Positions 1-64,000 of a stretch of 64,000 nucleotides of DNA are shown here, in pieces (positions within the stretch are counted from its first letter, which is position 1; each line of letters starts with the position of its first letter). The position numbers were made by a program, and so were the translations under genes. Source of the stretch: an uncultured delta proteobacterium (GTDB lineage Bacteria; Desulfobacterota; Desulfobacteria; Desulfobacterales; B30-G6). The stretch spans positions 6,244-70,243 of the forward strand of contig CAWJIL010000009.1 of NCBI GenBank assembly GCA_963842925.1, in the 5' to 3' direction. The notes under the pieces were generated by a model. The model was not told the DNA's origin, searched no databases, and saw only the letters and a list, made by a program, of their open reading frames with translations.

Positions 1-68
1 CTTCCAAGCATATCTTCTTTCCTTCTATCGTTATTCATATTGCCTGATATCTGTCTTTATGTTATAAA

Positions 69-344
69 TTGAAGAACTTCGCATGCATACAAAGCACTGC
101 TGCACGGCAGAACCCACTTAGGATGGCGAAAGGCGTGATGAAATCATTCACAATGATGCGCAGGGGGCGAATCCAGGACCTTGATCGGTCCTTTGATTTG
201 CAATTCTGGCAGAAACAGGATTCCAAAGCTCGATTTACTGCCGCTTGGGAATTGATCGTTCATGCCTGGCGAGCGAAAGGCCGTGATGTTTGTCAACTCC
301 GACTTCAGCGATCTGTTGAGACTTTTCAACGCCAACAGCGTTGA
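69..344 (+). CDS. small hypothetical ORF (91 aa), possibly a decayed accessory-gene relic
   Basis: ORF track only; no catalytic motif recognised. Its 5' part carries a hairpin motif (gcactgcNgNacggcagaaccc) that recurs at 31669-31696. Confidence 0.25.
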   Translation: MKNFACIQSTAARQNPLRMAKGVMKSFTMMRRGRIQDLDRSFDLQFWQKQDSKARFTAAWELIVHAWRAKGRDVCQLRLQRSVETFQRQQR

Positions 345-351
345 ATTCTAA

Positions 352-573
352 TCAGTGCTTTTTATCTTTATTTGTGTGGTCAGATGTAATTCTTTTCAGC
401 CTATAGACAATTCCCAGACAGACAAAAAAAAGTGCGATTACCCCGACTAAAATGGTAGTCTTTATTCCCAAAATAGGTGACAGGATAAATATCACGAAGA
501 TCAGTAGTACAGCAATCTTGATGTACTCATTTTTCGAGCCCATATTAGCAAATAATTTCTTATACTCATCCAT
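352..573 (-). CDS. small membrane protein (73 aa)
   Basis: Two long hydrophobic segments (IAVLLIFVIFILSPILGI; ILVGVIALFFVCLGIVY). No family recognised. Confidence 0.4.
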   Translation of the reverse strand: MDEYKKLFANMGSKNEYIKIAVLLIFVIFILSPILGIKTTILVGVIALFFVCLGIVYRLKRITSDHTNKDKKH

Positions 574-720
574 ATCAAAATTCCCTACACGCTTTGCACA
601 TCATTTAAATCCCAAATAACAAAATCCAAACTTATTTCAATCACTGGAAATTCGAATTTTTAAATTATTTGAACTTTGTTTTTTGATGCTTGTAAATTTT
701 TCGATCATGGACACAACAAT

Positions 721-864
721 AGAAGCTATCTCAAAAATAGGATTTTGGTTCAAAGTCAAGGCAGAATCAAGTTTTAATCCGCAGGAATACTGAAGTATTT
801 TGAGGAGTTGAAACGAGATTCCAACACAGAAATTGGGCCATAAAATTTTTTTGAGATAGCTTCT
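721..864 (+). repeat. RepD long imperfect hairpin, copy 1
   Basis: Perfect 17-bp outer stem agaagctatctcaaaaa / tttttgagatagcttct. The core closely matches 30181-30275. Confidence 0.8.
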
Positions 865-866
865 AC

Positions 867-1868
867 TCAGGTGAACAGGGTATCCCTGGTCTCCTTGGGG
901 GACCTCCCTGTCCAGCGTTTGAAAGCCCTGGAAAAGGCACTGTGTTCGGAAAAACCAAGCATAAAGGCGATTTCGGTTAAATCGGTTTCCATGTCGCGTA
1001 TATAATTTTGAGCCAGTTCGCTGCGTGTCAGATCCAGGAGTTTTTGAAAGGAAGTGCCAAGGGTCTTCAGTCTTCGTTGAAGACTTCTGACGCTCATGTT
1101 TACCAAGGGGGCAACGTCCTGCTGCGCAACTTCTCCGGATGGAAGACGGTCAATGATGGCGGCCTTCACCTGGTTGACGGTATCACTATTTTCCAGTTTG
1201 GCAAGATAATCGATCATGATTTTATCATGGAGCAGGGCCATCTGGGGGTTATCACTGACCAGACGCTGGTCAACCGCATCAGACGGCAGGGTCAGGCTGT
1301 CCTGTCCTGCGTCAAACACAACCGGGGCTTTGAATACTTCCTGATAAGCCTGAAAGCAGGGCGGTTTCTTGCGGCTGAGGGAAATACTTACCGGGAATAA
1401 GTTGTCCCCGTAATTCATGCGACACATTTTCAAGATGCAGGCAAAAAGGGCATCGATCCGATTGGGTCGCGGTGCAACGTGAGAGGTCGGTTTTACAGCC
1501 AGGGCGAGCCCCTGATCATTATCCAGGAGGGTAATATCTGCAATCGGGCTTAATATCCGGTTATACCGTTTGTAGCGATTCAGGGCTTCTCGCAGCGTGT
1601 GGCTGGACAGCCAGGCATACCCAAGGGCGTGCATGTGTGCGGGATGCCATAGTTCACCTGCCCGCAAGCCAAAGCACGGGTCCGCAATAATCCTGGAAGC
1701 TTCCCGCCACAGTTCGTCTACGATCTTGAAAGGTACGCGCAGCCCCGCTGTTTTGATGGAGTCTCTTGAAATACCCGCCTTCGCAAAAAGCGGTGCAGGA
1801 TCGTGATGGTTGGATTCCAAAAGTTGCCACAGGATATCTGTGACTGCTAACAAGCTGCATGAGTTCAT
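867..1868 (-). CDS. AraC/XylS-family transcriptional regulator
   Basis: C-terminal AraC HTH signature (IAFMLGFSEHSAFSRAFKRWTGRSPKETR) after a ~230-aa N-terminal ligand-type domain. Confidence 0.85.
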   Translation of the reverse strand: MNSCSLLAVTDILWQLLESNHHDPAPLFAKAGISRDSIKTAGLRVPFKIVDELWREASRIIADPCFGLRAGELWHPAHMHALGYAWLSSHTLREALNRYKRYNRILSPIADITLLDNDQGLALAVKPTSHVAPRPNRIDALFACILKMCRMNYGDNLFPVSISLSRKKPPCFQAYQEVFKAPVVFDAGQDSLTLPSDAVDQRLVSDNPQMALLHDKIMIDYLAKLENSDTVNQVKAAIIDRLPSGEVAQQDVAPLVNMSVRSLQRRLKTLGTSFQKLLDLTRSELAQNYIRDMETDLTEIAFMLGFSEHSAFSRAFKRWTGRSPKETRDTLFT

Positions 1869-1970
1869 TAAAACCCTCCAAAGATAAAAATTCTACCGAG
1901 AACGGCGCTAAAAGTCAATAAACTGGCAGGAAAGGTCAAGCATTGATGGTCTGTATGTCTTATTGTTTTT

Positions 1971-2038
1971 TTGGATCATCTCAAAAAAGTTGATCCAAAT
2001 TAGGGTTCAAGGATTCCAGGGGTCCAGGATTCGAGTGA
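1971..2038 (+). repeat. RepE small hairpin module
   Basis: ggatcatctcaaaaaagttgatcc hairpin followed by ggttcaaggattccagg words. Related copies at 3639-3685 and, inverted, at 29017-29075. Confidence 0.7.
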
Positions 2039-2071
2039 GATGAAGTGGGTCACCAGCCCCCGGCAATTGGA

Positions 2072-2217
2072 TAGTGTCCGTCCAGAAATGATCTTTTCAC
2101 GCCCTGCCGGTGTTGGGCGCCATGATTTAACGCCTCAAAATAGCTCGCTATTCCTCCGGGTTAAATCTGACGCCCGCCTTGTCAGAACGCGAAAATCCCT
2201 ATTTCTGGAAGGACACT
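2072..2217. repeat. long imperfect hairpin forming the left boundary of an IR-bounded segment
   Basis: Arms tagtgtccgtccagaaat (2072-2089) and atttctggaaggacacta (2199-2216). 2072-2089 is a perfect 18-nt inverted repeat of 3322-3339. Confidence 0.7.
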
Positions 2218-2350
2218 AGTTAGCCGGGGCATATAGTGTCTTTCTGGATGCCGGATCGCGTCCGGCATGACAATAGATACCCTGTCGCTTGCTGCGGAGT
2301 AGTTCATTCACATCAAAAAAAAATTAAACCAGGAACCACCGGAGATCAGT

Positions 2351-2629
2351 ATGACAAATTACGCGTTAATATTGGGATGTATTTTAATCTTGGCTTTATT
2401 GACCCCAACCATGGCAAAGGCTGTTTCGCACGCCATGAACAAAAGACTGGCCAGAAAGCTGGCAAAAGGCCCTGTAGGCCTAATGCTGAAACATGATTTC
2501 AATTACGCCATGGAACTTTCCAAAATGGTCTCCGAAGGAGATCTCAGTCTCGCAGAAGTAACAAAGATTGCCGAGCATTGCCTGTGGAAAGCGGGGAAAT
2601 GGGATAAGAACCCCAATGTAAATCAATAG
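2351..2629 (+). CDS. small secreted hypothetical protein (92 aa)
   Basis: N-terminal signal-peptide-like segment (ALILGCILILALLTPTMAKA). Sits in an A+T-richer stretch. Confidence 0.45.
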   Translation: MTNYALILGCILILALLTPTMAKAVSHAMNKRLARKLAKGPVGLMLKHDFNYAMELSKMVSEGDLSLAEVTKIAEHCLWKAGKWDKNPNVNQ

Positions 2630-2639
2630 GAAAAATAAA

Positions 2640-3017
2640 ATGGTTAACAATATAAAACTCAAAAAGCTTACAAAAGCTCTGGCGGCACAAGAAACCGTGG
2701 ACAATACCCGTGATATCCTGATGGATTTTAATGTCCATATCATCGGGAAAATTGCCAAACACAAGGTTGATGAGATGAACGACAAAGCGTTCAGAAAATT
2801 TCTCAACACCTTGATACTTAGTCAGGATTCTATTGTTGCAGCCTGGCTTTTGGAACTCATTGCGAAAACCAATGAACCCATCGGATGCAAATACGATCCA
2901 GAGGACATTGAAAAATGGGTCAACGATCATACCAGGCACATCATGGCCGCCTGTGAAGAATTTGTTTTTAACATTGTCCAGGATAAAAGAAACAATGAAA
3001 AATATCCACAACATTGA
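2640..3017 (+). CDS. hypothetical protein (125 aa)
   Basis: ORF lies 10 nt after the previous stop on the same strand. No family recognised. Confidence 0.45.
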   Translation: MVNNIKLKKLTKALAAQETVDNTRDILMDFNVHIIGKIAKHKVDEMNDKAFRKFLNTLILSQDSIVAAWLLELIAKTNEPIGCKYDPEDIEKWVNDHTRHIMAACEEFVFNIVQDKRNNEKYPQH

Positions 3018-3223
3018 AACGCTGAAAACTGTGTTTTCACCCGCCGCCTGAAAGATATGGAATGTGAAACAAATTTCTCATCCCTGATAAAAATGCCGGT
3101 TTTATAGGCATTTATTTTCCCACCTTCCACACCTACGATACTGCGCATATATTTTTAACTTACTGTTATTATTTATCTTGTTATGACATGCAAGATATTG
3201 CATGATTCTTGCATTTTATTTTT

Positions 3224-3339
3224 AAATGAACTACCCCGCAGCAAGCTACGGGGTATCTATTGTCATGCCGGACGCGATAAGCCTGCCCCGGTAAGTAGTT
3301 GGCCGGGGGCATCCAGTTTATATTTCTGGACGGACACTA
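3224..3339. repeat. right-hand inverted repeat of the 2072-3339 segment
   Basis: 3224-3278 is the reverse complement of 2255-2310 with a few mismatches. 3322-3339 is a perfect reverse complement of 2072-2089. Confidence 0.75.
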
Positions 3340-3376
3340 AATAAAATCCTGTTAAAAAAATCGCACCACAATACAG

Positions 3377-3526
3377 ACGATTTCGCAAAAAATCAGAATT
3401 AGACGGTTTCGTAAAAAGTTCAAATTCAAGGCGTGCAAGTTTTGTAATCATGAGGCGTACTTATCGTACGTTGAATGACTACGAAATGCAGCACAACACA
3501 GAAGTTGGAATTTTTACGGGACCGTC
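3377..3526 (+). repeat. RepC long imperfect hairpin, copy 1
   Basis: gacggtttcgtaaaaag...tttttacgggaccgtc. Near-identical copies at 34003-34150 (+) and 41719-41868 (-). Confidence 0.85.
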
Positions 3527-3595
3527 AATACTGAGAACAAAAAAAAATCACTGCCATGCCGGGTGATAATTTTTAAAAATTCTATATGTCAGCTA

Positions 3596-3624
3596 CTTGA
3601 CAGAGAAGGCATTTTTAGGTAATA
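3596..3624 (+). promoter_or_regulatory. sigma70-like promoter candidate
   Basis: TTGACA (3596-3601), 17-nt spacer, TAATAT (3619-3624), about 80 nt upstream of the PilZ ORF. Confidence 0.45.
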
Positions 3625-3703
3625 TTTGTCATTAACAAATTGGATCATCTCCAAAACGTTGATCCAATTTAAGGATTCAAGAAATAAACTCCAAAACACT
3701 TGA

Positions 3704-4108
3704 TTGCTATCCGGTCATATTATGGTTCTACGCTTTTTAAAAAGACTGTTTACATTTAGATTTCGCAAGCGGCGACGCTTCAACGCACACGATGGCGTTT
3801 ACGTCATCATGGAAAACTCGATCAAAATGAACCAGGTCCAAAATATCAGTATGGGAGGGCTGGCTTTCGACTATGAAGACAACGGATATCTCGTCGGAAA
3901 AGGATCTCATCAGCTAAAAGTTTTGAAAGATAAGAAAATAAAACTTGATCGCATACCCTTTAGGACGGTTTCTGATTTTCCTGTGGGCGAAGTCCTTTAT
4001 CCCTATCGAAAAATAAAGCGACAAACCATACAGTTTGCAGGCTTGAACAGTTCCCAGAAAGCGCAACTCAAATATTTTATCAAAAATAATACTATTGGCA
4101 GGGCTTGA
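3704..4108 (+). CDS. PilZ-domain protein
   Basis: RxxxR-like (RKRRRF) and N-x-S-x-x-G (NISMGG) c-di-GMP-binding motifs. The start could instead be the Met at 3722. Confidence 0.6.
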   Translation: MLSGHIMVLRFLKRLFTFRFRKRRRFNAHDGVYVIMENSIKMNQVQNISMGGLAFDYEDNGYLVGKGSHQLKVLKDKKIKLDRIPFRTVSDFPVGEVLYPYRKIKRQTIQFAGLNSSQKAQLKYFIKNNTIGRA

Positions 4109-4146
4109 ACATCTTACTGATGCCTTGAGCTATCCGTCTTAACAAG

Positions 4147-4171
4147 CAGAGCTGTTCGCTCTGTTTTTTTT
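4147..4171 (+). terminator. weak intrinsic terminator
   Basis: cagagc-tgttc-gctctg stem-loop followed by T8. Confidence 0.45.
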
Positions 4172-4192
4172 ATTACCTTCTCATGGTTCTGC

Positions 4193-4393
4193 ATGGAAAA
4201 TATTGTCCAAATTCTCAAACTCATTCCCATTCTGATCGCTGCCATTCTGCTTGGCAACTGGTTTCTGTCTGAACTCAAACGTGCCAATGCAACTGGCAAA
4301 CCCTGGTATACGGCCTATCTTTCCCCACCAGGCCTGCTCATAATGCTGGCCATTCTTGTAATCCCCGTCGTGCTATGGTTGCTGTCACATTGA
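4193..4393 (+). CDS. small membrane protein (66 aa)
   Basis: Two hydrophobic helices. Overlaps the start of the helicase ORF by 19 nt. Confidence 0.35.
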   Translation: MENIVQILKLIPILIAAILLGNWFLSELKRANATGKPWYTAYLSPPGLLIMLAILVIPVVLWLLSH

Positions 4394-5748
4394 AGATCGA
4401 GCTATCCAAAGACCTGAAGCTTTCCGATATCCCCGAACCCATCAAAGCTGAACTCATCCGCAAACTGACCATACCCAACCCCAAATATCTTGAAAACGCC
4501 AGAATGGGTAGATGGAACAGAAACGTTCCCAAAGTGCTTCGCTTTTTCCACCGCTACAAAGAGACCTTATGGATTCCCCGGGGATACCTCCGGCAGCTAA
4601 TCATCCTGTGCCGGCATCACCAGATTCCATACCAGATGGAAGATCACAGACGAAAACTGCCATCAGCAAATTTTTCTTTCCAGGGTGAATTGAAATCCTT
4701 TCAGACAAAGGCCGTCGATAAAATGCTGTCCCGGGACTTCGGGACCCTGAATTCACCCACCGGCAGCGGCAAGACCGTCATGGGTCTCTTTATGATCGCT
4801 CAGAGGCAGCAGCCAGCCCTGGTGGTCGTTCACACAAAAGACCTGGCCTATCAGTGGATTGAACAGATTATGCATTTTTTAGGAATTCCCGAATCACAAA
4901 TTGGATTGATTGGATCCGGAAAGAAAAAGATTGGGGATGCCATTACCGTTGCACTTGTCCAATCGCTTTATCGTTGTGCAGATGTTGTATCAAAGAGGAT
5001 AGGGCACATCATCGTTGATGAGTGTCATCGGACGCCTAGCCGCACCTTCACGGACGCTGTTACCGAATTTGACGCCATATTTATGCTCGGTCTGTCGGCC
5101 ACCCCATTTCGCAGGGATAATCTTTCAAATTTGATATTCTGGCACCTGGGTGATGTGCACCATTCAGTGGATAAATCTCAGCTGATCGAGGAAGGGCACA
5201 TTCTCGAGGCTGAAATCATCGTTCGTGAAACCGAGTTTGAAGCCTACCATGACCCTGTGAACAGTTACAGCAAGATGCTACTGGAATTGACCATGAATGA
5301 CGATCGTAACCATCTCATCGCATCGGATGTGGTCAAAGAAATTCAAAGGGGTGAAGGCATCTGTCTGGTTCTTTCCGACAGAAAGAGGCATTGTGAGACA
5401 CTGCTGTCACTCCTGCGCTACAAACATCACGTGGATGCGGATCTTTTGACCGGTGATTTGTCCAACGAACAACGGCAAAACGTTCTCCGTCGTGTCAAAG
5501 CCGGCGCCGTCCCGGTCGTCATTGCCACCGGTCAGTTGGTGGGAGAAGGGTTTGACTGCCCCAACCTGACAAGCCTGTTTCTGGCAACACCCATCCGTTT
5601 CAGTGGAAGGGTTCTCCAATATCTTGGGAGGGTCCTCAGACCCGCAGAAGATAAAAACAGCGCCAGGGTCTACGACTATGTGGACGTCAAAGTCGGTGTG
5701 CTAAAGTCTGCCGCTAAACATCGGCAACAGGTGTATACAAATAAGTAA
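4375..5748 (+). CDS. superfamily-2 DEAD/DEAH-box helicase (Rad25/type III Res-like)
   Basis: Walker A SPTGSGKT, motif II DECH, motif III SATP, and a C-terminal helicase domain (ATGQLVGEGFD). Confidence 0.85.
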   Translation: MVAVTLKIELSKDLKLSDIPEPIKAELIRKLTIPNPKYLENARMGRWNRNVPKVLRFFHRYKETLWIPRGYLRQLIILCRHHQIPYQMEDHRRKLPSANFSFQGELKSFQTKAVDKMLSRDFGTLNSPTGSGKTVMGLFMIAQRQQPALVVVHTKDLAYQWIEQIMHFLGIPESQIGLIGSGKKKIGDAITVALVQSLYRCADVVSKRIGHIIVDECHRTPSRTFTDAVTEFDAIFMLGLSATPFRRDNLSNLIFWHLGDVHHSVDKSQLIEEGHILEAEIIVRETEFEAYHDPVNSYSKMLLELTMNDDRNHLIASDVVKEIQRGEGICLVLSDRKRHCETLLSLLRYKHHVDADLLTGDLSNEQRQNVLRRVKAGAVPVVIATGQLVGEGFDCPNLTSLFLATPIRFSGRVLQYLGRVLRPAEDKNSARVYDYVDVKVGVLKSAAKHRQQVYTNK

Positions 5749-5978
5749 GGGTTCGAGGGTGGCTGACGGCTATCAGCGGATAGCAGCATCACAGCATACA
5801 AAGGGTTCAAGGGTCCGAGGGTGATACAAGGGTTCGAGGGTGGCTGACAGCTATGAGCAGATAGCAGCATCATAGCTTCCCAGCATACATTCAAGGGTCC
5901 GAGGGTGATACAAGGGTTCGAGGGTGGCTGACGGCTATGAGCAGATAGCAGCATCCTAGCCTCCCAGCACACAAAGGC
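5748..5978. repeat. tandem array, about 2.8 copies of an ~82-nt unit
   Basis: Units start at about 5748, 5829 and 5913 (aagggttcgagggtggctgacRgctatSagcRgatagcagcatc...). The array fills the whole convergent gap. Confidence 0.9.
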
Positions 5979-6890
5979 TTAGTCCAATCGGACTATTCCT
6001 TCCGCTTTTGCAGCTGAAATCGCATCCCTAAACTCAGTCCTGGAAATGCTTCTTTGAAGCGCTTTGATACCCGTGACATCGCCACAGGGTCGGTATTGAG
6101 ACATGAGGTTGACATAGGTGTTGGTGGATATTTCCCGGGAGATAAACCGCATGATTTCGCGTGTATCTGCCTTTCCTTCGGGCAGCACCAGATGGCGTAT
6201 TAACAGGCCCCTCTGGGCGACACCCCTTCGATCGAAAACCAGGCCCCCCACCTGGCGGTGCATTTCTTGTATGGCTTTTCTGGCAACTTCCGGATAATCC
6301 GGCGCCTGGCAAGTTAATTCAGCGATATCCGAATCCCAGAATTTGAAATCCGGCATATAGATATCAACGACACCGTCCAAGAGCTTCAATGTTTCAACCC
6401 GGTCATAGCCCCCTGAATTGTAAACCAGTGGTATGCTCAGCCCCTGTGCACATGCCATTTCCACAGCAGACAATAGCATGGGCACGACATGAGAGGGTGT
6501 CACGAAATTGATATTGTGGCAGCCTTCATTTTGCAGTGAGAGCATCATGGATGCCAGTTGCGTGTCGCTGACTTCTTGGCCAACACCCTGGTGGCTGATA
6601 TCATCGTTTTGACAGAAGGTGCACAACAGGCTGCAGTGGGTAAAGAAGATGGTACCCGAACCGTGCATCCCGACCAGGGGTGCTTCTTCCCCAAAATGAG
6701 GGTTAAAACTGGAAACCCACGCTTTTTCGTTTGTTTTGCAGATACCTGTTTGCCGGTGATCTGTCCGGTCGATATTGCACCGGCGGGGGCACATACTGCA
6801 GGCGTGCAATCGGCGGGAAGCTTCTTTTTTACGCTGTCTGAGCAAGCCCGAGCGATTGCTTTTCATATAGGCAGGTTTAAAATCAGTCAC
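5979..6890 (-). CDS. radical SAM protein, PflX-like (activase homologue)
   Basis: CxxxCxxC motif (HCSLLCTFCQN). Size and layout are typical of the COG1313 PflX family. Confidence 0.8.
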   Translation of the reverse strand: MTDFKPAYMKSNRSGLLRQRKKEASRRLHACSMCPRRCNIDRTDHRQTGICKTNEKAWVSSFNPHFGEEAPLVGMHGSGTIFFTHCSLLCTFCQNDDISHQGVGQEVSDTQLASMMLSLQNEGCHNINFVTPSHVVPMLLSAVEMACAQGLSIPLVYNSGGYDRVETLKLLDGVVDIYMPDFKFWDSDIAELTCQAPDYPEVARKAIQEMHRQVGGLVFDRRGVAQRGLLIRHLVLPEGKADTREIMRFISREISTNTYVNLMSQYRPCGDVTGIKALQRSISRTEFRDAISAAKAEGIVRLD

Positions 6891-6924
6891 GAATATACCT
6901 TTGCGATTACCCTTTACGAACCGA

Positions 6925-7025
6925 TTGGTTTATTTCGTATTTCGATATTAGGATTTAGAATTTATCACACGCTGAATGTGTATAATATTAATCCCTTATA
7001 GGGTTATATCATTTGGACCAGGGTA
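6925..7025 (-). repeat. RepA partial copy (left half)
   Basis: The reverse complement matches 32377-32480 (cctataagggattaatattata...gtgtgataaattctaaatcc.aatatcgaaatacgaaa). Confidence 0.8.
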
Positions 7026-7026
7026 T

Positions 7027-7311
7027 TTACTCTTTTAGAAGCGCAAGGGCTTTCCGAGCCACACGATCATCCAGCAGGCTGGCCATGGCGGTAATGAGCG
7101 CATCCGGTGCGCCCTTGTAGTGCATTTCTTCCATGAGGGTGTTGATCATGGAAGAACGGTGAAATGCATCTTTCTCCAAGATCGACAACAAGGTGTTTCG
7201 TATGTCCGGTGTTTCTTTGGCCACCTGTATCAGGGTGATGAAAGGTTCTTCGATGGGCGTCTGTTCAGAGCGTTTTTTTACGCGTGATATGAGTTTTTTC
7301 AAATATTTCAT
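7027..7311 (-). CDS. hypothetical protein (94 aa)
   Basis: ORF only. Co-directional with the two lipoprotein genes upstream. Confidence 0.4.
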   Translation of the reverse strand: MKYLKKLISRVKKRSEQTPIEEPFITLIQVAKETPDIRNTLLSILEKDAFHRSSMINTLMEEMHYKGAPDALITAMASLLDDRVARKALALLKE

Positions 7312-7343
7312 AATTTGCCATGTTGTTTATGCAGCGATAGGGC

Positions 7344-7802
7344 TTACTCGGAGAATAGTGTCCTTAAATAAGACCGGTCAGATGCTTTTTCAAAAATAAC
7401 ATCCTGCAAGGTGCCCTGAGAATTGAACCAAAAAGTCAGGGTATCGTAACGTGTCAACCCGCCCCTTGCCGAGATTTCAGCAGATCCGCCTATGGCGACT
7501 TCAAACACCGGAATCCCTATAGAAAGGCCGCTCTCCTGATACAGGGAGCGCCGGTAAATGAGCAAATCTGTGTTGTCGAGAGAATGAATCCCATCCGGTG
7601 CGCCCAAACTGGACAAGACATCGCCGATGGTTGTCTGACCTGCCAGGAAAGCATCACCCGGCTCTTTAATCTCAAGTCCTTCAACCCGGCGTTCATACTG
7701 ATAGGAGATACATCCCGAGAAACTCAACAGGATGCCGGCCACCAGGGCAAGCGCTGCAAAATAACGATTAAAACGGCAAGCCATATTCAGCCTTGTCTGC
7801 AT
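7344..7802 (-). CDS. lipoprotein, paralogue A
   Basis: Lipobox LLSFSGC. Shares the G-x-T..D...LGAP...IYRRS pattern with the adjacent ORF. Confidence 0.6.
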   Translation of the reverse strand: MQTRLNMACRFNRYFAALALVAGILLSFSGCISYQYERRVEGLEIKEPGDAFLAGQTTIGDVLSSLGAPDGIHSLDNTDLLIYRRSLYQESGLSIGIPVFEVAIGGSAEISARGGLTRYDTLTFWFNSQGTLQDVIFEKASDRSYLRTLFSE

Positions 7803-8148
7803 TTAAATTCGCACCATAGTGCGTCAAGAAATCATTCTTATCAAAGAAAAAGGCAACCTGGTCGACCTGGGTGTCATAGTTTGTAAAGCTGAGAAAAATC
7901 AGCCAGATCAAGGTGGCCTTGGCGACAGAACGTCGGTAAATATATGCATCCCCATTGGACAACTTAACCGTACTCGTGGGGGCGCCGAACAGTGCCGTGA
8001 TATCTGTCGCTGTTGTTATACCCGGTTGAATAGACTCAAGAACCGCGGGGTCGAAGGGGTGATATTCCTTATTGGTGCCAAATACAAAACAACCCGTACA
8101 AAGAAGCAGGAAGGTTAATGTCGGTAATATAAAATATCTGTGGGGCAC
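7768..8148 (-). CDS. lipoprotein, paralogue B
   Basis: Lipobox LLLCTGC. Its 3' end overlaps the next ORF. Confidence 0.6.
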   Translation of the reverse strand: MPHRYFILPTLTFLLLCTGCFVFGTNKEYHPFDPAVLESIQPGITTATDITALFGAPTSTVKLSNGDAYIYRRSVAKATLIWLIFLSFTNYDTQVDQVAFFFDKNDFLTHYGANLNADKAEYGLPF

Positions 8149-8184
8149 GATTGTTTCTCCTGTTTATTCTCCCAATTTACTTGG

Positions 8185-8422
8185 GAGAAAGGGTTCTAGG
8201 GGTCCAGGATTCGAGGATTCAAGTGTTTGTTTTCCGGGAAATTGCTCATCGCTTTCAGGATTCCCACAACATCCCCGAACTCCTCTCTTAATTCCTGAAG
8301 CCTCTCTTTTCCAATATAGCCCAAGTCACCGGATATCATTTTTCGGGATTCAGTAAACGCGAAAGTTGAATTATTAGGTCTGGCACGCGAAGCCTGGACC
8401 CCTGGAATCCTGGAACCCTTAT
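8185..8422. repeat. hairpin repeat whose loop carries a gene relic
   Basis: Arms agggttctaggggtccaggattcgagg (left) and cctggacccctggaatcctggaaccct (right). Confidence 0.7.
8196..8339 (-). pseudogene. C-terminal relic of a four-helix-bundle (23S rRNA IVS / Avd-like) protein gene
   Basis: The 47-aa peptide MISGDLGYIGKERLQELREEFGDVVGILKAMSNF... matches the typical last helix (DLGYI..E....L....E.....L) of that family. Confidence 0.45.
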
Positions 8423-8664
8423 TTATGTATACCGTCGTTGTTGCAGTTCAAGTCAATAAGGTAGCAGCCTCATTGATAAATGCAACTGTATTTTGTTCAA
8501 GATAGGGTACAATATATGGCAAAGTTGCCAAATCTGTGCTAATGCAAGATAACAATATCTGGGTAGAATCGTTACACGATTTTATCAAACACGACATTGT
8601 CGCTCCGGTGACAAAAAGTTTTTGATCTTTTTAAAACAAATAAAAATGATTCAAGGAGAAAAAA

Positions 8665-9057
8665 ATGAAAATTATGGTTTGCTTTGATGGTTCCAAATCA
8701 TCCAAAGAGGCAGTTCGTCTGGCCACCGAGCATGCGCAGGCTTTTGGCGGATCAATCGCCATTGTCACATCCATGGTAAAGGGGACCGAGTCCCAGAGAG
8801 GGGATATCGAAAAGGCGGAGCTCGACCTTGAATACGAAAAAAATATCGTAGTCAATGAAGGTGTCGCTTGTGAATACCACCTGCTTATCCGGGGTCTTTC
8901 CGCAGGAGAAGATCTTCTTCACTTTGCTGAAGAACAGAAAATTGATGAAATCATTATCGGCATCAAACGTCGCTCCAAGGTAGAAAAACTTGTATTTGGT
9001 TCGACGGCTCAGTATGTGATTTTGAAGGCGCTTTGTCCGGTCGTCACAGTTAAGTAG
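8665..9057 (+). CDS. universal stress protein (UspA family)
   Basis: KIMVCFDGSKSS N-terminus and GSTAQYVILKALCPVVTVK C-terminus are typical of Usp. Confidence 0.85.
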   Translation: MKIMVCFDGSKSSKEAVRLATEHAQAFGGSIAIVTSMVKGTESQRGDIEKAELDLEYEKNIVVNEGVACEYHLLIRGLSAGEDLLHFAEEQKIDEIIIGIKRRSKVEKLVFGSTAQYVILKALCPVVTVK

Positions 9058-9060
9058 GTA

Positions 9061-9352
9061 CCCGGGTCCAAAGGACCCGGCACTGATTCAACCCTATAAG
9101 GGTTAAAGTTAACCACATTCATCGTGTGATAAAATCTAAATCCGAATATCGAAATACGAAACAAATCCAAATATCAAATGTTCAAATGTTTCAAACAGAA
9201 TGCTTAAATTGGTATCGCCAAGGTCTTGTTTTGATCATTCGAATTTGGATCATTCGGTATTGTTTAGGATTTCGAATTTCGTGCTTCGGATTTAAGTAAA
9301 AAGCACCATCTGTATAGTCAAATTTCTCTGACCTGGCCCAAAGGACCCGGTT
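9061..9352 (+). repeat. RepA composite element, full-length reference copy
   Basis: Left end cccgggtccaaaggacccggcactgattcaaccctataaggg. Two related inverted arms rich in cgaaatN words. Right end ctctgacctggcccaaaggacccggtt. Confidence 0.85.
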
Positions 9353-9400
9353 ATAAATGACCTAAGAAAATTGCCACACGATCATATCAGGAGATCATAA

Positions 9401-10282
9401 ATGAAGGGAAATTTATTTCTGAATCTGGTGAACGACAGAATCGTTTTTTTTGACGGTGCCATGGGTACCATGTTGCTGGCGGCCGGTCTTCCAAGCGGTG
9501 GCGTCCCGGAAATATGGAATCTCGAGAAACCCGATGTTGTCATGGAGGTCTACCAGCAGTATTTCAATGCCGGTGCCGACGTGGTTCACACCAACACATT
9601 TGGCGCATCAACACTCAAACTTGGCGTCAAGGGACATGCCGAGCAAATGGAAGCCATCAACATGGCAGCGGTCCAGCTTGCCAGACGTGTTTGCCCGGAG
9701 AATGCATTTGTGGCAGGAGACCTGGGACCTAGCGGAGAGATGCTCCAACCCATGGGAAAGGCTACATTTGAAATTTTCGAAGAAGCTTTCTTTCTCCAGG
9801 CTGCGGCACTTATCAAGGGTGGTGCAGACATCATCAGTATCGAAACCATGTTTTCCCTTGATGAGGCCACCGCTGCACTCAAAGGCGCTAAACGCGCTGG
9901 AAATATCCCGGTCGTTGCCGGTATTACATACAACAAGACCCCCAATGGGTTTTATACCATGATGGGTGAGACCATTGAGCAATGTGCCAACACCTTGGTA
10001 GAAAATGGTGCAGATGCCGTGGCTTGTAATTGTACACTCGGCAGCAGCGACTTCATCGAACTCGTAAGGGAGCTGCGCAAAGCCACCACCAAACCCATTT
10101 TGATTCAACCCAACGCCGGAAAACCGATTCCAAAAGACAACATCACCCTATACGAGCAGACACCATCGGAGTTTGCCGCTGATATCAAACGGATCATCGA
10201 TGAAGGCGCCGACATGGTGGGAGGCTGCTGTGGTACCAATGCTGCATTTATCGAAGAAATGGTGAGAACTGTCGGCAAATAA
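9401..10282 (+). CDS. homocysteine S-methyltransferase-domain protein
   Basis: Zn-ligand motifs ACNC and GGCCGT. Stand-alone domain like the MetH N-terminus. Confidence 0.8.
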   Translation: MKGNLFLNLVNDRIVFFDGAMGTMLLAAGLPSGGVPEIWNLEKPDVVMEVYQQYFNAGADVVHTNTFGASTLKLGVKGHAEQMEAINMAAVQLARRVCPENAFVAGDLGPSGEMLQPMGKATFEIFEEAFFLQAAALIKGGADIISIETMFSLDEATAALKGAKRAGNIPVVAGITYNKTPNGFYTMMGETIEQCANTLVENGADAVACNCTLGSSDFIELVRELRKATTKPILIQPNAGKPIPKDNITLYEQTPSEFAADIKRIIDEGADMVGGCCGTNAAFIEEMVRTVGK

Positions 10283-10319
10283 ATTCGCTTCGCGAATTTA
10301 TGAAACGCGGCGCTGCCGC
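10278..10319 (+). repeat. twin-hairpin 3' motif (TH) copy
   Basis: aaataaattcgc-ttcg-cgaattt followed by gcggc-gct-gccgc. The upstream stop codon TAA lies inside the first stem. Confidence 0.75.
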
Positions 10320-10575
10320 TTAAAAACATGCAGTTATCTTTTAGTTGCGGTTATAGTGATTCTCATAATTACGTACTGGTTGATTTGAAGAGACTATCAT
10401 TTTTGGCTCTTCTCCAATTTAGTTGGAGAAGAAGGGTCCCAGGACCCTATGTGATCAATCGTACTCCAGACAAAGGTCACTCCTAATTGACATTATGGCA
10501 CCAACTAATCGGAAGATGATCCATTTATTACAACCAGCTTTTAATCATGAACCCAGAAAAGAGGGAGGTAGATGA

Positions 10576-11568
10576 ATGAAAAGAATAGCATGTTTATGGG
10601 GCGTTCTCGTAATTATCAGTCTGGTATTGCCACTGGCCGCTTCGGCAGAGATGCTTCGCATCGGGGAAGCACAGATTGTTTCCCATCCGGCCCTGGACAA
10701 CGATTCCAAAGGCTTTAAGGCCGCCCTTGAAGAGGAAGGATTCATCGAGGGAGAGAACATCATCATCGATCGTCAAAACGCCCAGGGCGAACAACCGAAC
10801 TGTGCCATCATTGCAAGAAAATTCGAAGATGACAGGGTCCATCTAATTCATGCCATCAGCACACCCAATGCCCAGGCTTCGGTGAAAGTATCAAAAACCA
10901 TTCCCATCGTCTTTTCATCGGTGACGGATCCTGTGGCCACCGGCATCGTGCCAAAACTCGGTCCCACAGGAACCCATGTTACAGGCGTCAGTGACCGATG
11001 GCCCATCGAGCTGCAGTGTAAAATGTACCAGGATCTGGTCCCTTATGCTAAACGGTGGGGAACCATATACAACCCCGGTGACGTCAACGTGACCTTTCAT
11101 ATCCAGGAAATGAAATCCGCCATCGAAAAATTAGGGGGCAAGCTGGTTGAAGCCCATATATCCAGCAGCTCAGAGGTGTTGCAGGCTGCGCAAAGTCTGG
11201 TGGGACGCGTGGATGCCATCCATATAACCTCGGACAACACAGCGGTTTCCGCCTTCGAATCCATTACCAAGGTTTGCAATGACAACAATATTCCTCTCTT
11301 TGCCGGTGACCGTGACAGCACCGCCAGGGGGGCCGTGGCCGCCTACGGGCTCGACTATTTCAAGATCGGATATACGGCGGGAAAAAAGGCAGCCCTAATA
11401 CTCAAAGGAAAAGATGCCGGTGAGGTACCTGCAGGTCTGGCTTCGGGTTATAGTTTGTGGGTCAGCCTGAAACATGCCCGTGAACAAGGCCTGAAACTTC
11501 CCCGGACCTTGATCGAAAAAGCGTCCGACAAACTTTGGGACGAGCAAGGGCAGGTGATAAAACCCTAG
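10576..11568 (+). CDS. ABC transporter substrate-binding protein (COG2984 type)
   Basis: Signal peptide. Followed by a cognate permease and ATPase. Confidence 0.75.
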   Translation: MKRIACLWGVLVIISLVLPLAASAEMLRIGEAQIVSHPALDNDSKGFKAALEEEGFIEGENIIIDRQNAQGEQPNCAIIARKFEDDRVHLIHAISTPNAQASVKVSKTIPIVFSSVTDPVATGIVPKLGPTGTHVTGVSDRWPIELQCKMYQDLVPYAKRWGTIYNPGDVNVTFHIQEMKSAIEKLGGKLVEAHISSSSEVLQAAQSLVGRVDAIHITSDNTAVSAFESITKVCNDNNIPLFAGDRDSTARGAVAAYGLDYFKIGYTAGKKAALILKGKDAGEVPAGLASGYSLWVSLKHAREQGLKLPRTLIEKASDKLWDEQGQVIKP

Positions 11569-11585
11569 GATAAGTGTTTCAACAC

Positions 11586-11784
11586 TTAAATCCGAAGCAC
11601 GAAATTCGAAATTCTAAACAATACCGAATGATCAAAACGAGACCTCGGAGATACAAGGTAGATTCTGCCGTACGGCAGGACGTTCTTTGTAGCTTGCTGC
11701 ACAGGCTTTTCAAGTTTTTGAACATTTGATATTTGAATTTGTTTCGTATTTCGATATTCGATATTCGAATTTATCACATTGGTG
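11586..11784 (-). repeat. RepA copy with a variant centre
   Basis: aaatccgaagcacgaaattcgaaattctaaacaataccgaatgatc ... tttgaacatttgatatttgaatttgtttcgtatttcgatattcg. Confidence 0.85.
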
Positions 11785-11789
11785 ACAAA

Positions 11790-12692
11790 ATGTTCTTCGA
11801 GGGTATCCTTAGAGTTGTGCCGGTTTCTCTTGAGCTGGGTCTGGCCTATGCACTTGTTGCACTGGGCATTGTTATCAGCTTTCGAATTCTTGCGTTTCCG
11901 GACCTGACAGTGGACGGTAGTTTTGCACTGGGGGGAGCCGTTGCCGCCCGTCTGATCGTAGAGGGCGTCTCCCCCCTTGTCAGCATTCTCATTTCCGTTG
12001 TCTGTGGATTCGCTGCCGGCTGCTGTACAGGCTTTCTCAATACCCGATTAAAAATTAACAGTCTTTTGGCCGGCATTTTAATGATGACCATGCTGTATTC
12101 CATCAATCTGCGCATCATGGGCCGGTCGAACATTCAATTGTTGACCGTCGATACCATCCTGACACCCCTGGAAAACCTGGATATCAATCGCTTTATCCCC
12201 ATTATTCTTTTCTTTCTGGTGGTATGCATTGTCATGAAAATACTCCTGGACCTTTTTCTGCACACCCAGATCGGCTTTGCCATGCGGGCCACCGGTGACA
12301 ATGAACAGATGATTCGCACGCTTGGGGTGAACACGGATAATATGACCATTCTTGGATTGGGTATTTCCAACGCTTTTGTGGCATTGTCCGGTGCCTTGGT
12401 AGCACAAGATCAAGGGTTTGCAGACATCGGCATGGGGATCGGTATGATCGTATCCGTACTGGCTGCCATCATTATCGGGGAAACCCTCATTAAGGCGAAG
12501 TCCGTGCAACGCATGACACTGGCAGCGGTTATCGGATCGATTGTTTACAAGCTGATTATCTCCATCGGCCTGCGACTGGGTCTGGCGCCCACCGATTTGA
12601 AAATGGCCACTGGAATTATGGTCATTTTAGCCCTCGGTATTCCTGCCCTGAAAAAAGGGAAGGAGAGCAAGATGCGCCTGAGAGGTATATGA
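11790..12692 (+). CDS. ABC transporter permease (COG4120 type)
   Basis: Multi-pass hydrophobic protein. The track ORF starts at 11733, but its first 19 codons lie in RepA, so the Met at 11790 is preferred. Confidence 0.75.
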   Translation: MFFEGILRVVPVSLELGLAYALVALGIVISFRILAFPDLTVDGSFALGGAVAARLIVEGVSPLVSILISVVCGFAAGCCTGFLNTRLKINSLLAGILMMTMLYSINLRIMGRSNIQLLTVDTILTPLENLDINRFIPIILFFLVVCIVMKILLDLFLHTQIGFAMRATGDNEQMIRTLGVNTDNMTILGLGISNAFVALSGALVAQDQGFADIGMGIGMIVSVLAAIIIGETLIKAKSVQRMTLAAVIGSIVYKLIISIGLRLGLAPTDLKMATGIMVILALGIPALKKGKESKMRLRGI

Positions 12693-13474
12693 TGCTTGAA
12701 TTGAAAGCTGTCAGGAAAGTATTCAATACGGGTACGCCGGATGAAAAAGTTGCCATTGACGATATCGATATCGTGCTTGGCAAAGGTGAGTTCCTCACCA
12801 TTATCGGTAGTAATGGGGCTGGGAAAACCACGCTTTTGAATCTGATCACCGGGACCTGCGAAGCAGACAAAGGCGACATCTTCATCGATGGATTAAATGT
12901 CACCCATCTCCCGGAACACAAACGGGCCGTATATATGGGCCGCATTTTTCAGAACCCGCTCATGGGAACGGCCGCTTCCATGACCATCGAAGAAAACCTC
13001 GGCATGGCTGATCTGCGTGGTAAAACCCGGACCCTGCGATGGGGGGTTTCCCGCAAAAGACGCACGCATTACATCCAATTATTGAAAAAAATGAAGTTAG
13101 GGCTGGAAGATCGCTTGAAACAATCGGTGAACCTCCTTTCCGGTGGTCAACGCCAATCTTTGACGCTCCTGATGGCAACCCTGTCACTCCCCAAACTACT
13201 GCTCATGGATGAACACACCGCTGCGCTGGACCCCAAAACCGCCATGCGGGTGATGAAACTGACGGCAGAGATTATTCATCAGCATCAACTCACCGCCATC
13301 ATGGTGACGCATAACATGGAGCAGGCCATCAAATACGGAAACCGCCTGATCATGCTGCATGAAGGCAGGGTGCAGCTCGACATCCGTGGCAGTGAAAAGG
13401 AATGCTTTACTGTGGAAGAAGCGGTCAAGCGGTTTGGTTCAAAGCTTAAAGACGAGACATTGTTGTCATGCTAA
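12689..13474 (+). CDS. ABC transporter ATP-binding protein
   Basis: Walker A GSNGAGKTT, signature LSGGQRQ, Walker B LLLMDE. ATGA overlap with the permease gene. Confidence 0.9.
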   Translation: MMLELKAVRKVFNTGTPDEKVAIDDIDIVLGKGEFLTIIGSNGAGKTTLLNLITGTCEADKGDIFIDGLNVTHLPEHKRAVYMGRIFQNPLMGTAASMTIEENLGMADLRGKTRTLRWGVSRKRRTHYIQLLKKMKLGLEDRLKQSVNLLSGGQRQSLTLLMATLSLPKLLLMDEHTAALDPKTAMRVMKLTAEIIHQHQLTAIMVTHNMEQAIKYGNRLIMLHEGRVQLDIRGSEKECFTVEEAVKRFGSKLKDETLLSC

Positions 13475-13485
13475 AAACATATGAG

Positions 13486-13780
13486 CAGAGAATACAGAAG
13501 TCAGAAGCCAGGAGACAGAAGTCAGGAGACAGAAGAATTTGGATGTCGCTTCGCTCCTACAATTTTATCCGCCTTCGCAGAATACCACGGCATGCCCGTG
13601 GATGAATGCTAAAAATTAAGTTCATTGCTAGGGCGCGATGTCACCCCATGGAAAAGGCGAAGACAGGTATTTTAATCGCCCTTCTTTTTGACTGAGCCGA
13701 AGGCGAATCCATTATTCTGAATTCTGAATTCTGTCTCCTGTCTTCTGTATTCCCTTTCGAACTGTTTCAGGCAGAGCCAA
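13486..13780 (+). repeat. RepB element, long form with a nested insert
   Basis: cagaagN heptamer arm, ggatgtcgcttcgctcc, ~110-nt insert, gactgagccgaaggcgaatcc, then a ttctgaa heptamer arm. Confidence 0.85.
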
Positions 13781-13819
13781 TCGTCTCTGACCTGGCCCAA
13801 AGGACTAGGTTTTTACTAT

Positions 13820-15118
13820 ATGAAAATCATCGCCACCCATCGAAATGCGGATTTTGACGCACTGGCATCTGTCATGGCAGTTAGAATACTTTTTCCAGAT
13901 GCAATTCCTGTTCTTCCCAAACAGGTCAACCCCAATGTCAAAGCATTTTTATCCATCCACAAGGATGTTTTTAACTTCTATACTTTCAAGGATGTCGATC
14001 TGACCCAGGTGGAGCAATTGAAGGTGGTGGACACCAACAAATGGGAACGTCTGGAAGGATTGGCGGATCTCAAGACAAGAAGCGATCTTGATATTCAGCT
14101 CTGGGATCACCACCCCATACGTGGCAACATCACCACCCCCAGGAAGAACTGTGAAATCATCGGGGCCACCATCACCTTGTTGATACGCAGGATAAAACAA
14201 GAACGAAAAATGCTAAGCCCCATTCAGGCAACCCTTTTTCTTCTGGGGATCTACGAAGACACGGGCAACCTGACCTTTCCATCCACAACAGCGGAAGATG
14301 CCTTTGCTGTGGCCTATTTACTTGAGCGAAAAGCCGACCTGACGGTTGCTACATCTTTTTTAAGACCGGCTTATGGTGAAAAACAAAAAGAGATCCTTTT
14401 CAGCATGCTCCAGGATGCCGAACGTCTTCGGATAAAGGGGCTCACCATCAGCATCAGCCACATCGAGGTAGGTGGTCATGTAGACAGTCTGGCTGTGGTC
14501 ATGCGCATGTATCGTGAGATATTGAACGTCGATGCTGCGGTGGGAATTTTCTCCAACCAACAGAAAAATACCTGTATGGTGATCGGGCGGAGTCATGCCG
14601 ATGAAATCGACATTGGTTTGATCATGCGGGGTCTTGGCGGTGGTGGCCATCCAGGGGCCGGCTCTGCCATGGTAAAAAACAGTCATCCAAAGGATGTCCA
14701 TGATAACATTCTGACCCTGTTCCAGGGACACCAGCCGGCATCGGTTCAAATCAGCGACATCATGTCTTTTCCCGTGGTAAGCGCACAATCCACCGACACC
14801 ATGGAAGCGGTGGCTCTTCTGCTGCGGGAGAAAGGATGCACAGGTGTACCTGTGCTGGAAAACAATGCGCTTGTGGGAATTATTTCCAGGCGGGATTTTC
14901 AAAAAATTAAAAAAACATCCCAGATGAAATCACCGGTAAAAGCATATATGAGCAGAAAGATCATCACCATCGCACCGGGCAAGAGCCCAACCAAGGCAGC
15001 TCAGCAGATGGTGAAATACGATGTGGGTCGACTTCCGGTGGTGGAAAAGGGCAGGGTTATCGGCATCGTAACCCGGTCTGATACGATGTTGTACTTCTAT
15101 GATCAATTGCCGGATTAG
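13820..15118 (+). CDS. DHH/DHHA1 phosphoesterase fused to a CBS pair
   Basis: DHH (LWDHH) and GGGGH motifs, with two C-terminal CBS modules. Confidence 0.8.
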   Translation: MKIIATHRNADFDALASVMAVRILFPDAIPVLPKQVNPNVKAFLSIHKDVFNFYTFKDVDLTQVEQLKVVDTNKWERLEGLADLKTRSDLDIQLWDHHPIRGNITTPRKNCEIIGATITLLIRRIKQERKMLSPIQATLFLLGIYEDTGNLTFPSTTAEDAFAVAYLLERKADLTVATSFLRPAYGEKQKEILFSMLQDAERLRIKGLTISISHIEVGGHVDSLAVVMRMYREILNVDAAVGIFSNQQKNTCMVIGRSHADEIDIGLIMRGLGGGGHPGAGSAMVKNSHPKDVHDNILTLFQGHQPASVQISDIMSFPVVSAQSTDTMEAVALLLREKGCTGVPVLENNALVGIISRRDFQKIKKTSQMKSPVKAYMSRKIITIAPGKSPTKAAQQMVKYDVGRLPVVEKGRVIGIVTRSDTMLYFYDQLPD

Positions 15119-15121
15119 AAG

Positions 15122-15199
15122 AGGTTTTTAGACTGTTAGGCTATTAGGCTGTTAGACTGTTAGCGGCTAATATCTAATAGTCTAACAGCCTAAAAACCT
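15122..15199. repeat. word hairpin (ttag / ctaa words)
   Basis: aggtttttagactgttaggctattagg ... cctaatag..cagcctaaaaacct. Related to 19957-20065. Confidence 0.75.
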
Positions 15200-15211
15200 A
15201 AAAAGTTCCCT

Positions 15212-15724
15212 TCAAGATCTGGTCTCATATTGTTGAACGATGTTCTGAATTCTTTCTTCAACAAAGGCAATGAGTTCTTTGGTGGTTTCTGTGGAGATGG
15301 TCTCGACACCCTGGGCCAGGCTTTCCACTTTTTCTTCTTCGATTCCGGTGATCTTGTTGATCAGAAATGCATCAACTTCACCGTCATCCATGCATTTTCC
15401 ACAGGCCCCCACGGCACCGACAAAGGTGTCCCCCACAAAAACGGGCACCACAATTTTGACGATGCCGGCATCGCATTCCTCCACAACCGCCTGTCCGCTG
15501 TTACGGGCCATGACAGCCAGGTTCATGTGAGCCACCGCACAAATAAAGCTTTGCCCTTTATCGGTGGCTTTGATCTCGGGACATATCTTGTTCACCCATG
15601 CTTTATAGGGTGTAATCCGGATGCCGTCGGTGTTGAAGACATTGGTATCCAAGCCATATCGTTTGTGGATCTCTTTTTCCAGGTTCATCCATTCTTCCAC
15701 CGACAAAAGGTCTGTCAATTTCAT
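15212..15724 (-). CDS. stand-alone PocR ligand-binding domain protein
   Basis: PocR-type core (FICAVAHMNLAVMARNSGQAVVEECDAGIVKIVVPVFVGDTFVGAVGACG). The Met at 15724 gives an ATGA overlap with the oleD stop; the track start is 15736. Confidence 0.7.
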   Translation of the reverse strand: MKLTDLLSVEEWMNLEKEIHKRYGLDTNVFNTDGIRITPYKAWVNKICPEIKATDKGQSFICAVAHMNLAVMARNSGQAVVEECDAGIVKIVVPVFVGDTFVGAVGACGKCMDDGEVDAFLINKITGIEEEKVESLAQGVETISTETTKELIAFVEERIQNIVQQYETRS

Positions 15725-16749
15725 TTTTCCATCCATTCCTTTAGTTGCTTCAATCCCTCTGTTTGCGACACCTCCGGCACGTAGCCCAGATCCCTTTTTG
15801 CAGCGCTGATATCAAACCAGTGACTCTTGGATAGCTCGTTGGCCAGAAAACGGGTCATTCTGGGTTCAGATCTAATTCCCAGGCTTTTATAAACACTTTC
15901 CAAAACCCAGCCAATGGCATACGCAAGACCTTTGGGAATAGATTTTTTTACCGGTGGCTGACCAGCGGCAGCTAAGAGATGGTTCACCATGTCCCACAGA
16001 TAAACAGGCTCTCCCTGGCTGATAAAGTAGATACGGCCTGAAAGTTGTTGGTTTGCCATCAGTTTTTGGGCTGCCAGGACATGGGCCTGGGCCGCGTTGT
16101 CGATATAGGTTGTGTCGATGCGGTTTTTACCGTCACCCACCCGTCTGAGGGTCTTGGCCTGTTTGACAATCCTTGGCACAAAATGGGTGTCCCCCGGTCC
16201 CCATATCAAGTGGGGCCGCAGTATGATTGCCTGGACCACACCCTCCTGGCATGCCTGGAGCACAAGCCGCTCAGCCTGGGCCTTGGTTTCCTGGTAGGCG
16301 GTCTGATATCCATCGGGGTAGGGGACCGACTCATCCACACCCATCACATCGGCTTCCCCATCATAAACCACACTGGGAGAACTGGTGTAGATCAAATAGG
16401 CAATCCCTTGCTGTTTGCAGGCTTGGATAATGTTGCGGGTACCAACGACATTGGTCTCATGGAAGCCTTGATGGGCTCCCCACATGCCGCCGGTTTTAGC
16501 CGCCACATGAAACACAAGATCCCGATGCTCACACGCTTTTTCCACGGCAGCCGGATCACTGATATCCCCCTGAAGCTGTTCTACACCCAGGGCATCCAGT
16601 GCTGCATACTGTTTCCGACTCAAGGATCTGATGTTCGGCGTGTGCTTCAAGAGGCGCTTGATAAGCGCTTTGCCAAGAAATCCACCGCCACCTGTCACGA
16701 GAACGCGGGAATCTTTCAAGATGAGGTTGTCGGTTAGCTTTGTTGACAT
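15721..16749 (-). CDS. oleD: OleD, NAD(P)H-dependent 3-beta-HSD/SDR-family reductase
   Basis: Rossmann motif VTGGGGFLG. Position in the oleABCD order. The first 10 codons of the track ORF (to 16779) lie in a RepA end-module, so the Met at 16749 is preferred. Confidence 0.8.
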   Translation of the reverse strand: MSTKLTDNLILKDSRVLVTGGGGFLGKALIKRLLKHTPNIRSLSRKQYAALDALGVEQLQGDISDPAAVEKACEHRDLVFHVAAKTGGMWGAHQGFHETNVVGTRNIIQACKQQGIAYLIYTSSPSVVYDGEADVMGVDESVPYPDGYQTAYQETKAQAERLVLQACQEGVVQAIILRPHLIWGPGDTHFVPRIVKQAKTLRRVGDGKNRIDTTYIDNAAQAHVLAAQKLMANQQLSGRIYFISQGEPVYLWDMVNHLLAAAGQPPVKKSIPKGLAYAIGWVLESVYKSLGIRSEPRMTRFLANELSKSHWFDISAAKRDLGYVPEVSQTEGLKQLKEWMEK

Positions 16750-17003
16750 AATTATTCCGTCAGTTAAAACTTGGTCCATTAGGCCAGTTCAGAGATATTT
16801 GGCCATTCCGATGGTGGTCGGTACTTAATTAAATCCGAAGCACGAAATTCGAAATCCTAAACAATACCGAATGATCAAAATAACGAATGATCAAAACAAA
16901 ACCTAAGCAATACAAGTTTAAGCATTCTGCTTAAAACATTTGAGCATTTGATATTTGGATTTGTTTCGTATTTCGATATTCGGATTTAGAATTTACACAC
17001 GGT
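16750..17003 (-). repeat. RepA copy
   Basis: Contains the end module, both cgaaat-word arms and a centre like that of the 9061 copy. Confidence 0.85.
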
Positions 17004-17007
17004 GCCT

Positions 17008-18675
17008 TCACCGTACCCTGGCCTGCGCCCAAATCTTAAGTTTCTCACGGAATATCTTTGAATTGTGCCGAATATCCACCGGAAATGCTTTGTGATACAA
17101 GATGGTGTCAATTTCCTGGGTGAGGACAGACTCTTTGGCGAGTTCCAACAATTCTTCGGTAATCTTCTTTTTATTTTTCTTCTTGGGGGTCTTTTCCAGT
17201 TCAATGCAAATAACCGGTTTTTGTTTTGGGCGTGGCCGGATACCCACCAGGGCGCTTCTGAAAACCAGTGGATGGCGATTGAAGATGGCCTCGCAGGGAA
17301 TGGTAAACAGGGTCTGGGTCTCTGTTATGACGCGGTGACTTTTCCTTCCGCAAAACCAGAGTCGTTGTTCCGTGTCCATCCATCCAAGATCTCCCATACG
17401 ATGCCACAGACTGGTACTCTCTTCAATCTTGGAAAACAAGTCTTCTCTTTTTCTTTCGAAATATTGATGCGTTACCAGGTCACCCCTGACCGTGATCTCA
17501 CCAATTTCACCGTCCGGAACAATCAGATCCTCAGACCACTGGGAGATAGGCTCATCACTAATCTGGATGATACGTACCTTCAGGTCGGGCAAGACCCGAC
17601 CGACACATATGCCATATCCCTGTTCACTCAACTGACGTGTTTTGCCCAAGATCTCATGACTCCCCATGACCGAAACCGGCATGGCTTCGGTGGCACCGTA
17701 CCCGGGGAATATTTCGGTTTCAGGTTCCAGCATCTCACTGAAACGCTCCAGGTTGTCGGGCAATGCCGGCGCACCGGCCGAAATGACGCGCTTTAGTGTG
17801 GGAAGTTTGATATGTCGCGCCTGACCGTATCGTCCCACACGATCAAGAAGTGCCGGTGAGGCAAACATATTGCCTACACCATGATTCAAAATCAACTCGA
17901 TGATGCGTTCAGGATTCACCTGGGCCGGCTTGGTGGGGTCCATGTCCGGTATCACGGCTGTCATGCCAAGAGCGGGATCAAATAGCGCAAATAACGGAAA
18001 GGTCGGCAAATCGATTTCACCCGGCGTAATGTCGAATCTGTTTTTGATTTGCCGCACCTGGGCATCGAAGATGCCGTGGGTATAGACCACACCCTTTGCC
18101 GGACCTGTACTGCCGGTTGTAAAAAGAATCGCTGCTGTTTCGTCCTTCTGGGTTTTTGCAATGGGAAACGGTTTCCAGGGTGTATGACGAACATCTTCGA
18201 GTCTGGGACCTCTCCAAAACCATCGCTTTCCGATGGTTATGGCTGTGCTCAATGATTTAAAATAGCTGGGCGCACATATGCGCAGGGCATGCGCCAGGGG
18301 TAAGCCGATAAAAGCGGTCGCTTTGCTCTCTGAAAGACAGTTGAGCATCCGCTTTATCCCCATTCCCGGATCCACCATCACGGGTATTGCACCGGTTTTA
18401 AAAAGGGCAAAGGTCAGAACAAAGAATTCAAGACTTGGCTTTACCATCAATATGGTCCGGGTACCCCGTTTGATACCATGGCGAATAAGACCATGAGCCA
18501 AACAATCAGATTCCCTCTCCAGCTGTCTGAAGGTGAGGTGCGTGTAGGCAAGTCCCTTGTACCGGTTCTGCCGTAAGGGACAAATCACAGCCCTGGTGTA
18601 GGGCTGTTTACCTGCCATTTTACGAAGCAGGGATGCCACGTTCACTATTTTTTCTTCGGCGTATTCATCGGGCAT
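17008..18675 (-). CDS. oleC: OleC, AMP-dependent synthetase (beta-lactone synthetase family)
   Basis: AMP-binding motif TTGSTGPAKGV. Position between oleB and oleD. Confidence 0.8.
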   Translation of the reverse strand: MPDEYAEEKIVNVASLLRKMAGKQPYTRAVICPLRQNRYKGLAYTHLTFRQLERESDCLAHGLIRHGIKRGTRTILMVKPSLEFFVLTFALFKTGAIPVMVDPGMGIKRMLNCLSESKATAFIGLPLAHALRICAPSYFKSLSTAITIGKRWFWRGPRLEDVRHTPWKPFPIAKTQKDETAAILFTTGSTGPAKGVVYTHGIFDAQVRQIKNRFDITPGEIDLPTFPLFALFDPALGMTAVIPDMDPTKPAQVNPERIIELILNHGVGNMFASPALLDRVGRYGQARHIKLPTLKRVISAGAPALPDNLERFSEMLEPETEIFPGYGATEAMPVSVMGSHEILGKTRQLSEQGYGICVGRVLPDLKVRIIQISDEPISQWSEDLIVPDGEIGEITVRGDLVTHQYFERKREDLFSKIEESTSLWHRMGDLGWMDTEQRLWFCGRKSHRVITETQTLFTIPCEAIFNRHPLVFRSALVGIRPRPKQKPVICIELEKTPKKKNKKKITEELLELAKESVLTQEIDTILYHKAFPVDIRHNSKIFREKLKIWAQARVR

Positions 18676-18676
18676 G

Positions 18677-18711
18677 GGTAAAAAATAGGTTTTAAGTTTT
18701 AGGTTTTAGGT
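18677..18711. repeat. heptamer array (aggtttt)x5
   Basis: Lies directly upstream of the oleC start. On the coding strand it reads aaaaccta repeats. Confidence 0.9.
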
Positions 18712-18738
18712 TTTAGGTTTCAGACAGCAATCGTAGAT

Positions 18739-18920
18739 ACCCGGTTCCAAATGATCCAGCACTGATTCAACTCTCTCATGTTTTGATCATTCGAATTTGG
18801 ATCATTAGGTATTGTTTAGGATTTCGAATTTCGTGCTTCGGATTTGAGTAACCACCGCCATCGGCATAGCTAAATATCTCTAACCTGGCCCAAAGGACCC
18901 GGTTTTAAATGACGGAATAA
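18739..18920 (+). repeat. RepA partial copy (lacks the first arm)
   Basis: gatcattcgaatttggatcattaggtattgtttaggatttcgaatttcgtgcttcggattt ... ctctaacctggcccaaaggacccggtt. Confidence 0.85.
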
Positions 18921-18996
18921 ACAAAGCGCTTTCAACAGCTTATGGCTTATGGCTTACAGCTCAATGTTTTTATATTTAATTTCTGTAAGTTACCCC

Positions 18997-19914
18997 TCAA
19001 TCGCTCAATCTGTCTTCTAACATGAATTTACGGATATGGTCAATAACCGTTTCTGCTGCATCCTCCAGGACATAATGGCCGGCATCCTCAAAGGTGTGCA
19101 CCCGGGCGTCTGGAAATCGATGACGCCATTCATCGAGATAGGCCCTGGTAAAGACAAAATCTTTCATGCCCCAACAGATAAGCATGGGCAGGTCTCGCAG
19201 ACGATGTAAATCGTTCTGGACCGTTTTCACGGTCTCAAAACTCGGATCGCCTGGTTTGAGGGGGATGTCTTCTACAAATTTGAGGGTGGCAATGCGATTC
19301 TGCCAACTATTGTAAGGCGCCAATAGCCCTGATTTCACATCGTCAGGCATGCCTTTGGCCGTTGCCATGAAAAGAGCGCTGCGTGCAAAAGCGTTGAATC
19401 CCAGAACCGCCACCTTGGCAAAGGGCTTGACATGTCGGATCAATTTCAGTCTGAGGGGCAGGCTACGGTTTTGGGGAGGAAAAAACGCCGCCGTATTGAG
19501 CAGGACAATTTTATCTATGCGAGCCAAATGCCGGAGTGCATATGCAATTCCAATCATGCCGCCCCAATCGTGGAGTACAAGTGTTATTTTCTCCTTTAAT
19601 TCCAAACGGCTGATAAAACGCTCCAAATCCTTGATCCGGCGATCAAGGGTATAGTCATATTGTTCCACAGCTGGTTTGTCTGATAAGCCACAGCCTATAT
19701 GGTCCACCGCGATGGCCTGAAAGTCTGGAGAAAGCGCTTGGATAAGTCTCCGGTAGTAAAACGACCAGGTGGGATTGCCATGCACCATGATGACAGGCGA
19801 ACCCGCCCCTTCATCCACATAGTGATATTTGAAGCCATTCACATCCAGAAAATGAGATTCAAATGGGTACAGGTGCCGGAATGGAGTAAGATCGATGGAT
19901 TTGTTTTTTACCAT
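18997..19914 (-). CDS. oleB: OleB, alpha/beta-hydrolase (haloalkane-dehalogenase-like, beta-lactone decarboxylase family)
   Basis: Nucleophile motif LVLHDWGG and C-terminal His (AGHYVLED). Position between oleA and oleC. Confidence 0.8.
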   Translation of the reverse strand: MVKNKSIDLTPFRHLYPFESHFLDVNGFKYHYVDEGAGSPVIMVHGNPTWSFYYRRLIQALSPDFQAIAVDHIGCGLSDKPAVEQYDYTLDRRIKDLERFISRLELKEKITLVLHDWGGMIGIAYALRHLARIDKIVLLNTAAFFPPQNRSLPLRLKLIRHVKPFAKVAVLGFNAFARSALFMATAKGMPDDVKSGLLAPYNSWQNRIATLKFVEDIPLKPGDPSFETVKTVQNDLHRLRDLPMLICWGMKDFVFTRAYLDEWRHRFPDARVHTFEDAGHYVLEDAAETVIDHIRKFMLEDRLSD

Positions 19915-19956
19915 GATGGCTTTCTAATTCATTCTTGCATGGATGTTAACACAAGA

Positions 19957-20065
19957 GGCTATTAGGCTGTTAGACTGTTAGGCGGCTAATAGTCTAATAG
20001 TCTAATAGCCTAAAAGCCTTCTGTATACTGTTAGGCGCCTAATAGTCTAATAGCCTAAATGCCTT
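19957..20065. repeat. word hairpin (ttag / ctaa words)
   Basis: aggctattaggctgttagactgttaggcggctaatagtctaatagtctaatagcct... Confidence 0.75.
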
Positions 20066-20072
20066 CAGTTTT

Positions 20073-21113
20073 CTACCACTCAATCCCCAGCATCAAACAA
20101 TTCAATCCGCTACCAATACCCAGCATTCCCACCAGGTCATCTGTTTTGAAAAAATCACGCTCCACAGCGATGGCGGCGGTAATGGGCAGGGATACGGTGC
20201 CAATATTGCCCAGGTATTGAAAGGTGGTAAAATCACGCTGTCTGGGAATGCCGATGGACTTCAGGATCGTGTCCTGGTGGGTTGAGCCCACCTGGTGGCA
20301 GACCGTCTTGTCAGGCTGGTCTGCGGTAAGTGAAAGGGTTTTGCGAAATTCCCGGTAGGTCTCTATCCCCAGTGCAACGCCATGTTTCAAGACCCCCACA
20401 GAATCCGTGTTCATGACCTGTTTTCCCACGCTGGATACGCCACTGTCAGGTCCCCAGGTGCAAAGCTTATGATGTTCGGTGGCACATTGATACGCCCCCC
20501 CCAGGAGGCGGTGATTTTGATCAGACAGGGTCGCATCCGTCAGGAGTACGGCCACAGCTCCCGACCCCCCCGTCAGGGTAGCAACTGTCTGCTTGAATAC
20601 GTCCATGCTGCCGGCCGTCAGCATTCTTTGGATGGTACTGTCGACGATCTCACGTGCGGATTCACAGGACACCACAAGCCCGGCTGATATCTGCCCGAGT
20701 TCGATGGCATTCGCCACCTGAACCAGGCCATTCAGAATTCCAAGACAGGCATTGGAAACATCGTAAACCAGCGTGTCTGGCCCGAGACCCAGTCCATTGG
20801 ATACGGCACAGGCTGTGGCCGGTTCCAGGTTGTCGCGGCACACACCGCCGTACACCAGCATCTGGATTTTCTGAGGATCGATGCCTGCACCTGCAATGGA
20901 TTTTTCCCCCGCAAGAATCGCACCCTCTGCCATCTGGAATCCGGGATCCCAGAATCTTCTTTCACGAATCCCCGTGAGAGATTCCAGCTGCCCCTTTTGA
21001 AAATGAAGCGCATCGTACAACGGCGCCAGGCGTTTTTCCAGATCATCCGAACTCACCACATTGGGGGGTAGTTCGTATCCAAAGGAAGCGATGTTGACTT
21101 TTGAGTATTTCAT
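20073..21113 (-). CDS. oleA: OleA, FabH-like thiolase (head-to-head Claisen condensing enzyme)
   Basis: Active-site Cys context DVSNACLG. N-terminus LPPNVVSSDDLEKRLAPLYDAL...LESLTGIRERRFW is typical of OleA rather than FabH. Confidence 0.8.
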   Translation of the reverse strand: MKYSKVNIASFGYELPPNVVSSDDLEKRLAPLYDALHFQKGQLESLTGIRERRFWDPGFQMAEGAILAGEKSIAGAGIDPQKIQMLVYGGVCRDNLEPATACAVSNGLGLGPDTLVYDVSNACLGILNGLVQVANAIELGQISAGLVVSCESAREIVDSTIQRMLTAGSMDVFKQTVATLTGGSGAVAVLLTDATLSDQNHRLLGGAYQCATEHHKLCTWGPDSGVSSVGKQVMNTDSVGVLKHGVALGIETYREFRKTLSLTADQPDKTVCHQVGSTHQDTILKSIGIPRQRDFTTFQYLGNIGTVSLPITAAIAVERDFFKTDDLVGMLGIGSGLNCLMLGIEW

Positions 21114-21481
21114 TTTTTTTGGTGTTTGGTGTTTTGTGTTTGGTAGCTACCAGCAGCCTGCCAGTAGCTAATGGCTGTTTTCCTCTTCCCCTTTTATCTT
21201 CTTTCCTTCATTCCTTCTGTCTTTCTGTTCGTTGAGAACGTTAGGATCGTTGAGATCGTTAAGAACGTTTTTTGTTCAATCCGTCATCCCGGCCAAGTTC
21301 CACGAAGTGGAAGGCGAGCCGGGATCCAGTCTCAGCAAATAGCAAAGGGCAGCATCCTAGCTTTACTGTTGTTAAGTGTTAGGTTTTAGGTGTTAAGTAG
21401 GCCTTGAGCTGATTGCTAATAGCAGCATCCCAGCCTCCCAGCATCCTAGCTTCCTAGCATTTTCAATCTCTTCCATCGGTA
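21114..21481. repeat. 368-nt low-complexity/hairpin spacer between the megasynthase and oleA
   Basis: ggtgttt words, cgttgaga/cgttaaga words, hairpin atcccggc..gccgggat, gttagg words, agcatcc/agcctcc words. Confidence 0.7.
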
Positions 21482-24400
21482 TCACCGCTTGGTTACCGGG
21501 ATTAACCCGATGGAAAATTGTTCCATATGATAAATGGGCAGACCGTCTACTGTCAACAGGCTATCAGCGGTGAGCATGGGAAAGGGCTTTTCCTCCACGC
21601 TTGTCACCACAGCGACAAGCTCGATGCGTCTGTTTTCAGGGGTGATTTGTCCGCGATAGGTCCATTGATGATGGATATCCGATTTCAGGGTAAAACAGTG
21701 ATCATCCGCCAGATGCGGCCATCGATCCAGGGCTATGAACTTGAGCGCTTGTATCAGGGACTCCAGACCTAGTGAACCGGGACAGACCGGATCATTCAGA
21801 AAATGGGCTTTAAAAAACCATTCCTCCGGCTGAACGTCTTTTGAGGCCTTGATGAATCCGTGCCCATGGGGTCCTCCTTGCGGGAGATAGGCATCCATGT
21901 GATCGATCATGCGTATGGCCCGTCCCGGCATTACCGCATGTTCATGAACATGACCGGATAAATCGTCCGGTGCCGTTGGGGCATGATCCGGCATTGCCAT
22001 GCTTTTGCAGCCTGTCAAGTCCTCAGGCAGGGTATAGCGAGACATATGGATCTGCTGCAATCCCACCTGCTCGGCCAGCGCTTTGCGGGTAAAAAATCCA
22101 AAATGCGTCTGTCCCTGATAGACCATCTGCTGGGAAAGCAGGATCTGGAACGCATAGTGCTCGATGATCATGTCACCCGCCTCAGACACCTGCGTCAGGC
22201 GTGCACGCGTGGTCAGTGACGATCTTTTTGCAGGCACATCCCTGCTGAGTTGAGCCCTACCACCCAGATTTCTGAACCTGAGATCTTTTTCACTCCGCAG
22301 GGCCGAACCCATGTATGCCGCCAGCCAGCCACACGGCTGGAGTGCGATTTCATTTAAAACACAAAAGGGCATATTCGGCGTACGGTTGGCACGGAAATAC
22401 CAGTCATCCGGATCAATATCCATCTCGGCCTGGATCCAGCCACCGGGTTTCAATACCCAGGGTTCCGGTGCAGCTTCAACCACCCGGTCCATGAACAGAT
22501 AGGGCGGTTTTGGCAACCTGGCAATGAACCGGCGGCTATCAAATTCCCGGTAGGGTTCTCCAAAGGCTATCGAGGGCCTGCCATAGGCAAATTCTTCCAG
22601 CATTTTCCGGTTGAAAATTACGGTATCATTTCCTTTGGGTGCTGGCGGTGCTTTTTTTACAGCAGGAAAGGGCTCTTCTAGGGTGGCTGTTTCTGGAGGG
22701 ATTTTCCAAATATTTTCGATCTCTTCACGTGAGCCCCGGGTCAATTTTATGGAAATACTGTCAAAATAAACAATGTACGCACCATCGGCGGTCATGCGGG
22801 CATCGGCAAGGGCGTATGGCTCCGGGCCATATCCCATTTCCTTGATGTCGATTTCATATACCACGTGCCGGGTCTTGGGTGTTACCGGTCCACGACACTT
22901 CAACACACTTTCAACCCCCACAAGCGGTTCATAGCAGGCGTCTTCTTTGTCACTGATCCATCCGATACGCTGCAGAAATACCCGCAATGTGTGTGCACAG
23001 CATTCGTACATGAGGGTACCCGGCATGACCATGTCATCAACAAAATGACAGGTCAGGTACCAATCGTCCGGGTGAACATCTGCTTCAGCACGTATCAACC
23101 CCTTACCAAAGGTGCCCCCATAGGGATCGAATGTGAGAACACGATCGATGAGGTGCATGCGCCCGTCCGGCAGCCACAGGGAAGAAGATAGGGTTTTGCC
23201 TTGAAACGCAGCACCAAATGCCTCCTCCAGACGCCCGGATCGCAAGGCATCCAGGTCCGTCTCGGAAAACGATTCAGCGGTCACCGGGGCGGGATGCCGC
23301 CAATCAGTACCGGACGCTACTTCCTTAGGCGTGTCATCATGCCCTTCTGAAACAATACCCCCGGAGTTTCGCACCTCCTCTTCGGTAAAGAAACCCGCAC
23401 AGCCATCTTTCATTTGAATGAGCAGGTTATCATCGATAAACCCTTTGAATTTAAAAAAGAAAAGATGGGTATCCCCCTGACGGATAAACTTTTCGATCTC
23501 GATATCATATCGAATGGTCTCGCCTGGCCGTGGCAAGCCCCTGAAGAAGGTCACACAGGCATCCAGGAGACGATAAGTTCTGCGACCCTTGACCTCATGA
23601 TCGATCCCCAGGTAGGAACTGAGAAACAGATCCGCCTGACCAGCCTCCACCGATATGCAGGCCGGCGCACGGTTACCGTCCAGATACCAGGCCCCTGGAA
23701 GCACGTCGTGTTCGGTAACGATCCGGCCACTGCCCAGGGAACATTTTTCACCCACGAGGGAAACAACCCGATCCACCAGCATGAGGGGTTCGTCCGGCAG
23801 TCTCACCCGGGCATTATAGGTATCAACCACCTGGAATTCAGGACCGAATACCTCGGCAACGCAGCCCGTGGCAAAGGTAAGACAGTCTTTTCTGGAATAA
23901 AGCGGGGCAGGCTCTGTTGAAGCGGGGTGTGTACCAGGTCCTGTTGCAACCGTTCCTGTCTCATGGGCTTGCTGCATTTGTGCGCTCAGGAGTTGGGCCT
24001 GCAGTGCCATGGCCTCCTGGTAGCCCTTTGTTATCCGGCTGGAAATTTCCAAATATGATTGGTGTGCTTCGGAGCTTGTCCGGGCATTTTCCTGAACAGA
24101 CTGCATGAGCTCCCGTGCTATTTGGTGGGGAAGGCTCTCAGACGGCATCCCTGAAATAGCATCGATCGCCGTCACGGGATCAATGGCTTGTTCGATTTTC
24201 GATTCTTCCTGAAAAGACATGTCCGAATCTGTATTGCCCGGCAGTAAAGGTGGCGATCCGGGTAAGGGGAGACGGCTAGGGATGCGTATGGGAATTTGAT
24301 TCGATTCCTTTTCTTTTGACAAGGCTCGCGATTTATTCAGTGTTTCATCATAGACAGCATTCATTTCAGGTGGGTAGGATATTCTTCCATATAATTTATC

Positions 24401-27400
24401 GAGTTGGACATCGAGCATCTCGGCCCTGAGGGCTCCCAACATCTTCAAGATTGACAGATATTCGTCATCACCGTTTCGACTGACGGCAACGGCCAGATGG
24501 GGACGATCTTCAAGCGTCTGCTGTATCATTCGCGTGCAGGAGGCCCGGGGTCCCATTTCGATAAAAACACGCATACCATCCTCATAGGCCTGTTGAATGG
24601 TGCGGGTAAAATCAAAGCCATGCAGGGCCTGTTCCGTTATGGATGCTGCTGTCTTTTCACTGGTGAGATCATAGGCATGGCCCCATGCACAACTGTAGAA
24701 ACGCATATTCCCGGGTGGGTTGATGGGGTGCAGGTGGAGTTGCCGATAGTCATCCTCCACAGGTCTGACCGCATCGCAGTGGACCGTCACCACCCCGTCC
24801 AGGAAAACAGCGTTACACCCCAGTGTTTTGACAAGCGTTTGTATGGATTCCTTTTCACCGCCTATAACGGATTCCCTGGGCGAATTAATGATCAAAAGAC
24901 GTGTCATGGGGAATTGCTTTAACACCCTCTTGACCTGGTTTGCCGTTCGATCAACCGCCACCACCTGCCATTCAAATTTCTCTTGGGCTTCAATCTTCCA
25001 TGCACGCCTGAGAGAAAGGCACGGTCCGGTCAAGGCTGTCTTGAACAAGGGTGATTCAAGCATCTGTTTCAACAGGTGGTCTTGACCCTTCCAGGCACCC
25101 ATGGCAACCAATCCGGCGGTCTCCCCAAGGCTGTACCCGATGACCGCCTCAGGCGAGGCCACAAACTCCTGCATCAGTCTGGCTGTGACACACCCGTGCA
25201 TGACCTGCCCGAAAATCGCCGACAAGGGGTCGGCATGAATCTGATGCAAGGTCTGTGTTTCCCATTGGTTTTCCCAGGACATTCGATAGGGTATAAATCG
25301 TTCGGGAATCATTTGCTTTTTCAACTGTCGGGTTTCTGCATCCATCTGGCCTAAAATCAGCGGCCATTGGGTTCCCATGCCCCGTCCCATGCCAAGATAG
25401 TGATTTCCCGAACCAGGAAAAACAAAGGCCGTGCCGGCCGATGCCCCCAGGGGTTTGGGTCTGTAAAAAATATTTGCATGTCCCGGGGCGGTGTCCCGGT
25501 TCTCTGACGCGACGAGCTGTTTGGCTTTGCGAATCTCGTTTTTTGCCTGGTGGATATCTTTGATCACCAGACTGAGCGCTCTTTTTTTTCCTGCTTGAGA
25601 TGCTGTTTTTTCGTACCAGACCCGCGCCACCAGTTCCATGGGCCATCCCCTGGAAATCCCTTTTTGGATCTGATCTAAAAGCCTTCCCAGACCTTCTATG
25701 ATCTCCTGATCATGATCACCTTCCACGACAAAAAGACCGCTGCTCTGATATCCCAGGGGACGAAGCCTGTCTGATGCGACCGCCGGGTCTGAGTTTCTCC
25801 CTACTTTTTCGTATTCCTCCAAAAAAACATGGGTACAGTTGCCATCGGATGTCATGCCGCCCACACAAGCCTTGCGTGACGTGGTCTCCCGGTTTCGAAA
25901 CCAGTATTGCGCTTTGATGGGAACGTGAAAACGTTTTGCCCATGCAATTTCCCCAGGCCGTTGATAATCCGGCATGGGCGGTATGAGCTTATGGTAGAGA
26001 CACAGGCTTGTTTTCACGATGGAAGACAGGCCGGATGCGGCGCCCATGTGTCCCACAATTGGTTTGGTGCTGCCCAGGGCACAATGCAGCCCCGTATCAA
26101 TGGAAATGGCATTCAACACCTTGGATTCTGTGGCATCTTCAGTATGAATACCACTTCCGTGCGCCTCAAAAAGGCTGATGTCCGACAAGCCAATGTCAGC
26201 CTCCTGGGTGGCACGCTCTAGGGATACCTGATACGCTTCCTGCGATACACGCCCACTTTCCATTGCCATTCCAGTGGCAGATCCAAATCCCTTGACAATG
26301 GCATAGATACGATCTTTTGCAACCAGGGCATCTTCCAGACGCTTGAGTACCAGGGCTGTACCGCCTTCTCCGGGAAGGGTCCCCCGAGCCGATCTATCAA
26401 AGGGCAGGACAGATGCTGTACTGGAATAAGGCCTGATCTGATGGTGCGTGGCCAGATATCTGAGATCCCCGGTAAAATCCACAGCACCCACAAGCATCGT
26501 GTCGGACGCATTGTCCTGCAAGGCCCTCACGCCTATTTCCAGGGCCTTGATACCGGAAGCTTCTTCACACGAAACAACGAAACTGGGGCCGCCCAACAGA
26601 AATTCCTTGGCGATCCGGCTTGCAATAACACTGGGTAAAGCTCCCAGTGTCCGGTTGGAAGTCAAGGGTCGGCTGACAGATGCTTTTAAAGAGCGAATCC
26701 ATTCGGTGATATGGGGATCCTGAAGATTGAGCCCATATTTTTTTTCCCATCCACGGATGCTTCGATTAACAATCCATCTCAAATGAAAATTGGTGGCTTC
26801 AAAATCAAAATCAGCACCCACCATCACGCCCATCCTCGGGCGTTTTTCCCTGAGGGGCACACCGGCACTGATAAGGGCGCTTCTACAGAGCTTCATCATG
26901 AGGAGGTGCTGGGGTAGAATATCGGGTATTTCATTGGGGGGAATACGAAACAGACCCATATCCAAAGGGATCTCTTCCATGAATGCGCCGTGTTCCGGAA
27001 CCAACTGACTGAAATAACTATCGGCTCCGGTTTGTATGCCCCGAAGATGCGAATGGTGCTCAATGATGGATTGCCCGTTGAAAACAGCCTCCTGAAAAGC
27101 CCTCAGGGTTGACAGCTTCCCCATGGCAGCACTCATGCCGATGATTGCCACCAGCGGTTTTTCCCTTGTGGAAATTCTGGAACAGTCATTTTCATCGCCA
27201 TTCTTCAGGACGGCTTGCGTTTGCAGATTTATAGCACCCTTTTCATGCCCCTTGACTTGGGTCCATTCTTCCACAAGCATGTGGGCATTGATGCCACCGA
27301 ATCCAAATGCGCTCACAGCGGCTCGACGGGGGGTGTCTGCATCCCGCAGGGTCCAGTCGCTCACTTCCGTCTGGACCCTGAAAGGGCTACCGATCAAAGG

Positions 27401-28618
27401 GCTGTTTTCGGTTGGTTCTGTATAGTTGTTTGATGGCGGTATGTTCTTATGCTTTAATGCAAGTAATACTTTAAGTGTTCCGGCTGCCCCGGCACCTGTT
27501 AAAAGATGTCCGATGGTGGATTTGACCGAGCCGATGGGGCAGACGCCGGCATCCATTTTGATGCCCTGCCACAGGGTTGTGAGACTGCTCAGTTCGGTAT
27601 GATCCCCAAGGGGTGTGCCCGCCCCGTGACATTCAATCAGGTCCACCTGATCCGGTGTCCACCCGGTGGTGTCATAGGCCATGCGCATGGCTCTTACCTG
27701 GCCTTCACGCCTGGGTGCCAGGAGGCTGCCTCCCATATCGTTTGCAAGTCCGATGCCTTTGATGACCGCCAGAATATGGTCATGGTCTTTTTCAGCATCT
27801 TCCACACGTTTCAGCACAAACATGCCGACACCTTCCCCCACAACCAGACCGTCCGCACCTTTGTCAAAAGGCGCGCAGCGACCCGATGGCGACAAGGCAC
27901 GCAGCTGTGAAAATCCAACCTGTGTATAGAGGCAGTCAGGCCGTGACACCCCACCCACCAACATGGCATCCGCCCTGTGGTGTGACAAGGCATCACAGGC
28001 AAGCTTGAATGCTACCAACGATGATGCACAGGCTGCATCCAGTGTATAGCTACCGTTTCCAAGACCAAGTCCTTTGGCTAACAGAGCGGCCGGAAAACCG
28101 GTCATTCTGCCGGCCAGACATTGATTCCTGGTCAGGACCGCTCCCATCTCCCCGGTCATGGGGTGGAATAATTGCTTTTCGAGATAGCTCCCCAGGATTT
28201 TCTCCGCGATCAATGAGGACGCGTCCGTTGGGAGGGCAATAGCGGCAAGAATCACACCGGTTCGTTTTTTGTCGATGGATTCATGTCTGGCAGCCAAAAA
28301 TGCTTCTCTGCCAGCGTGCAGCACGATTCGGTGAAGGGGGTCAAGATCCTGAAGCATGTCTTTGTCAAGATCGAGATCATCAAAACAATAGTCCAAATCC
28401 TGGTTCAAGAGACAGGCCACCCTGGATATTGCCTTGTCAGGCTGCAGTCTTTCTGTGGTCATCATCGCCGGGTCCACCCGCCAGCGATCTTTTCCAAGCG
28501 CCTGAAAGGCATCTTTTTTGAGAACCAGATTTTCCCAGAAAGCATCCAGGCTTTTGGCACCCGGCAAGAGTCCGGCCATACTGACAATGGCGATATCGTA
28601 GGGTCTGGGCGTTTGCAT
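21482..28618 (-). CDS. PUFA/polyketide-synthase-like megasynthase, KS-CLF-AT-(FabA-type DH)x2 (PfaB/PfaC-like)
   Basis: KS Cys DAACASS (nt ~28016-28042) with HGAGT and GHLLTGAG. CLF with Cys replaced (FVVSCEEASG, ~26553-26581). AT GYSLGE (~25120-25145). FabA-type motifs CHFVDDMVMPG (~23016-23058) and AHFLNDPVCPG (~21770-21822). No DSL-type carrier motif seen. Confidence 0.85.
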   Translation of the reverse strand: MQTPRPYDIAIVSMAGLLPGAKSLDAFWENLVLKKDAFQALGKDRWRVDPAMMTTERLQPDKAISRVACLLNQDLDYCFDDLDLDKDMLQDLDPLHRIVLHAGREAFLAARHESIDKKRTGVILAAIALPTDASSLIAEKILGSYLEKQLFHPMTGEMGAVLTRNQCLAGRMTGFPAALLAKGLGLGNGSYTLDAACASSLVAFKLACDALSHHRADAMLVGGVSRPDCLYTQVGFSQLRALSPSGRCAPFDKGADGLVVGEGVGMFVLKRVEDAEKDHDHILAVIKGIGLANDMGGSLLAPRREGQVRAMRMAYDTTGWTPDQVDLIECHGAGTPLGDHTELSSLTTLWQGIKMDAGVCPIGSVKSTIGHLLTGAGAAGTLKVLLALKHKNIPPSNNYTEPTENSPLIGSPFRVQTEVSDWTLRDADTPRRAAVSAFGFGGINAHMLVEEWTQVKGHEKGAINLQTQAVLKNGDENDCSRISTREKPLVAIIGMSAAMGKLSTLRAFQEAVFNGQSIIEHHSHLRGIQTGADSYFSQLVPEHGAFMEEIPLDMGLFRIPPNEIPDILPQHLLMMKLCRSALISAGVPLREKRPRMGVMVGADFDFEATNFHLRWIVNRSIRGWEKKYGLNLQDPHITEWIRSLKASVSRPLTSNRTLGALPSVIASRIAKEFLLGGPSFVVSCEEASGIKALEIGVRALQDNASDTMLVGAVDFTGDLRYLATHHQIRPYSSTASVLPFDRSARGTLPGEGGTALVLKRLEDALVAKDRIYAIVKGFGSATGMAMESGRVSQEAYQVSLERATQEADIGLSDISLFEAHGSGIHTEDATESKVLNAISIDTGLHCALGSTKPIVGHMGAASGLSSIVKTSLCLYHKLIPPMPDYQRPGEIAWAKRFHVPIKAQYWFRNRETTSRKACVGGMTSDGNCTHVFLEEYEKVGRNSDPAVASDRLRPLGYQSSGLFVVEGDHDQEIIEGLGRLLDQIQKGISRGWPMELVARVWYEKTASQAGKKRALSLVIKDIHQAKNEIRKAKQLVASENRDTAPGHANIFYRPKPLGASAGTAFVFPGSGNHYLGMGRGMGTQWPLILGQMDAETRQLKKQMIPERFIPYRMSWENQWETQTLHQIHADPLSAIFGQVMHGCVTARLMQEFVASPEAVIGYSLGETAGLVAMGAWKGQDHLLKQMLESPLFKTALTGPCLSLRRAWKIEAQEKFEWQVVAVDRTANQVKRVLKQFPMTRLLIINSPRESVIGGEKESIQTLVKTLGCNAVFLDGVVTVHCDAVRPVEDDYRQLHLHPINPPGNMRFYSCAWGHAYDLTSEKTAASITEQALHGFDFTRTIQQAYEDGMRVFIEMGPRASCTRMIQQTLEDRPHLAVAVSRNGDDEYLSILKMLGALRAEMLDVQLDKLYGRISYPPEMNAVYDETLNKSRALSKEKESNQIPIRIPSRLPLPGSPPLLPGNTDSDMSFQEESKIEQAIDPVTAIDAISGMPSESLPHQIARELMQSVQENARTSSEAHQSYLEISSRITKGYQEAMALQAQLLSAQMQQAHETGTVATGPGTHPASTEPAPLYSRKDCLTFATGCVAEVFGPEFQVVDTYNARVRLPDEPLMLVDRVVSLVGEKCSLGSGRIVTEHDVLPGAWYLDGNRAPACISVEAGQADLFLSSYLGIDHEVKGRRTYRLLDACVTFFRGLPRPGETIRYDIEIEKFIRQGDTHLFFFKFKGFIDDNLLIQMKDGCAGFFTEEEVRNSGGIVSEGHDDTPKEVASGTDWRHPAPVTAESFSETDLDALRSGRLEEAFGAAFQGKTLSSSLWLPDGRMHLIDRVLTFDPYGGTFGKGLIRAEADVHPDDWYLTCHFVDDMVMPGTLMYECCAHTLRVFLQRIGWISDKEDACYEPLVGVESVLKCRGPVTPKTRHVVYEIDIKEMGYGPEPYALADARMTADGAYIVYFDSISIKLTRGSREEIENIWKIPPETATLEEPFPAVKKAPPAPKGNDTVIFNRKMLEEFAYGRPSIAFGEPYREFDSRRFIARLPKPPYLFMDRVVEAAPEPWVLKPGGWIQAEMDIDPDDWYFRANRTPNMPFCVLNEIALQPCGWLAAYMGSALRSEKDLRFRNLGGRAQLSRDVPAKRSSLTTRARLTQVSEAGDMIIEHYAFQILLSQQMVYQGQTHFGFFTRKALAEQVGLQQIHMSRYTLPEDLTGCKSMAMPDHAPTAPDDLSGHVHEHAVMPGRAIRMIDHMDAYLPQGGPHGHGFIKASKDVQPEEWFFKAHFLNDPVCPGSLGLESLIQALKFIALDRWPHLADDHCFTLKSDIHHQWTYRGQITPENRRIELVAVVTSVEEKPFPMLTADSLLTVDGLPIYHMEQFSIGLIPVTKR

Positions 28619-28803
28619 ATAGTTTATATTTTATCCACCAATGCCTCTTGGAACATCTTGAGGCGACAAGGTCGCATTTTAGGTTCTTCTCCCAATTAGT
28701 TGGGAGAAAGGGTTCAACTTTTTTGGAGATGATCCATATTTTATAAAATCGTATCACGATGTTATTGGGCTACATACCTGAGTCATGTTCTTATTTCAAC
28801 TGC

Positions 28804-28846
28804 GAATAAATTCGTTTCACGAATTTATATGACGCGGCTTGGCCGC
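28804..28846 (+). repeat. twin-hairpin (TH) copy followed by a T-run, orphan
   Basis: gaataaattcgt-ttca-cgaattt followed by gcggc-ttg-gccgc and T9. Confidence 0.7.
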
Positions 28847-28865
28847 TTTTTTTTTATTTCTTCAT

Positions 28866-28975
28866 TGAAAAACCGGTCCTTTGAACCAGGTCAGAGATAT
28901 TTGGCTATGCCAATGGCGGTAGTTACTTAAATCCGAAGCACGAAATTCGAAATTCGAAATTCTAAACAATATACG
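28866..28975 (-). repeat. RepA partial copy
   Basis: End module plus aaatccgaagcacgaaattcgaaattcgaaattctaaacaat. Confidence 0.8.
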
Positions 28976-29016
28976 ATTTATTCCAAACGTTTAACTCTAT
29001 GTAATTTTTAAACATT

Positions 29017-29075
29017 TCACTCGAATCCTCGAATCCTTAATTTTGGATCAACTCTTTTGGAGATGATCCAAAATT
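29017..29075 (-). repeat. RepE copy
   Basis: The reverse complement matches 1971-2038. Confidence 0.7.
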
Positions 29076-29269
29076 TTCATCATTCCAAACCTCCATTGCA
29101 GCGTACAATACTGATTTAGCATACGTACTATCTGGGAATTTTTCCAGGATTGCATTTTGCTTTGCTTATGGGAAACTGCCCATACCACGCCTGCCGGCAA
29201 AAAGGGTGGCTCTGACACTGCAATGCCTTGTCAGAAAACACATTCATATTTGAAAAGGAGGAACACACC

Positions 29270-29551
29270 ATGATGAGAACACAGAAATGGATGACGATTT
29301 TTATGCTTATAGCCCTGGTAATGCTTTCGAGCGGGTCTGTCTTCGCCGAGGAGCAGGGAAAAATCAATATCAACACGGCCACGGTCGAAGAACTGGCACA
29401 ACTGGACCGTGTCGGTCCCAGCTATGCAGATAAAATAGTTGCCTTTCGTCAGGAGAACGGTCCTTTTAAAGTGCCTGAGGACATCATGCTGGTAGCCGGT
29501 ATTGGTCAGAAAACCTTTGAAATCAACAAAGACAGGATCGTGGTCAAATAA
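29270..29551 (+). CDS. comEA: ComEA-like helix-hairpin-helix DNA-binding protein
   Basis: Signal/anchor segment followed by ININTATVEELAQLDRVGPSYADKIVAFRQENGPF...GIGQKTFE. RBS aggagg precedes the ATG at 29270. Confidence 0.65.
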   Translation: MMRTQKWMTIFMLIALVMLSSGSVFAEEQGKININTATVEELAQLDRVGPSYADKIVAFRQENGPFKVPEDIMLVAGIGQKTFEINKDRIVVK

Positions 29552-29571
29552 TTACAAAGAATGGTTGAAGT

Positions 29572-29664
29572 GCGACCCCGCGGGTTCCCGCCGTATCATC
29601 TCAAAGGAGTCATTTTACTGAAGGCAATTCTGTTGCCTTTCCCGCTATTCGACCCCGCGGGGTC
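29572..29664. promoter_or_regulatory. pair of GC-rich palindromes flanking a small hairpin
   Basis: acccgcgggt (within 29572-29587) and gaccccgcggggtc (29651-29664). Hairpin aaggcaa-ttctg-ttgcctt at 29621-29639. Confidence 0.4.
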
Positions 29665-29699
29665 AGCTATTCAGATCAGGTAATGAAAAGGAGAGAACC

Positions 29700-30107
29700 A
29701 TGGACTATGCCTACCAACGACTGGACGTCTGGAAAAAGGCGGTCGATCTTTCCATCAAGGTCATTCAATGTATCGCGGAGCTAGCCGATGAGCTTGAAAG
29801 TCAGCGTCTCACAGAAGAAATTGAAATGAGTGCCGTTAATATCGCCACCAATATTGCCAAAGGCAAGGCCTGTTTGTCGGAGGAGGATTTTATTTACTAC
29901 CTGTTTTTATCCAAAAGATCCCTATACGAAACCATGACACTGTTAGAAATTCTCAAAGCGAAGCAACTGATTACAGACGAGTGCTACACAGAAATAGAAA
30001 CAAAAGGTAAGAACATCACGACCATGCTGATCGAATTTATCCGTACGGTCAAAGATACCAACAGCCCCTATCAGGCAGAAAACTATCAGGCGGCTGTTAA
30101 GACTTAA
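29700..30107 (+). CDS. four-helix-bundle protein (23S rRNA IVS / Avd-like family), copy 1
   Basis: N-terminal YQRLDVWKKAVDL motif. Size and helical pattern typical of the family. Confidence 0.75.
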   Translation: MDYAYQRLDVWKKAVDLSIKVIQCIAELADELESQRLTEEIEMSAVNIATNIAKGKACLSEEDFIYYLFLSKRSLYETMTLLEILKAKQLITDECYTEIETKGKNITTMLIEFIRTVKDTNSPYQAENYQAAVKT

Positions 30108-30154
30108 CCAGAAGCCTATTTTGGTTTTAAAGCTAAATTCGAATTGAAGTAAAA

Positions 30155-30305
30155 AGCCAACAAGCCAAAGTAAAAACCAGATTTTGTTCCAAGGTCAAGG
30201 CGGAGTCGAATTTCAATCCGCAGGAATACTATCGTATTTTGAGGAATTGAAATGAGATTCCAACATAGAGATTGGGACAAAAGATATTTTTAATTGGCTT
30301 GTTTA
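30155..30305 (+). repeat. RepD long imperfect hairpin, copy 2
   Basis: Core 30181-30275 matches 745-838. The outer stem differs (agccaacaagcc / ggcttgttt). Confidence 0.8.
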
Positions 30306-30318
30306 AAGGAGGGAAGAG

Positions 30319-30708
30319 ATGACCTACATCTATGAAAAACTCGATGTATGGCAAAAAGCCATGCAATTTGCCGGGGATGTGATTGCATCCATCTCGATGA
30401 TAAGCAGCAAAGACCACCATCAAGAGGTGTTACAGAAAACAGAAGGCAGTGCAGCCGGCATTGCCGGTGCCATTGCCATGGGAAAATCCTACAGTTCAAA
30501 ACACGACTTTGCCAGACATCTGTATCAATCCAGGGGCGCCTTGTATCAAACCATGACCCTCCTGGAACTGTTGAAACGCAAGCGCATAATACCGGAAGAT
30601 ACCTTTGCTGATTTTGACACCAGGGCCAACCAACTGACCGCCATGTTGACCGCCCTGATCAAGTCGATCTACACACCCAAAACAGAAAATGGCAAAAAAG
30701 CATCCTAG
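30319..30708 (+). CDS. four-helix-bundle protein (23S rRNA IVS / Avd-like family), copy 2
   Basis: YEKLDVWQKAMQFAGDV motif. Paralogous to copy 1. Confidence 0.75.
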   Translation: MTYIYEKLDVWQKAMQFAGDVIASISMISSKDHHQEVLQKTEGSAAGIAGAIAMGKSYSSKHDFARHLYQSRGALYQTMTLLELLKRKRIIPEDTFADFDTRANQLTAMLTALIKSIYTPKTENGKKAS

Positions 30709-31351
30709 CCGCCGGGCTCCTATAATCAAGCCGAAGATTCTTGTGGATTACAGGGAAAAGAATTCTGGGCTTCCAAGTCTTCTGGTTGATGCAGGATTTG
30801 ACGTGGTTATAGTCAAACTGCCTTATTGTGACTACATTATTAACCATGGCATATCCATCGAAAGAAAGACCGGCAGGGATTTCGTTGTTTCAATTATAGA
30901 TGGAAGGCTGTTCGAACAAGCCAGGAAGATAAAACAATTCCTCCCTCGCCCCTTGTATCTTGTTGAGGGAAATCCATTGAATTTCAAGATCAATATTTCG
31001 AGGGATGCGGTCCTGGGAGCAGTTGTTTCTCTTCAAGCCATTTGGCAGATACCAATGATTCTTTCGGAAGATGTTGAGCAGTCATGTCACGTCATCAGTA
31101 TGATTTTCCATCAGTCCAGAAAATTACCAACTCTTGTTGAAATGAGACATGGGTATCGCCCAAAAAAATTGAGAAGTAGAAAGTTGCATCTACTTCAAGG
31201 ATTGCCGCAGGTTGGGCCTCAGCTCGCCAAACGATTACTGGATCATTTCAAATCCGTACAAAACGCTTTGAACGCAAGTGAAAAGGATCTGTTAAAGGTC
31301 CATGGGATTGGAAAAAAGAAAGCCATACTGATTAAAAAAGTGTTGACTTGA
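30689..31351 (+). CDS. ERCC4/XPF-type nuclease with a C-terminal (HhH)2 domain
   Basis: VDYRE, CDYII and ISIERKTGRDFVVSIIDGRLFEQ motifs, then LQGLPQVGPQLAKRLL...VHGIGKKKA. 20-nt overlap with the preceding gene. Confidence 0.75.
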   Translation: MAKKHPSRRAPIIKPKILVDYREKNSGLPSLLVDAGFDVVIVKLPYCDYIINHGISIERKTGRDFVVSIIDGRLFEQARKIKQFLPRPLYLVEGNPLNFKINISRDAVLGAVVSLQAIWQIPMILSEDVEQSCHVISMIFHQSRKLPTLVEMRHGYRPKKLRSRKLHLLQGLPQVGPQLAKRLLDHFKSVQNALNASEKDLLKVHGIGKKKAILIKKVLT

Positions 31352-31398
31352 GTCAGTCTGGGTTACCTATATTATAATAGCGACGCAGTCGCGTAGGA

Positions 31399-31435
31399 TA
31401 AAATCGGATAGTTTAACTATCCGATTTTATTTTTG
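31399..31435 (+). terminator. intrinsic terminator / TH-type hairpin
   Basis: aaaatcggatag-ttta-actatccgatttt followed by a T-run. Preceded by the gcgac-gca-gtcgc hairpin. Confidence 0.65.
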
Positions 31436-31745
31436 GATTGACATCCCCCGCAAGATATGTTCATCTTCTGAACGCTTTTTTTTGCATACCAGCAACAAGA
31501 TGGGCCATCCTATCGAGACAATCAAATCAGCAACAGCATACTGGTCACGTTTTCTTCCCGTGTAACCGACCAGGCGGAGCTGTCCCGAATATTTCACGAA
31601 ACTGCAGTAACCGTGGTTCTGACAATTGCACGTCGCCCACAGAGCTAACGAATGACGACTCGCGGCATGCGAAGCACTGCCGAACGGCAGAACCCGCGGG
31701 GAATTAGACCCGAAAGAGATTAAATCACAATATGACTTTATCAAT

Positions 31746-31791
31746 TATAGCGGCGAAGCCGCGTCTCATTAATTCGCGGAGTGAATTAATT
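31746..31791 (-). repeat. twin-hairpin (TH) copy, inverted orientation
   Basis: gcggc-gaa-gccgc followed by aattcgc-ggag-tgaatt. Abuts the next start codon. Confidence 0.55.
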
Positions 31792-32374
31792 GATGGATAA
31801 CCAGGACATCCGAACCCTTAAAATTCTTGAGGAAATCGAGAAAAGTTCCCGCTTGAGTCAGCGCTACCTGGCAGAACATCTCCATATTTCTCTGGGATTG
31901 GTGAACTCTTTTTTTAAACGCTTGGCCAAAAAAGGTTTTTACAGGGTCTGCGCCGCACCCAAGAACCGTATTGACTACCTTCTGACACCCAAGGGTGTTG
32001 TCGAAAAGAACCGACTCACCTATGCGTATATTCAGTTTTCTTTTCAATTTTTTGTTGATGCACGTCATAAAATAAAGCGAACCCTCAAGAAACTGGAAGA
32101 AGATGGCATGCGCGAAATCATTTTCTACGGTACCAGCGACCTGGCAGAAATTACCTATGGGTCACTTAAGGATACACCGTTAAAGTTCCAAGCAATGGTG
32201 GATGATCAACATAAGGGCAAGCTGTTTTTGGGACATACCATTCGATCATTTGATGCACTCAACACCCTATCCTTTGATAAAATTTTGATCACGGCATTTT
32301 CCGCCACGGAAAATCCCGTGGATGTATTGATAAAAAAAAATATTCACAAGAGTAGGATCAGTTTGATTAAATAG
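31790..32374 (+). CDS. winged-helix (MarR-like, EPS-associated type) regulator with a C-terminal Rossmann-like extension
   Basis: wHTH segment LSQRYLAEHLHISLGLVNSFFKRLAKKGF. The track start is TTG; ATG follows at 31793. Confidence 0.6.
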   Translation: MMDNQDIRTLKILEEIEKSSRLSQRYLAEHLHISLGLVNSFFKRLAKKGFYRVCAAPKNRIDYLLTPKGVVEKNRLTYAYIQFSFQFFVDARHKIKRTLKKLEEDGMREIIFYGTSDLAEITYGSLKDTPLKFQAMVDDQHKGKLFLGHTIRSFDALNTLSFDKILITAFSATENPVDVLIKKNIHKSRISLIK

Positions 32375-32376
32375 AT

Positions 32377-32535
32377 ACCCGGGTCCAAAGGGCCAGGCAC
32401 TGATTCAACCCTATAAGGGATTAATATTATAAATATTCAGCGTGTGATAAATTCTAAATCCGAATATCGAAATACGAAACAAACCCAAATATCTCTGACC
32501 TGGCCCAAAGGACCAGGTTTTATATGACGAAATAA
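32377..32535 (+). repeat. RepA partial copy (lacks the second arm)
   Basis: Left end and first arm are fused directly to the end module ctctgacctggcccaaaggaccagg. Confidence 0.85.
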
Positions 32536-32549
32536 AAGATAGAGGGCCT

Positions 32550-33797
32550 ATGAATTCCAATCGACAGAAAATAGATCAGTTGATCCAAAAAGGTGTGAAT
32601 ATTCCCAACCCCGAAAGTGTTGAAATCGGCCAAGAAGTCAAGGTTGAAAACATATCGGATAATGGGGTCATTATCCATTCAGGGTGCCGCTTGTTTGGAA
32701 AATCAACCCTTATCATGGGACAGACACAAATCGGCTATGAATCCCCGGTCACCATCCAGGATTGCCAGGTCGGCCCCCAGGTCGCCCTCAAAGGGGGTTT
32801 TTTCAAAGAATCTGTTTTTCTGGAAAAAGCCAGTGCCGGAAGCGGATCTCATGTCAGGGAAGGGTGTATTTTTGAAGAAGAGGCCAACATTGCCCATACT
32901 GTGGGTCTCAAACAAACCATCCTGTTTCCTTTTGTAACCCTTGGCAGTCTGATCAATTTCTGTGACTGCCTCATGGCGGGGGGAACCAGCAGGAAAGATC
33001 ACAGTGAGGTCGGCAGCGCCTATATCCATTTCAATTTTACCCCCAACCAGGACAAGGCAACAGCCACGCTTCTGGGTGATGTGCCTAAAGGGGTCATGCT
33101 TGATCAATTGCCGATTTTTCTGGGAGGGCAGGGGGGTCTGGTAGGACCCAGTCGTCTGGCCTTCGGGACGGTCATTGTGGCAGGCACCCTGTTTCGAAAA
33201 GATGCGACCAAGCCCGGAAGAATGTGGTTCGAGGGTGCAGGCAAGGGGGGCAATGCCCCTTTTGTTCCCGGACTCTATCGGGGCATCAAACGCATCGCGG
33301 TGAACAACAGCCTCTATATCGGAAACCTCATCGCCCTCCTGCATTGGTATCAACACCTGCGGTCTCTTTTTATTTCAGACAAATTCCCGGAGGTACTCCA
33401 GACAGCCGTCATAGAAAAATTGCAGTTGATCATTCAAGAACGCATGCAGCGATTCAATCAACTGATCGAGAAAATGCCCTTATCCATTCAAAAATATAAG
33501 GATATTTATCACATGGACGCTGATGCAAAAATCATGGTTCAACAAAAAGAACTGCACGAAAAACAAGAGGCTGTCAACAGCTGCCTGCTTTCCATGCAGA
33601 CATACCCGGGAGACACCGCCCTGAGAGATCCATTCTTGAAACAGGCAGCACACGCCTCACAGAACAATGACAAAGAATACATCAAGACCATCCAGACCCT
33701 CGACCCCAAAGCAAAGCAGATGGGAAGCAACTGGCTTCAGGGAATCGTGGACAAAACGCTTGAGGAGGTAATGGCGATTCTGCATAGTTTCCGCTAA
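32550..33797 (+). CDS. left-handed beta-helix (hexapeptide-repeat) protein, GlmU C-terminal-like, with a helical C-terminal domain
   Basis: Repetitive [LIV]-G-x4 pattern across the N-terminal 230 aa. Lies upstream of glmM. Confidence 0.5.
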   Translation: MNSNRQKIDQLIQKGVNIPNPESVEIGQEVKVENISDNGVIIHSGCRLFGKSTLIMGQTQIGYESPVTIQDCQVGPQVALKGGFFKESVFLEKASAGSGSHVREGCIFEEEANIAHTVGLKQTILFPFVTLGSLINFCDCLMAGGTSRKDHSEVGSAYIHFNFTPNQDKATATLLGDVPKGVMLDQLPIFLGGQGGLVGPSRLAFGTVIVAGTLFRKDATKPGRMWFEGAGKGGNAPFVPGLYRGIKRIAVNNSLYIGNLIALLHWYQHLRSLFISDKFPEVLQTAVIEKLQLIIQERMQRFNQLIEKMPLSIQKYKDIYHMDADAKIMVQQKELHEKQEAVNSCLLSMQTYPGDTALRDPFLKQAAHASQNNDKEYIKTIQTLDPKAKQMGSNWLQGIVDKTLEEVMAILHSFR

Positions 33798-33954
33798 AGG
33801 TGCTTGAAAAAGATACGAGACTGGGAAAAAAAGAACGCCCAACATCGAATTTTGAATGGGTTTAAATGAAGAAACAGAAATTAGCTCATAACTGATAGCT
33901 CATAGGACTTGACCAGCTAACAACTACCAACTATCAGCTGATAGTGTGTTTTCA

Positions 33955-33996
33955 TTCGATGTTGGACGTTCGATGTTCGATGTTCGACGTTCATTT
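33955..33996. repeat. heptamer array (ttcgatg)x6
   Basis: ttcgatg ttggacg ttcgatg ttcgatg ttcgacg ttcattt. Confidence 0.9.
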
Positions 33997-34002
33997 TTTG
34001 AT

Positions 34003-34150
34003 GAACTCGTAAAAAGTCAAATTTAGACGGTTTTGTAAAAAGTTCAAATTCAAGGCGTGCAAATTTTGCTATCATGAGGCGTACTTACTGTACGTTGAAT
34101 GATGGCTAAATGCAGCACAACGCCGAAGTTGGGCTTTTTACGAAACCGTC
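34003..34150 (+). repeat. RepC copy 2
   Basis: See 3377-3526. It overlaps the spurious N-terminal extension of the glmM track ORF. Confidence 0.85.
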
Positions 34151-34175
34151 ATCTTTTAATCAGAGGATATTGTTT

Positions 34176-35540
34176 ATGGGTAGATTATTCGGCACAGACG
34201 GTATTCGGGGAAGGGTTAACCAACATCCCATGACCCCGGAAATGGCATTGAGGGCAGGAAAGGCTGCTGCTGTTTTTTTTAAAGGCAATACCGCCCACAA
34301 GCGTCCCAAAATAGTCATTGGAAGAGACACCCGTGTTTCAGGGAGCATGATCGAATCCGCCCTGGTTTCCGGCCTGTGTTCACAGGGGGCGGATGTATAC
34401 CTGACAGGCGTTCTCCCCACACCGGGAGTGGCCTATCTCGCTACCCACCTGGCAGCCGATGCCGGTATTGTGGTATCGGCATCTCACAACCCTTTTTACG
34501 ATAACGGAATCAAATTTTTTAGCGGCCAAGGATTCAAGCTCAGCGATGCCATGGAAAATGACCTGGAACAGTTGATCCTCGATGACCATAAAAAACAGCC
34601 CGCCATTGCAGATAAGGCCGTTGGAAAGGTTTTCCCCGTACCCGATGCCGGCATGATTTACAGGGATTTTCTTTTGAAGGTACTGACCCGGGAGGTCAAG
34701 AGCCGCATAGAAGGTCTGAAAGTTGTTTTGGATTGTTCAAACGGTGCCACCAGCACAATTGCCCCGGATCTCTTTTCCCGTCTAGGCCTGGATGTCATCC
34801 CTTTGTCAGCATCCCCGGACGGAATCAATATCAACCATGCCTGTGGCTCGCAGCACCCTGAAACGCTTGCGCAAAAAGTCCTGGAATCCGGTTCTGACCT
34901 AGGCTTTGCATTCGATGGGGATGGCGATCGACTGATTGCCGTTGATGAAACCGGAAAGATCCTTACGGGTGACCAACTCATCGCTATTTTTGCACGCTTT
35001 TACCATCAGCATGATTTGCTGAAAAATCAGACTGTCGTCACCACGGTGATGAGCAACATGGGGCTCGGCAAAGCATTGTCTGACATGCATGTCACCCACA
35101 TGAAATCGGTTGTGGGTGATCGCTATGTCATGGAGCAGATGCTTACATCCGGTGCAAGTATCGGTGGGGAAGACTCCGGTCATATTATTTTTCTGGATGC
35201 GCATACCACCGGGGACGGCTTACTGGCCGCACTCCAGTTCCTGCGTGTGCTGGCTTCTGAAAAGACAACGGCATCCCATCTCGCTGAAGTAATGTCGGTT
35301 TTTCCCCAGATACTGATGAATGTCACCGTAGATGCCAAGCCGGCCATCAGTGACATTGACGGTTTGTCAGAAGCGATCATAAAAACTGAAAAACAGCTCG
35401 GTGATACCGGCAGGGTGCTCATACGTTATTCAGGTACACAAGCCATGTGCCGTGTCATGGTGGAAGCGGCAACCAAAGCTGAAGCCACCCATTTTTGCAG
35501 ACAATTGGCGGAAATCATCAAGATCCAAATAGGCACATAA
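34176..35540 (+). CDS. glmM: phosphoglucosamine mutase
   Basis: MGRLFGTDGIRG start and active-site SASHNPFYDNGIKFF. The track start at 34110 lies within RepC. Confidence 0.92.
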   Translation: MGRLFGTDGIRGRVNQHPMTPEMALRAGKAAAVFFKGNTAHKRPKIVIGRDTRVSGSMIESALVSGLCSQGADVYLTGVLPTPGVAYLATHLAADAGIVVSASHNPFYDNGIKFFSGQGFKLSDAMENDLEQLILDDHKKQPAIADKAVGKVFPVPDAGMIYRDFLLKVLTREVKSRIEGLKVVLDCSNGATSTIAPDLFSRLGLDVIPLSASPDGININHACGSQHPETLAQKVLESGSDLGFAFDGDGDRLIAVDETGKILTGDQLIAIFARFYHQHDLLKNQTVVTTVMSNMGLGKALSDMHVTHMKSVVGDRYVMEQMLTSGASIGGEDSGHIIFLDAHTTGDGLLAALQFLRVLASEKTTASHLAEVMSVFPQILMNVTVDAKPAISDIDGLSEAIIKTEKQLGDTGRVLIRYSGTQAMCRVMVEAATKAEATHFCRQLAEIIKIQIGT

Positions 35541-35572
35541 AAAACCCTGTGTAAAAATGAACACAGGGTTTT
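35541..35572 (+). terminator. intrinsic terminator
   Basis: aaaaccctgtgt-aaaaatga-acacagggtttt, immediately after the glmM stop. Confidence 0.7.
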
Positions 35573-35602
35573 AATATTAAGGGTCATAAGGGGCTTCATC
35601 AC

Positions 35603-35885
35603 AAAACATATGAGCCAGAGAAGACAGAAGTCAGAATACAGAAGTCAGGAGACAGAAGAACTTGGATGTCGCTTCGCTCCTACAAAATTTTATACCGCTT
35701 GTCATAATAATCTTCTGAAAATAAGATGGCGGTATAAGGGGTTGTAGCAGAAAAACGATCATCAATCGGAACATTTTTCTGACAAACCCTATATCTTCTT
35801 TTTGACTGAGCCGAAGGTGAATCCATTATTCTGAATTCTGAATTCTGAATTCTGACTCCTGGATTCCCTTTAGAACTGTTTCAAA
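35603..35885 (+). repeat. RepB element, long form with a different nested insert
   Basis: Same flanks as 13486-13780 but an unrelated ~110-nt centre. Confidence 0.85.
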
Positions 35886-35899
35886 TCTCAAAGCGCTAT

Positions 35900-36601
35900 T
35901 TATCTGCGGTCGCCTAAAATTCTCAGCAGCATCAAAAACAGATTGATAAAATCAAGATAGAGGGTCAAAGCACCCATAATAGCGCCTTTTCTGACCACGG
36001 CTGCTCCAACATCGGCCGGTTGCGTAAGGGCCATTGTTTTCAGTTTCTGGGTGTCATAAGCCGTCAAGCCTACGAAGACCAATACCCCGACATAGCTTAT
36101 AATCATACTCATGGCGGAACTTTTAACAAAGATGTTCACCACGGAAGCAATTATAATTCCAATGAGCCCCATGGTCATGAAGCCTCCCATGGATGTCAAA
36201 TCCCGTTTAGTGGTCATACCATAAACGCTGAAAGCGGCAAATGTGGCTGCACAAATGAAAAAGGTGGATGTAATTGAAGAAGCCGTATATATAAGGAAAA
36301 TGACGGAAAGGGTGGCACCGTTGAGTGCGGCATACAGGACAAAAAGTGCCGTTGCCGTGGAAGCCTGAATTTTTTGAACCCGGGCACTCAGAAAAAAGAC
36401 AAGTCCCAGTTCACCGATAATGAGGCCATAGAATATGATTCGATTGCCGAATATCACCTGTTGTATGGAAGGTGTGTTGGCTATATAATAGGCCACAAAC
36501 CCGGTCAGGGCAAGCCCTATGGCCATCCAGTTATACACACTTCGAATAAAGGTGTTTACCTGAACCTGGGCCTGGGTTTTTGACAATGCAACTGGCTGCA
36601 T
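35900..36601 (-). CDS. BAX inhibitor-1/YccA-family membrane protein
   Basis: Seven hydrophobic helices. Family-typical N-terminal FIRSVYNWMAIGLALTG and C-terminal LYLDFINLFLMLLRILG. Confidence 0.85.
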   Translation of the reverse strand: MQPVALSKTQAQVQVNTFIRSVYNWMAIGLALTGFVAYYIANTPSIQQVIFGNRIIFYGLIIGELGLVFFLSARVQKIQASTATALFVLYAALNGATLSVIFLIYTASSITSTFFICAATFAAFSVYGMTTKRDLTSMGGFMTMGLIGIIIASVVNIFVKSSAMSMIISYVGVLVFVGLTAYDTQKLKTMALTQPADVGAAVVRKGAIMGALTLYLDFINLFLMLLRILGDRR

Positions 36602-36616
36602 GTTATCCTCCTGTTA

Positions 36617-36651
36617 TTGTGTTTTGTGTTTTGTGTTTTGTGTTTTGTGTG
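36617..36651. repeat. heptamer array (ttgtgtt)x5
   Basis: Lies immediately upstream of the RBS of the BI-1 gene. Reads cacaaaa repeats on the coding strand. Confidence 0.9.
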
Positions 36652-36730
36652 CAATAATATAGCACAGCATTTGTTTATTTCAACCTGAATTGAAGGATTT
36701 TGGCAGTAACTGTATTGGCCCTATACGAAA

Positions 36731-37024
36731 ATGAAACCAGAACAAATATACCACGCCTTAATTGAACTGGCTGATAAATTCAAGATTTCTGTGTCCGAAC
36801 AGAATCTGCAGAAAACAATTGGCAAAGCCAAATCCGGTTTCTGCATCGTGAAAGACCAGAAGCGCTTTATCATTGACAAACACCTGACCCTTCATAAAAA
36901 GATTGATGTTTTAGGGGCCTTTCTCAGTACACAGCCGCATGAGAACATGTACATCATGCCCACGCTGAGGGAAGTGCTGTATAAATATAGGGTTCCAGGG
37001 TCCAAGGGTGATACAAGGGTTTGA
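36731..37024 (+). CDS. hypothetical protein (97 aa)
   Basis: ORF only. The last ~12 codons run into a repeat. Confidence 0.4.
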   Translation: MKPEQIYHALIELADKFKISVSEQNLQKTIGKAKSGFCIVKDQKRFIIDKHLTLHKKIDVLGAFLSTQPHENMYIMPTLREVLYKYRVPGSKGDTRV

Positions 37025-37090
37025 GGGTAGCTGACGGATATGAGCGTGCGGCAGCCTCCAAGCATTCAAAGGCGGGTTCGAGGGTTCCAG
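36989..37090. repeat. single copy related to the 5748-5978 tandem unit
   Basis: gggtccaagggtgatacaagggtttgagggtagctgacggatatgagc... Confidence 0.75.
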
Positions 37091-37184
37091 TTCCTGAAAA
37101 ATAAGCACCTACGTCAAAGTTTACATAATATACCTTATCAGACGTTAACGATATATAAAATAATACGCTGAGACTAAGATAAAA

Positions 37185-38558
37185 ATGCAGCCTGCAAGCA
37201 ACCAAAGACATATTTTAACTGTTTCGGAGCTCACGTCACAGATTAAATCCCAACTGGAGACAAAATTCCCTTTTATCTGGATCACCGGCGAGATATCCAA
37301 TTTTCGCGTCCCCGTGTCAGGCCACTTCTATTTTTCCCTCAAAGATTCCCGGTCTCAGATCAATGCTGTCATGTTTCGTGGACAGAATACGCAATTGAAA
37401 TTTGAACCTGAAGACGGCATGCAGATCAACGGCATTGGACGCATAAGTCTGTATGAACCCAGGGGTACTTACCAGATTATTCTGGAATATATGGAACCCA
37501 GTGGTGTGGGTGCATTGCAGGTAGCCTTTGAGCAGCTTAAACAAAAACTGTCTTCCGAAGGACTATTCAATGATGAACACAAACGACAGATTCCTTTTTT
37601 ACCCCGTAAAGTCTGTGTCATAACATCATTGACCGGCTCCGTCATCCACGACATCATTCGGGTCTTAAACCGCCGTTTTACCAATATCCCCCTGGAAATC
37701 ATACCCGCCAAAGTACAAGGCCGTGATGCGGAACAGGAGCTGATTGCCGCCATCCGACTCCTGAACCAGCGTGGTGACGCCGATGTGGCCATTCTGGCAA
37801 GGGGTGGCGGATCTCTCGAAGATTTGCAGCCCTTTAACACCGAAGGACTTGCCAGAGAGATATTTGCATCCCAAATACCCATCATTTCAGCTGTTGGTCA
37901 TGAAACCGATTATACACTGGCCGATTTTGTTGCTGACCTGCGCGTACCAACACCATCGGCAGCAGCTGAAATTGTCGCTCCAAAGAAAATCGATCTGGAA
38001 CACCAATGTCTGGATTTCCAGAAAAAGCTGGTGATTTCTTTTTCAAACTATCTTCGTTTCCAGAAAACCTATCTTAGAGAATTCTCAAAACGCCTGGTGG
38101 ATCCCCGGAAACGAATCCAGGACTTGCGGCTCCGCACGGACGACTTGAGCAGTCGCTTGATAAGGGCATGTAGACAGGATATTCGACAACGTCGTGAGCG
38201 ACTCCTGTGGCGGCTTGAAAAACTGCAGACATTTTCACCTGCTGCCAGACTGCCCCAGTTTAAATCTAAACATGAACAATTAAATGATAAGCTATTGTCA
38301 TCAATATTAATTTATGTTAAAGACAGGAAGACTAATCTCCGTGAAAATCAAACCAAAATGACAGCTTTAAGCCCCATGGGCATTCTTGAAAGAGGCTACA
38401 GCATTACCCGCTCTCTCCCCGATGCCCAACTGGTCCGGAATGCCGAAAGTGTTGCCATTGGTGACCATTTGCAGATTCTTTTGGGTACCGGCTCTTTGGA
38501 AGCCCGGGTTGTTAAACAGTTGCTTGAAAAAAAACAATCACGAAAACACGAAATTTGA
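37185..38558 (+). CDS. xseA: exodeoxyribonuclease VII large subunit
   Basis: N-terminal OB fold (VSELTSQIKSQLE...WITGEISNF), catalytic core (ARGGGSLEDL) and coiled-coil tail. Followed by xseB. Confidence 0.9.
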   Translation: MQPASNQRHILTVSELTSQIKSQLETKFPFIWITGEISNFRVPVSGHFYFSLKDSRSQINAVMFRGQNTQLKFEPEDGMQINGIGRISLYEPRGTYQIILEYMEPSGVGALQVAFEQLKQKLSSEGLFNDEHKRQIPFLPRKVCVITSLTGSVIHDIIRVLNRRFTNIPLEIIPAKVQGRDAEQELIAAIRLLNQRGDADVAILARGGGSLEDLQPFNTEGLAREIFASQIPIISAVGHETDYTLADFVADLRVPTPSAAAEIVAPKKIDLEHQCLDFQKKLVISFSNYLRFQKTYLREFSKRLVDPRKRIQDLRLRTDDLSSRLIRACRQDIRQRRERLLWRLEKLQTFSPAARLPQFKSKHEQLNDKLLSSILIYVKDRKTNLRENQTKMTALSPMGILERGYSITRSLPDAQLVRNAESVAIGDHLQILLGTGSLEARVVKQLLEKKQSRKHEI

Positions 38559-38615
38559 AAAACACGAAAACCATCATGGTCTTTTTCGTGGTTTCGTACT
38601 TTCGTGATTTCGTGA
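38537..38615. repeat. word hairpin (cacgaaa / tttcgtg words)
   Basis: atcacgaaaacacgaaatttgaaaaacacgaaaacc ... ggtctttttcgtggtttcgtactttcgtgatttcgtgat. Overlaps the xseA stop. Confidence 0.8.
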
Positions 38616-38659
38616 TAATATGTCTTGACCTTTAACAATAAAAAACAGGAATCCACAAT

Positions 38660-38890
38660 ATGCCAAAACAAACATTTGAAAAATCCATTCAGCAATTGGA
38701 AGAGATCGTCCAGGAACTCGAATCAGGTGACCTGCCCCTTGAAAAGGCCATTCATCGCTTTGAAGAAGGCATAACGCTTTCCAAGCGCTGTTCCAAAATG
38801 CTCGACGAAACTGAAAAAAAGATCTCTGTTCTCATTCGGGAAACCGATGACACGCTGTCTGAAAAACCCTTTGACACAGACATCTCCTAA
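38660..38890 (+). CDS. xseB: exodeoxyribonuclease VII small subunit
   Basis: FEKSIQQLEEIVQELESGDLPLEKAI is the canonical XseB motif. Confidence 0.88.
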   Translation: MPKQTFEKSIQQLEEIVQELESGDLPLEKAIHRFEEGITLSKRCSKMLDETEKKISVLIRETDDTLSEKPFDTDIS

Positions 38891-38903
38891 GACATTTGAC
38901 GCA

Positions 38904-39794
38904 ATGATTGATTTAAAACATTATTTGCAAACATATCAAGAGACTATAAACAATAAAATCCTTGCGTTTTTAAATGAGGATGATCATTCAAGCCGTGTTG
39001 TACAGGCCATGCGCTACTCAATATCGGCGGGCGGTAAAAGAATCCGCCCTATTCTGGCTTTAGCCGCAGCCGAAGCCATCCATGCCCCGGTGTTGGATGT
39101 ACTGCCGGCTGCCTGCGCCATTGAAATGATTCACACCTATTCCTTGATTCATGATGATCTGCCTGCCATGGATGACGACGCCCTCCGTCGTGGTAAGCCC
39201 ACTTCGCATATTCAGTATGACGAAGCCACCGCCATTCTGGCCGGCGATGCCCTATTGACACTCGCCTTTGAGATCCTGTCCTCAACAGAGAACCCATCCA
39301 GAGAAAGCCTGTCTCGGCACCTGAAGGTTATCCACGTGTTGGCAGGGGCTGCAGGATATCAGGGTATGATCCAGGGCCAGATGCAGGATATCCGTGCTGA
39401 AGGCAATAAAATAGATTTGCAGGCTCTCATAACAATGCATTCCCTCAAAACCGGTGCCCTCATTGAAAGCGCTGTGGTTGTGGGTGCTTTGTTTGGAAGT
39501 GCCGATCAAAATAAAATGCAAGCCCTGCGTTCCTATGCACGACAAATCGGGCTGGCATTTCAGGTCATCGACGATATATTGAATGTTTCGGGAGACCCTG
39601 CAAAACTCGGAAAAGCCGTTGGAACCGACAAGGATAGAGAGAAAAACACCTTCCCGGCTCTTATGGGCATGGCAGAGGCCAAGACATATGCCGAAAATCT
39701 TGTTCAAGCTGCCTTGAAAGCCTTGGAACTTTTTGATAACAAAGCAGATCCGCTGCGCGGTATTGCCCGGTACATCATTGACCGAAAAAACTAA
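38904..39794 (+). CDS. ispA: (2E,6E)-farnesyl diphosphate synthase (polyprenyl synthetase)
   Basis: FARM LIHDDLPAMDDDALRRG and SARM FQVIDDILN. The Met at 38904 is preferred over the track start at 38847. Confidence 0.85.
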   Translation: MIDLKHYLQTYQETINNKILAFLNEDDHSSRVVQAMRYSISAGGKRIRPILALAAAEAIHAPVLDVLPAACAIEMIHTYSLIHDDLPAMDDDALRRGKPTSHIQYDEATAILAGDALLTLAFEILSSTENPSRESLSRHLKVIHVLAGAAGYQGMIQGQMQDIRAEGNKIDLQALITMHSLKTGALIESAVVVGALFGSADQNKMQALRSYARQIGLAFQVIDDILNVSGDPAKLGKAVGTDKDREKNTFPALMGMAEAKTYAENLVQAALKALELFDNKADPLRGIARYIIDRKN

Positions 39795-39833
39795 TGTTGG
39801 ACGTTCATCTTTTAGAAAGGAAATTCTACTTAA

Positions 39834-41714
39834 TTGAATATACTAGATAATATATCTTCCCCCCATGATTTGAAAAAGCTCTCCCGAAACAGTTTGAAAC
39901 GGTTGTCTGGAGAACTCCGCAAGCGCATCGTTGATGTTGTATCCCAAAAAGGGGGTCACCTCGCCTCCAGTCTGGGGACTGTGGAACTAAGCATTGCCCT
40001 CCATTACGTGTTTGACACACCCGAAGATAAAATTATCTGGGATGTCGGTCACCAGGCATACGCGCATAAAATCATCACCGGGCGAAATGACCGATTCGAA
40101 ACGATTCGGCAGTTTGGCGGTCTTTCGGGGTTTACCCGAAAAAACGAAAGTCCCTACGACACGTTTACAACCGGTCATAGCAGCACCTCCATCTCGGCAG
40201 GTCTCGGGATTGTGACGGCCAAACGTCTCAAAAAAGAAAAATCAAAGGTGATTGCCGTTATTGGTGACGGTTCCATGACCGCTGGTATTGCTTATGAAGC
40301 CCTGAATCAGACAGGCGGTTCACACAAGGACAAGGACCTGATCGTGATCCTGAACGACAACGAGATGTCCATATCCAAGAATGTGGGGGCCCTGTCTTCC
40401 CTTCTCAGTCGGACGTTTTCCCGTAAACGCCTTCAGGACTGGCGTAAAGAATTCGGTGTCTTTTTAAAATCGCTCCCCGGCGTTGGTGATGACATTTATC
40501 AGTTTGCCAAACGCTCAGAGGATTCCTTCAAAACCTTTGTAACCCCCGGCATGCTCTTTGAAGCCTTTAATTTTGAATATTTCGGCCCCATCAACGGCCA
40601 CAACATCGATCATCTCATCGATATTCTGAACAACATCCGATTTCGTGATGAGCCGGTTCTGCTGCATGTGGTGACCACCAAGGGCAAGGGCTACCTGCCG
40701 GCAGAAAAAAATCCAATCTATTTTCATGGATGCAGCAGTTTTGATGTCGACACCGGCACATGCGCGCCATCTGATATCGAAGTCCCCTCTTATACAGATG
40801 TTTTCGGCCAAACACTGCTGGCACTGGCAGAATCCAACGATAAGGTACTGGCTGTCACAGCAGCCATGCCGCAAGGCACCGGTTTAGAGGCTTTTTCAGA
40901 TAAATTTCCGGATCGTTTCTTTGACGTGGGCATTGCTGAGCAGCATGGCGTCACCTTTGCAGCAGGGTTGGCAACCGAAGGTTTCAAACCGGTAGTCGCC
41001 ATCTATTCCACATTTCTGCAGCGGGCATTCGACCAGGTACTACATGATGTCTGTCTGGAGTCCCTTCCCGTGGTATTTGCCATCGACAGAGGAGGTATCG
41101 TGGGAGAGGATGGCCCTACCCACCAGGGCGTTTTTGATTACGCTTATTTACGCTGTCTGCCCAACATGGTTGTCATGGCACCTAAAGACGAGGAGGAGCT
41201 TCGCCATATGCTTAAGACGGCCATATCTCATGACGGCCCCATTGCCTTACGCTATCCCCGTGGAACCGGCGTCGGTGCATCGCTGACCGCGCCCCTTGCC
41301 AACCTTCCCATCGGTAAAGGGGAAGTTCTGAAACAGGGCGATGACCTGCTCATTCTTGCCGTGGGAAGCAGTGTCAACGAATCCCTGTCAGCCCGCAGGC
41401 AACTAAAGACGGAGGGTGTCCATGCAACGGTCGTCAACTGCCGGTTTATCAAACCATTGGACACGGAATTGATAGGGGAACTTTCCAGACGTATCAAGAA
41501 GGTCATCACGGTCGAAGAAAATGTACTTCATGGCGGTTTTGGCAGCGCTGTTCTCGAATGCCTGAACAATCAGGATATCGTCGATGTCCATGTCAAACGC
41601 ATCGGTATCGCAGACCGCTTTGTGGAACATGGTCCCCAAAAGAAATTGCGATCCGTCTATGGCGTGGATGCCACGGCCATTGTCAAGGCTGCAAAAGCGT
41701 TATTGAAGCAATAA
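39834..41714 (+). CDS. dxs: 1-deoxy-D-xylulose-5-phosphate synthase
   Basis: GHLASSLG, GHQAY.HK, the TPP motif GDGSMTAG and the full transketolase-like layout. The track start is a TTG, so the exact start is uncertain. Confidence 0.93.
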   Translation: MNILDNISSPHDLKKLSRNSLKRLSGELRKRIVDVVSQKGGHLASSLGTVELSIALHYVFDTPEDKIIWDVGHQAYAHKIITGRNDRFETIRQFGGLSGFTRKNESPYDTFTTGHSSTSISAGLGIVTAKRLKKEKSKVIAVIGDGSMTAGIAYEALNQTGGSHKDKDLIVILNDNEMSISKNVGALSSLLSRTFSRKRLQDWRKEFGVFLKSLPGVGDDIYQFAKRSEDSFKTFVTPGMLFEAFNFEYFGPINGHNIDHLIDILNNIRFRDEPVLLHVVTTKGKGYLPAEKNPIYFHGCSSFDVDTGTCAPSDIEVPSYTDVFGQTLLALAESNDKVLAVTAAMPQGTGLEAFSDKFPDRFFDVGIAEQHGVTFAAGLATEGFKPVVAIYSTFLQRAFDQVLHDVCLESLPVVFAIDRGGIVGEDGPTHQGVFDYAYLRCLPNMVVMAPKDEEELRHMLKTAISHDGPIALRYPRGTGVGASLTAPLANLPIGKGEVLKQGDDLLILAVGSSVNESLSARRQLKTEGVHATVVNCRFIKPLDTELIGELSRRIKKVITVEENVLHGGFGSAVLECLNNQDIVDVHVKRIGIADRFVEHGPQKKLRSVYGVDATAIVKAAKALLKQ

Positions 41715-41718
41715 GCTT

Positions 41719-41868
41719 GACGGTTTCGTAAAAAGTCCAACTTCGGCGTTGTGCTGCATTTCGCTATCATTCAACGTACAGTAAGTACGCCTCATGATAA
41801 CAAAATTTGCACGCCTTGAATTTGAATTTTTTACAAAACCGTCTAAACTGGACTTTTTACGAGTTCGT
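41719..41868 (-). repeat. RepC copy 3 (inverted)
   Basis: The reverse complement matches 34003-34150 almost base for base. Confidence 0.85.
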
Positions 41869-41892
41869 CAAGCTTTAAGCTGTAAGCTGCAT

Positions 41893-41940
41893 ATCGCTTA
41901 ATGCTTACAGCTTATGGCTTATCGCTTAAAGCTTATGGCT
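41893..41940. repeat. heptamer array (NNNgctt)x7
   Basis: atcgctt aatgctt acagctt atggctt atcgctt aaagctt atggct. The last word supplies the tlyA ATG. Confidence 0.9.
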
Positions 41941-42678
41941 AAAAATAAAAAAAGACTCGACCTCGCCCTTCTCGATAAAAAACTCGCACCCACACGGCAG
42001 CGTGCCCAGGCCTTGATTATGGCAGGCAGGGTGCTCGTCAACCAGAAACCCATGACCAAACCCGGGTCCCGGATTTCCGAGGATGACACGGTGGTCATCA
42101 AGGGGACTGACATGCCCTATGTCAGTCGCGGCGGCATCAAACTGGCCGAGGCGCTAGTCCAATTTAAGATAGATGTTTCCGGTCTGCATTGCATGGATAT
42201 CGGCGCCTCCACCGGCGGTTTTACAGACTGTCTTCTTCAGAACGGTGCAAAACGTGTAATCGCAGTTGATGTGGGTTATGGACAGCTTGCCTGGAAATTA
42301 CGACAGAATCCAAATGTTACGATCCTGGAAAGAACCAATATTCGCTACCTGACGGTTGAAGAACTTCCATTTCCAGTGGATTTGGCGGTTATCGATGTCT
42401 CTTTTATCTCATTAAAAATTGTCGTACCGGCAATTCGAAAATTTCTTAAAAGCGATGCCACCGTGATAGCCCTCATCAAGCCCCAATTTGAGGTCGGCAG
42501 AAATCGCATCGGCAAGGGCGGTGTGGTTAAGAATGCCCTCCTGCATGATGAAGTCACCCTGTCCCTCTCACAATTCTTCGAAACCATTGGTTTCCTGGTC
42601 CACGGCATGGTCCCCTCCCCTATCACCGGACCCAAGGGAAACAAGGAATTTCTTTGTCATATGCAAATAAAATCGTAA
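41935..42678 (+). CDS. tlyA: TlyA-family rRNA 2'-O-ribose methyltransferase
   Basis: S4-like N-terminus (KKRLDLALLDKKLAPTRQRAQALIMAGRV) and FtsJ-type SAM motif DIGASTGGFTD. Confidence 0.82.
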   Translation: MAKNKKRLDLALLDKKLAPTRQRAQALIMAGRVLVNQKPMTKPGSRISEDDTVVIKGTDMPYVSRGGIKLAEALVQFKIDVSGLHCMDIGASTGGFTDCLLQNGAKRVIAVDVGYGQLAWKLRQNPNVTILERTNIRYLTVEELPFPVDLAVIDVSFISLKIVVPAIRKFLKSDATVIALIKPQFEVGRNRIGKGGVVKNALLHDEVTLSLSQFFETIGFLVHGMVPSPITGPKGNKEFLCHMQIKS

Positions 42679-42704
42679 AACGATTTTATTTGCATTATTA
42701 AAAA

Positions 42705-42895
42705 CCTGGTTCTTTGGTCCAGGTCAGAGACGATTGGCCATTGCCTGAAACAGTTGGAAAGGGAATCCAGGCGTCAGAATTCAGAAGTCAGAATAATGGA
42801 TTCGCCTTCGGCTCAGGCAAAAAGAAGATAAAATTGAAGGAGCGAAGCGACATCCCCGTTCTTCTGTCTTCTGAATTCTCTGGCTCATAGGAAAT
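42705..42895 (-). repeat. RepA end module plus RepB short form (inverted)
   Basis: The reverse complement reads ...ggatgtcgcttcgctcc..gagccgaaggcgaatcc..ttctgac words..ctctgacctggaccaaagaaccagg. Confidence 0.8.
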
Positions 42896-43046
42896 ACCTG
42901 AACGGATATTCTGGGGCGTATTTTTTTTGGGTTACGCTTGATTTTTTCAACTATACCATATAATGGTTTTTCTTTTGGATCTTCTCTAAAAAAATGTAAA
43001 ATATGTTTTTTTGACAGAAAAATAACATCTTGACCCATATACTATT

Positions 43047-43092
43047 AAAAGCGACCTGGTCGCATCAAATATAATCGTATAATGATTTTATT
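43047..43092 (-). repeat. twin-hairpin (TH) copy, inverted
   Basis: gcgac-ctg-gtcgc followed by ataatcgtataatgattttat. Confidence 0.6.
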
Positions 43093-43105
43093 GGGAGGAG
43101 CATAG

Positions 43106-45178
43106 ATGAGCGAAGCAATAAACGAACTGAGAAATATCGCCTTTTTGGCTCATGGCGGCGCCGGGAAAACATCTCTGGCAGAGGCTATCCTGTTCAAAGC
43201 CGGTGTCACCAATCGTATAGGCAGGGTTGAAGACGGTACCACCGTCATGGATTTTGAACCTGAAGAGCTCAAGAGGACTACCAGCATCAACAGCGGCTTC
43301 TGCCAATATACCTGGAAAAAACATACTGTCAATCTCATCGACACACCCGGCGACCAGAATTTTTTCAGCGACACCAAACTCTCCATGCAGGCTGCGGATG
43401 CAGGCGTTCTTCTGGTGGATGCCGTCGACGGTGTCAAGGTACAAACCGAGCAGGCATGGGATTTTGCTACCGAACTCAATCTGCCTTGCATTATTTTTAT
43501 CAACAAGCTTGACAGAGAACGGGCTGATTTTTCCCGCACGCTGCAGGATATTTCTGACTGTCTTGACCTGAAGCCGATTACACTTCACCTACCCATTGGA
43601 AAAGAAGAAGATTTCAAGGGTATTGTGGATCTTGTCAGCATGCAGTCCTACATCTATGACGAAGATGGAAAAGTCACCAGGGGTGACATTCCAAGCGATA
43701 TGCAGGACCAGGTGGATTCTGAAAAAGAAAAGCTGATCGAGGATGTTGCCGAGGCGGACGATGAACTCATCGAGCGGTATCTGGAGGGGGAAACACTCAG
43801 CGATGAAGATATTAAAACTGCTTTAAAAAAAGGCGTCATTTCCAGGGAATTTGTGCCGGTTCTGTGCGGGGCTGCCGTTAAAAATATCGGCGTCGATATC
43901 TTCATGGACACCATCAACAGTGTCATGCCTTCTCCAGCCGATAGTAACGCCAGAACAGGCGTTGACCCCAAAGATGACAGCGTCATCGAACGCTCTGTAA
44001 ACCCGGATGAACCCTTTTCAGCAATTGTCGTTAAAACCATCGCCGACCCCTATGCCGGGAGACTGTCTATTTTCAAGGTCATATCAGGTACCTTGGGATC
44101 AGAAGGAAATTTTTATAATTCCAACAAAGAAGTCAAAGAGCGCTACAACCAGTTGCTCACTATTTTCGGTAAAGAGCAGAAACCAGCCACTGGGGCTGTT
44201 CCCGGTTCCATTGTTGCCGTTGCAAAGCTGAAAGAGACCATCACGGGCGACACCTTGTGTGATGAAAGCAACAAAATACGCTATACCTGTGCAGAACCCC
44301 TGCCCACGCTCATTTCTTTTGCGCTCCAACCCAAATCCAAAGGGGATGAAGATAAGATTTTCAGCTCCATTTCCAAGCTGCTTGAAGAAGATCCAGCCCT
44401 GCAACTCGATCGAAATCTGGAAACCCATCAGATTCTTCTGTCAGGCGCCGGTCAGGTTCATATTGAAGCCACCATCGAAAAACTAAAAAGAAAATATAAT
44501 GTGGAAGTAAATTTGAGCACGCCTAAGGTGCCCTATAAAGAGACCATCAAGAAAAAGGTACGGGCACAGGGCAAACACAAAAAACAGTCCGGTGGCCATG
44601 GTCAATATGGCGACTGCTGGATCGATATGGAACCGTTGTCCAGTGGTTCGGGTTTTGAATTCGTGGACGGCGTGGTGGGCGGTGTTATTCCCAGACAGTA
44701 CATTCCGGCCGTAGAAAAAGGGATCATCGAAGCATCAAAAAAAGGCGTCCTGGCCGGTTTCCCCTGCGTTGATTTTAAAGTGACCCTGAATGACGGTTCC
44801 TTTCATGCCGTGGATTCTTCTGAGATGGCGTTTAAAATAGCCGGATCACTGGCCTACAAAAAAGCAGCCGAAAGTGCGAACCCCATCCTGCTGGAACCCA
44901 TTATGAAAGTAACCATCACCACTCCTGACGAGTACATGGGCGATATCATGGGTGATCTGAATGGGCGACGCGGTAGAGTGCTGGGTATGGACAGCGCCGG
45001 TAAAAACCAGGTTATCAACGCTAACGTGCCCATGTCCGAATTTCTCACCTACGCCCCAGACCTCAGATCCATGACCGGTGGCCGCGGCATCTATACCATG
45101 GAGTTTTCACACTACGATGAAGTCCCGGCCCAACTGGTGGATAAGGTTATCGAGACGGTTGCTGCCCAACAAGAATAA
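43106..45178 (+). CDS. elongation factor G paralogue
   Basis: Full EF-G five-domain length. G1 AHGGAGKTS (atypical), DTPG and NKLD. Confidence 0.85.
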   Translation: MSEAINELRNIAFLAHGGAGKTSLAEAILFKAGVTNRIGRVEDGTTVMDFEPEELKRTTSINSGFCQYTWKKHTVNLIDTPGDQNFFSDTKLSMQAADAGVLLVDAVDGVKVQTEQAWDFATELNLPCIIFINKLDRERADFSRTLQDISDCLDLKPITLHLPIGKEEDFKGIVDLVSMQSYIYDEDGKVTRGDIPSDMQDQVDSEKEKLIEDVAEADDELIERYLEGETLSDEDIKTALKKGVISREFVPVLCGAAVKNIGVDIFMDTINSVMPSPADSNARTGVDPKDDSVIERSVNPDEPFSAIVVKTIADPYAGRLSIFKVISGTLGSEGNFYNSNKEVKERYNQLLTIFGKEQKPATGAVPGSIVAVAKLKETITGDTLCDESNKIRYTCAEPLPTLISFALQPKSKGDEDKIFSSISKLLEEDPALQLDRNLETHQILLSGAGQVHIEATIEKLKRKYNVEVNLSTPKVPYKETIKKKVRAQGKHKKQSGGHGQYGDCWIDMEPLSSGSGFEFVDGVVGGVIPRQYIPAVEKGIIEASKKGVLAGFPCVDFKVTLNDGSFHAVDSSEMAFKIAGSLAYKKAAESANPILLEPIMKVTITTPDEYMGDIMGDLNGRRGRVLGMDSAGKNQVINANVPMSEFLTYAPDLRSMTGGRGIYTMEFSHYDEVPAQLVDKVIETVAAQQE

Positions 45179-45215
45179 ATTCACCTTGTGAATTTATTTG
45201 ACGCGACCTTGTCGC
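45173..45215 (+). repeat. twin-hairpin (TH) copy embedding the EF-G stop codon
   Basis: gaataaattcac-cttg-tgaattt followed by gcgac-ctt-gtcgc. Confidence 0.75.
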
Positions 45216-45230
45216 TTCTAAAACAAAAAA

Positions 45231-45269
45231 AAGGTGCCATGGAAGTTATTTCCATGGCGCCTTTTTTTT
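45231..45269. terminator. strong bidirectional intrinsic terminator
   Basis: A8 - aggtgccatggaa-gtta-tttccatggcgcct - T8. Confidence 0.8.
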
Positions 45270-45384
45270 GTGGTGCTTTTCAAAACCACTGCCCACGGGA
45301 AACGCGAAAGTTGAGCTTTAAGCCATAAGCTTTAAGCTTGCTTAGAGCTCACAGCTTATAGCTATTTTCCATGAAAGGAACCCA

Positions 45385-45471
45385 TATGCCAAAACTAACA
45401 TTTGAAAAACCCATTCAGCAATTGGAAGAGATCGTCCAGGAACTCGAATCAGGTGATCTGCCCAATGATTG
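45385..45471 (+). pseudogene. duplicated 5' fragment of xseB (28-codon ORF)
   Basis: 45385-45463 differs from 38660-38738 at 3 of 79 positions (manual alignment), then diverges to a stop. Confidence 0.85.
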
Positions 45472-45589
45472 AAGCACCTCGCATCGACCGTAAGGAATTC
45501 TGCCTAATTTAGATACGCTCGGCTATCCACGCAGCAAGCCATGGGGAATGCACTCGCTGTTGCGGTTCAAAAATAGTGCCTGAACGGGT

Positions 45590-45722
45590 ATCTCCGAGGT
45601 CTTGTTTTGATCATTCGAATTTGGATCATTCAGTATTGTTTAGGATTTCGAATTTCGTGCTTCGGATTTAACTAACTACCGCCATCGACATAGGCAAATC
45701 TCTCTGACCTGGCCCAATAGAA
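45590..45722 (+). repeat. RepA partial copy
   Basis: ctccgaggtcttgttttgatcattcgaatttggatcattcagtattgtttaggatttcgaatttcgtgcttcggattt ... ctctgacctggcccaatag. Confidence 0.85.
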
Positions 45723-45724
45723 TC

Positions 45725-46360
45725 TCAGTCTTCTTTAACGGTAAAAACCCCCTGTGGAAAACACTTTTTACAGGGTGCATAGCCCTCCCAGAAAGCTTCC
45801 CACAGACTGGAAAATAAAATTCTGTTGGACTTTTTCGTTTGTGCCCCAAATGAACATGCCTTTTGATGAAATCGCCTGGAGCGCTTATTGGCGATGAGCT
45901 TCAGCGCCTGTGCATCCCATCCATACCACATACCCTGCTGTCTTTGCATGGCAAGACGCTGTGCTTTTAAGAACACATCCTGAAAACGAAGGTTGGGTGC
46001 TTTGAACAAGCAATACGCCCATCCCTGCTCAAGCATCATTTGATTGATAAAAATATTCTTGTGTGTATAGACATACGCAAGCTCCCTGCCATGGCGGTCT
46101 GTTCTCTCTTGACCATATACCAGGTATATTTCCCGGTTCTTAACAAGACGTGCGTTATAGTTTTTTGCTTCAATGCCGTAGGGCTCTGTGGGCTCATTTC
46201 CATGTTGCATTTCCGGTGCATTGATCCCGATATACCGCACAAACCGCTTGTTATCCAAAAGGATGGTATCCCCGTCCACCACACGCTTCACATGTTGCCT
46301 ATCCATGGCCAGGATGTGCGCCGGAGAAAAAAGAATTATCAAGAAGATCAGATAGGTCAT
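45725..46360 (-). CDS. secreted thermonuclease (SNase-like) fused to an Ada-type Zn-binding motif
   Basis: VVDGDTILL...VRYIGINAPE SNase motifs. C-terminal FHQKACSF...NRILFSS..EAFWEGYAPCKKCFP. Confidence 0.7.
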   Translation of the reverse strand: MTYLIFLIILFSPAHILAMDRQHVKRVVDGDTILLDNKRFVRYIGINAPEMQHGNEPTEPYGIEAKNYNARLVKNREIYLVYGQERTDRHGRELAYVYTHKNIFINQMMLEQGWAYCLFKAPNLRFQDVFLKAQRLAMQRQQGMWYGWDAQALKLIANKRSRRFHQKACSFGAQTKKSNRILFSSLWEAFWEGYAPCKKCFPQGVFTVKED

Positions 46361-46454
46361 GGCGCAAGATAACGATGTTCGATGTTCAAGTTTTTTTCAG
46401 TATTCTCTTCATCGGACGCAACACCCTGATATTCTATTGATTACCTTAAAAACA

Positions 46455-46492
46455 ACGGTGTCGCGTCAAAAATAAAACGTTTCACGATTTTA
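46455..46492 (-). repeat. TH-type hairpin embedding the stop codon of the SPL-like gene
   Basis: The coding strand reads ctaaaatcgTGAaacgttttat....gacgcgac. Confidence 0.55.
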
Positions 46493-47579
46493 GTCCACAG
46501 TGCCTCACCGCACTTTCATCCAGAATGGCGGACAGCCCCCCCCGGTCCGATGGCAGATATCCCATGACCTGTTCCCAGACATCATCGTCTTCCATACAAA
46601 AATAGACCGTCAAATCCGGTGCAAATTTACGAATAGCCGAAACCATGTGTTGATATATTCGGATACGAAGGGGTTTGAAATATCGCATCTTGTTGTCTAG
46701 GCCCGGAATAAACTCTCCGTAAACAATCGATGATTCCGGAAAACGCTGCTCTATGATCGGCTTCAACTGTGGCATGAAACGGAATGTGCCGATACTTATC
46801 CAGACAATATTCTGCGGGGACACATGGGCAAATATCTGTTTGATGACGTCTTCGTAGTCGTCTTCGCACCCATCATAAATGACCACCGGATCGAAATGAA
46901 ACCCCACTGGATAACCCCAGGATTCACATGCCTGGGCAGCCCGGAGTCGCGATTCTATCTTTGCAGTACCCCGTTCCTCTGTTTTTGAAACAACATGCGT
47001 GTTGAGTGACCAGGAAAGAATCGTTTTTCGATGGTGGTCCAGTGATGCAAACGGTGCGATGGAAACGGTTTTGGTCTTCAACTCAAGCACCGATCGCGAT
47101 TGGGATGCAAACCGTTCCACAAGTCGGGTGTTTAAATCAGAGCATTTCCCCCAGATGAGACTGTCGGTAAATTCACCCGTACCGATCCGGGATCCTTCCT
47201 CAAGAGACAAATGACGATCCAGTTCGGCGAACAAATCATCATGATTCACAAAAAACTGGCATATGGGTGGATGAAAATAGCTCTGCAGAATACAGTACGA
47301 ACAATCCATGGTGCAGAAGGAACCGATGTGAAGGATCTTATATCCGCAGCAGGTGTAGGAACGCGTGCCCGGGCATTCTTTGATGAATTTACCCTTGTTA
47401 CGGGTCAGCAAGAGGGCCTCTTTACCGCTTTGAATCGGGTCTTTTGTGCTGGAGACCTGTTCAAACAGTTTTTGGGTTTCCTCCACCACGCTGAAAGGAA
47501 GGTCAAGACGCGATACAATCTGTTTCGTCACCGGGAAATCAACGACATCTTTATGAATCAGGAGCTTTGAAATGCTCAT
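46482..47579 (-). CDS. spore-photoproduct-lyase-like radical SAM DNA repair protein (SplB family)
   Basis: CxxxCxxC motif FCTMDCSYCILQ. The Met at 47579 is preferred; the track start at 47615 is a TTG. Confidence 0.7.
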   Translation of the reverse strand: MSISKLLIHKDVVDFPVTKQIVSRLDLPFSVVEETQKLFEQVSSTKDPIQSGKEALLLTRNKGKFIKECPGTRSYTCCGYKILHIGSFCTMDCSYCILQSYFHPPICQFFVNHDDLFAELDRHLSLEEGSRIGTGEFTDSLIWGKCSDLNTRLVERFASQSRSVLELKTKTVSIAPFASLDHHRKTILSWSLNTHVVSKTEERGTAKIESRLRAAQACESWGYPVGFHFDPVVIYDGCEDDYEDVIKQIFAHVSPQNIVWISIGTFRFMPQLKPIIEQRFPESSIVYGEFIPGLDNKMRYFKPLRIRIYQHMVSAIRKFAPDLTVYFCMEDDDVWEQVMGYLPSDRGGLSAILDESAVRHCGLKS

Positions 47580-47606
47580 TTTGAACACACACTTTCTGGT
47601 TTTTTC

Positions 47607-47870
47607 TTGACACAACTTAGATCAATCTCTTACCATAACAGGGTCATGGCACAGAATAATAATAAAAACAAACAATTGATCAGCCTGTTTTTTCTGGGGC
47701 TTCTCTTGCTGAATTATCCGATACTCTCCCTGTTCAATGTAAAAACGTCCGTCCTGGGAATCCCCCTGCTCTGCCTGTACATTTTTTTGATCTGGTCTGC
47801 CCTGATCCTTCTCATCGGTATCACCACACGTCGACCCAGGGGATCCCTGCAAGAACCAGATAAGAACTGA
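47607..47870 (+). CDS. small two-helix membrane protein
   Basis: Two hydrophobic helices. Lies upstream of the SSS-kinase. The start may be the Met at 47646. Confidence 0.4.
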   Translation: MTQLRSISYHNRVMAQNNNKNKQLISLFFLGLLLLNYPILSLFNVKTSVLGIPLLCLYIFLIWSALILLIGITTRRPRGSLQEPDKN

Positions 47871-47966
47871 GCGCGTTTTGCCTGCAATTGGAAATCATGG
47901 CGTATTGGAGTGCCAAAACATCGCGTACACGCTATTCCATCAGTTTGAGAAATACAACTGTAGAAT

Positions 47967-50678
47967 TTGCAAGACATTATGTTAGCAACAAAAACCATTC
48001 TATTCTTTTCCTTTGCCTATATCGGCCTGCTTTTTGCCATCGCGTATTATGGTGACAAAAGAGCTGACGCCGGTAAAAGCATAATCAGCAACCCCTATAT
48101 CTATGCACTTTCTCTGGCGGTCTACTGCACGGCCTGGACCTTCTACGGCAGCGTTGGCCGCGCTGTGGCTTCCGGGCCTAATTTTCTCACCATTTATCTT
48201 GGACCAACGCTGATGATCGCCTTGAGCTGGTTTATTCTGCGAAAAATAATCCGCATCAGCAAGACCTATCACATCACTTCCATTGCCGACTTTATTGCCT
48301 CCCGATACGGAAAGAGCACGACATTGGGAGGATTGGTCTCAGTGATCGCCGTCATCGGCGTTGTTCCCTATATCTCCATTCAGCTCAAAGCCATATCAAA
48401 AAGTTTTTTGATACTGACCAGCCAACCCACCAGCGTGGCTAAAATACCGGTGTTTACCGATACGGCTTTCTACGTGGCTGTAATCCTGGCCGTGTTTTCA
48501 ATTCTCTTTGGTACACGTCATTTGGACGCCACGGAAAGACATGAGGGGCTGGTGGCAGCCATTGCATTTGAATCCGTCATGAAACTGGCAGCGTTTATTG
48601 CTGTGGGAATTTTTGTTACCTTTGGTATTTTTAACGGTTTTGGCGATCTTTTTCAACAAGCCGCCGCCCTCCCGAACGCGGATAACCTTTTCAGGATAAG
48701 CAAGGAACCCGGTGCTTATGCCAATTGGGGATTCCAGATATTCGTGTCCATGATGGCCATTCTGTTCCTGCCCCGCCAGTTTCAAGTGGCCGTAGTCGAA
48801 AATGTCAACGAAGAACACCTGAACAAGGCCATGTGGCTATTTCCCCTCTATCTGATCGCCATCAATATCTTTGTCCTGCCTGTGGCGGTGGGCGGTCTTA
48901 TCCATTTTCCGGGAAATTTAATCGATCCCGACACCTATGTCCTGTCACTGCCCATGTCTCAGGAAGAACCCGTTTTGACCTTACTGGTGTATCTGGGGGG
49001 TATGTCAGCAGCAACCGGGATGGTCATTGTAGAGACCATCGCCCTGTCGACCATGATCTGCAACGAACTGGTCATGCCGATTCTGCTGCGTTTCCAGCCA
49101 TCGAAGTTGACGGAAAGAAGTGATTTGAGCGGTCTGTTGCTGGGTATTCGCAGGGGCAGTATAACCATGGTACTGCTCCTGGGCTATATTTACGTTCGCC
49201 TGACAGGTGAATTTTATCCTTTGGTTTCCATCGGTCTTTTATCATTTGTTGCCGTGACCCAGTTTGCACCCAGCATACTGGGTGGCATATTCTGGAAAGG
49301 TGCAACCCGTTCGGGTGCCTTGTGGGGCTTGACTGTGGGTTTCGGTATCTGGGTATATACGCTTTTTCTGCCCTACCTGATCCATGGTGGCATGCTGCCG
49401 GAAACCTTCATTACCAGCGGACCTTTTGGTATTGAATGGCTCAGACCCTACCAATTATTTGGTTTGGAGGGGCTCAGCGAAAAATCCCACTCTGTTTTCT
49501 GGAGTATGCTGTTCAATATCGGTCTCTACGTGGGCATCTCTGTCTTAAAACGGCCCACGGCCCTGGAGCACACGCAAGCAGCGCTATTTGTGGACATATT
49601 CAAACACTCCGGTGAAAAAGAGCGCGCCTTCAGATGGCGGGGAAAAGCATCGCTGCCAGGCCTGAAATCCATTCTGAGTCGCTTTCTTGGGGAAGAAAAA
49701 AGCAACAGCGTTTTATCCTCCTACGCCCAGAATAACCGGATCAACTGGGATAAAGACATCATTGAAGATGCCGGTTTGATAGCACATATCGAAAAATTAC
49801 TGGCCGGTGCCATTGGATCAGCATCGGCACGCGTTATCATGGACACCGTCGTCAAGGAGGAGCCGCCCAGCATCGATGAGGTCATGGACATGCTGGATGA
49901 AACCCGTCATGCCATCGCTCACAGCCAAGAGCTGGAAAAAGCCACCACAGAGTTGAAACGGGTCAATGAACGCCTCACCGAGCTGGACAAGCTCAAAGAT
50001 GATTTTATTTCTACGGTCACGCATGAACTCAAAACCCCTCTCACGTCCGTCCGTTCCCTGACAGAAATTCTGCATGACAATCCAGCGCTGAATCTGGATC
50101 AACGCAACAACTTTCTCAGTATTATCGTCAAGGAAACCGAGCGTTTATCCCGTCTTATAAATCAGGTCCTTGATTTCCAAAAAATAGAAGCGGGTATTGC
50201 CAATTATGAATTCACGCACATCGACATCAATACAATTATTTCGGATGCTTTGGCAGCCTCGGACCAATTAATTAAAGACAAGCGTATTCATCTGGCCCAT
50301 GATATTAGGGTTTCCAAGAAAACGATCAGGGGAGATCGGGATCAACTCATGCAGGTCATGATGAACCTCATCTCCAACGCCATCAAATTCTGTGATCAGA
50401 AAAATGGTGAGATCAAAATTAAACTGTCCACAGAAAAAAAATTTTTAAGGGTGGATGTTGCGGATAACGGTATGGGTATCCACAAGAAGGATCAGACGAT
50501 TATTTTTGAAAAATTTCGCCAGGCCAAAACCGCATCTAAAGGCAGGCCTGCCGGAACCGGCCTTGGATTGGCCATCACCAAACAGATCGTCGAACTTCAT
50601 CATGGCCGTATCCGGGTCAAGAGTAAACCCGGAAAAGGCACTGTTTTTTCTTTTACCCTGCCAATATCACAAGATTGA
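47967..50678 (+). CDS. sodium:solute-symporter-domain-fused sensor histidine kinase (CrbS/CbrA-like)
   Basis: ~520-aa multi-pass SSS-like N-terminal domain, then H-box STVTHELKTPLTS, N-box NLISNAIKF, DNGMGI and GTGLGLAI. No receiver domain. Confidence 0.85.
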   Translation: MQDIMLATKTILFFSFAYIGLLFAIAYYGDKRADAGKSIISNPYIYALSLAVYCTAWTFYGSVGRAVASGPNFLTIYLGPTLMIALSWFILRKIIRISKTYHITSIADFIASRYGKSTTLGGLVSVIAVIGVVPYISIQLKAISKSFLILTSQPTSVAKIPVFTDTAFYVAVILAVFSILFGTRHLDATERHEGLVAAIAFESVMKLAAFIAVGIFVTFGIFNGFGDLFQQAAALPNADNLFRISKEPGAYANWGFQIFVSMMAILFLPRQFQVAVVENVNEEHLNKAMWLFPLYLIAINIFVLPVAVGGLIHFPGNLIDPDTYVLSLPMSQEEPVLTLLVYLGGMSAATGMVIVETIALSTMICNELVMPILLRFQPSKLTERSDLSGLLLGIRRGSITMVLLLGYIYVRLTGEFYPLVSIGLLSFVAVTQFAPSILGGIFWKGATRSGALWGLTVGFGIWVYTLFLPYLIHGGMLPETFITSGPFGIEWLRPYQLFGLEGLSEKSHSVFWSMLFNIGLYVGISVLKRPTALEHTQAALFVDIFKHSGEKERAFRWRGKASLPGLKSILSRFLGEEKSNSVLSSYAQNNRINWDKDIIEDAGLIAHIEKLLAGAIGSASARVIMDTVVKEEPPSIDEVMDMLDETRHAIAHSQELEKATTELKRVNERLTELDKLKDDFISTVTHELKTPLTSVRSLTEILHDNPALNLDQRNNFLSIIVKETERLSRLINQVLDFQKIEAGIANYEFTHIDINTIISDALAASDQLIKDKRIHLAHDIRVSKKTIRGDRDQLMQVMMNLISNAIKFCDQKNGEIKIKLSTEKKFLRVDVADNGMGIHKKDQTIIFEKFRQAKTASKGRPAGTGLGLAITKQIVELHHGRIRVKSKPGKGTVFSFTLPISQD

Positions 50679-50699
50679 AAAGAACAGCATTAATATGGG

Positions 50700-50795
50700 C
50701 CAGAGAATTCAGAAGACAGAAGTCAGGAGACAGAAGAACTTGGATGTCGCTTCGCGCCTACAATTTTACCTTCTTTTTGACTGAGCCGAAGGATT
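50700..50795 (+). repeat. RepB short form
   Basis: cagaagN words - ggatgtcgcttcgcgcc - tacaattttaccttctttttgactgagccgaagg. Confidence 0.8.
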
Positions 50796-50796
50796 C

Positions 50797-52995
50797 CTAA
50801 AATTTCAATCGGGCATAATAGGTCTTTTCCGAGGCTTCCCTGGCCTCACCCAATGTCCGAATCCCCATATCCGCTAGCAGCGAGACAAGTTTGAGAAAAA
50901 TTGTAGCCGTCATAAGGGCATCCCCCATGGCGGTATGGCGACCGACCACGTTGACGCCCAATCGGCCGGCAATGGCGGACAAGGCATGCTCATCATGGGC
51001 AGAGTTCGCCACTGCGGATAGCAACAAGGTATCCAAAACAGGTTGGATAAATTTTACACCCGTTCGGCTCTCACACATCTGTAGCATGCGCATATCAAAG
51101 GCTGCATTATGAGCGACCAATATGGTCTCTTCCGAAAATTTAAAAAAATTCGGCAGAACCACATCGATGGTGGGTTGGTTTTTCACCATATCATTGTCGA
51201 TCCCATGAAAATGGGTCGAAGATGCTGGTATACTTCGTTGGGGATTTATCAATTGATCGAATGATTCTTCAGTTAGAATGCGTCCATTAATAATTCGGAA
51301 TGCGCCGATGGAGATTATTTCGTCACCGCTGGAAGGATCCAGACCCGTGGTTTCTGTATCAAAAACAGTATAGGCAAGCTCGTTTAACAAGCGCGAGTCC
51401 AAGTTGGGGCTTTGACCGGGTTGATTGAATAAATCAAAGGCATAGAACTCGGGCCGACTTTCAGGTAGTACCGAGGCACGACGTATGGCTTTCTGTTCTT
51501 GGGGTCTAAATAGGGGTACATGCATGCGCAGGAAAGAACGCTTTTCACCATGATGCTCACGATAGGCCCATATTTCAATCCCATGATGTTCTAGAATTTC
51601 CTTGGGATGCAAGGGCATACGCTCATCTAAAAAAGCAAGCTGCATGTTTTCCCACTGTCGTATTTTCTCAATACTTATGGGTTTACCTGCCCACATAATA
51701 TCCACAAAAGAGAATTCGTTCTCAAGTGAGTATTCACACCGATAGTGGGTAACTTCGGTCTCTTCGCGAATCCGTTGTAGAAAAAACAAAAGGACCATCA
51801 TAATGGCATAGGTATCTACCTTAATCCACGACTCCGCCGAATCAGATTTAAAGCTTAAATCTATACCCAGTTTTGCGGCTGCCCTTTTTTGCAGCGCCAC
51901 CAACAGGTCACTGATGGCGATGGGCATTGTGGGCCAGTGCTTGTGCGGATGTTTGAATGTTTGGTTACCCTCCCGCTGAATTAACTTCTCCAGTGATTGA
52001 GACTCCGTATAAATGATCTCCAGCAACTGTTGCTGTTGTGAACTGCTTACATTGGGGTATTCATGTATTACCTCAATAGCTGATTTGACGCTGGCAACCG
52101 AGTGCCGGACTTTTTGCTGAAAAGATTGCAACAAAAATCCAGATAGCGCTTCACCGCGTAATTCCTGGGTGATTTCATTAAAGATGATAACAAAACCGGT
52201 GAACTCACGTTGGGGGCTCAATATGGGCGATGCCTCCGCTCGCAGCAAGCGATTGGCCAAATCAGTGATTACAAAGTTGGAACTTACACTTTCTTCATTG
52301 TTTTCAAGTCGCTTATGGATTTCCGCCAGGGCATACTGAATTATGTTCTCCTCAACAAAGTCTGAGATGGGCCGACCGATGCCAATGTGACCTTTACCGG
52401 ACTTTGTCGCTTCTACTGAATCCGTTTTACCTGTTGAGGCGGAGGCGCGCCCGATGGTAGCCTTTTCACTGAAAAACCGTTTGGCCTGGGAATTGTAAAG
52501 AATGATTCGACTATCCTTGTTGCAAATCAATACCGCGTCCGGCAGTTCTGCCATGATGGCAGCTAAAATATTCTTTTCCTCCTCCAACTCTGCCTTGGCC
52601 ACCTGGACACGCTTAAAAACGCTCTTCTCAAGGGTTTCATATTTTTCTGCGGCTGAATTAAGCTGTTGAATAAGAGGCCCCATTCCAAAAGCAATGTCCA
52701 TCTGAATACGATGATTTGGATTGGCAGTGTAAATCAGTGCGATTTCTTCCGATACTTTGGATAGCGGGATAACCAGTTTAAAAAATATGTGTGCCAGAAA
52801 AAAACCAAGCAACGCGATTACAGCCAGGCAAAAAACCAAGACCACGGGGAGATATGCCCAAAGACCCTCCTGGTTGGCGAAATTACTTTGATTCGCGGAT
52901 TGATGCCAGAAAAGCATCACCCATGCAAGCCCGAGCAAGGCTGCTACACTGAGGGATATGCACAGGGCCCACCAGATTTTGTTTTTATTTTTCAT
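50797..52995 (-). CDS. membrane-anchored sensor-like protein with a C-terminal DEDDh (DnaQ/epsilon-like) 3'-5' exonuclease domain
   Basis: Two N-terminal TM helices and a long helical/PAS-like middle. ExoI FDTETTGL, ExoII VAHNAAFDMRML, ExoIII HTAMGDAL. Confidence 0.8.
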   Translation of the reverse strand: MKNKNKIWWALCISLSVAALLGLAWVMLFWHQSANQSNFANQEGLWAYLPVVLVFCLAVIALLGFFLAHIFFKLVIPLSKVSEEIALIYTANPNHRIQMDIAFGMGPLIQQLNSAAEKYETLEKSVFKRVQVAKAELEEEKNILAAIMAELPDAVLICNKDSRIILYNSQAKRFFSEKATIGRASASTGKTDSVEATKSGKGHIGIGRPISDFVEENIIQYALAEIHKRLENNEESVSSNFVITDLANRLLRAEASPILSPQREFTGFVIIFNEITQELRGEALSGFLLQSFQQKVRHSVASVKSAIEVIHEYPNVSSSQQQQLLEIIYTESQSLEKLIQREGNQTFKHPHKHWPTMPIAISDLLVALQKRAAAKLGIDLSFKSDSAESWIKVDTYAIMMVLLFFLQRIREETEVTHYRCEYSLENEFSFVDIMWAGKPISIEKIRQWENMQLAFLDERMPLHPKEILEHHGIEIWAYREHHGEKRSFLRMHVPLFRPQEQKAIRRASVLPESRPEFYAFDLFNQPGQSPNLDSRLLNELAYTVFDTETTGLDPSSGDEIISIGAFRIINGRILTEESFDQLINPQRSIPASSTHFHGIDNDMVKNQPTIDVVLPNFFKFSEETILVAHNAAFDMRMLQMCESRTGVKFIQPVLDTLLLSAVANSAHDEHALSAIAGRLGVNVVGRHTAMGDALMTATIFLKLVSLLADMGIRTLGEAREASEKTYYARLKF

Positions 52996-53047
52996 TTTTG
53001 ATTTGCTTCCACTCGGGTTTGAAGACGATGAAAATTTTATAGGCCAT
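52985..53047 (-). pseudogene. internally deleted relic of a CheY-like receiver gene
   Basis: Encodes MAYKIFIV-FKPEWKQIK, compared with MTRKILIV...LKPEWKHIK in the receiver at 55575-55943. The nucleotide match continues upstream. Confidence 0.7.
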
Positions 53048-53088
53048 TATAAAGTCAAACGCCTGCGGCTGCAACCGGAAATTTTTGA

Positions 53089-53113
53089 TTTGCTGTAATT
53101 TGCGGAATGGATG
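53089..53113 (-). promoter_or_regulatory. conserved upstream motif, copy 1
   Basis: tttgctgtaatttgcggaatggatg, compared with tttgctgcaatttgcggaatggatg at 55985-56009. Confidence 0.5.
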
Positions 53114-53260
53114 CAGGCGGTTCAATGTTCATCTTTTCGATTGTCCCATAGCCTCTTGACCACTTGACCCATCTAGTTATATGGTATCGCAAAAAAAGAT
53201 ATCGTATGTATTTCACCATGACCATCGATCAGATGGGGATTCACGTGTAGAGGGAACAGT

Positions 53261-55585
53261 ATGAACGCCGAAGCCTTTGAATACCTTTCCAAGATGCCGC
53301 ATTTCTCTTTTCTCCCGGAGGAGGATATCCGGACAGTTGCTGATAAAGCAACGGTAAAACACCACAGCAAGGGGACTGTTTTTGCCAAACAGGACAAGAG
53401 TGTCGTGGACAGCATTTATGTGGTCACCAACGGTGTTCTCGAACTTTTGGATGAAAAACAGGGCACGCGCATGCATTCCGGTTTGATAGCGGCCGGTGAA
53501 GTGTTCGGCGGTATCAGCATCATGATGAACGGCAGCATTTCCCTACGAACCGTCATCGTCGATGAGGACTGCAGCGGCTATGAGATTCCTGAAGAAACCT
53601 TCCAGGACCTATGCCGTAGGAACAAAGCCTTCTACGAGTATTTTCTTGATAATTTCAGCAGCAATATCATCGACAAATCCATTACCTCACTGATTGAAAC
53701 CGGTCAGTTGAGTATTTTCCTGGCGGGTGTCGATCCATTCTCGTTCCTGCCTGAAGAGGAACTGGTTGAGATCGCGGCCAAGCTTTCTGCTGTTCAATAC
53801 CCGAAGAACACGGTTCTCTTTATCCAGGGAAGGACCCGCATCGGGCATTTATACATTCTCAACAAGGGTTCGGCTGAGCGGTATTACGAGGAAGCCGGCA
53901 AAAAAACCATGTCCTCGGTACTAGGTGAAGGCGACAGTTATGGCGGGATATCGATCCTCTTGAACGACGGTGTTTCGGTACGGACGCTTCAGGTGAAGGA
54001 CACCTCCTATTTCTATCTTCTCCCCAAAGACGTATTTCTGGATATATGTGAGCGGTTTCCGGACTTTTCTGAATTTTATACGGACATTTTCGGCAAGCGT
54101 ATGCTAGAAAAATCATATGCTGCCATCATTGCCAAAACCGCTCAGCCTGGCGAAGAGGGGCTCCAGTTTTTCAACCAGCCCATTTCCAACCTGTATACCA
54201 AAAAGCCCATATTCGGGCATGCTGATCTATCCATCCGTGACGCGGCCAATCTGATGGTGGAATATAAGATCAGTTCCTTGTTCATCAAGGATGACGATGG
54301 CAAGTGCGTGGGCGTACTTACCGAAAAGGATCTGACCCGCAAGGTGATTGTGTTTGACTGGGATGTGGACCGATCGGTGTCCGAAATCATGACATCTCCG
54401 GTGCACACCATTTCGGGCCAGGCATTGATATTCGAAGCCCTGATGGTGATGATGAAGGAGGGGATTCGTCACCTGGCCATCTTGGGCAGTGATGAAAATA
54501 TCGTGGGGATTATCTCCAACCGTGACATTCTGGCAGCACATGGGCAGTCGCCCTTCTTCCTGCTGCGGGAACTGACCAACGCCGACAGCATGAAGGAGAT
54601 CATCGACTGTCACAACAAACTGCCCCAACAGGTCCGGACCCTGATCAACGGCGGTGCCCAGGCCAAAAACCTGACCCGCTTCATCACCACCTTATCAGAC
54701 ACCATCCTGAAGAAATTGATCGAGTTTACGCTCAATGAGTTGGGCCCCCCGCCGGCAAAGTTCGTGTTCATGATTCTGGGAAGTGAGGGTCGCAACGAAC
54801 AGACGCTCAAGACCGATCAGGACAATGCCATTATCTTTGAAGATGTGCCCGAAGGAGAACTGGAAAAGGCCATGGCCTATTTTCTGATTTTTGGCGAAAA
54901 GGTCTGCGGCCTGCTGGATGAAGCCGGGTATGCGTTTTGCACCGGCAATATCATGGCCAAGAATCCCAAGTGGTGTCAGCCCTTATCCCAGTGGAAATCC
55001 TATTTTTCCGGATGGATCCATGCCGCCGGTGCTGATGACCTACTCCAAGCCACCATCTTTTTCGATTTTCGGCCTGGCTACGGAGACACTGGACTGATCA
55101 ACAGTCTCAGAGAATTCCTTTTTGAAACCCTGGATGGCTGGTCCGGGTTTTTTACACCGTTTTCGGAAAATGCCCTGCGCCTCAGGCCGCCCATCGGCTT
55201 CTTCAGGAATTTCTTGGTGGCGACCAAGGGCAAGCACAAGGACACCTTTGATATCAAGAGCGCCATGACCCCCATCGTGGACTTTGCCCGGATCTACGCC
55301 CTGAAAAACCGAATAGCCGAAACCAACACCCTCGAACGTCTGGAACAACTACGCATCAAGCAGGTGTTGAAGCAGCCGCAATATGAAGAACTTGAAAAAG
55401 CCTACAGTTTTCTCCTGCAGATCCGTTTCGTCCGTCAGGTCAAGGCAATGATGGATGAAAAGGGCAAACCGGACAATTACGTCAATCCCAAAAAACTGAC
55501 CCGCATCGAGCAGAAAATGCTCAAGGAGATCTTCACCCGCGTGGAGAAGTTCCAAACCCGACTGGAGGTCGATTTTATCGGCTAA
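53261..55585 (+). CDS. 2x cNMP-binding - CBS pair - DUF294 nucleotidyltransferase - DUF294_C protein
   Basis: Two cyclic-nucleotide-binding-like modules (GEVFGGISIMM; GDSYGGISILL), a CBS pair, the NTase motif LGSEGRNEQTLKTDQDN, and a helical C-terminal domain. Confidence 0.8.
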   Translation: MNAEAFEYLSKMPHFSFLPEEDIRTVADKATVKHHSKGTVFAKQDKSVVDSIYVVTNGVLELLDEKQGTRMHSGLIAAGEVFGGISIMMNGSISLRTVIVDEDCSGYEIPEETFQDLCRRNKAFYEYFLDNFSSNIIDKSITSLIETGQLSIFLAGVDPFSFLPEEELVEIAAKLSAVQYPKNTVLFIQGRTRIGHLYILNKGSAERYYEEAGKKTMSSVLGEGDSYGGISILLNDGVSVRTLQVKDTSYFYLLPKDVFLDICERFPDFSEFYTDIFGKRMLEKSYAAIIAKTAQPGEEGLQFFNQPISNLYTKKPIFGHADLSIRDAANLMVEYKISSLFIKDDDGKCVGVLTEKDLTRKVIVFDWDVDRSVSEIMTSPVHTISGQALIFEALMVMMKEGIRHLAILGSDENIVGIISNRDILAAHGQSPFFLLRELTNADSMKEIIDCHNKLPQQVRTLINGGAQAKNLTRFITTLSDTILKKLIEFTLNELGPPPAKFVFMILGSEGRNEQTLKTDQDNAIIFEDVPEGELEKAMAYFLIFGEKVCGLLDEAGYAFCTGNIMAKNPKWCQPLSQWKSYFSGWIHAAGADDLLQATIFFDFRPGYGDTGLINSLREFLFETLDGWSGFFTPFSENALRLRPPIGFFRNFLVATKGKHKDTFDIKSAMTPIVDFARIYALKNRIAETNTLERLEQLRIKQVLKQPQYEELEKAYSFLLQIRFVRQVKAMMDEKGKPDNYVNPKKLTRIEQKMLKEIFTRVEKFQTRLEVDFIG

Positions 55586-55943
55586 GAAGCCTTTGGACGC
55601 ATTCCACGATCTGTTTGTTTAAAAAGGGTTTGGTGATGTATTCATCCGCCCCCAGAACCATTCCCTTGGCAATATCAACTTCACGCCCTTTGGCGGTCAA
55701 GAAGATTATTTTAATGTGCTTCCACTCGGGTTTGAGTTTGACGATCTCGCAAACCTCAAATCCGTCGATGCCCGGCAGCATGATATCCAGCAAAATTAGA
55801 TCGGGGTTTTCCTTGGATATGGCTTCCAAAGCTTCCTCCCCGCTTTGGGCCACAGCGGTATCATAACCGTTCCTTTCCATCAGGAACTGCAGGGGCACAA
55901 CGATATTGGGTTCGTCATCGACGATGAGAATTTTCCGGGTCAT
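55575..55943 (-). CDS. single-domain response regulator (CheY-like receiver)
   Basis: KILIVDDEP, LILLDIMLPGIDG and FLTAKG motifs. ATG at 55943 is preferred over the GTG at 55961. Confidence 0.85.
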   Translation of the reverse strand: MTRKILIVDDEPNIVVPLQFLMERNGYDTAVAQSGEEALEAISKENPDLILLDIMLPGIDGFEVCEIVKLKPEWKHIKIIFLTAKGREVDIAKGMVLGADEYITKPFLNKQIVECVQRLLSR

Positions 55944-55984
55944 TATGAAGTCAAACACCACCGGCGTCTGCCGAAGAATTTAGG

Positions 55985-56009
55985 TTTGCTGCAATTTGCG
56001 GAATGGATG
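55985..56009 (-). promoter_or_regulatory. conserved upstream motif, copy 2
   Basis: See 53089-53113. Lies 42-67 nt upstream of the receiver ATG. Confidence 0.5.
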
Positions 56010-56020
56010 TGGTTTGCTTG

Positions 56021-56054
56021 TATCCGCCGGCCCGACGAATCAGGCCGGCGGATA
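56021..56054. terminator. GC-rich 12-bp hairpin downstream of the symporter gene
   Basis: tatccgccggcc-cgacgaatca-ggccggcggata. No clear U-tract. Confidence 0.45.
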
Positions 56055-56082
56055 ATGGCTTAGGTGTTAAACGACCCTGTGC

Positions 56083-57837
56083 TTACCCTTTTATAGGCAC
56101 CCGAATCTCTTCCACGAGAGCCTGAATATGCTCGGGTGGTTCTGCGGTACTGCGAGCCACAACCCAGGCCACCGCAAAATTGATCAAAGCACCGATAAAG
56201 CCGAAAGACTGGGGTCCGATACCAAGAAACCAGTGTTCCGCAGTGTCCGGCAGCATGGCTGTCGATTTAATGAAGAACCAGCCCTTAAAGACGAAAATAT
56301 AGACCAGGGTGGTTCCCAGACCGGCCAACATGCCGGCAATGGCGCCCTTGTCATTCATCCTTTTGTTGAAGATACCCATCATAATGGCCGGGAAGATGGA
56401 AGAGGCGGCCAGACCAAAAGCCAGCGCCACCACCTGGGCGGCAAAACCCGGCGGGTTCAAACCAAGATAACCAGCCACGAGAATGGCGCCACCAATAGCG
56501 ATCCGGCTGAAGAGCAGCTCTTTTTTATCATCGATGTCCGGCATCAGCCAGCCTTTGAGCACGTCATGGGAAACAGCCGTGGCAATAGCCAGCAGCAGAC
56601 CGGCTGCCGTGGAAAGCGCCGCGGCAATACCACCGGCAGTTACCAGGGCAATTACCCAGAAAGGCAGATTGGCGATTTCCGGGTTGGCCAAAACCATGAT
56701 GTCCCGGTCAACCTTGGTCATTTCATTGCCTTTCCAGCCGTAGTCTGCGGCATTTTTCAAGCCCTTTTCATCATAGTACTGGATCTTGCCGTCATTGTTC
56801 TTGTCTTCAAACTTCAAAAGGCCGGTTTTTTCCCAGCTCGTAAACCAGTCAGGTACATCGGCGTATGCGATATTGGCCTCGGCACTTCCGACAGCACCAT
56901 GCTGAATGGTCTGCATCAGGTTCATACGTGCCATGGCGCCCACTGCCGGGGCCGTGGTGTAGAGAATGGCGATAAACACCAGTGCCCATCCTGCGGATGA
57001 ACGCGCATCCTTGACTTTGGGTACGGTGAAGAAGCGCATGATAACGTGCGGAAGGCCAGCCGTGCCGATCATCAACGACATGGTTAGACAGAAGATGTTG
57101 ATCGTGGACATCTTCTGGGCCGTGTAGGCTGCAAAGCCTAGCTCCACCAATATCGTATCCAGTTTGTCCAGCAGGTAAACACCGCTGCCGTCTGCCAGCA
57201 TCGCACCTAATCCCAACTGGGGAATGGGAATACCGGTAAGGGTCAGGGAAATGAAGATGGCCGGTACGGTGTATGCAAAAATCAGCACACAGTACTGGGC
57301 GATCTGGGTGTTGGTAATCCCCTTCATACCGCCAAACACCGCATAGATGAAAACAATGACCATGCCAATTCCGATTCCGAGTTCAAAGGAGACACCCAGG
57401 GACCGGGAAAACACGACACCGATGCCTTTCATCTGGCCGATAACGTAGGTTACCGAGGCCACCACCAGGCAAAGCACCGCCACCATCCTGGCCGTGTTGG
57501 AATAAAATCGTTCACCGATAAATTCGGAGACGGTGAATTTTCCGAATTTTCTTAAATAGGGTGCCAGAAGCATGGCCAGCAAACAATAACCGCCGGTCCA
57601 GCCCATGAGGTAGACAGACGCATCATAGCCCAGGAAGGCAATCAGGCCAGCCATGGAAATAAACGATGCAGCCGACATCCAGTCCGCACCAGTGGCCATC
57701 CCGTTGAGCACCGGATGAACGCCCTTGCTGGCAACATAGAAGTCACTGGTGGTTCTGGCCTTCGACCGAATCGCAATATAAATGTACAGGGCAAAGGACG
57801 CCCCTACAACCAACAATGTCCAAGTCTTGAGTCCCAT
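56083..57837 (-). CDS. sodium:solute symporter (subfamily paired with a DUF4212 subunit; probable acetate/monocarboxylate uptake)
   Basis: ~13 hydrophobic helices of SSF type. Immediately downstream of the DUF4212 ORF and acs. Confidence 0.8.
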   Translation of the reverse strand: MGLKTWTLLVVGASFALYIYIAIRSKARTTSDFYVASKGVHPVLNGMATGADWMSAASFISMAGLIAFLGYDASVYLMGWTGGYCLLAMLLAPYLRKFGKFTVSEFIGERFYSNTARMVAVLCLVVASVTYVIGQMKGIGVVFSRSLGVSFELGIGIGMVIVFIYAVFGGMKGITNTQIAQYCVLIFAYTVPAIFISLTLTGIPIPQLGLGAMLADGSGVYLLDKLDTILVELGFAAYTAQKMSTINIFCLTMSLMIGTAGLPHVIMRFFTVPKVKDARSSAGWALVFIAILYTTAPAVGAMARMNLMQTIQHGAVGSAEANIAYADVPDWFTSWEKTGLLKFEDKNNDGKIQYYDEKGLKNAADYGWKGNEMTKVDRDIMVLANPEIANLPFWVIALVTAGGIAAALSTAAGLLLAIATAVSHDVLKGWLMPDIDDKKELLFSRIAIGGAILVAGYLGLNPPGFAAQVVALAFGLAASSIFPAIMMGIFNKRMNDKGAIAGMLAGLGTTLVYIFVFKGWFFIKSTAMLPDTAEHWFLGIGPQSFGFIGALINFAVAWVVARSTAEPPEHIQALVEEIRVPIKG

Positions 57838-57850
57838 AATTTATCTCCTT

Positions 57851-58108
57851 TTATTCTTCTTCGACGCCAAATTCTTTGTCAAGTTTGCCCACCAAGTGTG
57901 CATAAATGAAGATTAATGCCACGAAGATATACATGGACCCTTGTTGTGCGAACCAGAATCCGAGTTTGTATCCACCGATTTTAATAGCATTCAGGGGATG
58001 AACCAGAATGATTCCAAACCCGAAAGAAACCACGAACCAAACGATTAGGCATATGATTACCAGCTTTAAATTCCTCCGCCAGTATTCCGCCCGTGAATTA
58101 TCTGCCAT
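57851..58108 (-). CDS. DUF4212-type small subunit of the solute:sodium symporter
   Basis: 85 aa with two TM helices, starting ...YWRRNLKL. 13-nt gap to the symporter gene. Confidence 0.7.
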   Translation of the reverse strand: MADNSRAEYWRRNLKLVIICLIVWFVVSFGFGIILVHPLNAIKIGGYKLGFWFAQQGSMYIFVALIFIYAHLVGKLDKEFGVEEE

Positions 58109-58237
58109 AGACCTTTCCTCCTTTTCAATGGGTTAATAAATAACGTCCGTTATTAAAAATGGAGCTTGCTTTCTCCAAGTAATGCCTGCATTTTGCACGG
58201 TTATTAGAAAAGATTCAGGGCTTACACGATTACGCAC

Positions 58238-60271
58238 TCATGATTGAACCATTTTCTTGATGGATTCAACGATCTCGGGGTTGGCCAGGGTGCTGACATC
58301 GCCTTCATCAACATTGTTGGAGATGGCTCCCAGAACACGTCGCATAATCTTGCCGGATCGTGTCTTGGGCATGTCGGCAACGATCCAAACCTTTCTCGGC
58401 TTGGCAATCTTGCCGATCTCAGTGCTTATGGCATCTGATATTTTTTGTGCCAGTTCTGGGCTGGCCTCGATACCCGGCTTTAACGCGATATAGAGATCCG
58501 GTTCTTTGCCTTTGATGTCATGATTCACCGGAACAACCGCCGCCTCCGCCACTTCTACCGCCGTCATGGCGGCCGATTCGATTTCCTTGGTGCCCAGTCG
58601 GTGACCGGACACATTGATCACATCGTCGATTCGACCGAGAATACGGAAATAGCCGTCCTCTGACTCAACGGCCGCATCACCCGTGAGGTATGGCCAATCC
58701 TGCCAGCGCTTGCTCTTGGGATCTTTACAGTACCGGGCGTAATAGGTGTCCACAAAGCGGTCGCGATCCCCCCAGATGGTCTGAAAACCACCCGGCCATG
58801 GGTTCTGAATGCAGATATTGCCGGCTTTGCCGGCTCCCTGGGGCAGGGTCTCGCCTTCATCATCCAAGATGATGGGGTGAATACCGGGCATACCGGGTCC
58901 GGCACTGCCTGGCTTCATGGGTGTGATACCGGGCAGCGTACTGCACAGGAATCCGCCGGTCTCGGTCTGCCACCAGGTATCCACGATGATGGCTTCTCCC
59001 TTGCCCACCACTTCGTGATACCATTTCCACACTTCCGGCTCGATGGGCTCACCCACTGTGGTCATGTGTTTGAAGTGGTAGGTGTATTTGGCAGGCTCTT
59101 CCGGTCCTAATTTCCTCAATGCGCGGATGGCTGTTGGTGCGGTGTGAAAAATATTCACATCCAGATCCTGAGCAATTCGCCAGGCCCGACCGGCATCCGG
59201 AAATGTGGGGACACCTTCATACACGACCGTAGAGGCGCAGATGGACAGCGGCCCGTAGACAATGTAGGAATGTCCTGTAATCCAGCCGATATCGGCCATG
59301 CACCAGTAGACATCTTCGGGATGAATATCCTGCACGTATTTACATGTACCGGCAACATAGGCCAGGTAACCGCCTGTACCGTGCTGGCATCCCTTGGGTT
59401 TACCCGTGGTACCACTGGTATACATGAGAAATAGCGGTGCTTCCGCCGGCATGGGAACCGGGTCGACCCTGGCCCCATAAAAGTCTTTTAAAAGATCGTT
59501 TACAAAGAAATCCCGCCCTTCTTTCATGGGTGTCGGAGCGGAGGCTTTGCCTGGATACCGTTGCCAGACCAGGACCTTGTCGACCTTCTGGCCATCTTTC
59601 TCGGCCAGGTCGCAGGCAATATCAGCATTCTGCTTATGATCCAGCAGCGTACCACTTCTGTAATACGCATCGGCGGTAATCAATACCCGGCTGTTCGAGT
59701 CTACGATGCGATCGGCGCAGGCCCGGCCGCTGAACCCGCCAAATACCTGTGAATGGATAACACCCAAACGGGCACAAGCCAGCATGGTGATGGGAAGTTC
59801 TGCCAGCATGGGCATGTGCAATGTAACGCGGTCTCCGGCTTTTAGACCGGCAAAATCTCTTAAAAGGGCTGCAAATTCATTTACCCTGACATAAAGTTCC
59901 TGATAGGTTAGGTGTTCATATTTCTCATCCAGTGGTTCAGGGACAAAGTGTATGGCTGTCTTGTTCTTGTTTTTGGCAAGGTGCCTGTCGACACAATTGT
60001 AACTTGCGTTGATCTTTCCCCCCACAAACCATTTCCAGCATGGTGCATCACTGGTGTCCAGTGTGGTGTCCCAGTATTGATACCAGTCCAGCAGGTCTGC
60101 ATACTCTTTAAAGCAATTCGGAAAATTATCCAGAGAAAAGCGATCATAGACAGCAGGATCGGTCATGTTGGCCTGGGCCACAAATTGATAAGATGGATAA
60201 TAGTAGTCCTCCTCACCCCAGTGAACCGCAATCTGCGCTTCCGATGTTTCAACAACTTCTTTTTCCGCCAT
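58238..60271 (-). CDS. acs: acetyl-CoA synthetase (acetate--CoA ligase, AMP-forming)
   Basis: YTSGTTGKPKG and YLTGD motifs, with C-terminal PKTRSGKIMRR containing the regulatory Lys context. Confidence 0.92.
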   Translation of the reverse strand: MAEKEVVETSEAQIAVHWGEEDYYYPSYQFVAQANMTDPAVYDRFSLDNFPNCFKEYADLLDWYQYWDTTLDTSDAPCWKWFVGGKINASYNCVDRHLAKNKNKTAIHFVPEPLDEKYEHLTYQELYVRVNEFAALLRDFAGLKAGDRVTLHMPMLAELPITMLACARLGVIHSQVFGGFSGRACADRIVDSNSRVLITADAYYRSGTLLDHKQNADIACDLAEKDGQKVDKVLVWQRYPGKASAPTPMKEGRDFFVNDLLKDFYGARVDPVPMPAEAPLFLMYTSGTTGKPKGCQHGTGGYLAYVAGTCKYVQDIHPEDVYWCMADIGWITGHSYIVYGPLSICASTVVYEGVPTFPDAGRAWRIAQDLDVNIFHTAPTAIRALRKLGPEEPAKYTYHFKHMTTVGEPIEPEVWKWYHEVVGKGEAIIVDTWWQTETGGFLCSTLPGITPMKPGSAGPGMPGIHPIILDDEGETLPQGAGKAGNICIQNPWPGGFQTIWGDRDRFVDTYYARYCKDPKSKRWQDWPYLTGDAAVESEDGYFRILGRIDDVINVSGHRLGTKEIESAAMTAVEVAEAAVVPVNHDIKGKEPDLYIALKPGIEASPELAQKISDAISTEIGKIAKPRKVWIVADMPKTRSGKIMRRVLGAISNNVDEGDVSTLANPEIVESIKKMVQS

Positions 60272-60440
60272 TTATAGCCCTCCTTCATTTAAGACCTCGT
60301 AAAAAATTAAACAGTCTTTTTACGGGTGTTTTAGGTTTGAAGTGTTAGGTTTCAGGTCATTAAATATTTCGATACAGCCTTATCATAAAACCTGAGAGCA
60401 ACACTGAAACCAACCAACTTCGATTTTTTATTCGAAATCA

Positions 60441-61124
60441 TCATCCGTGACGCTTCCGTGTTTTGGGTTTTTTTGGGCTTTTACTTTTTATGGGGTGTTT
60501 CTTGATGCCATTGTCAAATATTTCAAAGGCTATCTCAAGCGTTTCCCTGAGATAATCCTTATCTTCGTTGATAATACTTTTGCTTGTTTCCCAAAGAATC
60601 ACACCGGAAAACAGAGCCCAGAAAGTGTCGGCAATGGCCATGGGGTGTTTGTCGATAAAAACACCTTGTTGAACCCCTTCCTGGAACAGTTTGGCCATTT
60701 CTGAAAGCGATCGTTTGGATAGATTTTTTATCTCTGACAGTAACTCAGGCGTCAAATTTTTTAAGGTATCGCTGGATTGCAGATGGAACATATTAATAAG
60801 GATCATGGGGTCGAATTCGTACACGTCAAACATGGCTTCTTTGAGACCCGATATCCGCGATTCAATGTCTGAATGTGCATCACTGTTGAGATGTTCCAGA
60901 CGTATCAGCAAATAGTGCAGGATTCTGAGAGACAGTGATGCATACAATTCGTCTTTGTTCTTGAAATAGAGGTACAGGGTTCCCGGGCTTAACTCTGCCT
61001 CATGGGCGATGTCTTCCATGGTGGCTTTAGTGAAGCCTTTCTCAGAAAATACACGTTTAGCTGCCACGATGATCTGTTGGCGTCTTCGCTCACGTTCTCT
61101 TTCCTTGCGTTCATGTATTCCCAT
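60441..61124 (-). CDS. TetR-family transcriptional regulator
   Basis: HTH segment [29 protein letters not shown]. Confidence 0.85.
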
Positions 61125-61257
61125 ATTTAATGAACCTTATTTATTTCTTAAAAAGTCGTATAATCTTTATATTGTATTTGTCAAGTAAAATATGTTCACT
61201 AATAAAATTGTTCTACGATTTTTTATGGTCTGGCCATATTGCTGGTCTGTGCGAGGA

Positions 61258-61365
61258 GATATATCAGAAGACAGAATACAGAAGACAGTCTGCATAAAAC
61301 TGAATACAAAAGGCGGTAAAACGCATTCTGTATTCAGTATTCTGTCTTCTGTATCCTATCTCTTC
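61258..61365. repeat. RepB-like word hairpin
   Basis: cagaagacagaatacagaagacag ... ctgtattcagtattctgtcttctgtatcc. Confidence 0.75.
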
Positions 61366-61371
61366 AAATGG

Positions 61372-62331
61372 TCAGGGAGATTTGAAAATATTTTTAAGGT
61401 GGGGATTGATGAGGGCTTTGTTAAGAATGTCAATCTGCCCTTTTAATTCAGTCTCGTTCTTAAAAGACATTCGCAGTTTCAGTGACGTCCCCTCGAAATA
61501 CTCAGGAGGAAGGAGGCTGATTTTGCCACCCAGATTAAGCTGCCGCAGGTTACCTTGGAATGATTCTTCAGCACGTGAAAGATTTGGGAAACGCCGCCTA
61601 CGCAATTTCGATCTTACAAGCCTGGTTTTCTGGAGATTGTCCAGGTCCTTGTCATCCAGCACTTCCTGAACACCTTCGGAAAGGAGTATCTCCTGGGTGC
61701 CTTGTTTTTCACGATGGGCGATTTCCTTGAGGTGGGAGCAGATTTCCTTCTGCTTGTTCTGGTTCAACTTCAGTTCCATGAAAATCCGGGCCATTAAAAT
61801 CGCCGCAGACACTTCAAATTGATGGAGTTCGGCAGCCATGTTCAGAGATATTCTGTTCTGGTAAATTCCCGTCTGAATCAGATGGGGGAGTTGAGAAATC
61901 CCCAGGATTTTTTCAATGTGATGGTGGTTTTCGGGCAAGCCAAGGCTTTTGGCTTCTTTGAAAAAACATTGCCGGTCCTCGACATGGGCTTCCAGCAATG
62001 TCAGGGCTCGGGAAATCTCTAGTAGGTCAAGTTTCCTTTGTGAGAGGTTGTCGGCAATAGCGATCCGGATGCATTCGAGGGCTAAACTTTCTTCCGGCAT
62101 CACTCGGGCGGGAATTTGCCTTTGGTTCAGCTGCTGCATGGCGGCAATACGACGAAACCCTGCAACAATCATGTACCGGTGCTGCTTTTTAACAAGAACA
62201 GGCGGGTTGATGAGTCCAACATGCTGTATGGAATCAGCAAGATCTTCCACGGCCTCAGACGTGGTAATTCTGTAGGTGTCGTCTTCCTGGTTAATGACGG
62301 TCAGATCCAGAACCGTCACGCTATAGGACAT
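61372..62331 (-). CDS. ParB/Srx N-terminal-domain protein with an uncharacterised helical C-terminus
   Basis: GLINPPVLV...[12 protein letters not shown] (ParB GxxR box). 11-nt overlap with the purC stop. Confidence 0.7.
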
Positions 62332-63235
62332 CGTCTCTACCCGTTAACTGGGTTAAGGCCTCCTTGTATTTCTGGTAGGTTTTCTGGACAACGGTTTCCG
62401 GAAGTGGGGGCGGAGGCGGCTCTTTGTTCCATTCGATGTCGCTCAGGTAGTCTCTCAGGTATTGTTTATCAAAGCTTTTTTGGGGACCGCCCGGGGCATA
62501 GGTCTCCTTGGGCCAGAATCTGGAGGAATCCGGCGTTAGAACTTCATCGATGAGGATGATTTCATTGTCTATTATTCCAAATTCAAACTTCGTGTCGGCG
62601 ATAATGATACCTTTTTTATCTGAGATTTCAGCACCCTTGTTATAGATTGAAAGACTGAGGCGTTTAACTTCCTCGGCAATTTCTTTTCCAACCATCCGAG
62701 CGGCTTCATCAAAATCGATATTGATGTCATGGAGTCCGATCTCCGCTTTGGTGGATGGTGTAAATATGGGCTCGGGAAGCTTGTCGGATTCCCTGAGTCC
62801 ATCGGCTAGGCCGATACCGCAAACACTGCTGGATTTCTGGTAAGATTTCCAGCCAGACCCGGAAATATAGCCCCTGACAACACATTCAATGGACAGGGGT
62901 TCTGTTTTCCGAACCAGCATGCTCCTGCCCTGTAGTTTTTCAGCATAGGGTCTGCAGACAGCAGGGTATTCAGCGACATTGCTTGAAATAACATGATTGG
63001 GCACCAGGGTCTTCATGGCCTCAAACCAGAACAGGGATATCTGGGTCAAAATAATGCCTTTCCCAGGGACCGGATCGTTCATGATAACATCAAATGCGGA
63101 AATCCTGTCGGTTGCAACCATCAACAAGGCATCGTCCAGATCATAGACATCACGCACCTTACCCCTTTTCAGCAGTTTCAAATCTTTAAAGTCCGTTTCC
63201 AGAACATGTTGACTCATGATCACAATACCTTTCAA
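62321..63235 (-). CDS. purC: phosphoribosylaminoimidazole-succinocarboxamide synthase
   Basis: [16 protein letters not shown] and ADTKFEFG motifs. The start may be the Met at 63214. Confidence 0.9.
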
Positions 63236-63236
63236 T

Positions 63237-63590
63237 CTATTTATTTTTGAATTCTTCGATGAATTTAAGCAGAATCATCTGCTTCTTATCATTGATCTGT
63301 GAAAACCGGATGCCCGCAACATAGATGTCTTTGGTGCTTTCGTTGAGGAAAATGACCTCCCCTTCTATATCGACAAGTTCATCTTCGATACCGATGGTTA
63401 TGGAAATAGACGTTTGGGGGTCAAGGGGTTTGTAGGTCTCGAGCAATATGCCGTCTTCAGACACATTGAGCGTTCTGCCCATGCCCTGATGATATGGCTC
63501 GCCGTCTTCACCCCTACAGACAAAATTCAAAAGATTCGTCGATTCTACCCGTATGTGTCTTCGCTTATCGTTGTCATCCATCCTGTCCAC
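63237..63590 (-). CDS. PilZ-domain protein
   Basis: RRHIRV (RxxxR) and NVSEDG (N-x-S-x-x-G) motifs. Confidence 0.65.
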
Positions 63591-63637
63591 CTGTCCTTGG
63601 GATGATGCCGCCCATACCCGTCAGCCGATGCTGCCTG

Positions 63638-64000
63638 CTAGGTCATCAGCTCTCTCTGCCGATTGTTCAGTACCTTTGTTAAGGAATGCGTGCATGTCGC
63701 GATATTATCAATAAAATTTTTGAACGTGGTTGATATATTGTCGTATTCCTGTTGGAGGATATCCGGGTTCAAGGTCTGAATTTTCAGATCCTTGGAGGCC
63801 AGCACAGAAGCATATTCCGGTTCATGACCCAAATCTAAAAATGGAATATAACCAAAAAAATCATCTCGTTCCAGATGCGCCAAAGGCACAAAACCGTCTT
63901 CTGTTTTCTGAACCAGGGAGGCCTTGCCATGCTGGACGCGGAACAAGCGCTTCTCATCATCACCCTGTTCGACCACTTTCTGTCGATATTTTAGATAATC
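63638..64000 (-). CDS. cyclic-nucleotide-binding-like domain protein (5'-truncated by the window edge)
   Basis: The frame stays open to nt 64000 (upstream codons DYLKYRQK). Contains VEQGDD...LFRV..G and DDFFGYIPFL motifs. Confidence 0.5.
   Translation of the reverse strand, partial: DYLKYRQKVVEQGDDEKRLFRVQHGKASLVQKTEDGFVPLAHLERDDFFGYIPFLDLGHEPEYASVLASKDLKIQTLNPDILQQEYDNISTTFKNFIDNIATCTHSLTKVLNNRQRELMT

Follow-up and report, generated by a model that had tools for sequence, protein, structure and literature searches.

Organization of the pfaBC-ole locus

The window (the whole 64-kb stretch of DNA that was analyzed) carries on its reverse strand one uninterrupted reading frame of 2378 aa, at positions 21482-28618. 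On the basis of the reading frame, Pfam and NCBIfam matches, homologues and dN/dS values, we assigned it to pfaBC, which encodes a subunit of a Pfa-type (PUFA/polyolefin) synthase with the architecture KS-CLF-AT-DH-DH. The order of domains is an active KS, a CLF-like second KS, a probable PfaB-type acyltransferase (AT) and two units that each consist of a pseudo-DH followed by a FabA-type DH.

Four co-directional genes, oleABCD, lie downstream on the same strand, in an order that was conserved in dozens of loci. The gene directly after pfaBC, a position it occupies in many lineages, is oleA (20073-21113), which encodes a thiolase-fold, head-to-head condensing enzyme matching NCBIfam NF006720 (468 bits, cut-off 285) as well as ACP_syn_III and ACP_syn_III_C. 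It is followed by oleB (18997-19914), an alpha/beta-hydrolase gene of the haloalkane-dehalogenase-like kind, assigned from its domain match and conserved position. The product of oleC (17008-18675) belongs to the AMP-dependent beta-lactone synthetase family, with 731 bits for PRK09274 (cut-off 478); the olefin beta-lactone synthetase models ranked next, with 624 and 616 bits, under their strict cut-offs (624 against 900). The product of oleD (15721-16779) is a short-chain dehydrogenase (SDR) of the 2-alkyl-3-oxoalkanoate reductase family with 3Beta_HSD and Epimerase matches, and its best match was the NCBIfam OleD model at 400 bits, under the strict cut-off of 580. The last gene of the operon (15212-15736, reverse strand) overlaps the end of oleD and encodes a protein with a PocR sensory domain (Pfam PocR); many loci of Desulfobacterales have it in this same place behind oleD.

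The remaining neighbours relevant here, all identified with Pfam, are on the forward strand. A DHH-DHHA1-CBS gene (13820-15118) is convergent with the operon and comes after ole/PocR in several lineages, and a ResIII/DEAD helicase gene is located at 4375-5748. On the other side, a ComEA-like HHH_3 gene (29228-29551; 75 bits) is divergent from pfaBC and was a conserved upstream neighbour in relatives down to 59% PfaBC identity. A scan of positions 15000-29700 for promoters and terminators gave counts no higher than chance, and an Rfam scan of the window gave 0 matches.

The pfaBC gene is intact and under purifying selection

Relatives of PfaBC were encoded in 296 matched stretches of species-representative genomes. 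The 120 best database homologues were mostly 2300-2500 aa long with the same Pfam domain set, and nearly all of them aligned over 99-100% of the window protein. The earlier note had described the protein as an unusual minimal subunit. That description was not supported, as KS-CLF-AT-DH2 is common to the 120 best matches and is the published 'pfaBC fusion', a subunit of Pfa cluster Types C, I and K (Shulse & Allen 2011, PMC3098273).

We considered whether the gene might be a remnant in decay, or might consist of separate genes joined by an assembly error or a frameshift. Such an origin would accord with the relative L017, which comes from a long-read MAG and has pfaBC split into two ORFs. Against it, the window gene is a single intact frame, colinear with 75 aligned full-length homologues, its catalytic residues are all invariant, and dN/dS is about 0.2 over every domain, with values of 0.13-0.24 in the KS, the CLF, the AT and both DH units when compared with six relatives. 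Every catalytic domain of PfaBC is under purifying selection. The fusion artefact that the earlier note had named as a possible refutation was not found, and we give next to no credence to a remnant or fusion origin, which is essentially refuted.

Catalytic domains of PfaBC

Residue conservation was assessed in 76 sequences, namely the window PfaBC and 75 full-length homologues from fetched loci. Pfam detected the pair ketoacyl-synt and Ketoacyl-synt_C twice. The first copy (residues 8-455; 27254-28597, reverse strand as for all the following domains) is the active KS, with the motif DAAC197ASS (Cys codon 28028-28030) and the two histidines His331 and His371; all three catalytic residues were invariant in 76/76 sequences. 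The second copy, detected on the isolated segment (residues 490-884; 25967-27151), is CLF-like, with Glu685 at the position of the active-site Cys (VSCE685EAS), a column occupied by E, D, G or A and never by Cys in the 76 sequences. Both domains were as the earlier note had read them by eye. The best PDB match to PfaBC covered KS and CLF together (residues 8-874, E-value 1.3e-108) and was 6riw_A, deposited under the name 'ORF10', which we take to be the KS-CLF didomain of a PUFA synthase.

The probable PfaB-type AT occupies residues 1058-1402 (24413-25447). Acyl_transf_1 covered residues 1150-1373 with 41-49 bits against a Pfam cut-off of 32.7, and the NCBIfam model pfaB_fam covered the whole segment with 103 bits, under its cut-off of 144. 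The acyltransferase motif noted earlier was located at GYS1163LGE, and both this motif and His1280 were invariant across the aligned sequences. The AT is followed by an inter-domain linker (residues 1441-1574; 23897-24298) in which no Pfam domain exceeded its threshold. For residues 1441-1760, an AlphaFold model built from a 25-sequence alignment predicted a disordered Pro/Ser-rich stretch (1441-1493) and a single long helix (1496-1553), which is conserved. The dN/dS of the linker (0.25-0.43) was higher than that of the catalytic domains.

The C-terminal part contains four FabA-like stretches, in agreement with the two FabA-type cores, each preceded by a hot-dog-like pseudo-domain, that had been proposed. 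The first DH unit (22769-23755) comprises a pseudo-hot-dog (residues 1622-1751) and a FabA-type core (1816-1950, His1858), scoring 33.9 and 120.5 bits with the FabA Pfam model. The second (21524-22516) comprises a pseudo-hot-dog (2035-2169) and a core (2231-2365, His2272), scoring 30.8 and 109.3 bits. The core motifs are CH1858F and AH2272F, and both histidines were invariant in the 76 sequences. FabA ranked first in both the sequence and the fold comparisons: the cores matched PDB FabA chains by sequence, and the modelled pseudo-DH hot-dog (residues ~1575-1750) resembled FabA with a Foldseek target TM of about 0.7.

No carrier, KR or ER domain was detected in PfaBC, and no ACP in its surroundings

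Searches of PfaBC with PP-binding, KR, adh_short, ADH_zinc_N and NMO gave no match, also when the segments between domains were searched separately at E<=10, which bears out the reported absence of a phosphopantetheine site, KR and ER. DS[LIVM] strings occurred in PfaBC only at residues 1953 and 2352, which lie in the DH hot-dog units or between them. Structure prediction, which had been recommended as a check for residues ~1450-2378, was carried out for residues 1441-1760, where it placed a FabA-like hot-dog after the long helix, and the modelled region showed neither a four-helix ACP bundle nor a Rossmann fold. The protein ends 13 residues past the second FabA core and gave no match to the Acyltransferase (AGPAT) domain, as expected from the earlier statement that no C-terminal acyltransferase is present.

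Outside the reading frame, the small ORFs flanking pfaBC gave no carrier match. Apart from the ComEA-like HHH_3 gene, which does not encode a carrier protein, the upstream gap has no real gene, in agreement with the earlier statement that the flanks hold no ORF for an ACP. Neither an ACP HMM nor E. coli AcpP found anything in a six-frame search of the whole window (best E-value 4). No pfa gene bearing an ACP, KR or ER was found in the window, which extends 21 kb on one side of pfaBC and 35 kb on the other, and in a tblastn search for pfaA or pfaD pseudogene remnants only the KS and AT of pfaBC itself matched. A gene for a PPTase (pfaE) was found neither in the window nor at the partner loci described below.

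Separation from pfaD-pfaA is common among Desulfobacterota

We surveyed gene order in 80 species-representative genomes. In genomes labelled as other phyla, pfaA was within 700 bp upstream of pfaBC at 31/33 judgeable loci, pfaD was usually before pfaA, and oleABCD was often directly after pfaBC. Among Desulfobacterota-labelled genomes, pfaA was adjacent in 5, lay 3.7-6.2 kb away with unrelated genes in between in another 5, and was missing within at least 7 kb in 19. The ancestral order is pfaD-pfaA-pfaBC-oleABCD, which has often been broken up in Desulfobacterales, and pfaBC-ole apart from pfaD-pfaA is the commonest state among the Desulfobacterota-labelled genomes. This physical separation is the sole particularity of the window locus.

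The missing genes are found at a partner locus in relatives

In assembly ERZ25039600, contig_2319 carries pfaBC-oleABCD-PocR-DHH, with a PfaBC 79% identical to that of the window and shared flanks. A second contig of this assembly, contig_38371, has pfaD together with a pfaA of the architecture KS-AT-ACPx2-KR-PS-DH, with two PP-binding domains and one KR. The two contigs are linked by metagenomic binning; their GC contents (48.6% and 50.0%) and tetranucleotide correlation (0.88) are compatible with, though not decisive for, a common origin. Desulfococcaceae HSG8 (GCA_030378015.1) also has both halves, contig 137 carrying pfaD-pfaA and contig 140 carrying pfaBC. Orphan loci, at which pfaD-pfaA occurs and pfaBC does not, were L087, L088, L172 and many metagenome loci, with one more (P0177) from an unrelated assembly. 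No PfaA of Desulfonema magnum appeared among the best 120 matches to a D. limicola query, a result that is uninformative, the nearest match being only 59% identical.

Could the lineage instead have lost pfaA and pfaD? PfaBC would then use the type II FAS AcpP together with FabG and FabI/K, as a KS/AT/FabA-like add-on feeding unsaturated acyl-ACPs to OleA. The 64 kb free of pfaA, pfaD, ACP and their remnants would fit such a loss. So would the interval from the DHH-CBS gene to the helicase, which at the paralogous locus is occupied by pfaD-pfaA and in the window by other genes, an ABC transporter among them. The separation is also old and stable, the flanks being the same down to 59% identity, and the FabA-type DH domains have homologues among AcpP-using enzymes. 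If true, PfaBC would be the first Pfa-type KS/CLF-DH megasynthase to act as a trans-acting FAS II module. However, the syntenic, 79%-identical relative has pfaD-pfaA in the same MAG, both halves occur in the HSG8 genome, orphan pfaD-pfaA loci abound within Desulfobacterales, and we know of no Pfa-type KS/CLF that works on free AcpP. We therefore regard a loss of pfaA and pfaD as very unlikely.

Our preferred explanation, which we consider very probable, is that the reading frame encodes the PfaBC of a multi-subunit, iterative Pfa-type synthase whose carrier, KR and ER act in trans, with PfaA and PfaD encoded at another locus. PfaBC would lack these domains because PfaA (KS-AT-ACPx2-KR-PS-DH) and PfaD (an FMN-type ER) supply them. 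The earlier note had argued that the enzyme must use a carrier encoded elsewhere or hand off directly to OleA, and the first of these agrees with a window devoid of ACP-, KR- and ER-bearing pfa genes. As the cluster is split and pfaD and a two-ACP pfaA lie elsewhere in the MAG of the syntenic relative, PfaA is the most likely source of the carrier. We infer that pfaD, pfaA and pfaE are present in the window's own genome.

The flanks of the two half-loci are informative about how the cluster was divided. At the partner locus, pfaA is followed by a helicase gene of which the window helicase is a paralogue, with 62% identity to the L087 helicase and 65% to that of L171; other window proteins were, by contrast, 52-94% identical to their counterparts at L002, mostly 81-94%. 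A DHH-CBS homologue 61% identical to that of the window adjoins pfaD at L087, and a deletion remnant of DHH-CBS adjoins pfaD at L171. Since paralogous flanks (a helicase, and DHH-CBS or its remnant) are found at both half-loci, these comparisons suggest that the whole pfa-ole region may have been duplicated and that reciprocal loss followed.

Proposed pathway and product

The steps that we propose, including the product and the division of labour among domains, are inferred from established Pfa and Ole biochemistry. Growing acyl chains would remain on the PfaA ACPs. The KS/CLF pair of PfaBC would carry out part of the elongation cycles and help to set chain length, and the two FabA-type DH units would dehydrate 3-hydroxyacyl-ACP and isomerise 2-trans to 3-cis, an isomerisation that would lead to methylene-interrupted cis double bonds. 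The PfaB-type AT probably functions in acyl transfer or off-loading, not in malonyl loading. OleA, encoded by the gene directly downstream, most likely takes acyl chains from the PfaA ACPs and would condense two polyunsaturated chains head-to-head, the chain taken in Shewanella being 16:4. OleD would then reduce the condensation product, OleC would form a beta-lactone and OleB would decarboxylate it, giving a very-long-chain polyolefin of the C31:9 type. OleA is known to draw on Pfa ACP domains (PMC6463001), and Geobacter bemidjiensis, with the tandem pfaD-A-BC-oleABCD-pfaE, makes the C31:9 polyolefin (PMC4882568). In the literature searched, we found no measurement of the product of any Desulfobacterales member of the clade.

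The main product of a split Pfa synthase might also be a fatty acid of the membrane, either PUFA or some other secondary lipid, the adjacency of ole being historical and not functional. In several relatives, such as Desulfonema magnum (L001) and HSG8 (L089), pfaBC is present and ole genes are not, and in Shewanella one synthase yields both EPA and the hydrocarbon precursor (PMC6463001). In contrast, pfaBC and oleA are adjacent throughout the clade of the window, on the same strand and with short gaps, the adjacency is conserved in the sampled phyla other than Desulfobacterota (e.g. Planctomycetota, Acidobacteria and Gammaproteobacteria), and Geobacter, with the same tandem, produces C31:9. These observations make a membrane lipid as main product very unlikely and favour synthesis of a polyolefin by the split synthase and OleABCD.

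Relation to known Pfa systems

The Type I 'pfa-like' cluster of G. bemidjiensis, other Deltaproteobacteria and Planctomycetes has the same fused KS-CLF-AT-DH2 followed by oleA-D, and its hosts, like the lineage of the window, are strict anaerobes. The window differs in that pfaD and pfaA (and pfaE, if present) lie outside the cluster and the 64 kb, and in the extra PocR-domain gene after oleD. The Type C cluster of the Desulfobacterales sulfate reducer Desulfatibacillum alkenivorans AK-01 has the same pfaBC domain order, but there the pfa genes are clustered, with pfaD at the 3' end, whereas the window lineage probably has two loci.

The gammaproteobacterial PfaC (KS-CLF-DH2) of Shewanella, Moritella and Photobacterium shares with PfaBC the KS/CLF didomain and two FabA-type DH units, each with a pseudo-domain. 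The gammaproteobacterial PfaC/PfaB pair likewise needs the PfaA ACPs and PfaD, and has a functional link to OleABCD. However, the window AT is part of the fused protein, where it lies between CLF and DH, and in Gammaproteobacteria it resides on a separate PfaB, and the ole genes are adjacent in the window and unlinked in Shewanella. Myxobacterial Pfa3 (KS-CLF-AT-DH2-AGPAT) and Schizochytrium ORFB/ORFC likewise combine a KS-CLF-AT core with paired FabA-type DH domains; PfaBC differs from them by having no C-terminal AGPAT (1-acylglycerol-3-phosphate acyltransferase) and no ER.

Implications

Because its carrier-bearing partner genes have most likely moved elsewhere in the genome, PfaBC is a real finding and not a new kind of enzyme, and the mechanistic picture of Pfa synthases is unchanged by it. 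In annotation work, a Pfa-type megasynthase that lacks ACP, KR and ER is to be read as half of a split synthase, neither defective nor exotic. In Desulfobacterales, pfaBC-ole and pfaD-pfaA should be sought at separate loci before polyolefin or PUFA synthesis is called incomplete, and cluster tools that score contiguity will under-call the pathway in sediment sulfate reducers. Duplication followed by reciprocal loss, if true, would provide a tidy case of cluster splitting in which function was never lost.

Results

The pfaBC ORF (21482-28618, - strand), which codes for a KS-CLF-AT-DH-DH subunit of a Pfa-type synthase, is a single unbroken frame of 2378 codons. Pfam and NCBIfam models placed an active ketosynthase (KS) at residues 8-455, a second KS-like domain (CLF) at 490-884, an acyltransferase (AT; Acyl_transf_1 1150-1373, PfaB-family model 1058-1402) and four FabA-like stretches, two weak (1622-1751 and 2035-2169) and two strong (1816-1950 and 2231-2365), arranged as two pairs of a pseudo-hot-dog and a FabA core. 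All the motifs that an earlier note had read by eye were found in place: the catalytic Cys197 (codon 28028-28030) with His331 and His371, Glu685 where the second KS would have its Cys, the AT motif GYS1163LGE, and His1858 and His2272 of the dehydratases (DH). Among the best 120 database matches, most proteins were 2300-2500 aa long and nearly all covered 99-100% of the query with identical Pfam domains; relatives were encoded in 296 matched stretches of species-representative genomes, the closest in MAGs of uncultured Desulfobacterales or 'delta proteobacterium'. When the protein was aligned with 75 homologues (n = 76), the catalytic residues were invariant and Cys never occurred at the CLF position. 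Comparison with six relatives (70-88% identical) gave dN/dS values of 0.13-0.24 in KS, CLF, AT and both DH units, and of 0.25-0.43 in the linker. Full-length homologues, invariant residues and low dN/dS make a fusion or frameshift artefact, or decay of the gene, very unlikely. Judged by these sequence comparisons, the KS, CLF, AT and two FabA-type DH units look functional and under purifying selection. At one window-clade locus from a long-read MAG (L017:9905-17064), the homologue is read as two ORFs (731 and 1436 aa) about 660 bp apart, probably because the gene was recently disrupted or because of indel errors in sequencing; the oleA of L005, too, matches only in part.

Searches of PfaBC for PP-binding, ketoreductase (KR), short-chain dehydrogenase, zinc-ADH and NMO domains gave 0 matches at E<=10, also when the inter-domain segments were searched in isolation. 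DS[LIVM] strings occur only at residues 1953 and 2352, which are positions between or inside DH hot-dog units. The AlphaFold model of residues 1441-1760 (25-sequence alignment, mean pLDDT 65.5) predicted Pro/Ser-rich disorder (1441-1493) followed by a single long helix (1496-1553) and a hot-dog fold that matched FabA structures best in the PDB (target TM ~0.7); the model contained neither a four-helix carrier bundle nor a Rossmann fold. Domain search, motif scan and linker model thus agree with the claim that the ORF lacks carrier, KR and enoylreductase (ER) domains. The same held for the gaps flanking pfaBC, said to hold no ACP: their small ORFs gave no carrier match, the sole real gene being a ComEA-like HHH_3 gene (29228-29551, +), and a six-frame scan of the 64-kb window with E. 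coli AcpP and an ACP HMM built on the carrier domains of PfaA detected no ACP (best E-value 4). These results confirmed the carrier-less state of PfaBC.

The genes oleA (20073-21113), oleB (18997-19914), oleC (17008-18675) and oleD (15721-16779) follow pfaBC on the - strand, oleA directly. A stand-alone PocR-sensory-domain gene (15212-15736, -; 174 aa) overlaps the end of oleD, and a DHH-DHHA1-CBS gene (13820-15118, +) is convergent with the operon. The window holds no further fatty-acid or polyketide synthesis genes beyond pfaBC-ole. The PocR gene is kept after oleD in many Desulfobacterales clusters (e.g. L002, L003, L009, L013, L032, L084) and was not detected in loci labelled as phyla other than Desulfobacterota; its product may serve the pfaBC-ole operon as a regulator or ligand sensor specific to the lineage. 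In one Desulfobacterales clade (L013, L018, L023, L027, L034, L035, L037, L040, L066), oleB-oleC-oleD come directly after pfaBC with no oleA between, so that oleA must lie elsewhere or have been replaced. Upstream of pfaBC, two tandem 23S-rRNA-intervening-sequence-protein (23S-rRNA-IVP) genes (29700-30107 and 30319-30708, +) and an ERCC4/HhH nuclease gene (30689-31351, +) form a block that persists down to 59% PfaBC identity. A 415-aa ORF w​ithout Pfam match (32550-33797, +) is probably a real conserved gene, because a gene of equal length is called at the same position in the pfaBC locus L002 (5502-6749).

Gene order was judged on 80 genome loci around PfaBC homologues, with phyla assigned by label. 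In 31 of the 33 judgeable non-Desulfobacterota loci (most from Planctomycetota and Acidobacteria, some from Gammaproteobacteria and other phyla), a pfaA-like gene (2000-2500 aa, ACP motifs) ends <700 bp from pfaBC; pfaD usually precedes pfaA, and oleABCD often directly follow pfaBC. The cluster is broken up in genomes labelled Desulfobacterota: pfaA adjoins pfaBC in 5, lies 3.7-6.2 kb upstream with unrelated genes between in 5, and was not found within at least 7 kb in 19. Both distant pfaA genes examined encode KS-AT-ACP-KR by Pfam, one with a PS-DH match. Some Desulfobacterales PfaA proteins of 2807-2850 aa (P0128, P0144, P0160, P0166, P0180, P0189, P0193) carry an extra FabA-type domain (PF07977) beside KS-AT-ACP-KR-PS-DH; one PfaA with this addition is from Desulfatiferula olefinivorans. 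Another rearranged state of the cluster is seen on a 382-kb metagenome contig (L103), where a pfaBC homologue (480-1838, -) lies upstream of pfaD (7515-9134) on the opposite strand, with pfaA at 10001-16282.

The separation of pfaBC-ole from pfaD-pfaA is old and stable, since the flanks are the same throughout the window clade (70-88% identical) and the sister group (~59%), with HHH_3, two 23S-rRNA-IVP genes and ERCC4 on the upstream side and ole-PocR on the downstream side. Orphan pfaD-pfaA loci without a nearby pfaBC are common in Desulfobacterales, and two single genomes were found with both halves. Desulfococcaceae bacterium HSG8 (GCA_030378015.1) has pfaD-pfaA on JAUCGG010000137.1, where unrelated genes fill the next 7.7 kb, and pfaBC on JAUCGG010000140.1. 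The more relevant case is the MAG ERZ25039600, in which contig_2319 shares the window's gene neighbourhood and has a pfaBC 79% identical to that of the window, and contig_38371 carries pfaD and a pfaA encoding KS, AT, two PP-binding domains, KR and PS-DH. The contigs are compatible in GC content and tetranucleotide usage, the same-genome link being one of binning, not proof. The proposal that the carrier is encoded elsewhere was supported by this relative's pfaA. True loss of PfaA, with PfaBC re-wired to FAS II, is highly improbable because the partner pfaD-pfaA locus sits in the same MAG as the relative's pfaBC, and the carrier-free hand-off to OleA that had also been proposed need not be invoked.

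The flanks of the half-loci bear on the origin of this split. Two metagenome loci (L135, L165) have the order pfaD, pfaA, reverse-strand helicase, pfaBC, oleA. A DHH-CBS gene follows ole/PocR in several lineages; at orphan pfaD-pfaA loci it precedes pfaD (L087, L092, L119, L124), several of these loci also having a helicase after pfaA. The two genes flank pfaD-pfaA at 1307-2605 and 16510-17916 in L087, and at 6761-7054 and 16637-18019 in L171, the partner locus in the relative's MAG, where the DHH-CBS gene is a 97-codon internal-deletion remnant (first 32 joined to last 28 residues). Between the L171 helicase and the one on the pfaBC-ole side (window 4375-5748, +), identity is only 65%, while other window proteins are 52-94%, mostly 81-94%, identical to their L002 counterparts. 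From this identity and the DHH-CBS pattern, the helicase and DHH-CBS genes of the two half-loci are probably paralogues, which suggests that the whole pfa-ole region was duplicated and that reciprocal loss then left pfaD-pfaA in one copy and pfaBC-ole in the other. The window's 8 kb between the DHH-CBS gene and helicase hold an ABC transporter, a homocysteine methyltransferase, a Usp gene and a radical-SAM gene, and no pfa remnants.

Discussion

Among solved structures, PfaBC comes closest to 6riw_A (deposited as 'ORF10'), with an alignment that spans KS and CLF (residues 8-874, E 1.3e-108); we take this chain to be a PUFA-synthase KS-CLF didomain. The architecture, which the earlier note had considered unusual, proved to be a published one: the domain order is exactly that of the 'pfaBC fusion [KS-CLF-AT-DH2]' of the Type C cluster, and Type I clusters, like which Type K is configured, also have a pfaBC fusion (Shulse & Allen, PMC3098273). 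In Geobacter bemidjiensis, which makes the C31:9 polyolefin, a tandem array comprises pfaD, A, B, C, oleA-D and pfaE (Yoshida et al., PMC4882568). [quoted passage not shown] Taken together, the structural match, the published fusion, the Geobacter tandem and the OleA-Pfa link identify the carrier-less megasynthase beside ole as a known subunit of a known system, real but ordinary.

By analogy with established Pfa and Ole biochemistry, the growing chain would be carried on the tandem ACPs of PfaA, extended by KS/CLF of PfaBC and reduced by the KR of PfaA and the ER of PfaD, with cis double bonds introduced by the FabA-type DHs of PfaBC. OleA would condense two ACP-bound polyunsaturated chains, and its product would become a long polyolefin via OleD, OleC and OleB. 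The window PfaBC is a further member of the pfaBC-fusion family, in a lineage whose pfa-ole cluster is split over two loci.

Follow-up and report, generated by a model that had tools for sequence, protein, structure and literature searches.

XPF family enzymes, known from archaea and eukaryotes, cleave 3' flaps. The four-helix-bundle proteins of family PF05635 have been known since the early 1990s, when the intervening sequences of 23S rRNA were described, and homopentameric assembly is established for the structures 2GSC and 2RLD and for Avd. To our knowledge, the distant Avd branch is the only part of PF05635 that has a known role. A conserved motif, GxxRxxxSxxxNxxE, characterizes the family (Zhang et al. 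2014, PMC3936711). According to Zhang et al. 2014 (PMC3936711), its genes are scattered in unrelated operons, e.g. in cas loci, and accompany those of the nucleases Cas4 and Cas6; they are also enriched near CRISPR and DGR loci (PMC3936711, PMC10053308, PMC10910872).

The present analysis concerns a stretch of 64,000 nucleotides (the window) from an uncultured delta proteobacterium, in which two PF05635 genes, b1 and b2, lie between a gene for a ComEA-like protein and one for a short XPF nuclease (Table 1). The host is a sulfate-reducer-type bacterium and the nuclease is archaeal in style. The four co-directional genes listed in a first-pass annotation are all present in the ORF list on the plus strand, and its domain calls were all borne out by the Pfam search (HHH_3, PF05635 twice, ERCC4 and HHH_5). 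The same annotation knew of no described pairing of this kind; a literature search likewise gave no paper on the bundle-XPF pairing. The association of b1/b2 with XPF is a new gene pairing, and what is proposed below about its function is drawn solely from genomic evidence.

Table 1. Features of the ComEA-b1-b2-XPF locus, with positions in the window.
Feature	Position	Strand	Evidence
ComEA-like gene, 93 aa	29270..29551	+	ORF list; HHH_3 and TIGR00426 matches
Motif A, structured element in the ComEA-b1 spacer	29562..29672	+	Alignments A2 and A5; covariation
b1, PF05635 four-helix-bundle paralogue, 135 aa	29700..30107	+	PF05635 match
Motif B, copy of a dispersed structured repeat of ~120 nt in the b1-b2 spacer	30177..30297	+	Model R1, 114.7 bits
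b2, PF05635 four-helix-bundle paralogue, 129 aa	30319..30708	+	PF05635 match; AF2 model
Overlap of b2 3' end and XPF start, 20 nt	30689..30708	+	In-frame ATG; ORF list
Short XPF/Hef-type nuclease, ERCC4 and (HhH)2, 220 aa	30689..31351	+	Pfam; NCBIfam; alignment to 2BGW
Replaced (mosaic) XPF segment relative to close relatives	30925..31378	+	DNA similarity to L003
Small covarying hairpin (31381-31393), then terminator hairpin and T-run	31381..31430	+	Folding; conservation in the clade
wHTH (HTH_24) protein, 194 aa, 3' neighbour of XPF	31790..32374	+	HTH_24, E = 4.8e-12

The nuclease matches ERCC4 (PF02732) with E = 2.5e-24 (86 bits against a cut-off of 24) and contains an (HhH)2 domain at residues 168-216 (HHH_5, E = 3.3e-12; HHH_2, E = 5.8e-10; both Pfam); it also matches the Hef/XPF nuclease region of NCBIfam. 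It aligns end to end with the Aeropyrum pernix XPF (2BGW; E = 1.5e-31), whose catalytic stretch MGDYLVSDSIIVERKTSSDF corresponds to YCDYIINHGISIERKTGRDF in the window protein, and the ERCC4 active site is intact, as had been supposed, since the catalytic residues align with those of the A. pernix enzyme. Residues D20, D48, E58, R59, K60 and D64 are invariant in 20 homologues (alignment A1); they compose the GDXnERKX3D motif in the form C47-D48-Y ... E58-R59-K60 ... D64, with D20 as the upstream acidic residue, and the G of GDY is replaced by C in the XPF of this clade. The protein is basic (pI 10.2) and ends one residue past the last aligned (HhH)2 position (219 of 220), without a crenarchaeal-type C-terminal tail. 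Homology to the archaeal short XPF enzymes predicts that it cleaves 3' flaps, forks and nicked junctions. Compared with close relatives, the XPF gene is a mosaic: DNA similarity to locus L003 ends at 30924 and returns at 31379 (for L005, the gap spans 30904-31241), and relative to L003 the protein is 84% identical over residues 16-78 and 28% identical over residues 79-150.

Short XPF nucleases are not rare in bacteria. At least 579 relatives were confirmed in the collection of species-representative genomes, many of them from Desulfobacterota, Planctomycetota, Omnitrophota, Spirochaetota and Pseudoalteromonas, and the initial remark that ERCC4 nucleases are uncommon in bacteria was therefore overstated. 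The closest representative among the matches listed is an uncultured "delta proteobacterium" MAG with an XPF 77% identical to that of the window. Distant ERCC4 homologues (32-37% identity) occur on 149 plasmids, mostly Pseudomonas megaplasmids; the two plasmid contexts inspected are unrelated to the locus and have no annotated four-helix-bundle gene. The phage search yielded a single ERCC4 match, to an archaeal virus, and no match to b2.

The neighbourhoods of XPF relatives were compared in 80 loci from the genome collection, 69 of which were informative. In 17 of the 69, ComEA is found 5' of XPF and on the same strand; in 12 loci it is directly 5' of XPF with no bundle gene between them, and bundle genes intervene in only 5 of the 80. 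In locus L031 the ComEA-XPF pair is tandemly duplicated as one unit, and wHTH homologues adjoin XPF in 16 loci, mostly at position +1 or +2. The XPF genes outside Desulfobacterota have quite different neighbourhoods. Because there are 12 bundle-free ComEA-XPF loci and the bundles occur in one lineage only, ComEA-XPF is the conserved core, an older and broader unit to which a wHTH gene is often joined on the 3' side, and the bundles were inserted later. The ComEA-like protein itself has a hydrophobic N terminus ending in VFA/EEQ, followed by an HhH pair (HHH_3, E = 2.9e-21, Pfam). Its HhH region passes the NCBIfam cut-off of TIGR00426 (74.2 bits against 53.1), whereas the full-length comEA model TIGR01259 is not reached (63.8 bits against 152).

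Both bundle proteins score well above the curated family cut-offs: b1 matches PF05635 with E = 1.9e-20 (73.5 bits against 33.8) and TIGR02436 with 69.9 bits (against 24), and b2 matches them with E = 4.5e-17 (62.7 bits) and 58.3 bits, respectively. The two are paralogues, 35-39% identical, of which b1 is acidic (pI 4.8) and b2 basic (pI 9.3); b1 is 79-92% identical across the clade. The AF2 model of b2 (pLDDT 86.8) has four helices, at residues 9-26, 32-56, 61-87 and 93-118, and its best PDB match in Foldseek is 2GSC (Xcc0516; TM 0.80, rmsd 1.9 A), followed by 2RLD (BT_0352) and then Avd. At the G, R, S, N and E positions of the family motif in Xcc0516, b1 has R, M, N, N and K, and b2 has E, G, G, A and M, while the nearest outgroup members of PF05635 retain NIAEGKGR. 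The signature motif has therefore been lost in both proteins, which suggests a changed function. Both genes are under purifying selection, stronger than that on XPF (dN/dS 0.04-0.08 for b1, 0.09-0.21 for b2, 0.12-0.18 for ComEA and 0.16-0.27 for XPF). In a profile search of 1.84 billion representatives, clustered at 50% identity, the b-type subfamily comprises 5 clusters, separated by an E-value gap (1e-38 to 1e-26) from about 4,850 other clusters of the family. Every context recovered for this subfamily is a ComEA-XPF locus, i.e., the link between subfamily and locus is exclusive among the contexts recovered.

The bundle-XPF pairing is found in loci L001-L005, L081-L086, L087/88 and L091/92. 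Every examined member of the PKS-ComEA clade (16 further loci) has bundle genes between ComEA and XPF, and a contig with P0199 also bears a bundle gene, with only a putative XPF as partner because its last ORF is cut. The pairing proposed in the first-pass annotation is thus kept in other genomes and contigs, with the limitation that it arose in one lineage only: the bundle genes are an addition of a single lineage and are vertically inherited. The order of events can be read from locus L087, whose lineage has just one b2-like gene; gene content, this order and the geometry of the overlapping start are all shown by the present data. An in-frame ATG precedes the final base of the b2 stop codon by exactly 19 nt in 9 of 10 clade loci. 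In L086 the XPF ATG follows the b2 stop by 2 nt, and the gene called as XPF in L091/L092 begins 2 nt past the b2 end. The 20-nt overlap is real in the window, where the sole other in-frame start candidate, a GTG at 30743, is one residue before the conserved D-Y-R-E and would lose conserved residues. No Shine-Dalgarno-like sequence is present upstream of 30689. In the window, a non-start codon occupies the position of the ancestral XPF start. The 15-residue N-terminal extension of XPF is lineage-specific, being seen only at bundle-bearing loci. The overlap implies a predicted translational coupling of XPF to b2, as the first annotation had read it.

Canonical PF05635 genes ride on cassettes of about 0.45 kb with terminal inverted repeats. 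Inverted repeats of 20-40 nt, some 0.4 kb apart, surround the canonical copies in L029 and L089, and such flanking repeats were absent from b1 and b2, both in the window and in L001. Cassettes have entered or adjoin the locus several times (L029 and L089/L002), with ORF-less remnants in L085 and L087. A later canonical cassette that landed in the b1-b2 interval is undergoing decay in L089, L002, L085 and L004. In the loci compared, PF05635 genes within 1.5 kb upstream of XPF have two or three independent origins, namely the b ancestor, the middle copy and L029.

The spacers of the locus contain two structured elements. Motif A has an 11-bp GC-rich outer stem (GACCCCGCGGG / CCCGCGGGGTC), inside which are a conserved CUCAAAGGAG block and a hairpin that covaries. 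In 12 sequences, 95.4% of the cells are paired, compared with 39-58% in slid controls; helix 1 is 100% paired and three pairs show compensatory changes. Within window-type loci, its model (R2) matches the ComEA-b1 spacer only, and among 54 metagenome stretches retrieved by a pattern scan just 6 are true by the covariance model. Motif B, with compensatory changes at 20 of 30 pairs, is present 6 times in the window and 10 times at other loci of Desulfobacter type (model R1). The b1-b2 spacer that contains it is 211 nt long in the window, compared with 16-24 nt in L001, L003 and L082; the notion that this spacer represents a decayed third bundle gene was rejected, as blastx gave nothing and the sequence is a motif B copy. 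Focused Rfam scans assigned neither motif to a family at E <= 10. An integron attC reading of the spacers was considered and set aside: no integrase was seen among the examined neighbours, the genes keep the same positions from genome to genome, and on visual inspection the end motifs are a poor match. Two inverted repeats flanking the locus (69 nt and 43 nt; 28841-28909 / 32480-32548) were considered as island borders and dismissed as a dispersed intergenic repeat, whose core CCAGGTCAGAGATATTTGG occurs 8 times in the window (0.02 expected). Because of the conserved element in the ComEA-b1 spacer and the dispersed repeat in the b1-b2 spacer, ComEA-b1-b2-XPF may not be one simple operon. The strong terminator reported earlier at its 3' end is present as a perfect 16-bp hairpin (31398-31430) followed by a T-run; the 94-nt terminator region has a folding energy of -37.2 kcal/mol (z = -6.9), and the element is kept across the clade, even where the 3' part of XPF was replaced.

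The explanation we favour, at slightly less than even confidence, is that b1 and b2 are domesticated cassette genes that most plausibly serve as accessory or regulatory subunits of XPF at a vertically inherited locus. The locus would be chromosomal and confined to one Desulfobacterales-type lineage, in which the ancestral unit would have encoded an exported ComEA-like DNA-binding protein and then a short homodimeric XPF/Hef-type endonuclease, often followed by a wHTH regulator. A PF05635 gene would have been captured between ComEA and XPF, most probably via a small inverted-repeat cassette, and would then have lost its inverted repeats and the family signature motif. Duplication would have yielded the acidic b1 and the basic b2, and the translation start of XPF would have been taken over, such that XPF would now be made by coupling to b2. 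The products may act on XPF or on its DNA substrate as a scaffold, recruiter or inhibitor, a role that would be analogous to that of the Avd pentamer serving the DGR reverse transcriptase. Direct contact of b1/b2 with XPF, the way in which regulation would run and the substrates of the nuclease are all inferred. In a more specific version, which we consider rather doubtful, b1 and b2 would be dedicated XPF subunits, perhaps forming a hetero-oligomeric ring that gates or recruits the XPF dimer on branched, possibly ComEA-imported DNA.

The alternative that deserves most attention, although we regard it as unlikely, is that b1 and b2 keep a family-typical purpose of their own, landed here via a mobile cassette and have no functional link to XPF, which simply hitch-hikes on their translation. 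The repeated arrival of canonical cassettes at or beside the locus would fit such an origin, as would the scattering of PF05635 genes in unrelated operons such as cas loci (PMC3936711), and insertion this promiscuous (cas loci; cassettes in L029 and L089) makes proximity weak evidence for accessory subunits. In most lineages XPF also does without the bundles (64 of the 69 informative loci), and there is no overlap in L087 or on the P0199 contig, where the bundle gene is separated from the next gene by about 220 and 460 nt, respectively. Moreover, given a single origin and vertical inheritance, the conserved order could reflect ancestry alone. Yet a passenger would hardly be expected to belong to a subfamily confined to the ComEA-XPF locus, to be under stronger selection than XPF itself, or to have lost a motif that other members keep, a loss that points to changed function. 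The overlap geometry is likewise retained in 9 of 10 loci. We also count for the accessory-subunit reading the contrast between b1 and b2, which persist, and the later canonical insertion at the same place, which decays, together with the Cas4 and Cas6 co-occurrence noted by Zhang et al. (PMC3936711) and the resemblance of the b2 fold to Xcc0516, BT_0352 and Avd.

Two further readings extend to the neighbouring genes. In one, the locus would function in natural transformation: ComEA would capture periplasmic DNA, XPF would trim 3' flaps or heterologous tails of the imported DNA during recombination and the bundles would modulate the process. The 17 loci with ComEA-XPF adjacency, the duplication of the pair as a unit in L031, the HhH region of ComEA above its curated cut-off and the established 3'-flap cutting by XPF family enzymes are in line with it. 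We nevertheless deem it improbable: the adjacency is limited to Desulfobacterota-type MAGs and is perhaps plain synteny, the protein falls under the full-length comEA cut-off, and no comEC, dprA or pilus genes occur among the neighbours examined. The restriction of the ComEA-XPF link to one order, and the predicted location of the two proteins in different compartments, count against the accessory-subunit reading as well. The other is the defence-like role raised by the first-pass annotation, in which the nuclease would attack foreign or structured DNA or mobile elements, with the bundles as sensor or immunity factor. The swapped 3' two-thirds of XPF are reminiscent of the allelic turnover that is frequent among conflict genes, PF05635 shows enrichment around CRISPR and DGR loci (PMC3936711, PMC10053308, PMC10910872), and a small gene coupled to a nuclease gene resembles the order of antitoxin-toxin pairs. 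However, a search of six proteins against PADLOC-DB v2 gave no match at E <= 0.01, housekeeping genes surround the locus (PUFA-type PKS, phosphoglucomutase, XseA and IspA), synteny is stable across relatives whose PKS identity ranges from 62 to 88%, the phage and plasmid searches gave no close relatives, and the 69-nt inverted repeat on either side belongs to a dispersed repeat and marks no island border. Nothing supports a defence role, and we consider it very improbable.

If b1 and b2 do serve XPF, a function would for the first time be assigned to a PF05635 member outside DGRs, a bacterial XPF would have its first known partner, and the family may then generally supply adaptor subunits to nucleic-acid enzymes (reverse transcriptase, Cas4/Cas6 and XPF). 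The locus offers a handle on PF05635, i.e., a selected, diverged pair exclusively coupled to one well-understood type of enzyme, with the decaying canonical copy beside it as a natural control. It also draws attention to the short XPF nucleases of bacteria, a sizeable group as yet untouched by experiment, and to the recurrence of the ComEA-XPF pair in Desulfobacterota. Should the coupling amount to expression hitch-hiking only, the locus would still document a mobile small gene capturing the translation start of a host gene.

Compared with the described systems, the window XPF shares with the archaeal short XPF (2BGW/2BHN) and the nuclease-(HhH)2 part of Hef the two-domain layout, the length, the catalytic D...ERK...D residues and the (HhH)2 domain. 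Unlike them, it occurs in a bacterial host coupled to PF05635 genes, carries the 15-residue N-terminal extension and the G-to-C change in the GDY motif, and is mosaic between close relatives in its 3' two-thirds; the C-terminal tail it lacks is where crenarchaeal XPF has its PCNA-binding motif. The ComEA-like protein has the N-terminal export/anchor segment and C-terminal HhH region of the ComEA competence protein. It is, however, only 93 aa long, under the full-length comEA cut-off, and its gene is found with a predicted cytoplasmic nuclease rather than with comEC or comF. The bundle proteins belong to the PF05635/TIGR02436 family (2GSC, 2RLD) by their HMM scores above the curated cut-offs and by the four-helix bundle of the b2 model. 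They differ from canonical members in the absence of the signature motif and of flanking inverted repeats, and in forming a separate subfamily at one locus, with paralogues of opposite charge. The earlier label "Avd-like" holds for the fold only: b2 shares the fold superfamily of Avd (4DWL, 8UBE) and is basic like it, whereas its TM score to Avd is 0.62-0.70 as against 0.80 to Xcc0516, sequence identity is just 9-14%, b1 is acidic, and the Pfam scan found no reverse transcriptase among the fourteen window ORFs around the locus. Like Avd, the bundles are small helical proteins encoded beside, and possibly serving, a nucleic-acid enzyme, which here would be a nuclease and not a polymerase.

The four-gene block described in the first-pass annotation is confirmed: a ComEA-like HhH gene, two paralogous four-helix-bundle genes (b1 and b2) and a short XPF/Hef-type nuclease gene (XPF) lie co-directionally on the plus strand, and the domain assignments are upheld by both Pfam and NCBIfam (see table). 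The nuclease and the crystallised short XPF of Aeropyrum pernix (2BGW; E = 1.5e-31) align from one end to the other, and residues D20, D48, E58, R59, K60 and D64 are invariant in a 20-sequence alignment, so that the active site of the nuclease is intact. The strong terminator noticed 3' of XPF consists of a perfect 16-bp hairpin with a T-run behind it (fold of -37 kcal/mol, z = -6.9), and is kept in the relatives. All proteins of the block come from known families; what is new is their arrangement and the diverged bundle subfamily.

Features of the block, its surroundings and related loci (L numbers denote homologous loci or contigs)
Feature	Locus	Coordinates	Strand	Remarks
PKS, 2,378 aa	window	21482-28618	-	
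ComEA-like protein, 93 aa	window	29270-29551	+	HHH_3 E = 2.9e-21 (Pfam); TIGR00426 above cut-off (NCBIfam); hydrophobic N-terminus
b1, 135 aa	window	29700-30107	+	PF05635 / TIGR02436 four-helix-bundle protein
b2, 129 aa	window	30319-30708	+	PF05635 / TIGR02436 four-helix-bundle protein
XPF nuclease, 220 aa	window	30689-31351	+	ERCC4 plus (HhH)2
415-aa protein	window	32550-33797	+	
Repeat with core CCAGGTCAGAGATATTTGG	window	9318, 13777, 16784, 18870, 28886, 32485, 42719, 45694		
Motif A	window	29562-29672		
Motif A	related loci	L001 3064-3178; L003 2858-2971; L005 2852-2965; L081 3461-3575; L082 3992-4104; L085 2895-3008		
Motif B, ~120 nt	window	738-858, 3408-3520, 30177-30297, 34032-34144	+	
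Motif B, ~120 nt	window	2079-2200, 41725-41837	-	
PF05635 cassette	L029	2767-3249	opposite XPF	~640 nt upstream; 40-nt inverted repeat, 95% complementary, around 403-nt ORF-bearing interval
PF05635 cassette	L089	3472-3923		Between b1 and b2; canonical, motif intact; 26-29-nt inverted repeats ~390 nt apart
Canonical copy	L002	3072-3487		Frameshifted
Canonical copy	L004			Fragment
Repeat arms	L085	3449-3577		Just two arms, 85 nt apart
Repeat arms	L087	3785-3939		ORF-less pair of 34-nt arms between bundle gene and XPF
Repeat arms	window	~33836-33994		Two arms without ORF, downstream of 415-aa gene
ComEA-XPF pair	L031	3488-4681; 5352-6469		Tandem
Plasmid ERCC4	L148	NZ_CP017294.1 277122-277832		
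Plasmid ERCC4	L149	NZ_CP010312.1 138471-139115		

Short XPF proteins are not rare in bacteria, contrary to the initial impression. With one genome taken per GTDB species, a scan by pattern and tblastn yielded at least 579 confirmed relatives; the best 80 loci, which were kept, include many from Desulfobacterota-type MAGs and others from Brocadiaceae/Scalindua, Omnitrophota, Spirochaetota, Pseudoalteromonas rubra and archaea. Distant ERCC4-domain homologues (32-37% identity) occur on 149 plasmids, 135 of these in Pseudomonas; the two plasmid contexts examined are unrelated to the window locus and show no annotated four-helix-bundle gene. No paper on a bacterial XPF was found in the literature searched.

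Upstream sequence of 700 nt or more is available for sixty-nine of these best 80 loci, and in 17 of the sixty-nine, all from delta/Desulfobacter-type MAGs, a ComEA-like gene lies upstream on the same strand. No bundle gene intervenes in 12 of the 17 (gap of 23-350 nt in 11), and two bundle genes do so in five (L001-L005). In 16 loci XPF is adjoined, mostly on its downstream side, by a 194-aa winged-helix (wHTH) protein; XPF genes of Planctomycetota and other phyla among the best 80 loci have different neighbours. The older unit is thus ComEA-XPF, usually followed by the wHTH gene, and the bundle genes are a later, lineage-specific addition. The proposed four-gene module holds as a real pairing but one confined to a single lineage. 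A transformation-related role for ComEA-XPF is possible. In one delta-proteobacterial MAG the whole ComEA-XPF pair is tandemly duplicated.

Homologue look-ups added further members of this lineage (L081-L086, L091/L092 and L089/L090, the sequence of the last ending before XPF) with the common order PUFA-type PKS (minus strand), ComEA, b1, b2 and XPF. The bundle-XPF pairing is conserved in L001-L005, L081-L086 and L091/L092, and the literature searched contains no description of an ERCC4 nuclease paired with an Avd-like protein, as had been supposed. Only one bundle gene, b2-like (44% identical to b2 and 37% to b1), is present in L087/L088, 220 nt from XPF, which suggests that a b2-like gene came first and that b1 arose later by duplication. 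Among 5.8 billion proteins searched, only 75 relatives of b2 were found, none below 49% identity. When 1.84 billion cluster representatives were searched with a profile, five clusters scored E <= 1e-30, separated by a gap reaching to 1e-26 from about 4,850 ordinary family members; one more of the five (P0199) lies in the order ComEA, PF05635, PF05635, gap and cut ORF. In the contexts recovered from both searches, the subfamily was not seen outside this locus.

The 20-nt overlap of b2 and XPF is real, and its geometry is borne out across the clade: in nine of ten loci the final base of the b2 stop codon is preceded, at a distance of exactly 19 nt, by an in-frame ATG, which is the sole plausible XPF start in the window, L001 and L082. 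The ATG of L086 is placed 2 nt past the b2 stop, and the XPF gene called in L091/L092 likewise begins 2 nt after the end of b2. Most XPF homologues have their start codon two or three residues ahead of the conserved I-x-V-D-Y-R-E; the window reads AAG-CCG-AAG there and so has no start codon at that position. The only alternative in-frame start, a GTG one residue before D-Y-R-E, would cost conserved residues. No Shine-Dalgarno-like sequence precedes 30689, and the 15-residue N-terminal extension occurs only in loci with bundle genes. Taken together, these features make translation of XPF appear dependent on b2 in this lineage; the translational coupling first proposed is in this respect inferred from start geometry.

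Both b1 and b2 are functional genes, judging from their low dN/dS against five to eight orthologues (b1 0.04-0.08, b2 0.09-0.21; ComEA 0.12-0.18, XPF 0.16-0.27) and from identities across genomes of 79-92% for b1, where PKS shows 62-88% and XPF 51-77%. Both have lost GxxRxxxSxxxNxxE, the family motif of PF05635 (Zhang et al., PMC3936711), of which the closest outgroup sequences retain NIAEGKGR...ARGSLYE. b1 is acidic (pI 4.8) and b2 basic (pI 9.3). XPF itself is mosaic. DNA similarity between the window and L003 ends at 30924 and resumes at 31379 (the gap to L005 spans 30904-31241), and protein identity to L003 falls from 84% (residues 16-78) to 28% (residues 79-150). The N-terminal third and the terminator are about 80-97% identical, the dimerisation/HhH part falls to near-random DNA identity (28-49% at the protein level), and similarity is held on both sides, by b2 (87%) as well as by the terminator and the genes downstream (72-81%). 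This pattern indicates allelic replacement of the dimerisation/HhH half within the gene.

Canonical PF05635 genes in the fetched loci form cassettes of about 0.45 kb with 20-40-nt inverted repeats of three different types and heptamer-like units. We take them to match the 23S rRNA intervening sequences after which the family is named and which are likewise bounded by inverted repeats. Cassettes of this kind probably brought in the bundle genes; no flanking inverted repeats were found around b1 and b2. Later canonical copies decay at the locus: the L089/L090 copy is already split into 94-aa and 37-aa ORFs, others are frameshifted or fragmentary, and the ORF-less remnants consist of paired arms 46-100 nt apart. 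Such decay, set against the upkeep of b1 and b2, is what domestication would be expected to produce.

The chief alternative to a functional partnership with XPF makes b1 and b2 functional passengers that owe their position to a single ancestral insertion; given the single origin, gene order alone fits both equally. The exclusive tie between subfamily and locus, the lost family motif, the stronger selection on b1 and b2 than on XPF, the takeover of the XPF start by b2 and the decay of later insertions modestly favour a partnership. The suggested defence function is unsupported. The only hints towards it are the allelic turnover of XPF and reports that PF05635 is enriched close to CRISPR and DGR loci (PMC3936711, PMC10053308, PMC10910872); PADLOC matched none of the six proteins searched, phage searches found no close relatives and the neighbours are housekeeping genes (PUFA-type PKS, phosphoglucomutase, Bax1-I family protein, exonuclease VII large subunit, polyprenyl synthetase). 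A 69-nt inverted repeat bracketing the ComEA-to-wHTH block was rejected as a special border, being made by two copies of a dispersed intergenic repeat (the core beside a short GC hairpin) with eight window copies against 0.02 expected by chance.

The PKS is PUFA-synthase-like, with two KS, an AT and several FabA-like dehydratase domains; it is transcribed away from ComEA, and every bundle-bearing relative keeps it in synteny. The 415-aa protein downstream of the wHTH gene has no Pfam match, shows hexapeptide-like repeats by eye and is 81-84% identical in L001 and L003.

Two structured elements, neither matching an Rfam family, occupy the spacers. Motif A, an 11-bp GC-rich closing stem around a conserved CUCAAAGGAG block with a covarying inner hairpin, was found in the ComEA-b1 spacer only, both in window-type loci and in six contigs from metagenomes that carry these genes. 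Its pairing holds in 95.4% of cells (12 sequences) versus 39-58% with slid partners; three pairs show compensatory changes, and the G-U substitutions fit plus-strand RNA. Because sequence diversity is low, this support is moderate. Motif A may serve as a site of processing or attenuation, or may be the constrained relic of an inverted-repeat cassette that carries no ORF. Motif B shows compensatory changes at 20 of 30 predicted pairs, and G-U is commonest at four positions, which suits an RNA of the strand as given. Its copies lie in either orientation with respect to genes, in Desulfobacter-type loci only (outside the window in L002, L004, L007, L011, L018 (twice), L023, L025, L027 and L039), and one copy accounts for the 211-nt b1-b2 spacer of the window, which measures 16-24 nt in L001, L003 and L082.

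The locus offers a useful handle on the old orphan family PF05635 and on bacterial XPF. The AlphaFold model of b2 is a four-helix bundle (pLDDT 86.8). Two pentameric proteins, Xcc0516 (TM 0.80) and BT_0352, match it best in the PDB, and Avd of the DGR complex comes next (TM 0.62-0.70).

Follow-up and report, generated by a model that had tools for sequence, protein, structure and literature searches.

A membrane-anchored DEDDh exonuclease with a dead histidine-kinase core, and its receiver, transporter-like kinase and DUF294 nucleotidyltransferase partners beside acetate-uptake genes

A module of a long DEDDh exonuclease, a stand-alone receiver (REC), a transporter-like sensor kinase, a DUF294 nucleotidyltransferase and acetate-uptake genes is common and recurs in several phyla. 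In the window, i.e. the whole stretch of 64,000 nucleotides analysed here, the long protein is anchored in the membrane and carries a 3'-5' exonuclease on a scaffold that is a dead histidine kinase (Table 1). With a probability of roughly 0.5, we regard this locus as belonging to a conserved signalling module of several genes that serves assimilation of acetate or short-chain acids, comprising a two-component-controlled exonuclease and a ligand-gated protein nucleotidyltransferase.

Table 1. Features of the locus, in window coordinates
Feature	Position	Strand	Details
Two-helix membrane ORF, 74 aa	47646..47870	+	Conserved; just 5' of kinase gene; 46-82% identity over 5 loci
SLC5-domain sensor histidine kinase, CrbS-like	47967..50678	+	SSF (weak), HisKA and HATPase_c matches; no receiver domain
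Long exonuclease, 732 aa	50797..52995	-	TM1-TM2, HAMP-like, PAS, degenerate DHp+CA, conserved linker, DEDDh exonuclease
DEDDh 3'-5' exonuclease domain and conserved C-terminal tail	50797..51378	-	Domain, residues 540-706; tail ...EAREASEKTYYARLKF
Linker	51412..51465	-	Residues 511-528; near-invariant SRPEFY(A/D)FDLF; predicted disordered (low pLDDT)
Degenerate histidine-kinase core	51514..52170	-	DHp-like helices 275-346; CA-like alpha/beta domain 356-494
PAS domain	52171..52548	-	Residues ~150-275; weak Pfam PAS matches (150-276), strands/helices in model, conservation
Two N-terminal hydrophobic (transmembrane) segments	52756..52983	-	Residues 5-30 and 41-80 (Kyte-Doolittle scan)
REC remnant ORF, 20 codons	52985-53047	-	MAYKIFIVFKPEWKQIKNEK; overlaps exonuclease ATG
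Decayed second copy of REC promoter and REC gene	52985..53113	-	Directly upstream of exonuclease; direct repeats
DUF294 nucleotidyltransferase, 774 aa	53261..55585	+	cNMP-like 1 (~30-125), cNMP-like 2 (178-265), CBS pair (308-426), catalytic domain (453-589), DUF294_C (630-771)
Stand-alone receiver REC, 122 aa	55575..55943	-	Pfam Response_reg, E 2e-29
G+C-rich hairpin, terminator-like	56021..56054	-	Gap between symporter gene and REC promoter; 15-nt arms, 93% complementary
VC_2705-family Na/solute symporter large subunit	56083-57837	-	TIGR03648, 834 bits
DUF4212 symporter small subunit	57851-58108	-	TIGR03647, 111 bits
acs, acetate--CoA ligase	58238..60271	-	NF001208, 779 bits; TIGR02188, 762 bits; both pass cut-off
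TetR-family regulator	60441..61124	-	5' of acs; syntenic in relatives

The ORFs of the exonuclease and the transferase are both real and intact on translation of the window, and their domains are those described in an earlier note on this DNA: RNase_T and a weak PAS in the former, and two cNMP, two CBS, DUF294 and DUF294_C domains in the latter. The catalytic residues, on whose presence that note had made its reading depend, are intact in both enzymes by alignment and motif. In the exonuclease, Pfam RNase_T covers residues 544-700 (E 1e-35), and all DEDDh catalytic residues are present; D545, E547, H628, N629, D633, H686 and D691 are invariant across 22 relatives, and among 85 distant family representatives N629 is found in 80 and each of the other six in 83-85. 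The nuclease domain is 39% identical to the T. maritima PolC exonuclease (2p1j), and its model (moderate confidence for the whole protein, pLDDT ~73) is predicted to superpose on DinG and DnaQ domains with an rmsd of 1.8-2.4 Å. Such proximity to PolC-type DNA proofreading domains would suit a nucleic-acid substrate. The same 85 representatives keep the linker residues R513 (78), P514 (79), Y517 (76), F519 (84), L521 (82) and F522 (78). At the N-terminus, the two transmembrane segments are modelled as helices 3-33 and 38-87, and about 10-15 residues form the short loop that joins them. HAMP is not detected by Pfam in this protein, and the corresponding region is modelled with low confidence as helix-loop-helix. 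The PAS core (C157, G161, L165, Y166, N167, G204, G206, R207, S208 and G266) is kept across the family.

The sensor-like middle of the exonuclease is a HAMP-like segment, then PAS, then a kinase core that has neither the acceptor His nor the ATP-binding boxes. Of the ~450 aa previously taken as helical and PAS-like, the PAS assignment stands, but the greater part is a degenerate histidine-kinase core (DHp+CA). By hhalign, this core aligns with that of the adjoining SLC5 kinase (E 1.4e-4), the kinase's His falls on Q293, and the stretches aligned with its N, G1 and G2 boxes are without kinase motifs. Position 293 is E in 44, Q in 10, T in 7, K in 5 and R in 5 of the 85 representatives and His in none, and the N-box region of the family has Q/A/F-rich positions. 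The best Foldseek matches of the predicted structure are the full-length sensor kinases WalK, VicK, YF1 and ThkA (E 5e-19 to 4e-12). The DHp-like helix retains the generic HisKA surface residues R296, R303 and E307; its similarity to the cognate kinase is not above the generic HisKA level and therefore does not demonstrate a common partner specificity.

The symporter, acs and TetR genes flank the exonuclease and DUF294 genes on one side, and the SLC5 kinase gene, convergent with the exonuclease gene, lies on the other. REC and this kinase are partners that the earlier note overlooked. REC carries the usual phospho-acceptor residues (DD, D53, T83 and K105), and no DNA-binding two-component regulator is called within +/-10 kb at the loci examined. 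REC is the most constant partner of the exonuclease. Of 80 species loci, which come from Desulfobacterales, Beta- and Gammaproteobacteria, Chloroflexi, Thermoleophilia and Spirochaetia, 75 encode it immediately upstream of the exonuclease and five do not. At seven loci with called genes, the REC stop and the exonuclease start overlap by 1-7 bp, mostly 4 bp; at an eighth, REC ends 3 nt ahead of the exonuclease start.

The long form, which had been thought unusually large, is in fact a big family of 1098 representative clusters, and scanning one genome per species yields at least 521 stretches that match it; we found no paper that describes it. Where both flanks extend for 5 kb or more (51 loci), it is co-located with the kinase in 39, DUF294 in 37 and acs in 27, and DUF294 often lies ~10-170 nt downstream of it across phyla. 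EF-G, purC, dxs, acs and the symporter keep their synteny with the cluster from genus to genus. The recurrence of a DUF294 transferase and a DnaQ-like exonuclease beside acs and acetate-type symporters, stated in the earlier note, is borne out by these counts, by records of P. aeruginosa, Vibrio and Paracoccus, and by the literature on P. putida PP_0354/PP_0353, which also agrees with that note in leaving their role undefined.

The transferase has strong Pfam matches to cNMP_binding x2 (E 5e-25), CBS x2 (5e-24), DUF294 (2.5e-47) and DUF294_C (8e-43), weak ones to GlnD_UR_UTase and GlnE, and an intact G-S...D-x-D motif (GSEGRNEQTLKTDQDNA). The model of residues 434-774 (pLDDT ~73, moderate) has a predicted fold matching DrrA and GlnE; at E<=1e-3 these are the only structural matches of the modelled catalytic domain (TM 0.64 for DrrA and ~0.6 for GlnE). 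By this GlnE/DrrA-like model, tagging of a protein with a nucleotide is more plausible than RNA tailing or an oligonucleotide signal.

The exonuclease and DUF294 genes are divergent in the window, as had been noted, with 265 bp between them, and the 3' ends of the convergent DUF294 and REC genes overlap by 11 bp. As a general order, however, this does not hold: it is a recent local rearrangement, common only to the window and its 93%-identical relative, which placed DUF294 between REC and the exonuclease. The decayed REC copy is marked by direct repeats (53024-53113 versus 55920-56009, 79% over 90 nt; 52996-53022 versus 55709-55735, 93%), and a 22-nt motif is found at exactly two sites, the REC promoter and the decayed copy (0 expected). 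The rearrangement would have duplicated the REC promoter, so that the exonuclease gene retained one. Five further distinct loci of close relatives were examined, and DUF294 is absent from all of them; in such relatives its orthologues, 65-90% identical, are located elsewhere with no exonuclease alongside.

In the mechanism proposed here, the SLC5 kinase would sense solute availability or flux and phosphorylate REC. Response regulators dock on their kinases. By analogy and from gene order, phospho-REC may dock on the DHp-like four-helix bundle of an exonuclease dimer and turn the enzyme on or off, with PAS as a second input; Caulobacter DivL, a pseudokinase to which DivK~P docks, is a precedent of a repurposed kinase reading a phospho-receiver (PMC4211667). 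Responding to adenine-nucleotide or cNMP-like ligands, the DUF294 enzyme would nucleotidylate a protein target, and the exonuclease would serve the same pathway, most economically by hydrolysing the transferase's product, a nucleotide phosphodiester. We know of no DEDDh enzyme that takes a nucleotide off a protein. The lack of DUF294 at the locus in several close relatives counts against a joint pathway.

Alternatively, the exonuclease might act under regulation as a 3'-5' exoribonuclease (or DNase) and trim or degrade particular RNAs: mRNAs of acs or the transporter, for example, a small RNA, or the 3' ends of tRNAs. Two-component control would then be post-transcriptional, and DUF294 would modify proteins independently, or the exonuclease itself. 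The DEDDh fold and catalytic residues are typical of nucleic-acid enzymes, the closest kin being PolC, DnaQ and DinG domains, a kinase and a receiver are encoded in the cluster but a DNA-binding output is not, and mRNA degradation has also been speculated on (PMC9927547). An RNA-binding domain is absent, however, no Rfam element is found in the window, and such an activity leaves unexplained the translational coupling of at least two non-orthologous DEDDh lineages to a GlnE/DrrA-like transferase; we consider it possible but unlikely. It is doubtful that the dead core is a mere scaffold for dimerisation and signal transmission between PAS and nuclease, with REC unbound and serving as a phosphate sink or acting elsewhere (DUF294, the transporter or motility). 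Strong conservation of the PAS core does suggest a ligand or partner of its own, the DHp likeness is generic, and five loci are without an upstream REC; but REC adjoins the exonuclease (75/80) more tightly than it does the kinase (39/51), their genes overlap, and HisKA helix surface residues are retained despite the loss of His.

That the juxtaposition of DUF294 and the exonuclease is an accident of rearrangement without functional meaning is very improbable. The restricted distribution of the divergent order, the five close-relative loci without DUF294 and the orthologues located elsewhere would fit it, but it is already contradicted by the co-occurrence counts across phyla, and Pseudomonas, Vibrio and Paracoccus records carry the same pairing in their annotation. 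Anti-phage defence or mobile-element cargo can hardly be credited: PADLOC matches the nuclease domain to a Cas-associated DEDDh model and to PDC-S48, but these domain-level matches span the generic nuclease domain only and DUF294 has none, the synteny is stable, and gene calls at the loci examined include neither an integrase nor a transposase.

Returning to the signalling module, its parts can be compared with known systems. The protein nucleotidyltransferases GlnE, GlnD and Legionella DrrA/SidM match the modelled catalytic and helical domains of DUF294 (TM 0.59-0.65, E 2e-6 to 9e-5) and have the G-[SK]...D-x-D motif in common with it, but at a sequence identity of just 12-16% and with unlike sensor domains, DUF294 having CBS with or without cNMP-like domains. 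In those systems, to our knowledge, the tag is removed by a second NTase domain, an HD domain or SidD, and never by a DEDDh exonuclease. The P. putida operon PP_0354/PP_0353 (PA3233/PA3232-type; Pflu5625), a direct target of CrbS/CrbR (MxtR/ErdR) through the CrbR homologue ErdR, likewise encodes a cNMP-CBS-DUF294 transferase with a DEDDh exonuclease, is a neighbour of acetate symporter and acs genes or shares their regulation, and is ultimately controlled by an SLC5-type sensor kinase. Deletion in P. putida has mild phenotypes with pyruvate and propionate and none with acetate, the last of which counts against the reading proposed here. The Pseudomonas exonuclease differs in being soluble, 208 aa long and a member of family NF006601 (256 bits; the window protein scores 94.6, under the cut-off of 189), about 26% identical to the window nuclease domain, without TM, PAS, kinase-like module or REC partner, and its control is transcriptional, via the DNA-binding CrbR. 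Short DEDDh exonucleases not orthologous to the long form are coupled to DUF294 in P. aeruginosa and Vibrio by a 4-bp overlap or a 1-bp gap. The window kinase resembles the SLC5/STAC systems CrbS/CrbR and CbrA/CbrB in that HisKA and HATPase_c are fused to an SLC5-like membrane domain and its gene adjoins a cluster with acs and an acetate-type symporter; having no receiver domain, it is not a hybrid, a LuxR- or NtrC-type regulator is not nearby, and the sole adjacent receiver is the exonuclease-coupled REC. DivL resembles the exonuclease core as a pseudo-histidine kinase without the acceptor His that reads the phosphorylation state of a stand-alone receiver, DivK (PMC4211667), and gives a model for reverse flow from receiver to kinase-like protein; it has no fused enzyme, signals to another kinase, CckA, and is not closely related in sequence to the exonuclease, for which REC binding is the putative counterpart. 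Finally, the fold and DEDDh catalytic residues are common to PolC/DnaQ proofreading domains and the window nuclease, but the latter stands outside any polymerase or helicase, anchored in the membrane, fused to signalling domains and encoded in an acetate-assimilation cluster.

The divergent genes at this locus are a known but unexplained pair, present here in a widespread, uncharacterised variant with new regulatory wiring. The two ORFs reported in the earlier note, of 732 and 774 aa and divergently oriented with 265 bp between them, are confirmed. The domain assignment proposed there holds in Pfam for RNase_T, DUF294 and DUF294_C and weakly for PAS, while HAMP has no Pfam match; the ExoI-III residues of the exonuclease and the G-S...D-x-D residues of the DUF294 protein are present on alignment. 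The neighbours on one side are acs, a TetR gene and the genes of a VC_2705-family Na/solute symporter and its DUF4212 small subunit; on the other side, a 903-aa kinase (the SLC5 kinase) joins HisKA and HATPase_c to an SLC5-like membrane domain. No Rfam family matched anywhere in the window, and a sigma-70 and terminator scan found 10 promoter-like sites (7.7 expected).

Some neighbouring genes are conserved as well. A 74-aa ORF with two hydrophobic helices, located just upstream of the SLC5 kinase and resembling the DUF4212/DUF485 small subunits of related symporters, is kept in every Desulfobacterales locus examined. A second nuclease-type pair keeps its position between the SLC5 kinase and EF-G in most of them; one of its genes encodes a spore-photoproduct-lyase-like radical-SAM protein, the other an SNase-like nuclease that gives a weak Ada Zn-binding match. 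Further nucleotide-signalling genes, for a PilZ-domain protein and a PatA_N/cNMP-binding protein, lie a few kb past acs, beyond purC and a ParB-like gene, and are syntenic with counterparts in four relatives' loci (L001-L003, L005).

Coordinates of the genes, protein modules and duplicated segments (window positions unless a relative's locus is named)
Feature	Nucleotide positions (strand)	Residues or length	Basis or remark
Radical-SAM and SNase-like genes	45725-47615 (-)		
74-aa ORF	47646-47870 (+)	74 aa	no Pfam match
SLC5 kinase	47967-50678 (+)	903 aa	
Long exonuclease	50797-52995 (-)	732 aa	
Two N-terminal helices		5-30 and 41-80	hydrophobic segments; model and hydrophobicity
HAMP-like helix-loop-helix		73-149	model
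PAS fold		about 150-275	model; weak Pfam PAS matches 150-276
Two long helices		275-346	model
Alpha/beta domain		356-494	model
Disordered linker, then nuclease domain		after 494	model
Linker motif SRPEFYDFDLF	51412-51465	512-522, within 511-528	near-invariant; predicted disordered
RNase_T (PF00929)		544-700	E 1e-35, 124 bits (Pfam gathering cut-off 24)
C-terminal tail ..TYYARL.Y	50800-50847	716-731	near-invariant
Decayed receiver promoter and gene	52985-53113 (-)		
Duplicate segment 1	53024-53113		79% identical to 55920-56009
Duplicate segment 2	52996-53022		93% identical to 55709-55735
DUF294 protein	53261-55585 (+)	774 aa	
cNMP-like domains, FGG/YGG	53261-54055 (+)	~78-100 and ~225-245	
Receiver (REC)	55575-55943 (-)	122 aa	Response_reg, E 2e-29 (Pfam)
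PilZ and PatA_N/cNMP-binding genes	63237-63976 (-)		
TPR and 177-aa genes before REC	L001 8397-9608; L005 8398-9553; L007 3240-4468		177-aa protein: no Pfam match
Tandem unit	L040 ~1600-14100		
Fusion protein P0203	L094 2313-4748	811 aa	

By its RNase_T match and motifs, the 732-aa protein can be assigned to the DEDDh (DnaQ-like) 3'-5' exonucleases. Residues D545, E547, H628, N629, D633, H686 and D691 (ExoI D-x-E, ExoII D, ExoIII H-x4-D) are invariant in an alignment of Desulfobacterales relatives. In 85 distant representatives, whose identity to the window protein is 26-40% (31-40% for almost all of them), N629 is found in 80 and each of the others in 83-85. The nuclease part of the model matches the exonuclease domains of PolC, DinG and DnaQ (Foldseek against the PDB). 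About 50 full-length relatives of 715-744 aa were found in Desulfobacterales by a word-index search, and in a scan with the family alignment that took one genome per species, the stretches encoding a relative numbered at least 521. The best 80 loci, with 35-47% identity over nearly the full length, belong to Desulfobacterales, Betaproteobacteria (Zoogloea, Azoarcus, Thauera, Dechloromonas, Burkholderiales), Pseudomonas, Chloroflexi, Thermoleophilia and Spirochaetia. An exhaustive search restricted to the N-terminal 529 residues gave 1098 representative clusters; among the best 150 of these, most are 700-730 aa and the remainder mainly shorter, partial sequences, and the long-form architecture is therefore fixed. 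The linker and C-terminal tyrosine motifs, which lie outside the folded domains and are absent from the short DUF294-linked exonucleases, could be docking or modification sites.

The AlphaFold2 model of the long exonuclease (mean pLDDT 73) has as its top Foldseek matches in the PDB full-length sensor histidine kinases, namely WalK (9a5d, E 5e-19), VicK (4i5s), YF1 chimeras and ThkA (3a0r), with E values from 5e-19 to 4e-12, and shows both the DHp four-helix bundle and the CA fold. In profile comparison (hhalign, E 1.4e-4), residues 289-494 align with the DHp and CA of the neighbouring kinase in a register that places its phospho-His opposite Q293, a position occupied in the 85 representatives by E, Q, T, K or R and in none by His. 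At the N, G1 and G2 boxes the exonuclease reads LLFFLQRI, MWAGKPI and RMPLHPKEIL against MNLISNAIKF, DNGMGI and GTGLGL in the kinase, and neither HisKA nor HATPase_c is matched by Pfam in the long exonuclease. Since the kinase fold is kept while the His and the N/G1/G2 boxes are lost, the middle region is, by sequence and model, a dead histidine-kinase core. R296, R303, E307, W434 and H470 are kept across the 85 representatives. H297 was considered as an acceptor His and rejected, as hhalign places the kinase His at Q293 and the wider family has A, S or G at residue 297. The likeness of the DHp helix to that of the cognate kinase does not exceed the generic HisKA pattern and is therefore unused as evidence of a common receiver specificity. 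In one relative's locus (L094), a DUF294 catalytic domain continues the PAS and dead-kinase module in frame, with the junction exactly at the first nuclease-domain strand, between ..LTELTYTV and LIRAIS... This single case, on a 5.6-kb MAG contig, could be the expected product of a deletion between adjacent exonuclease and DUF294 genes, or alternatively an assembly artefact.

The stand-alone receiver of the window has the usual phospho-site residues. In loci of relatives that are 40-83% identical, gene calls give a constant order of TetR, acs, symporter, a receiver of 96-124 aa and exonuclease, and in most of them the receiver stop overlaps the exonuclease start by 1-4 bp; the SLC5 kinase is on the opposite strand, mostly adjoining the exonuclease, and beyond it lie the spore-photoproduct-lyase-like gene, the SNase-like gene and EF-G. 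By tblastn with the window proteins, receiver and exonuclease are on one strand in 75 of 80 loci, the receiver being immediately upstream. In the window, the DUF294 gene lies between the two, on the strand opposite to both, and directly before the exonuclease ATG the receiver promoter and gene recur as a decayed copy. The duplication comprises the promoter and initial codons of REC plus an internal REC segment of 27 nt, and a 20-codon remnant ORF overlaps the ATG. The locus L004, whose exonuclease is 93% identical, has the same insertion but retains the 3' half of the second receiver copy. Because of this retained half and the decayed copy in the window, the divergent order is read as a recent rearrangement that duplicated the receiver. 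The C-terminus of the intact window REC resembles that of the L003 type, which suggests recombination between lineages. A 22-nt motif, considered as an operator in common with the acs promoter, is confined to the two duplicated REC/exonuclease promoters. An ORF of 165-177 aa upstream of REC was also rejected as an extra component, the Desulfobacterales and Paracoccus proteins being dissimilar and without Pfam match. In three loci of one Desulfobacterales sub-lineage (L001, L005, L007), genes for a TPR protein and a 177-aa protein stand between REC and a longer symporter of 657-671 aa; the window, L003 and L004 have instead DUF4212 with a symporter of 584-590 aa.

The 774-aa protein matches DUF294 (PF03445; E 2.5e-47, 160.7 bits) and DUF294_C (PF10335; E 8e-43, 146.1 bits) together with two cNMP_binding (87.7 bits) and two CBS (84.8 bits) sensor domains, and can be classed as a putative DUF294 nucleotidyltransferase (COG2905-type). 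Its Pol-beta-type G-[SK]...D-x-D motif, GSEGRNEQTLKTDQDNA, is invariant in the DUF294 alignment. Foldseek with a model of residues 434-774 (pLDDT 74, pTM 0.73) gave only four PDB matches with E of 1e-3 or less, all protein adenylyltransferases (TM 0.59-0.65), including DrrA/SidM with Rab8a (6yx5_B, TM 0.64) and both GlnE halves (3k7d and 1v4a, TM about 0.6); aminoglycoside nucleotidyltransferases ranked far lower. The DrrA/GlnE-like model and the invariant catalytic motif thus favour a nucleotide tag on protein over RNA tailing or oligonucleotide synthesis. The sensors vary by lineage: the CBS pair is accompanied by two cNMP-like domains in the window and by one cNMP domain in proteobacteria, and stands by itself in Zoogloea. 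Domains that bind cAMP or cGMP usually read FGE. Both cNMP-like domains of the window protein have FGG/YGG instead, so that their ligand may be other than cAMP or cGMP; the Arg-Thr that follows is kept in both (..LRT, ..VRT).

The recurrence of DUF294 and a DnaQ-like exonuclease beside acetate genes, as claimed in the earlier note, is borne out. In the 51 of the best 80 loci that have at least 5 kb on both sides, to which the counts are limited, tblastn finds the SLC5 kinase in 39, DUF294 in 37 and acs in 27, and the P. aeruginosa and Paracoccus records agree. Gene calls around the 40-83% identical relatives include no DUF294, and a narrow reading drawn from those loci was overturned by the one-genome-per-species scan. 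Often DUF294 immediately follows the exonuclease; elsewhere it lies upstream of a kinase-REC-exonuclease operon. In Zoogloea, REC and exonuclease overlap by 4 bp and a 481-aa CBS-DUF294 protein begins 10 nt past the exonuclease. The annotated order is yjcH-actP-DUF294-exonuclease (208 aa) in P. aeruginosa, DUF294 and then a 240-aa exonuclease in Vibrio pelagius, and acs-DUF4212-SSF-DUF294-ORF-REC followed by a 659-aa exonuclease (WP_011750780.1) on plasmid 1 of Paracoccus denitrificans PD1222. The short exonucleases fall into different DEDDh subfamilies (NF006601, and near NF006602), with about 26% identity to the window nuclease domain. DUF294 thus goes together with at least two exonuclease lineages that are not orthologous to each other, an argument for a functional couple. 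Orthologues of DUF294 with 65-90% identity also occur elsewhere in genomes, with no exonuclease beside them. One betaproteobacterial genome (L040) has the exonuclease-DUF294-DUF4212-SSF unit twice in tandem, and another locus (L076) has two DUF294 genes downstream of the exonuclease.

Both enzymes have their catalytic residues intact, the kinase core has lost its catalytic features, and the genes are linked. From this and from the domain composition, a relay may be proposed in which the SLC5 kinase would phosphorylate the stand-alone receiver, and the phospho-receiver would dock on the DHp-like bundle to switch the exonuclease, PAS supplying a second input. The ligand-gated DUF294 protein would act with the exonuclease on one pathway tuning assimilation of acetate or short-chain acids. 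The interpretation given in the earlier note is supported in part and substantially refined. In the most far-reaching form of the proposal, DUF294 would be a CBS/cNMP-gated, GlnE/DrrA-like AMP- or UMP-transferase, and the DEDDh enzyme would hydrolyse the protein-O-NMP phosphodiester, releasing 5'-NMP. Together they would make a new type of reversible protein-nucleotidylation switch, whose eraser, in the long form, would be controlled directly by the phospho-receiver via the dead-kinase scaffold, so that the extent to which Acs, the symporter or another acetate-pathway protein is modified would be set by the transporter-like kinase, with no transcription factor involved; the probability of this is put at roughly 15%. 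Removal of the tag is chemically plausible because this and the exonuclease reaction are both phosphodiester hydrolyses releasing 5'-NMP, and to our knowledge an exonuclease has no precedent as eraser of a protein nucleotide tag.

One of the two main rivals is that the exonuclease is a regulated RNase or DNase. Its nuclease domain is closer to PolC-type domains than to the short exonucleases, and for the P. putida pair PP_0354/PP_0353, whose function is given as unknown, both RNA degradation and protein modification have been speculated on; on acetate the deletions were without phenotype, and on pyruvate and propionate their phenotypes were moderate (PMC9927547). The other is that the dead kinase core serves as a scaffold only. 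For the preferred relay, in which the core reads the phospho-receiver, a precedent exists in Caulobacter DivL, where a kinase scaffold is repurposed in this way (PMC4211667). A defence role is unlikely, as PADLOC gave only generic nuclease-domain matches (DEDDh and PDC-S48 models) for the exonuclease and none for DUF294.

The DUF294/exonuclease operon has been unexplained since 2017, and the present analysis gives three concrete handles. Across many other phyla, a predicted, dedicated kinase-receiver-pseudo-kinase relay takes the place of a transcription factor for this enzyme pair; the protein AMPylase-like DUF294 model narrows the substrate class; and Paracoccus denitrificans PD1222, which is cultured and genetically tractable, has the long form. 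If the relay is true, an exonuclease fused to a repurposed kinase would be a two-component output and a new kind of response-regulator target, with a bearing on how bacteria tune the use of acetate, pyruvate and propionate.

Of the known systems, CrbS/CrbR (MxtR/ErdR) is matched by the window in that a kinase core with a fused SLC5 domain adjoins acetate genes. In pseudomonads, the genes that depend most strongly on CrbS/CrbR include the DUF294/exonuclease operon, and the CrbR homologue ErdR directly targets PP_0354/PP_0353 and, in P. fluorescens, Pflu5625. However, CrbS is a hybrid with a C-terminal receiver, whereas in the window kinase HATPase_c is the last domain, reaching residue 901 of 903. 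The LuxR-type CrbR has no counterpart in the relatives' loci, where no DNA-binding regulator of the two-component type was called within 10 kb on either side. The PA3232/PP_0353-type exonucleases likewise adjoin DUF294, as the window exonuclease does in divergent orientation, but they are single-domain proteins of about 200-240 aa, whereas the window protein has about 530 aa of N-terminal modules; against NF006601 (PRK09145; cut-off 189 bits) it scores 94.6 bits, and the P. aeruginosa protein 256. The literature searched held no description of the long form or its receiver partner. DUF294 resembles GlnE, GlnD and DrrA in its catalytic and helical substrate-binding fold, by model, with NMP transfer to protein as the putative reaction. 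The long exonuclease has the DHp/CA fold of sensor histidine kinases but lacks the acceptor His and the N/G1/G2 boxes, and as a His-less kinase scaffold with a stand-alone receiver gene it resembles, at the level of genes, DivL.
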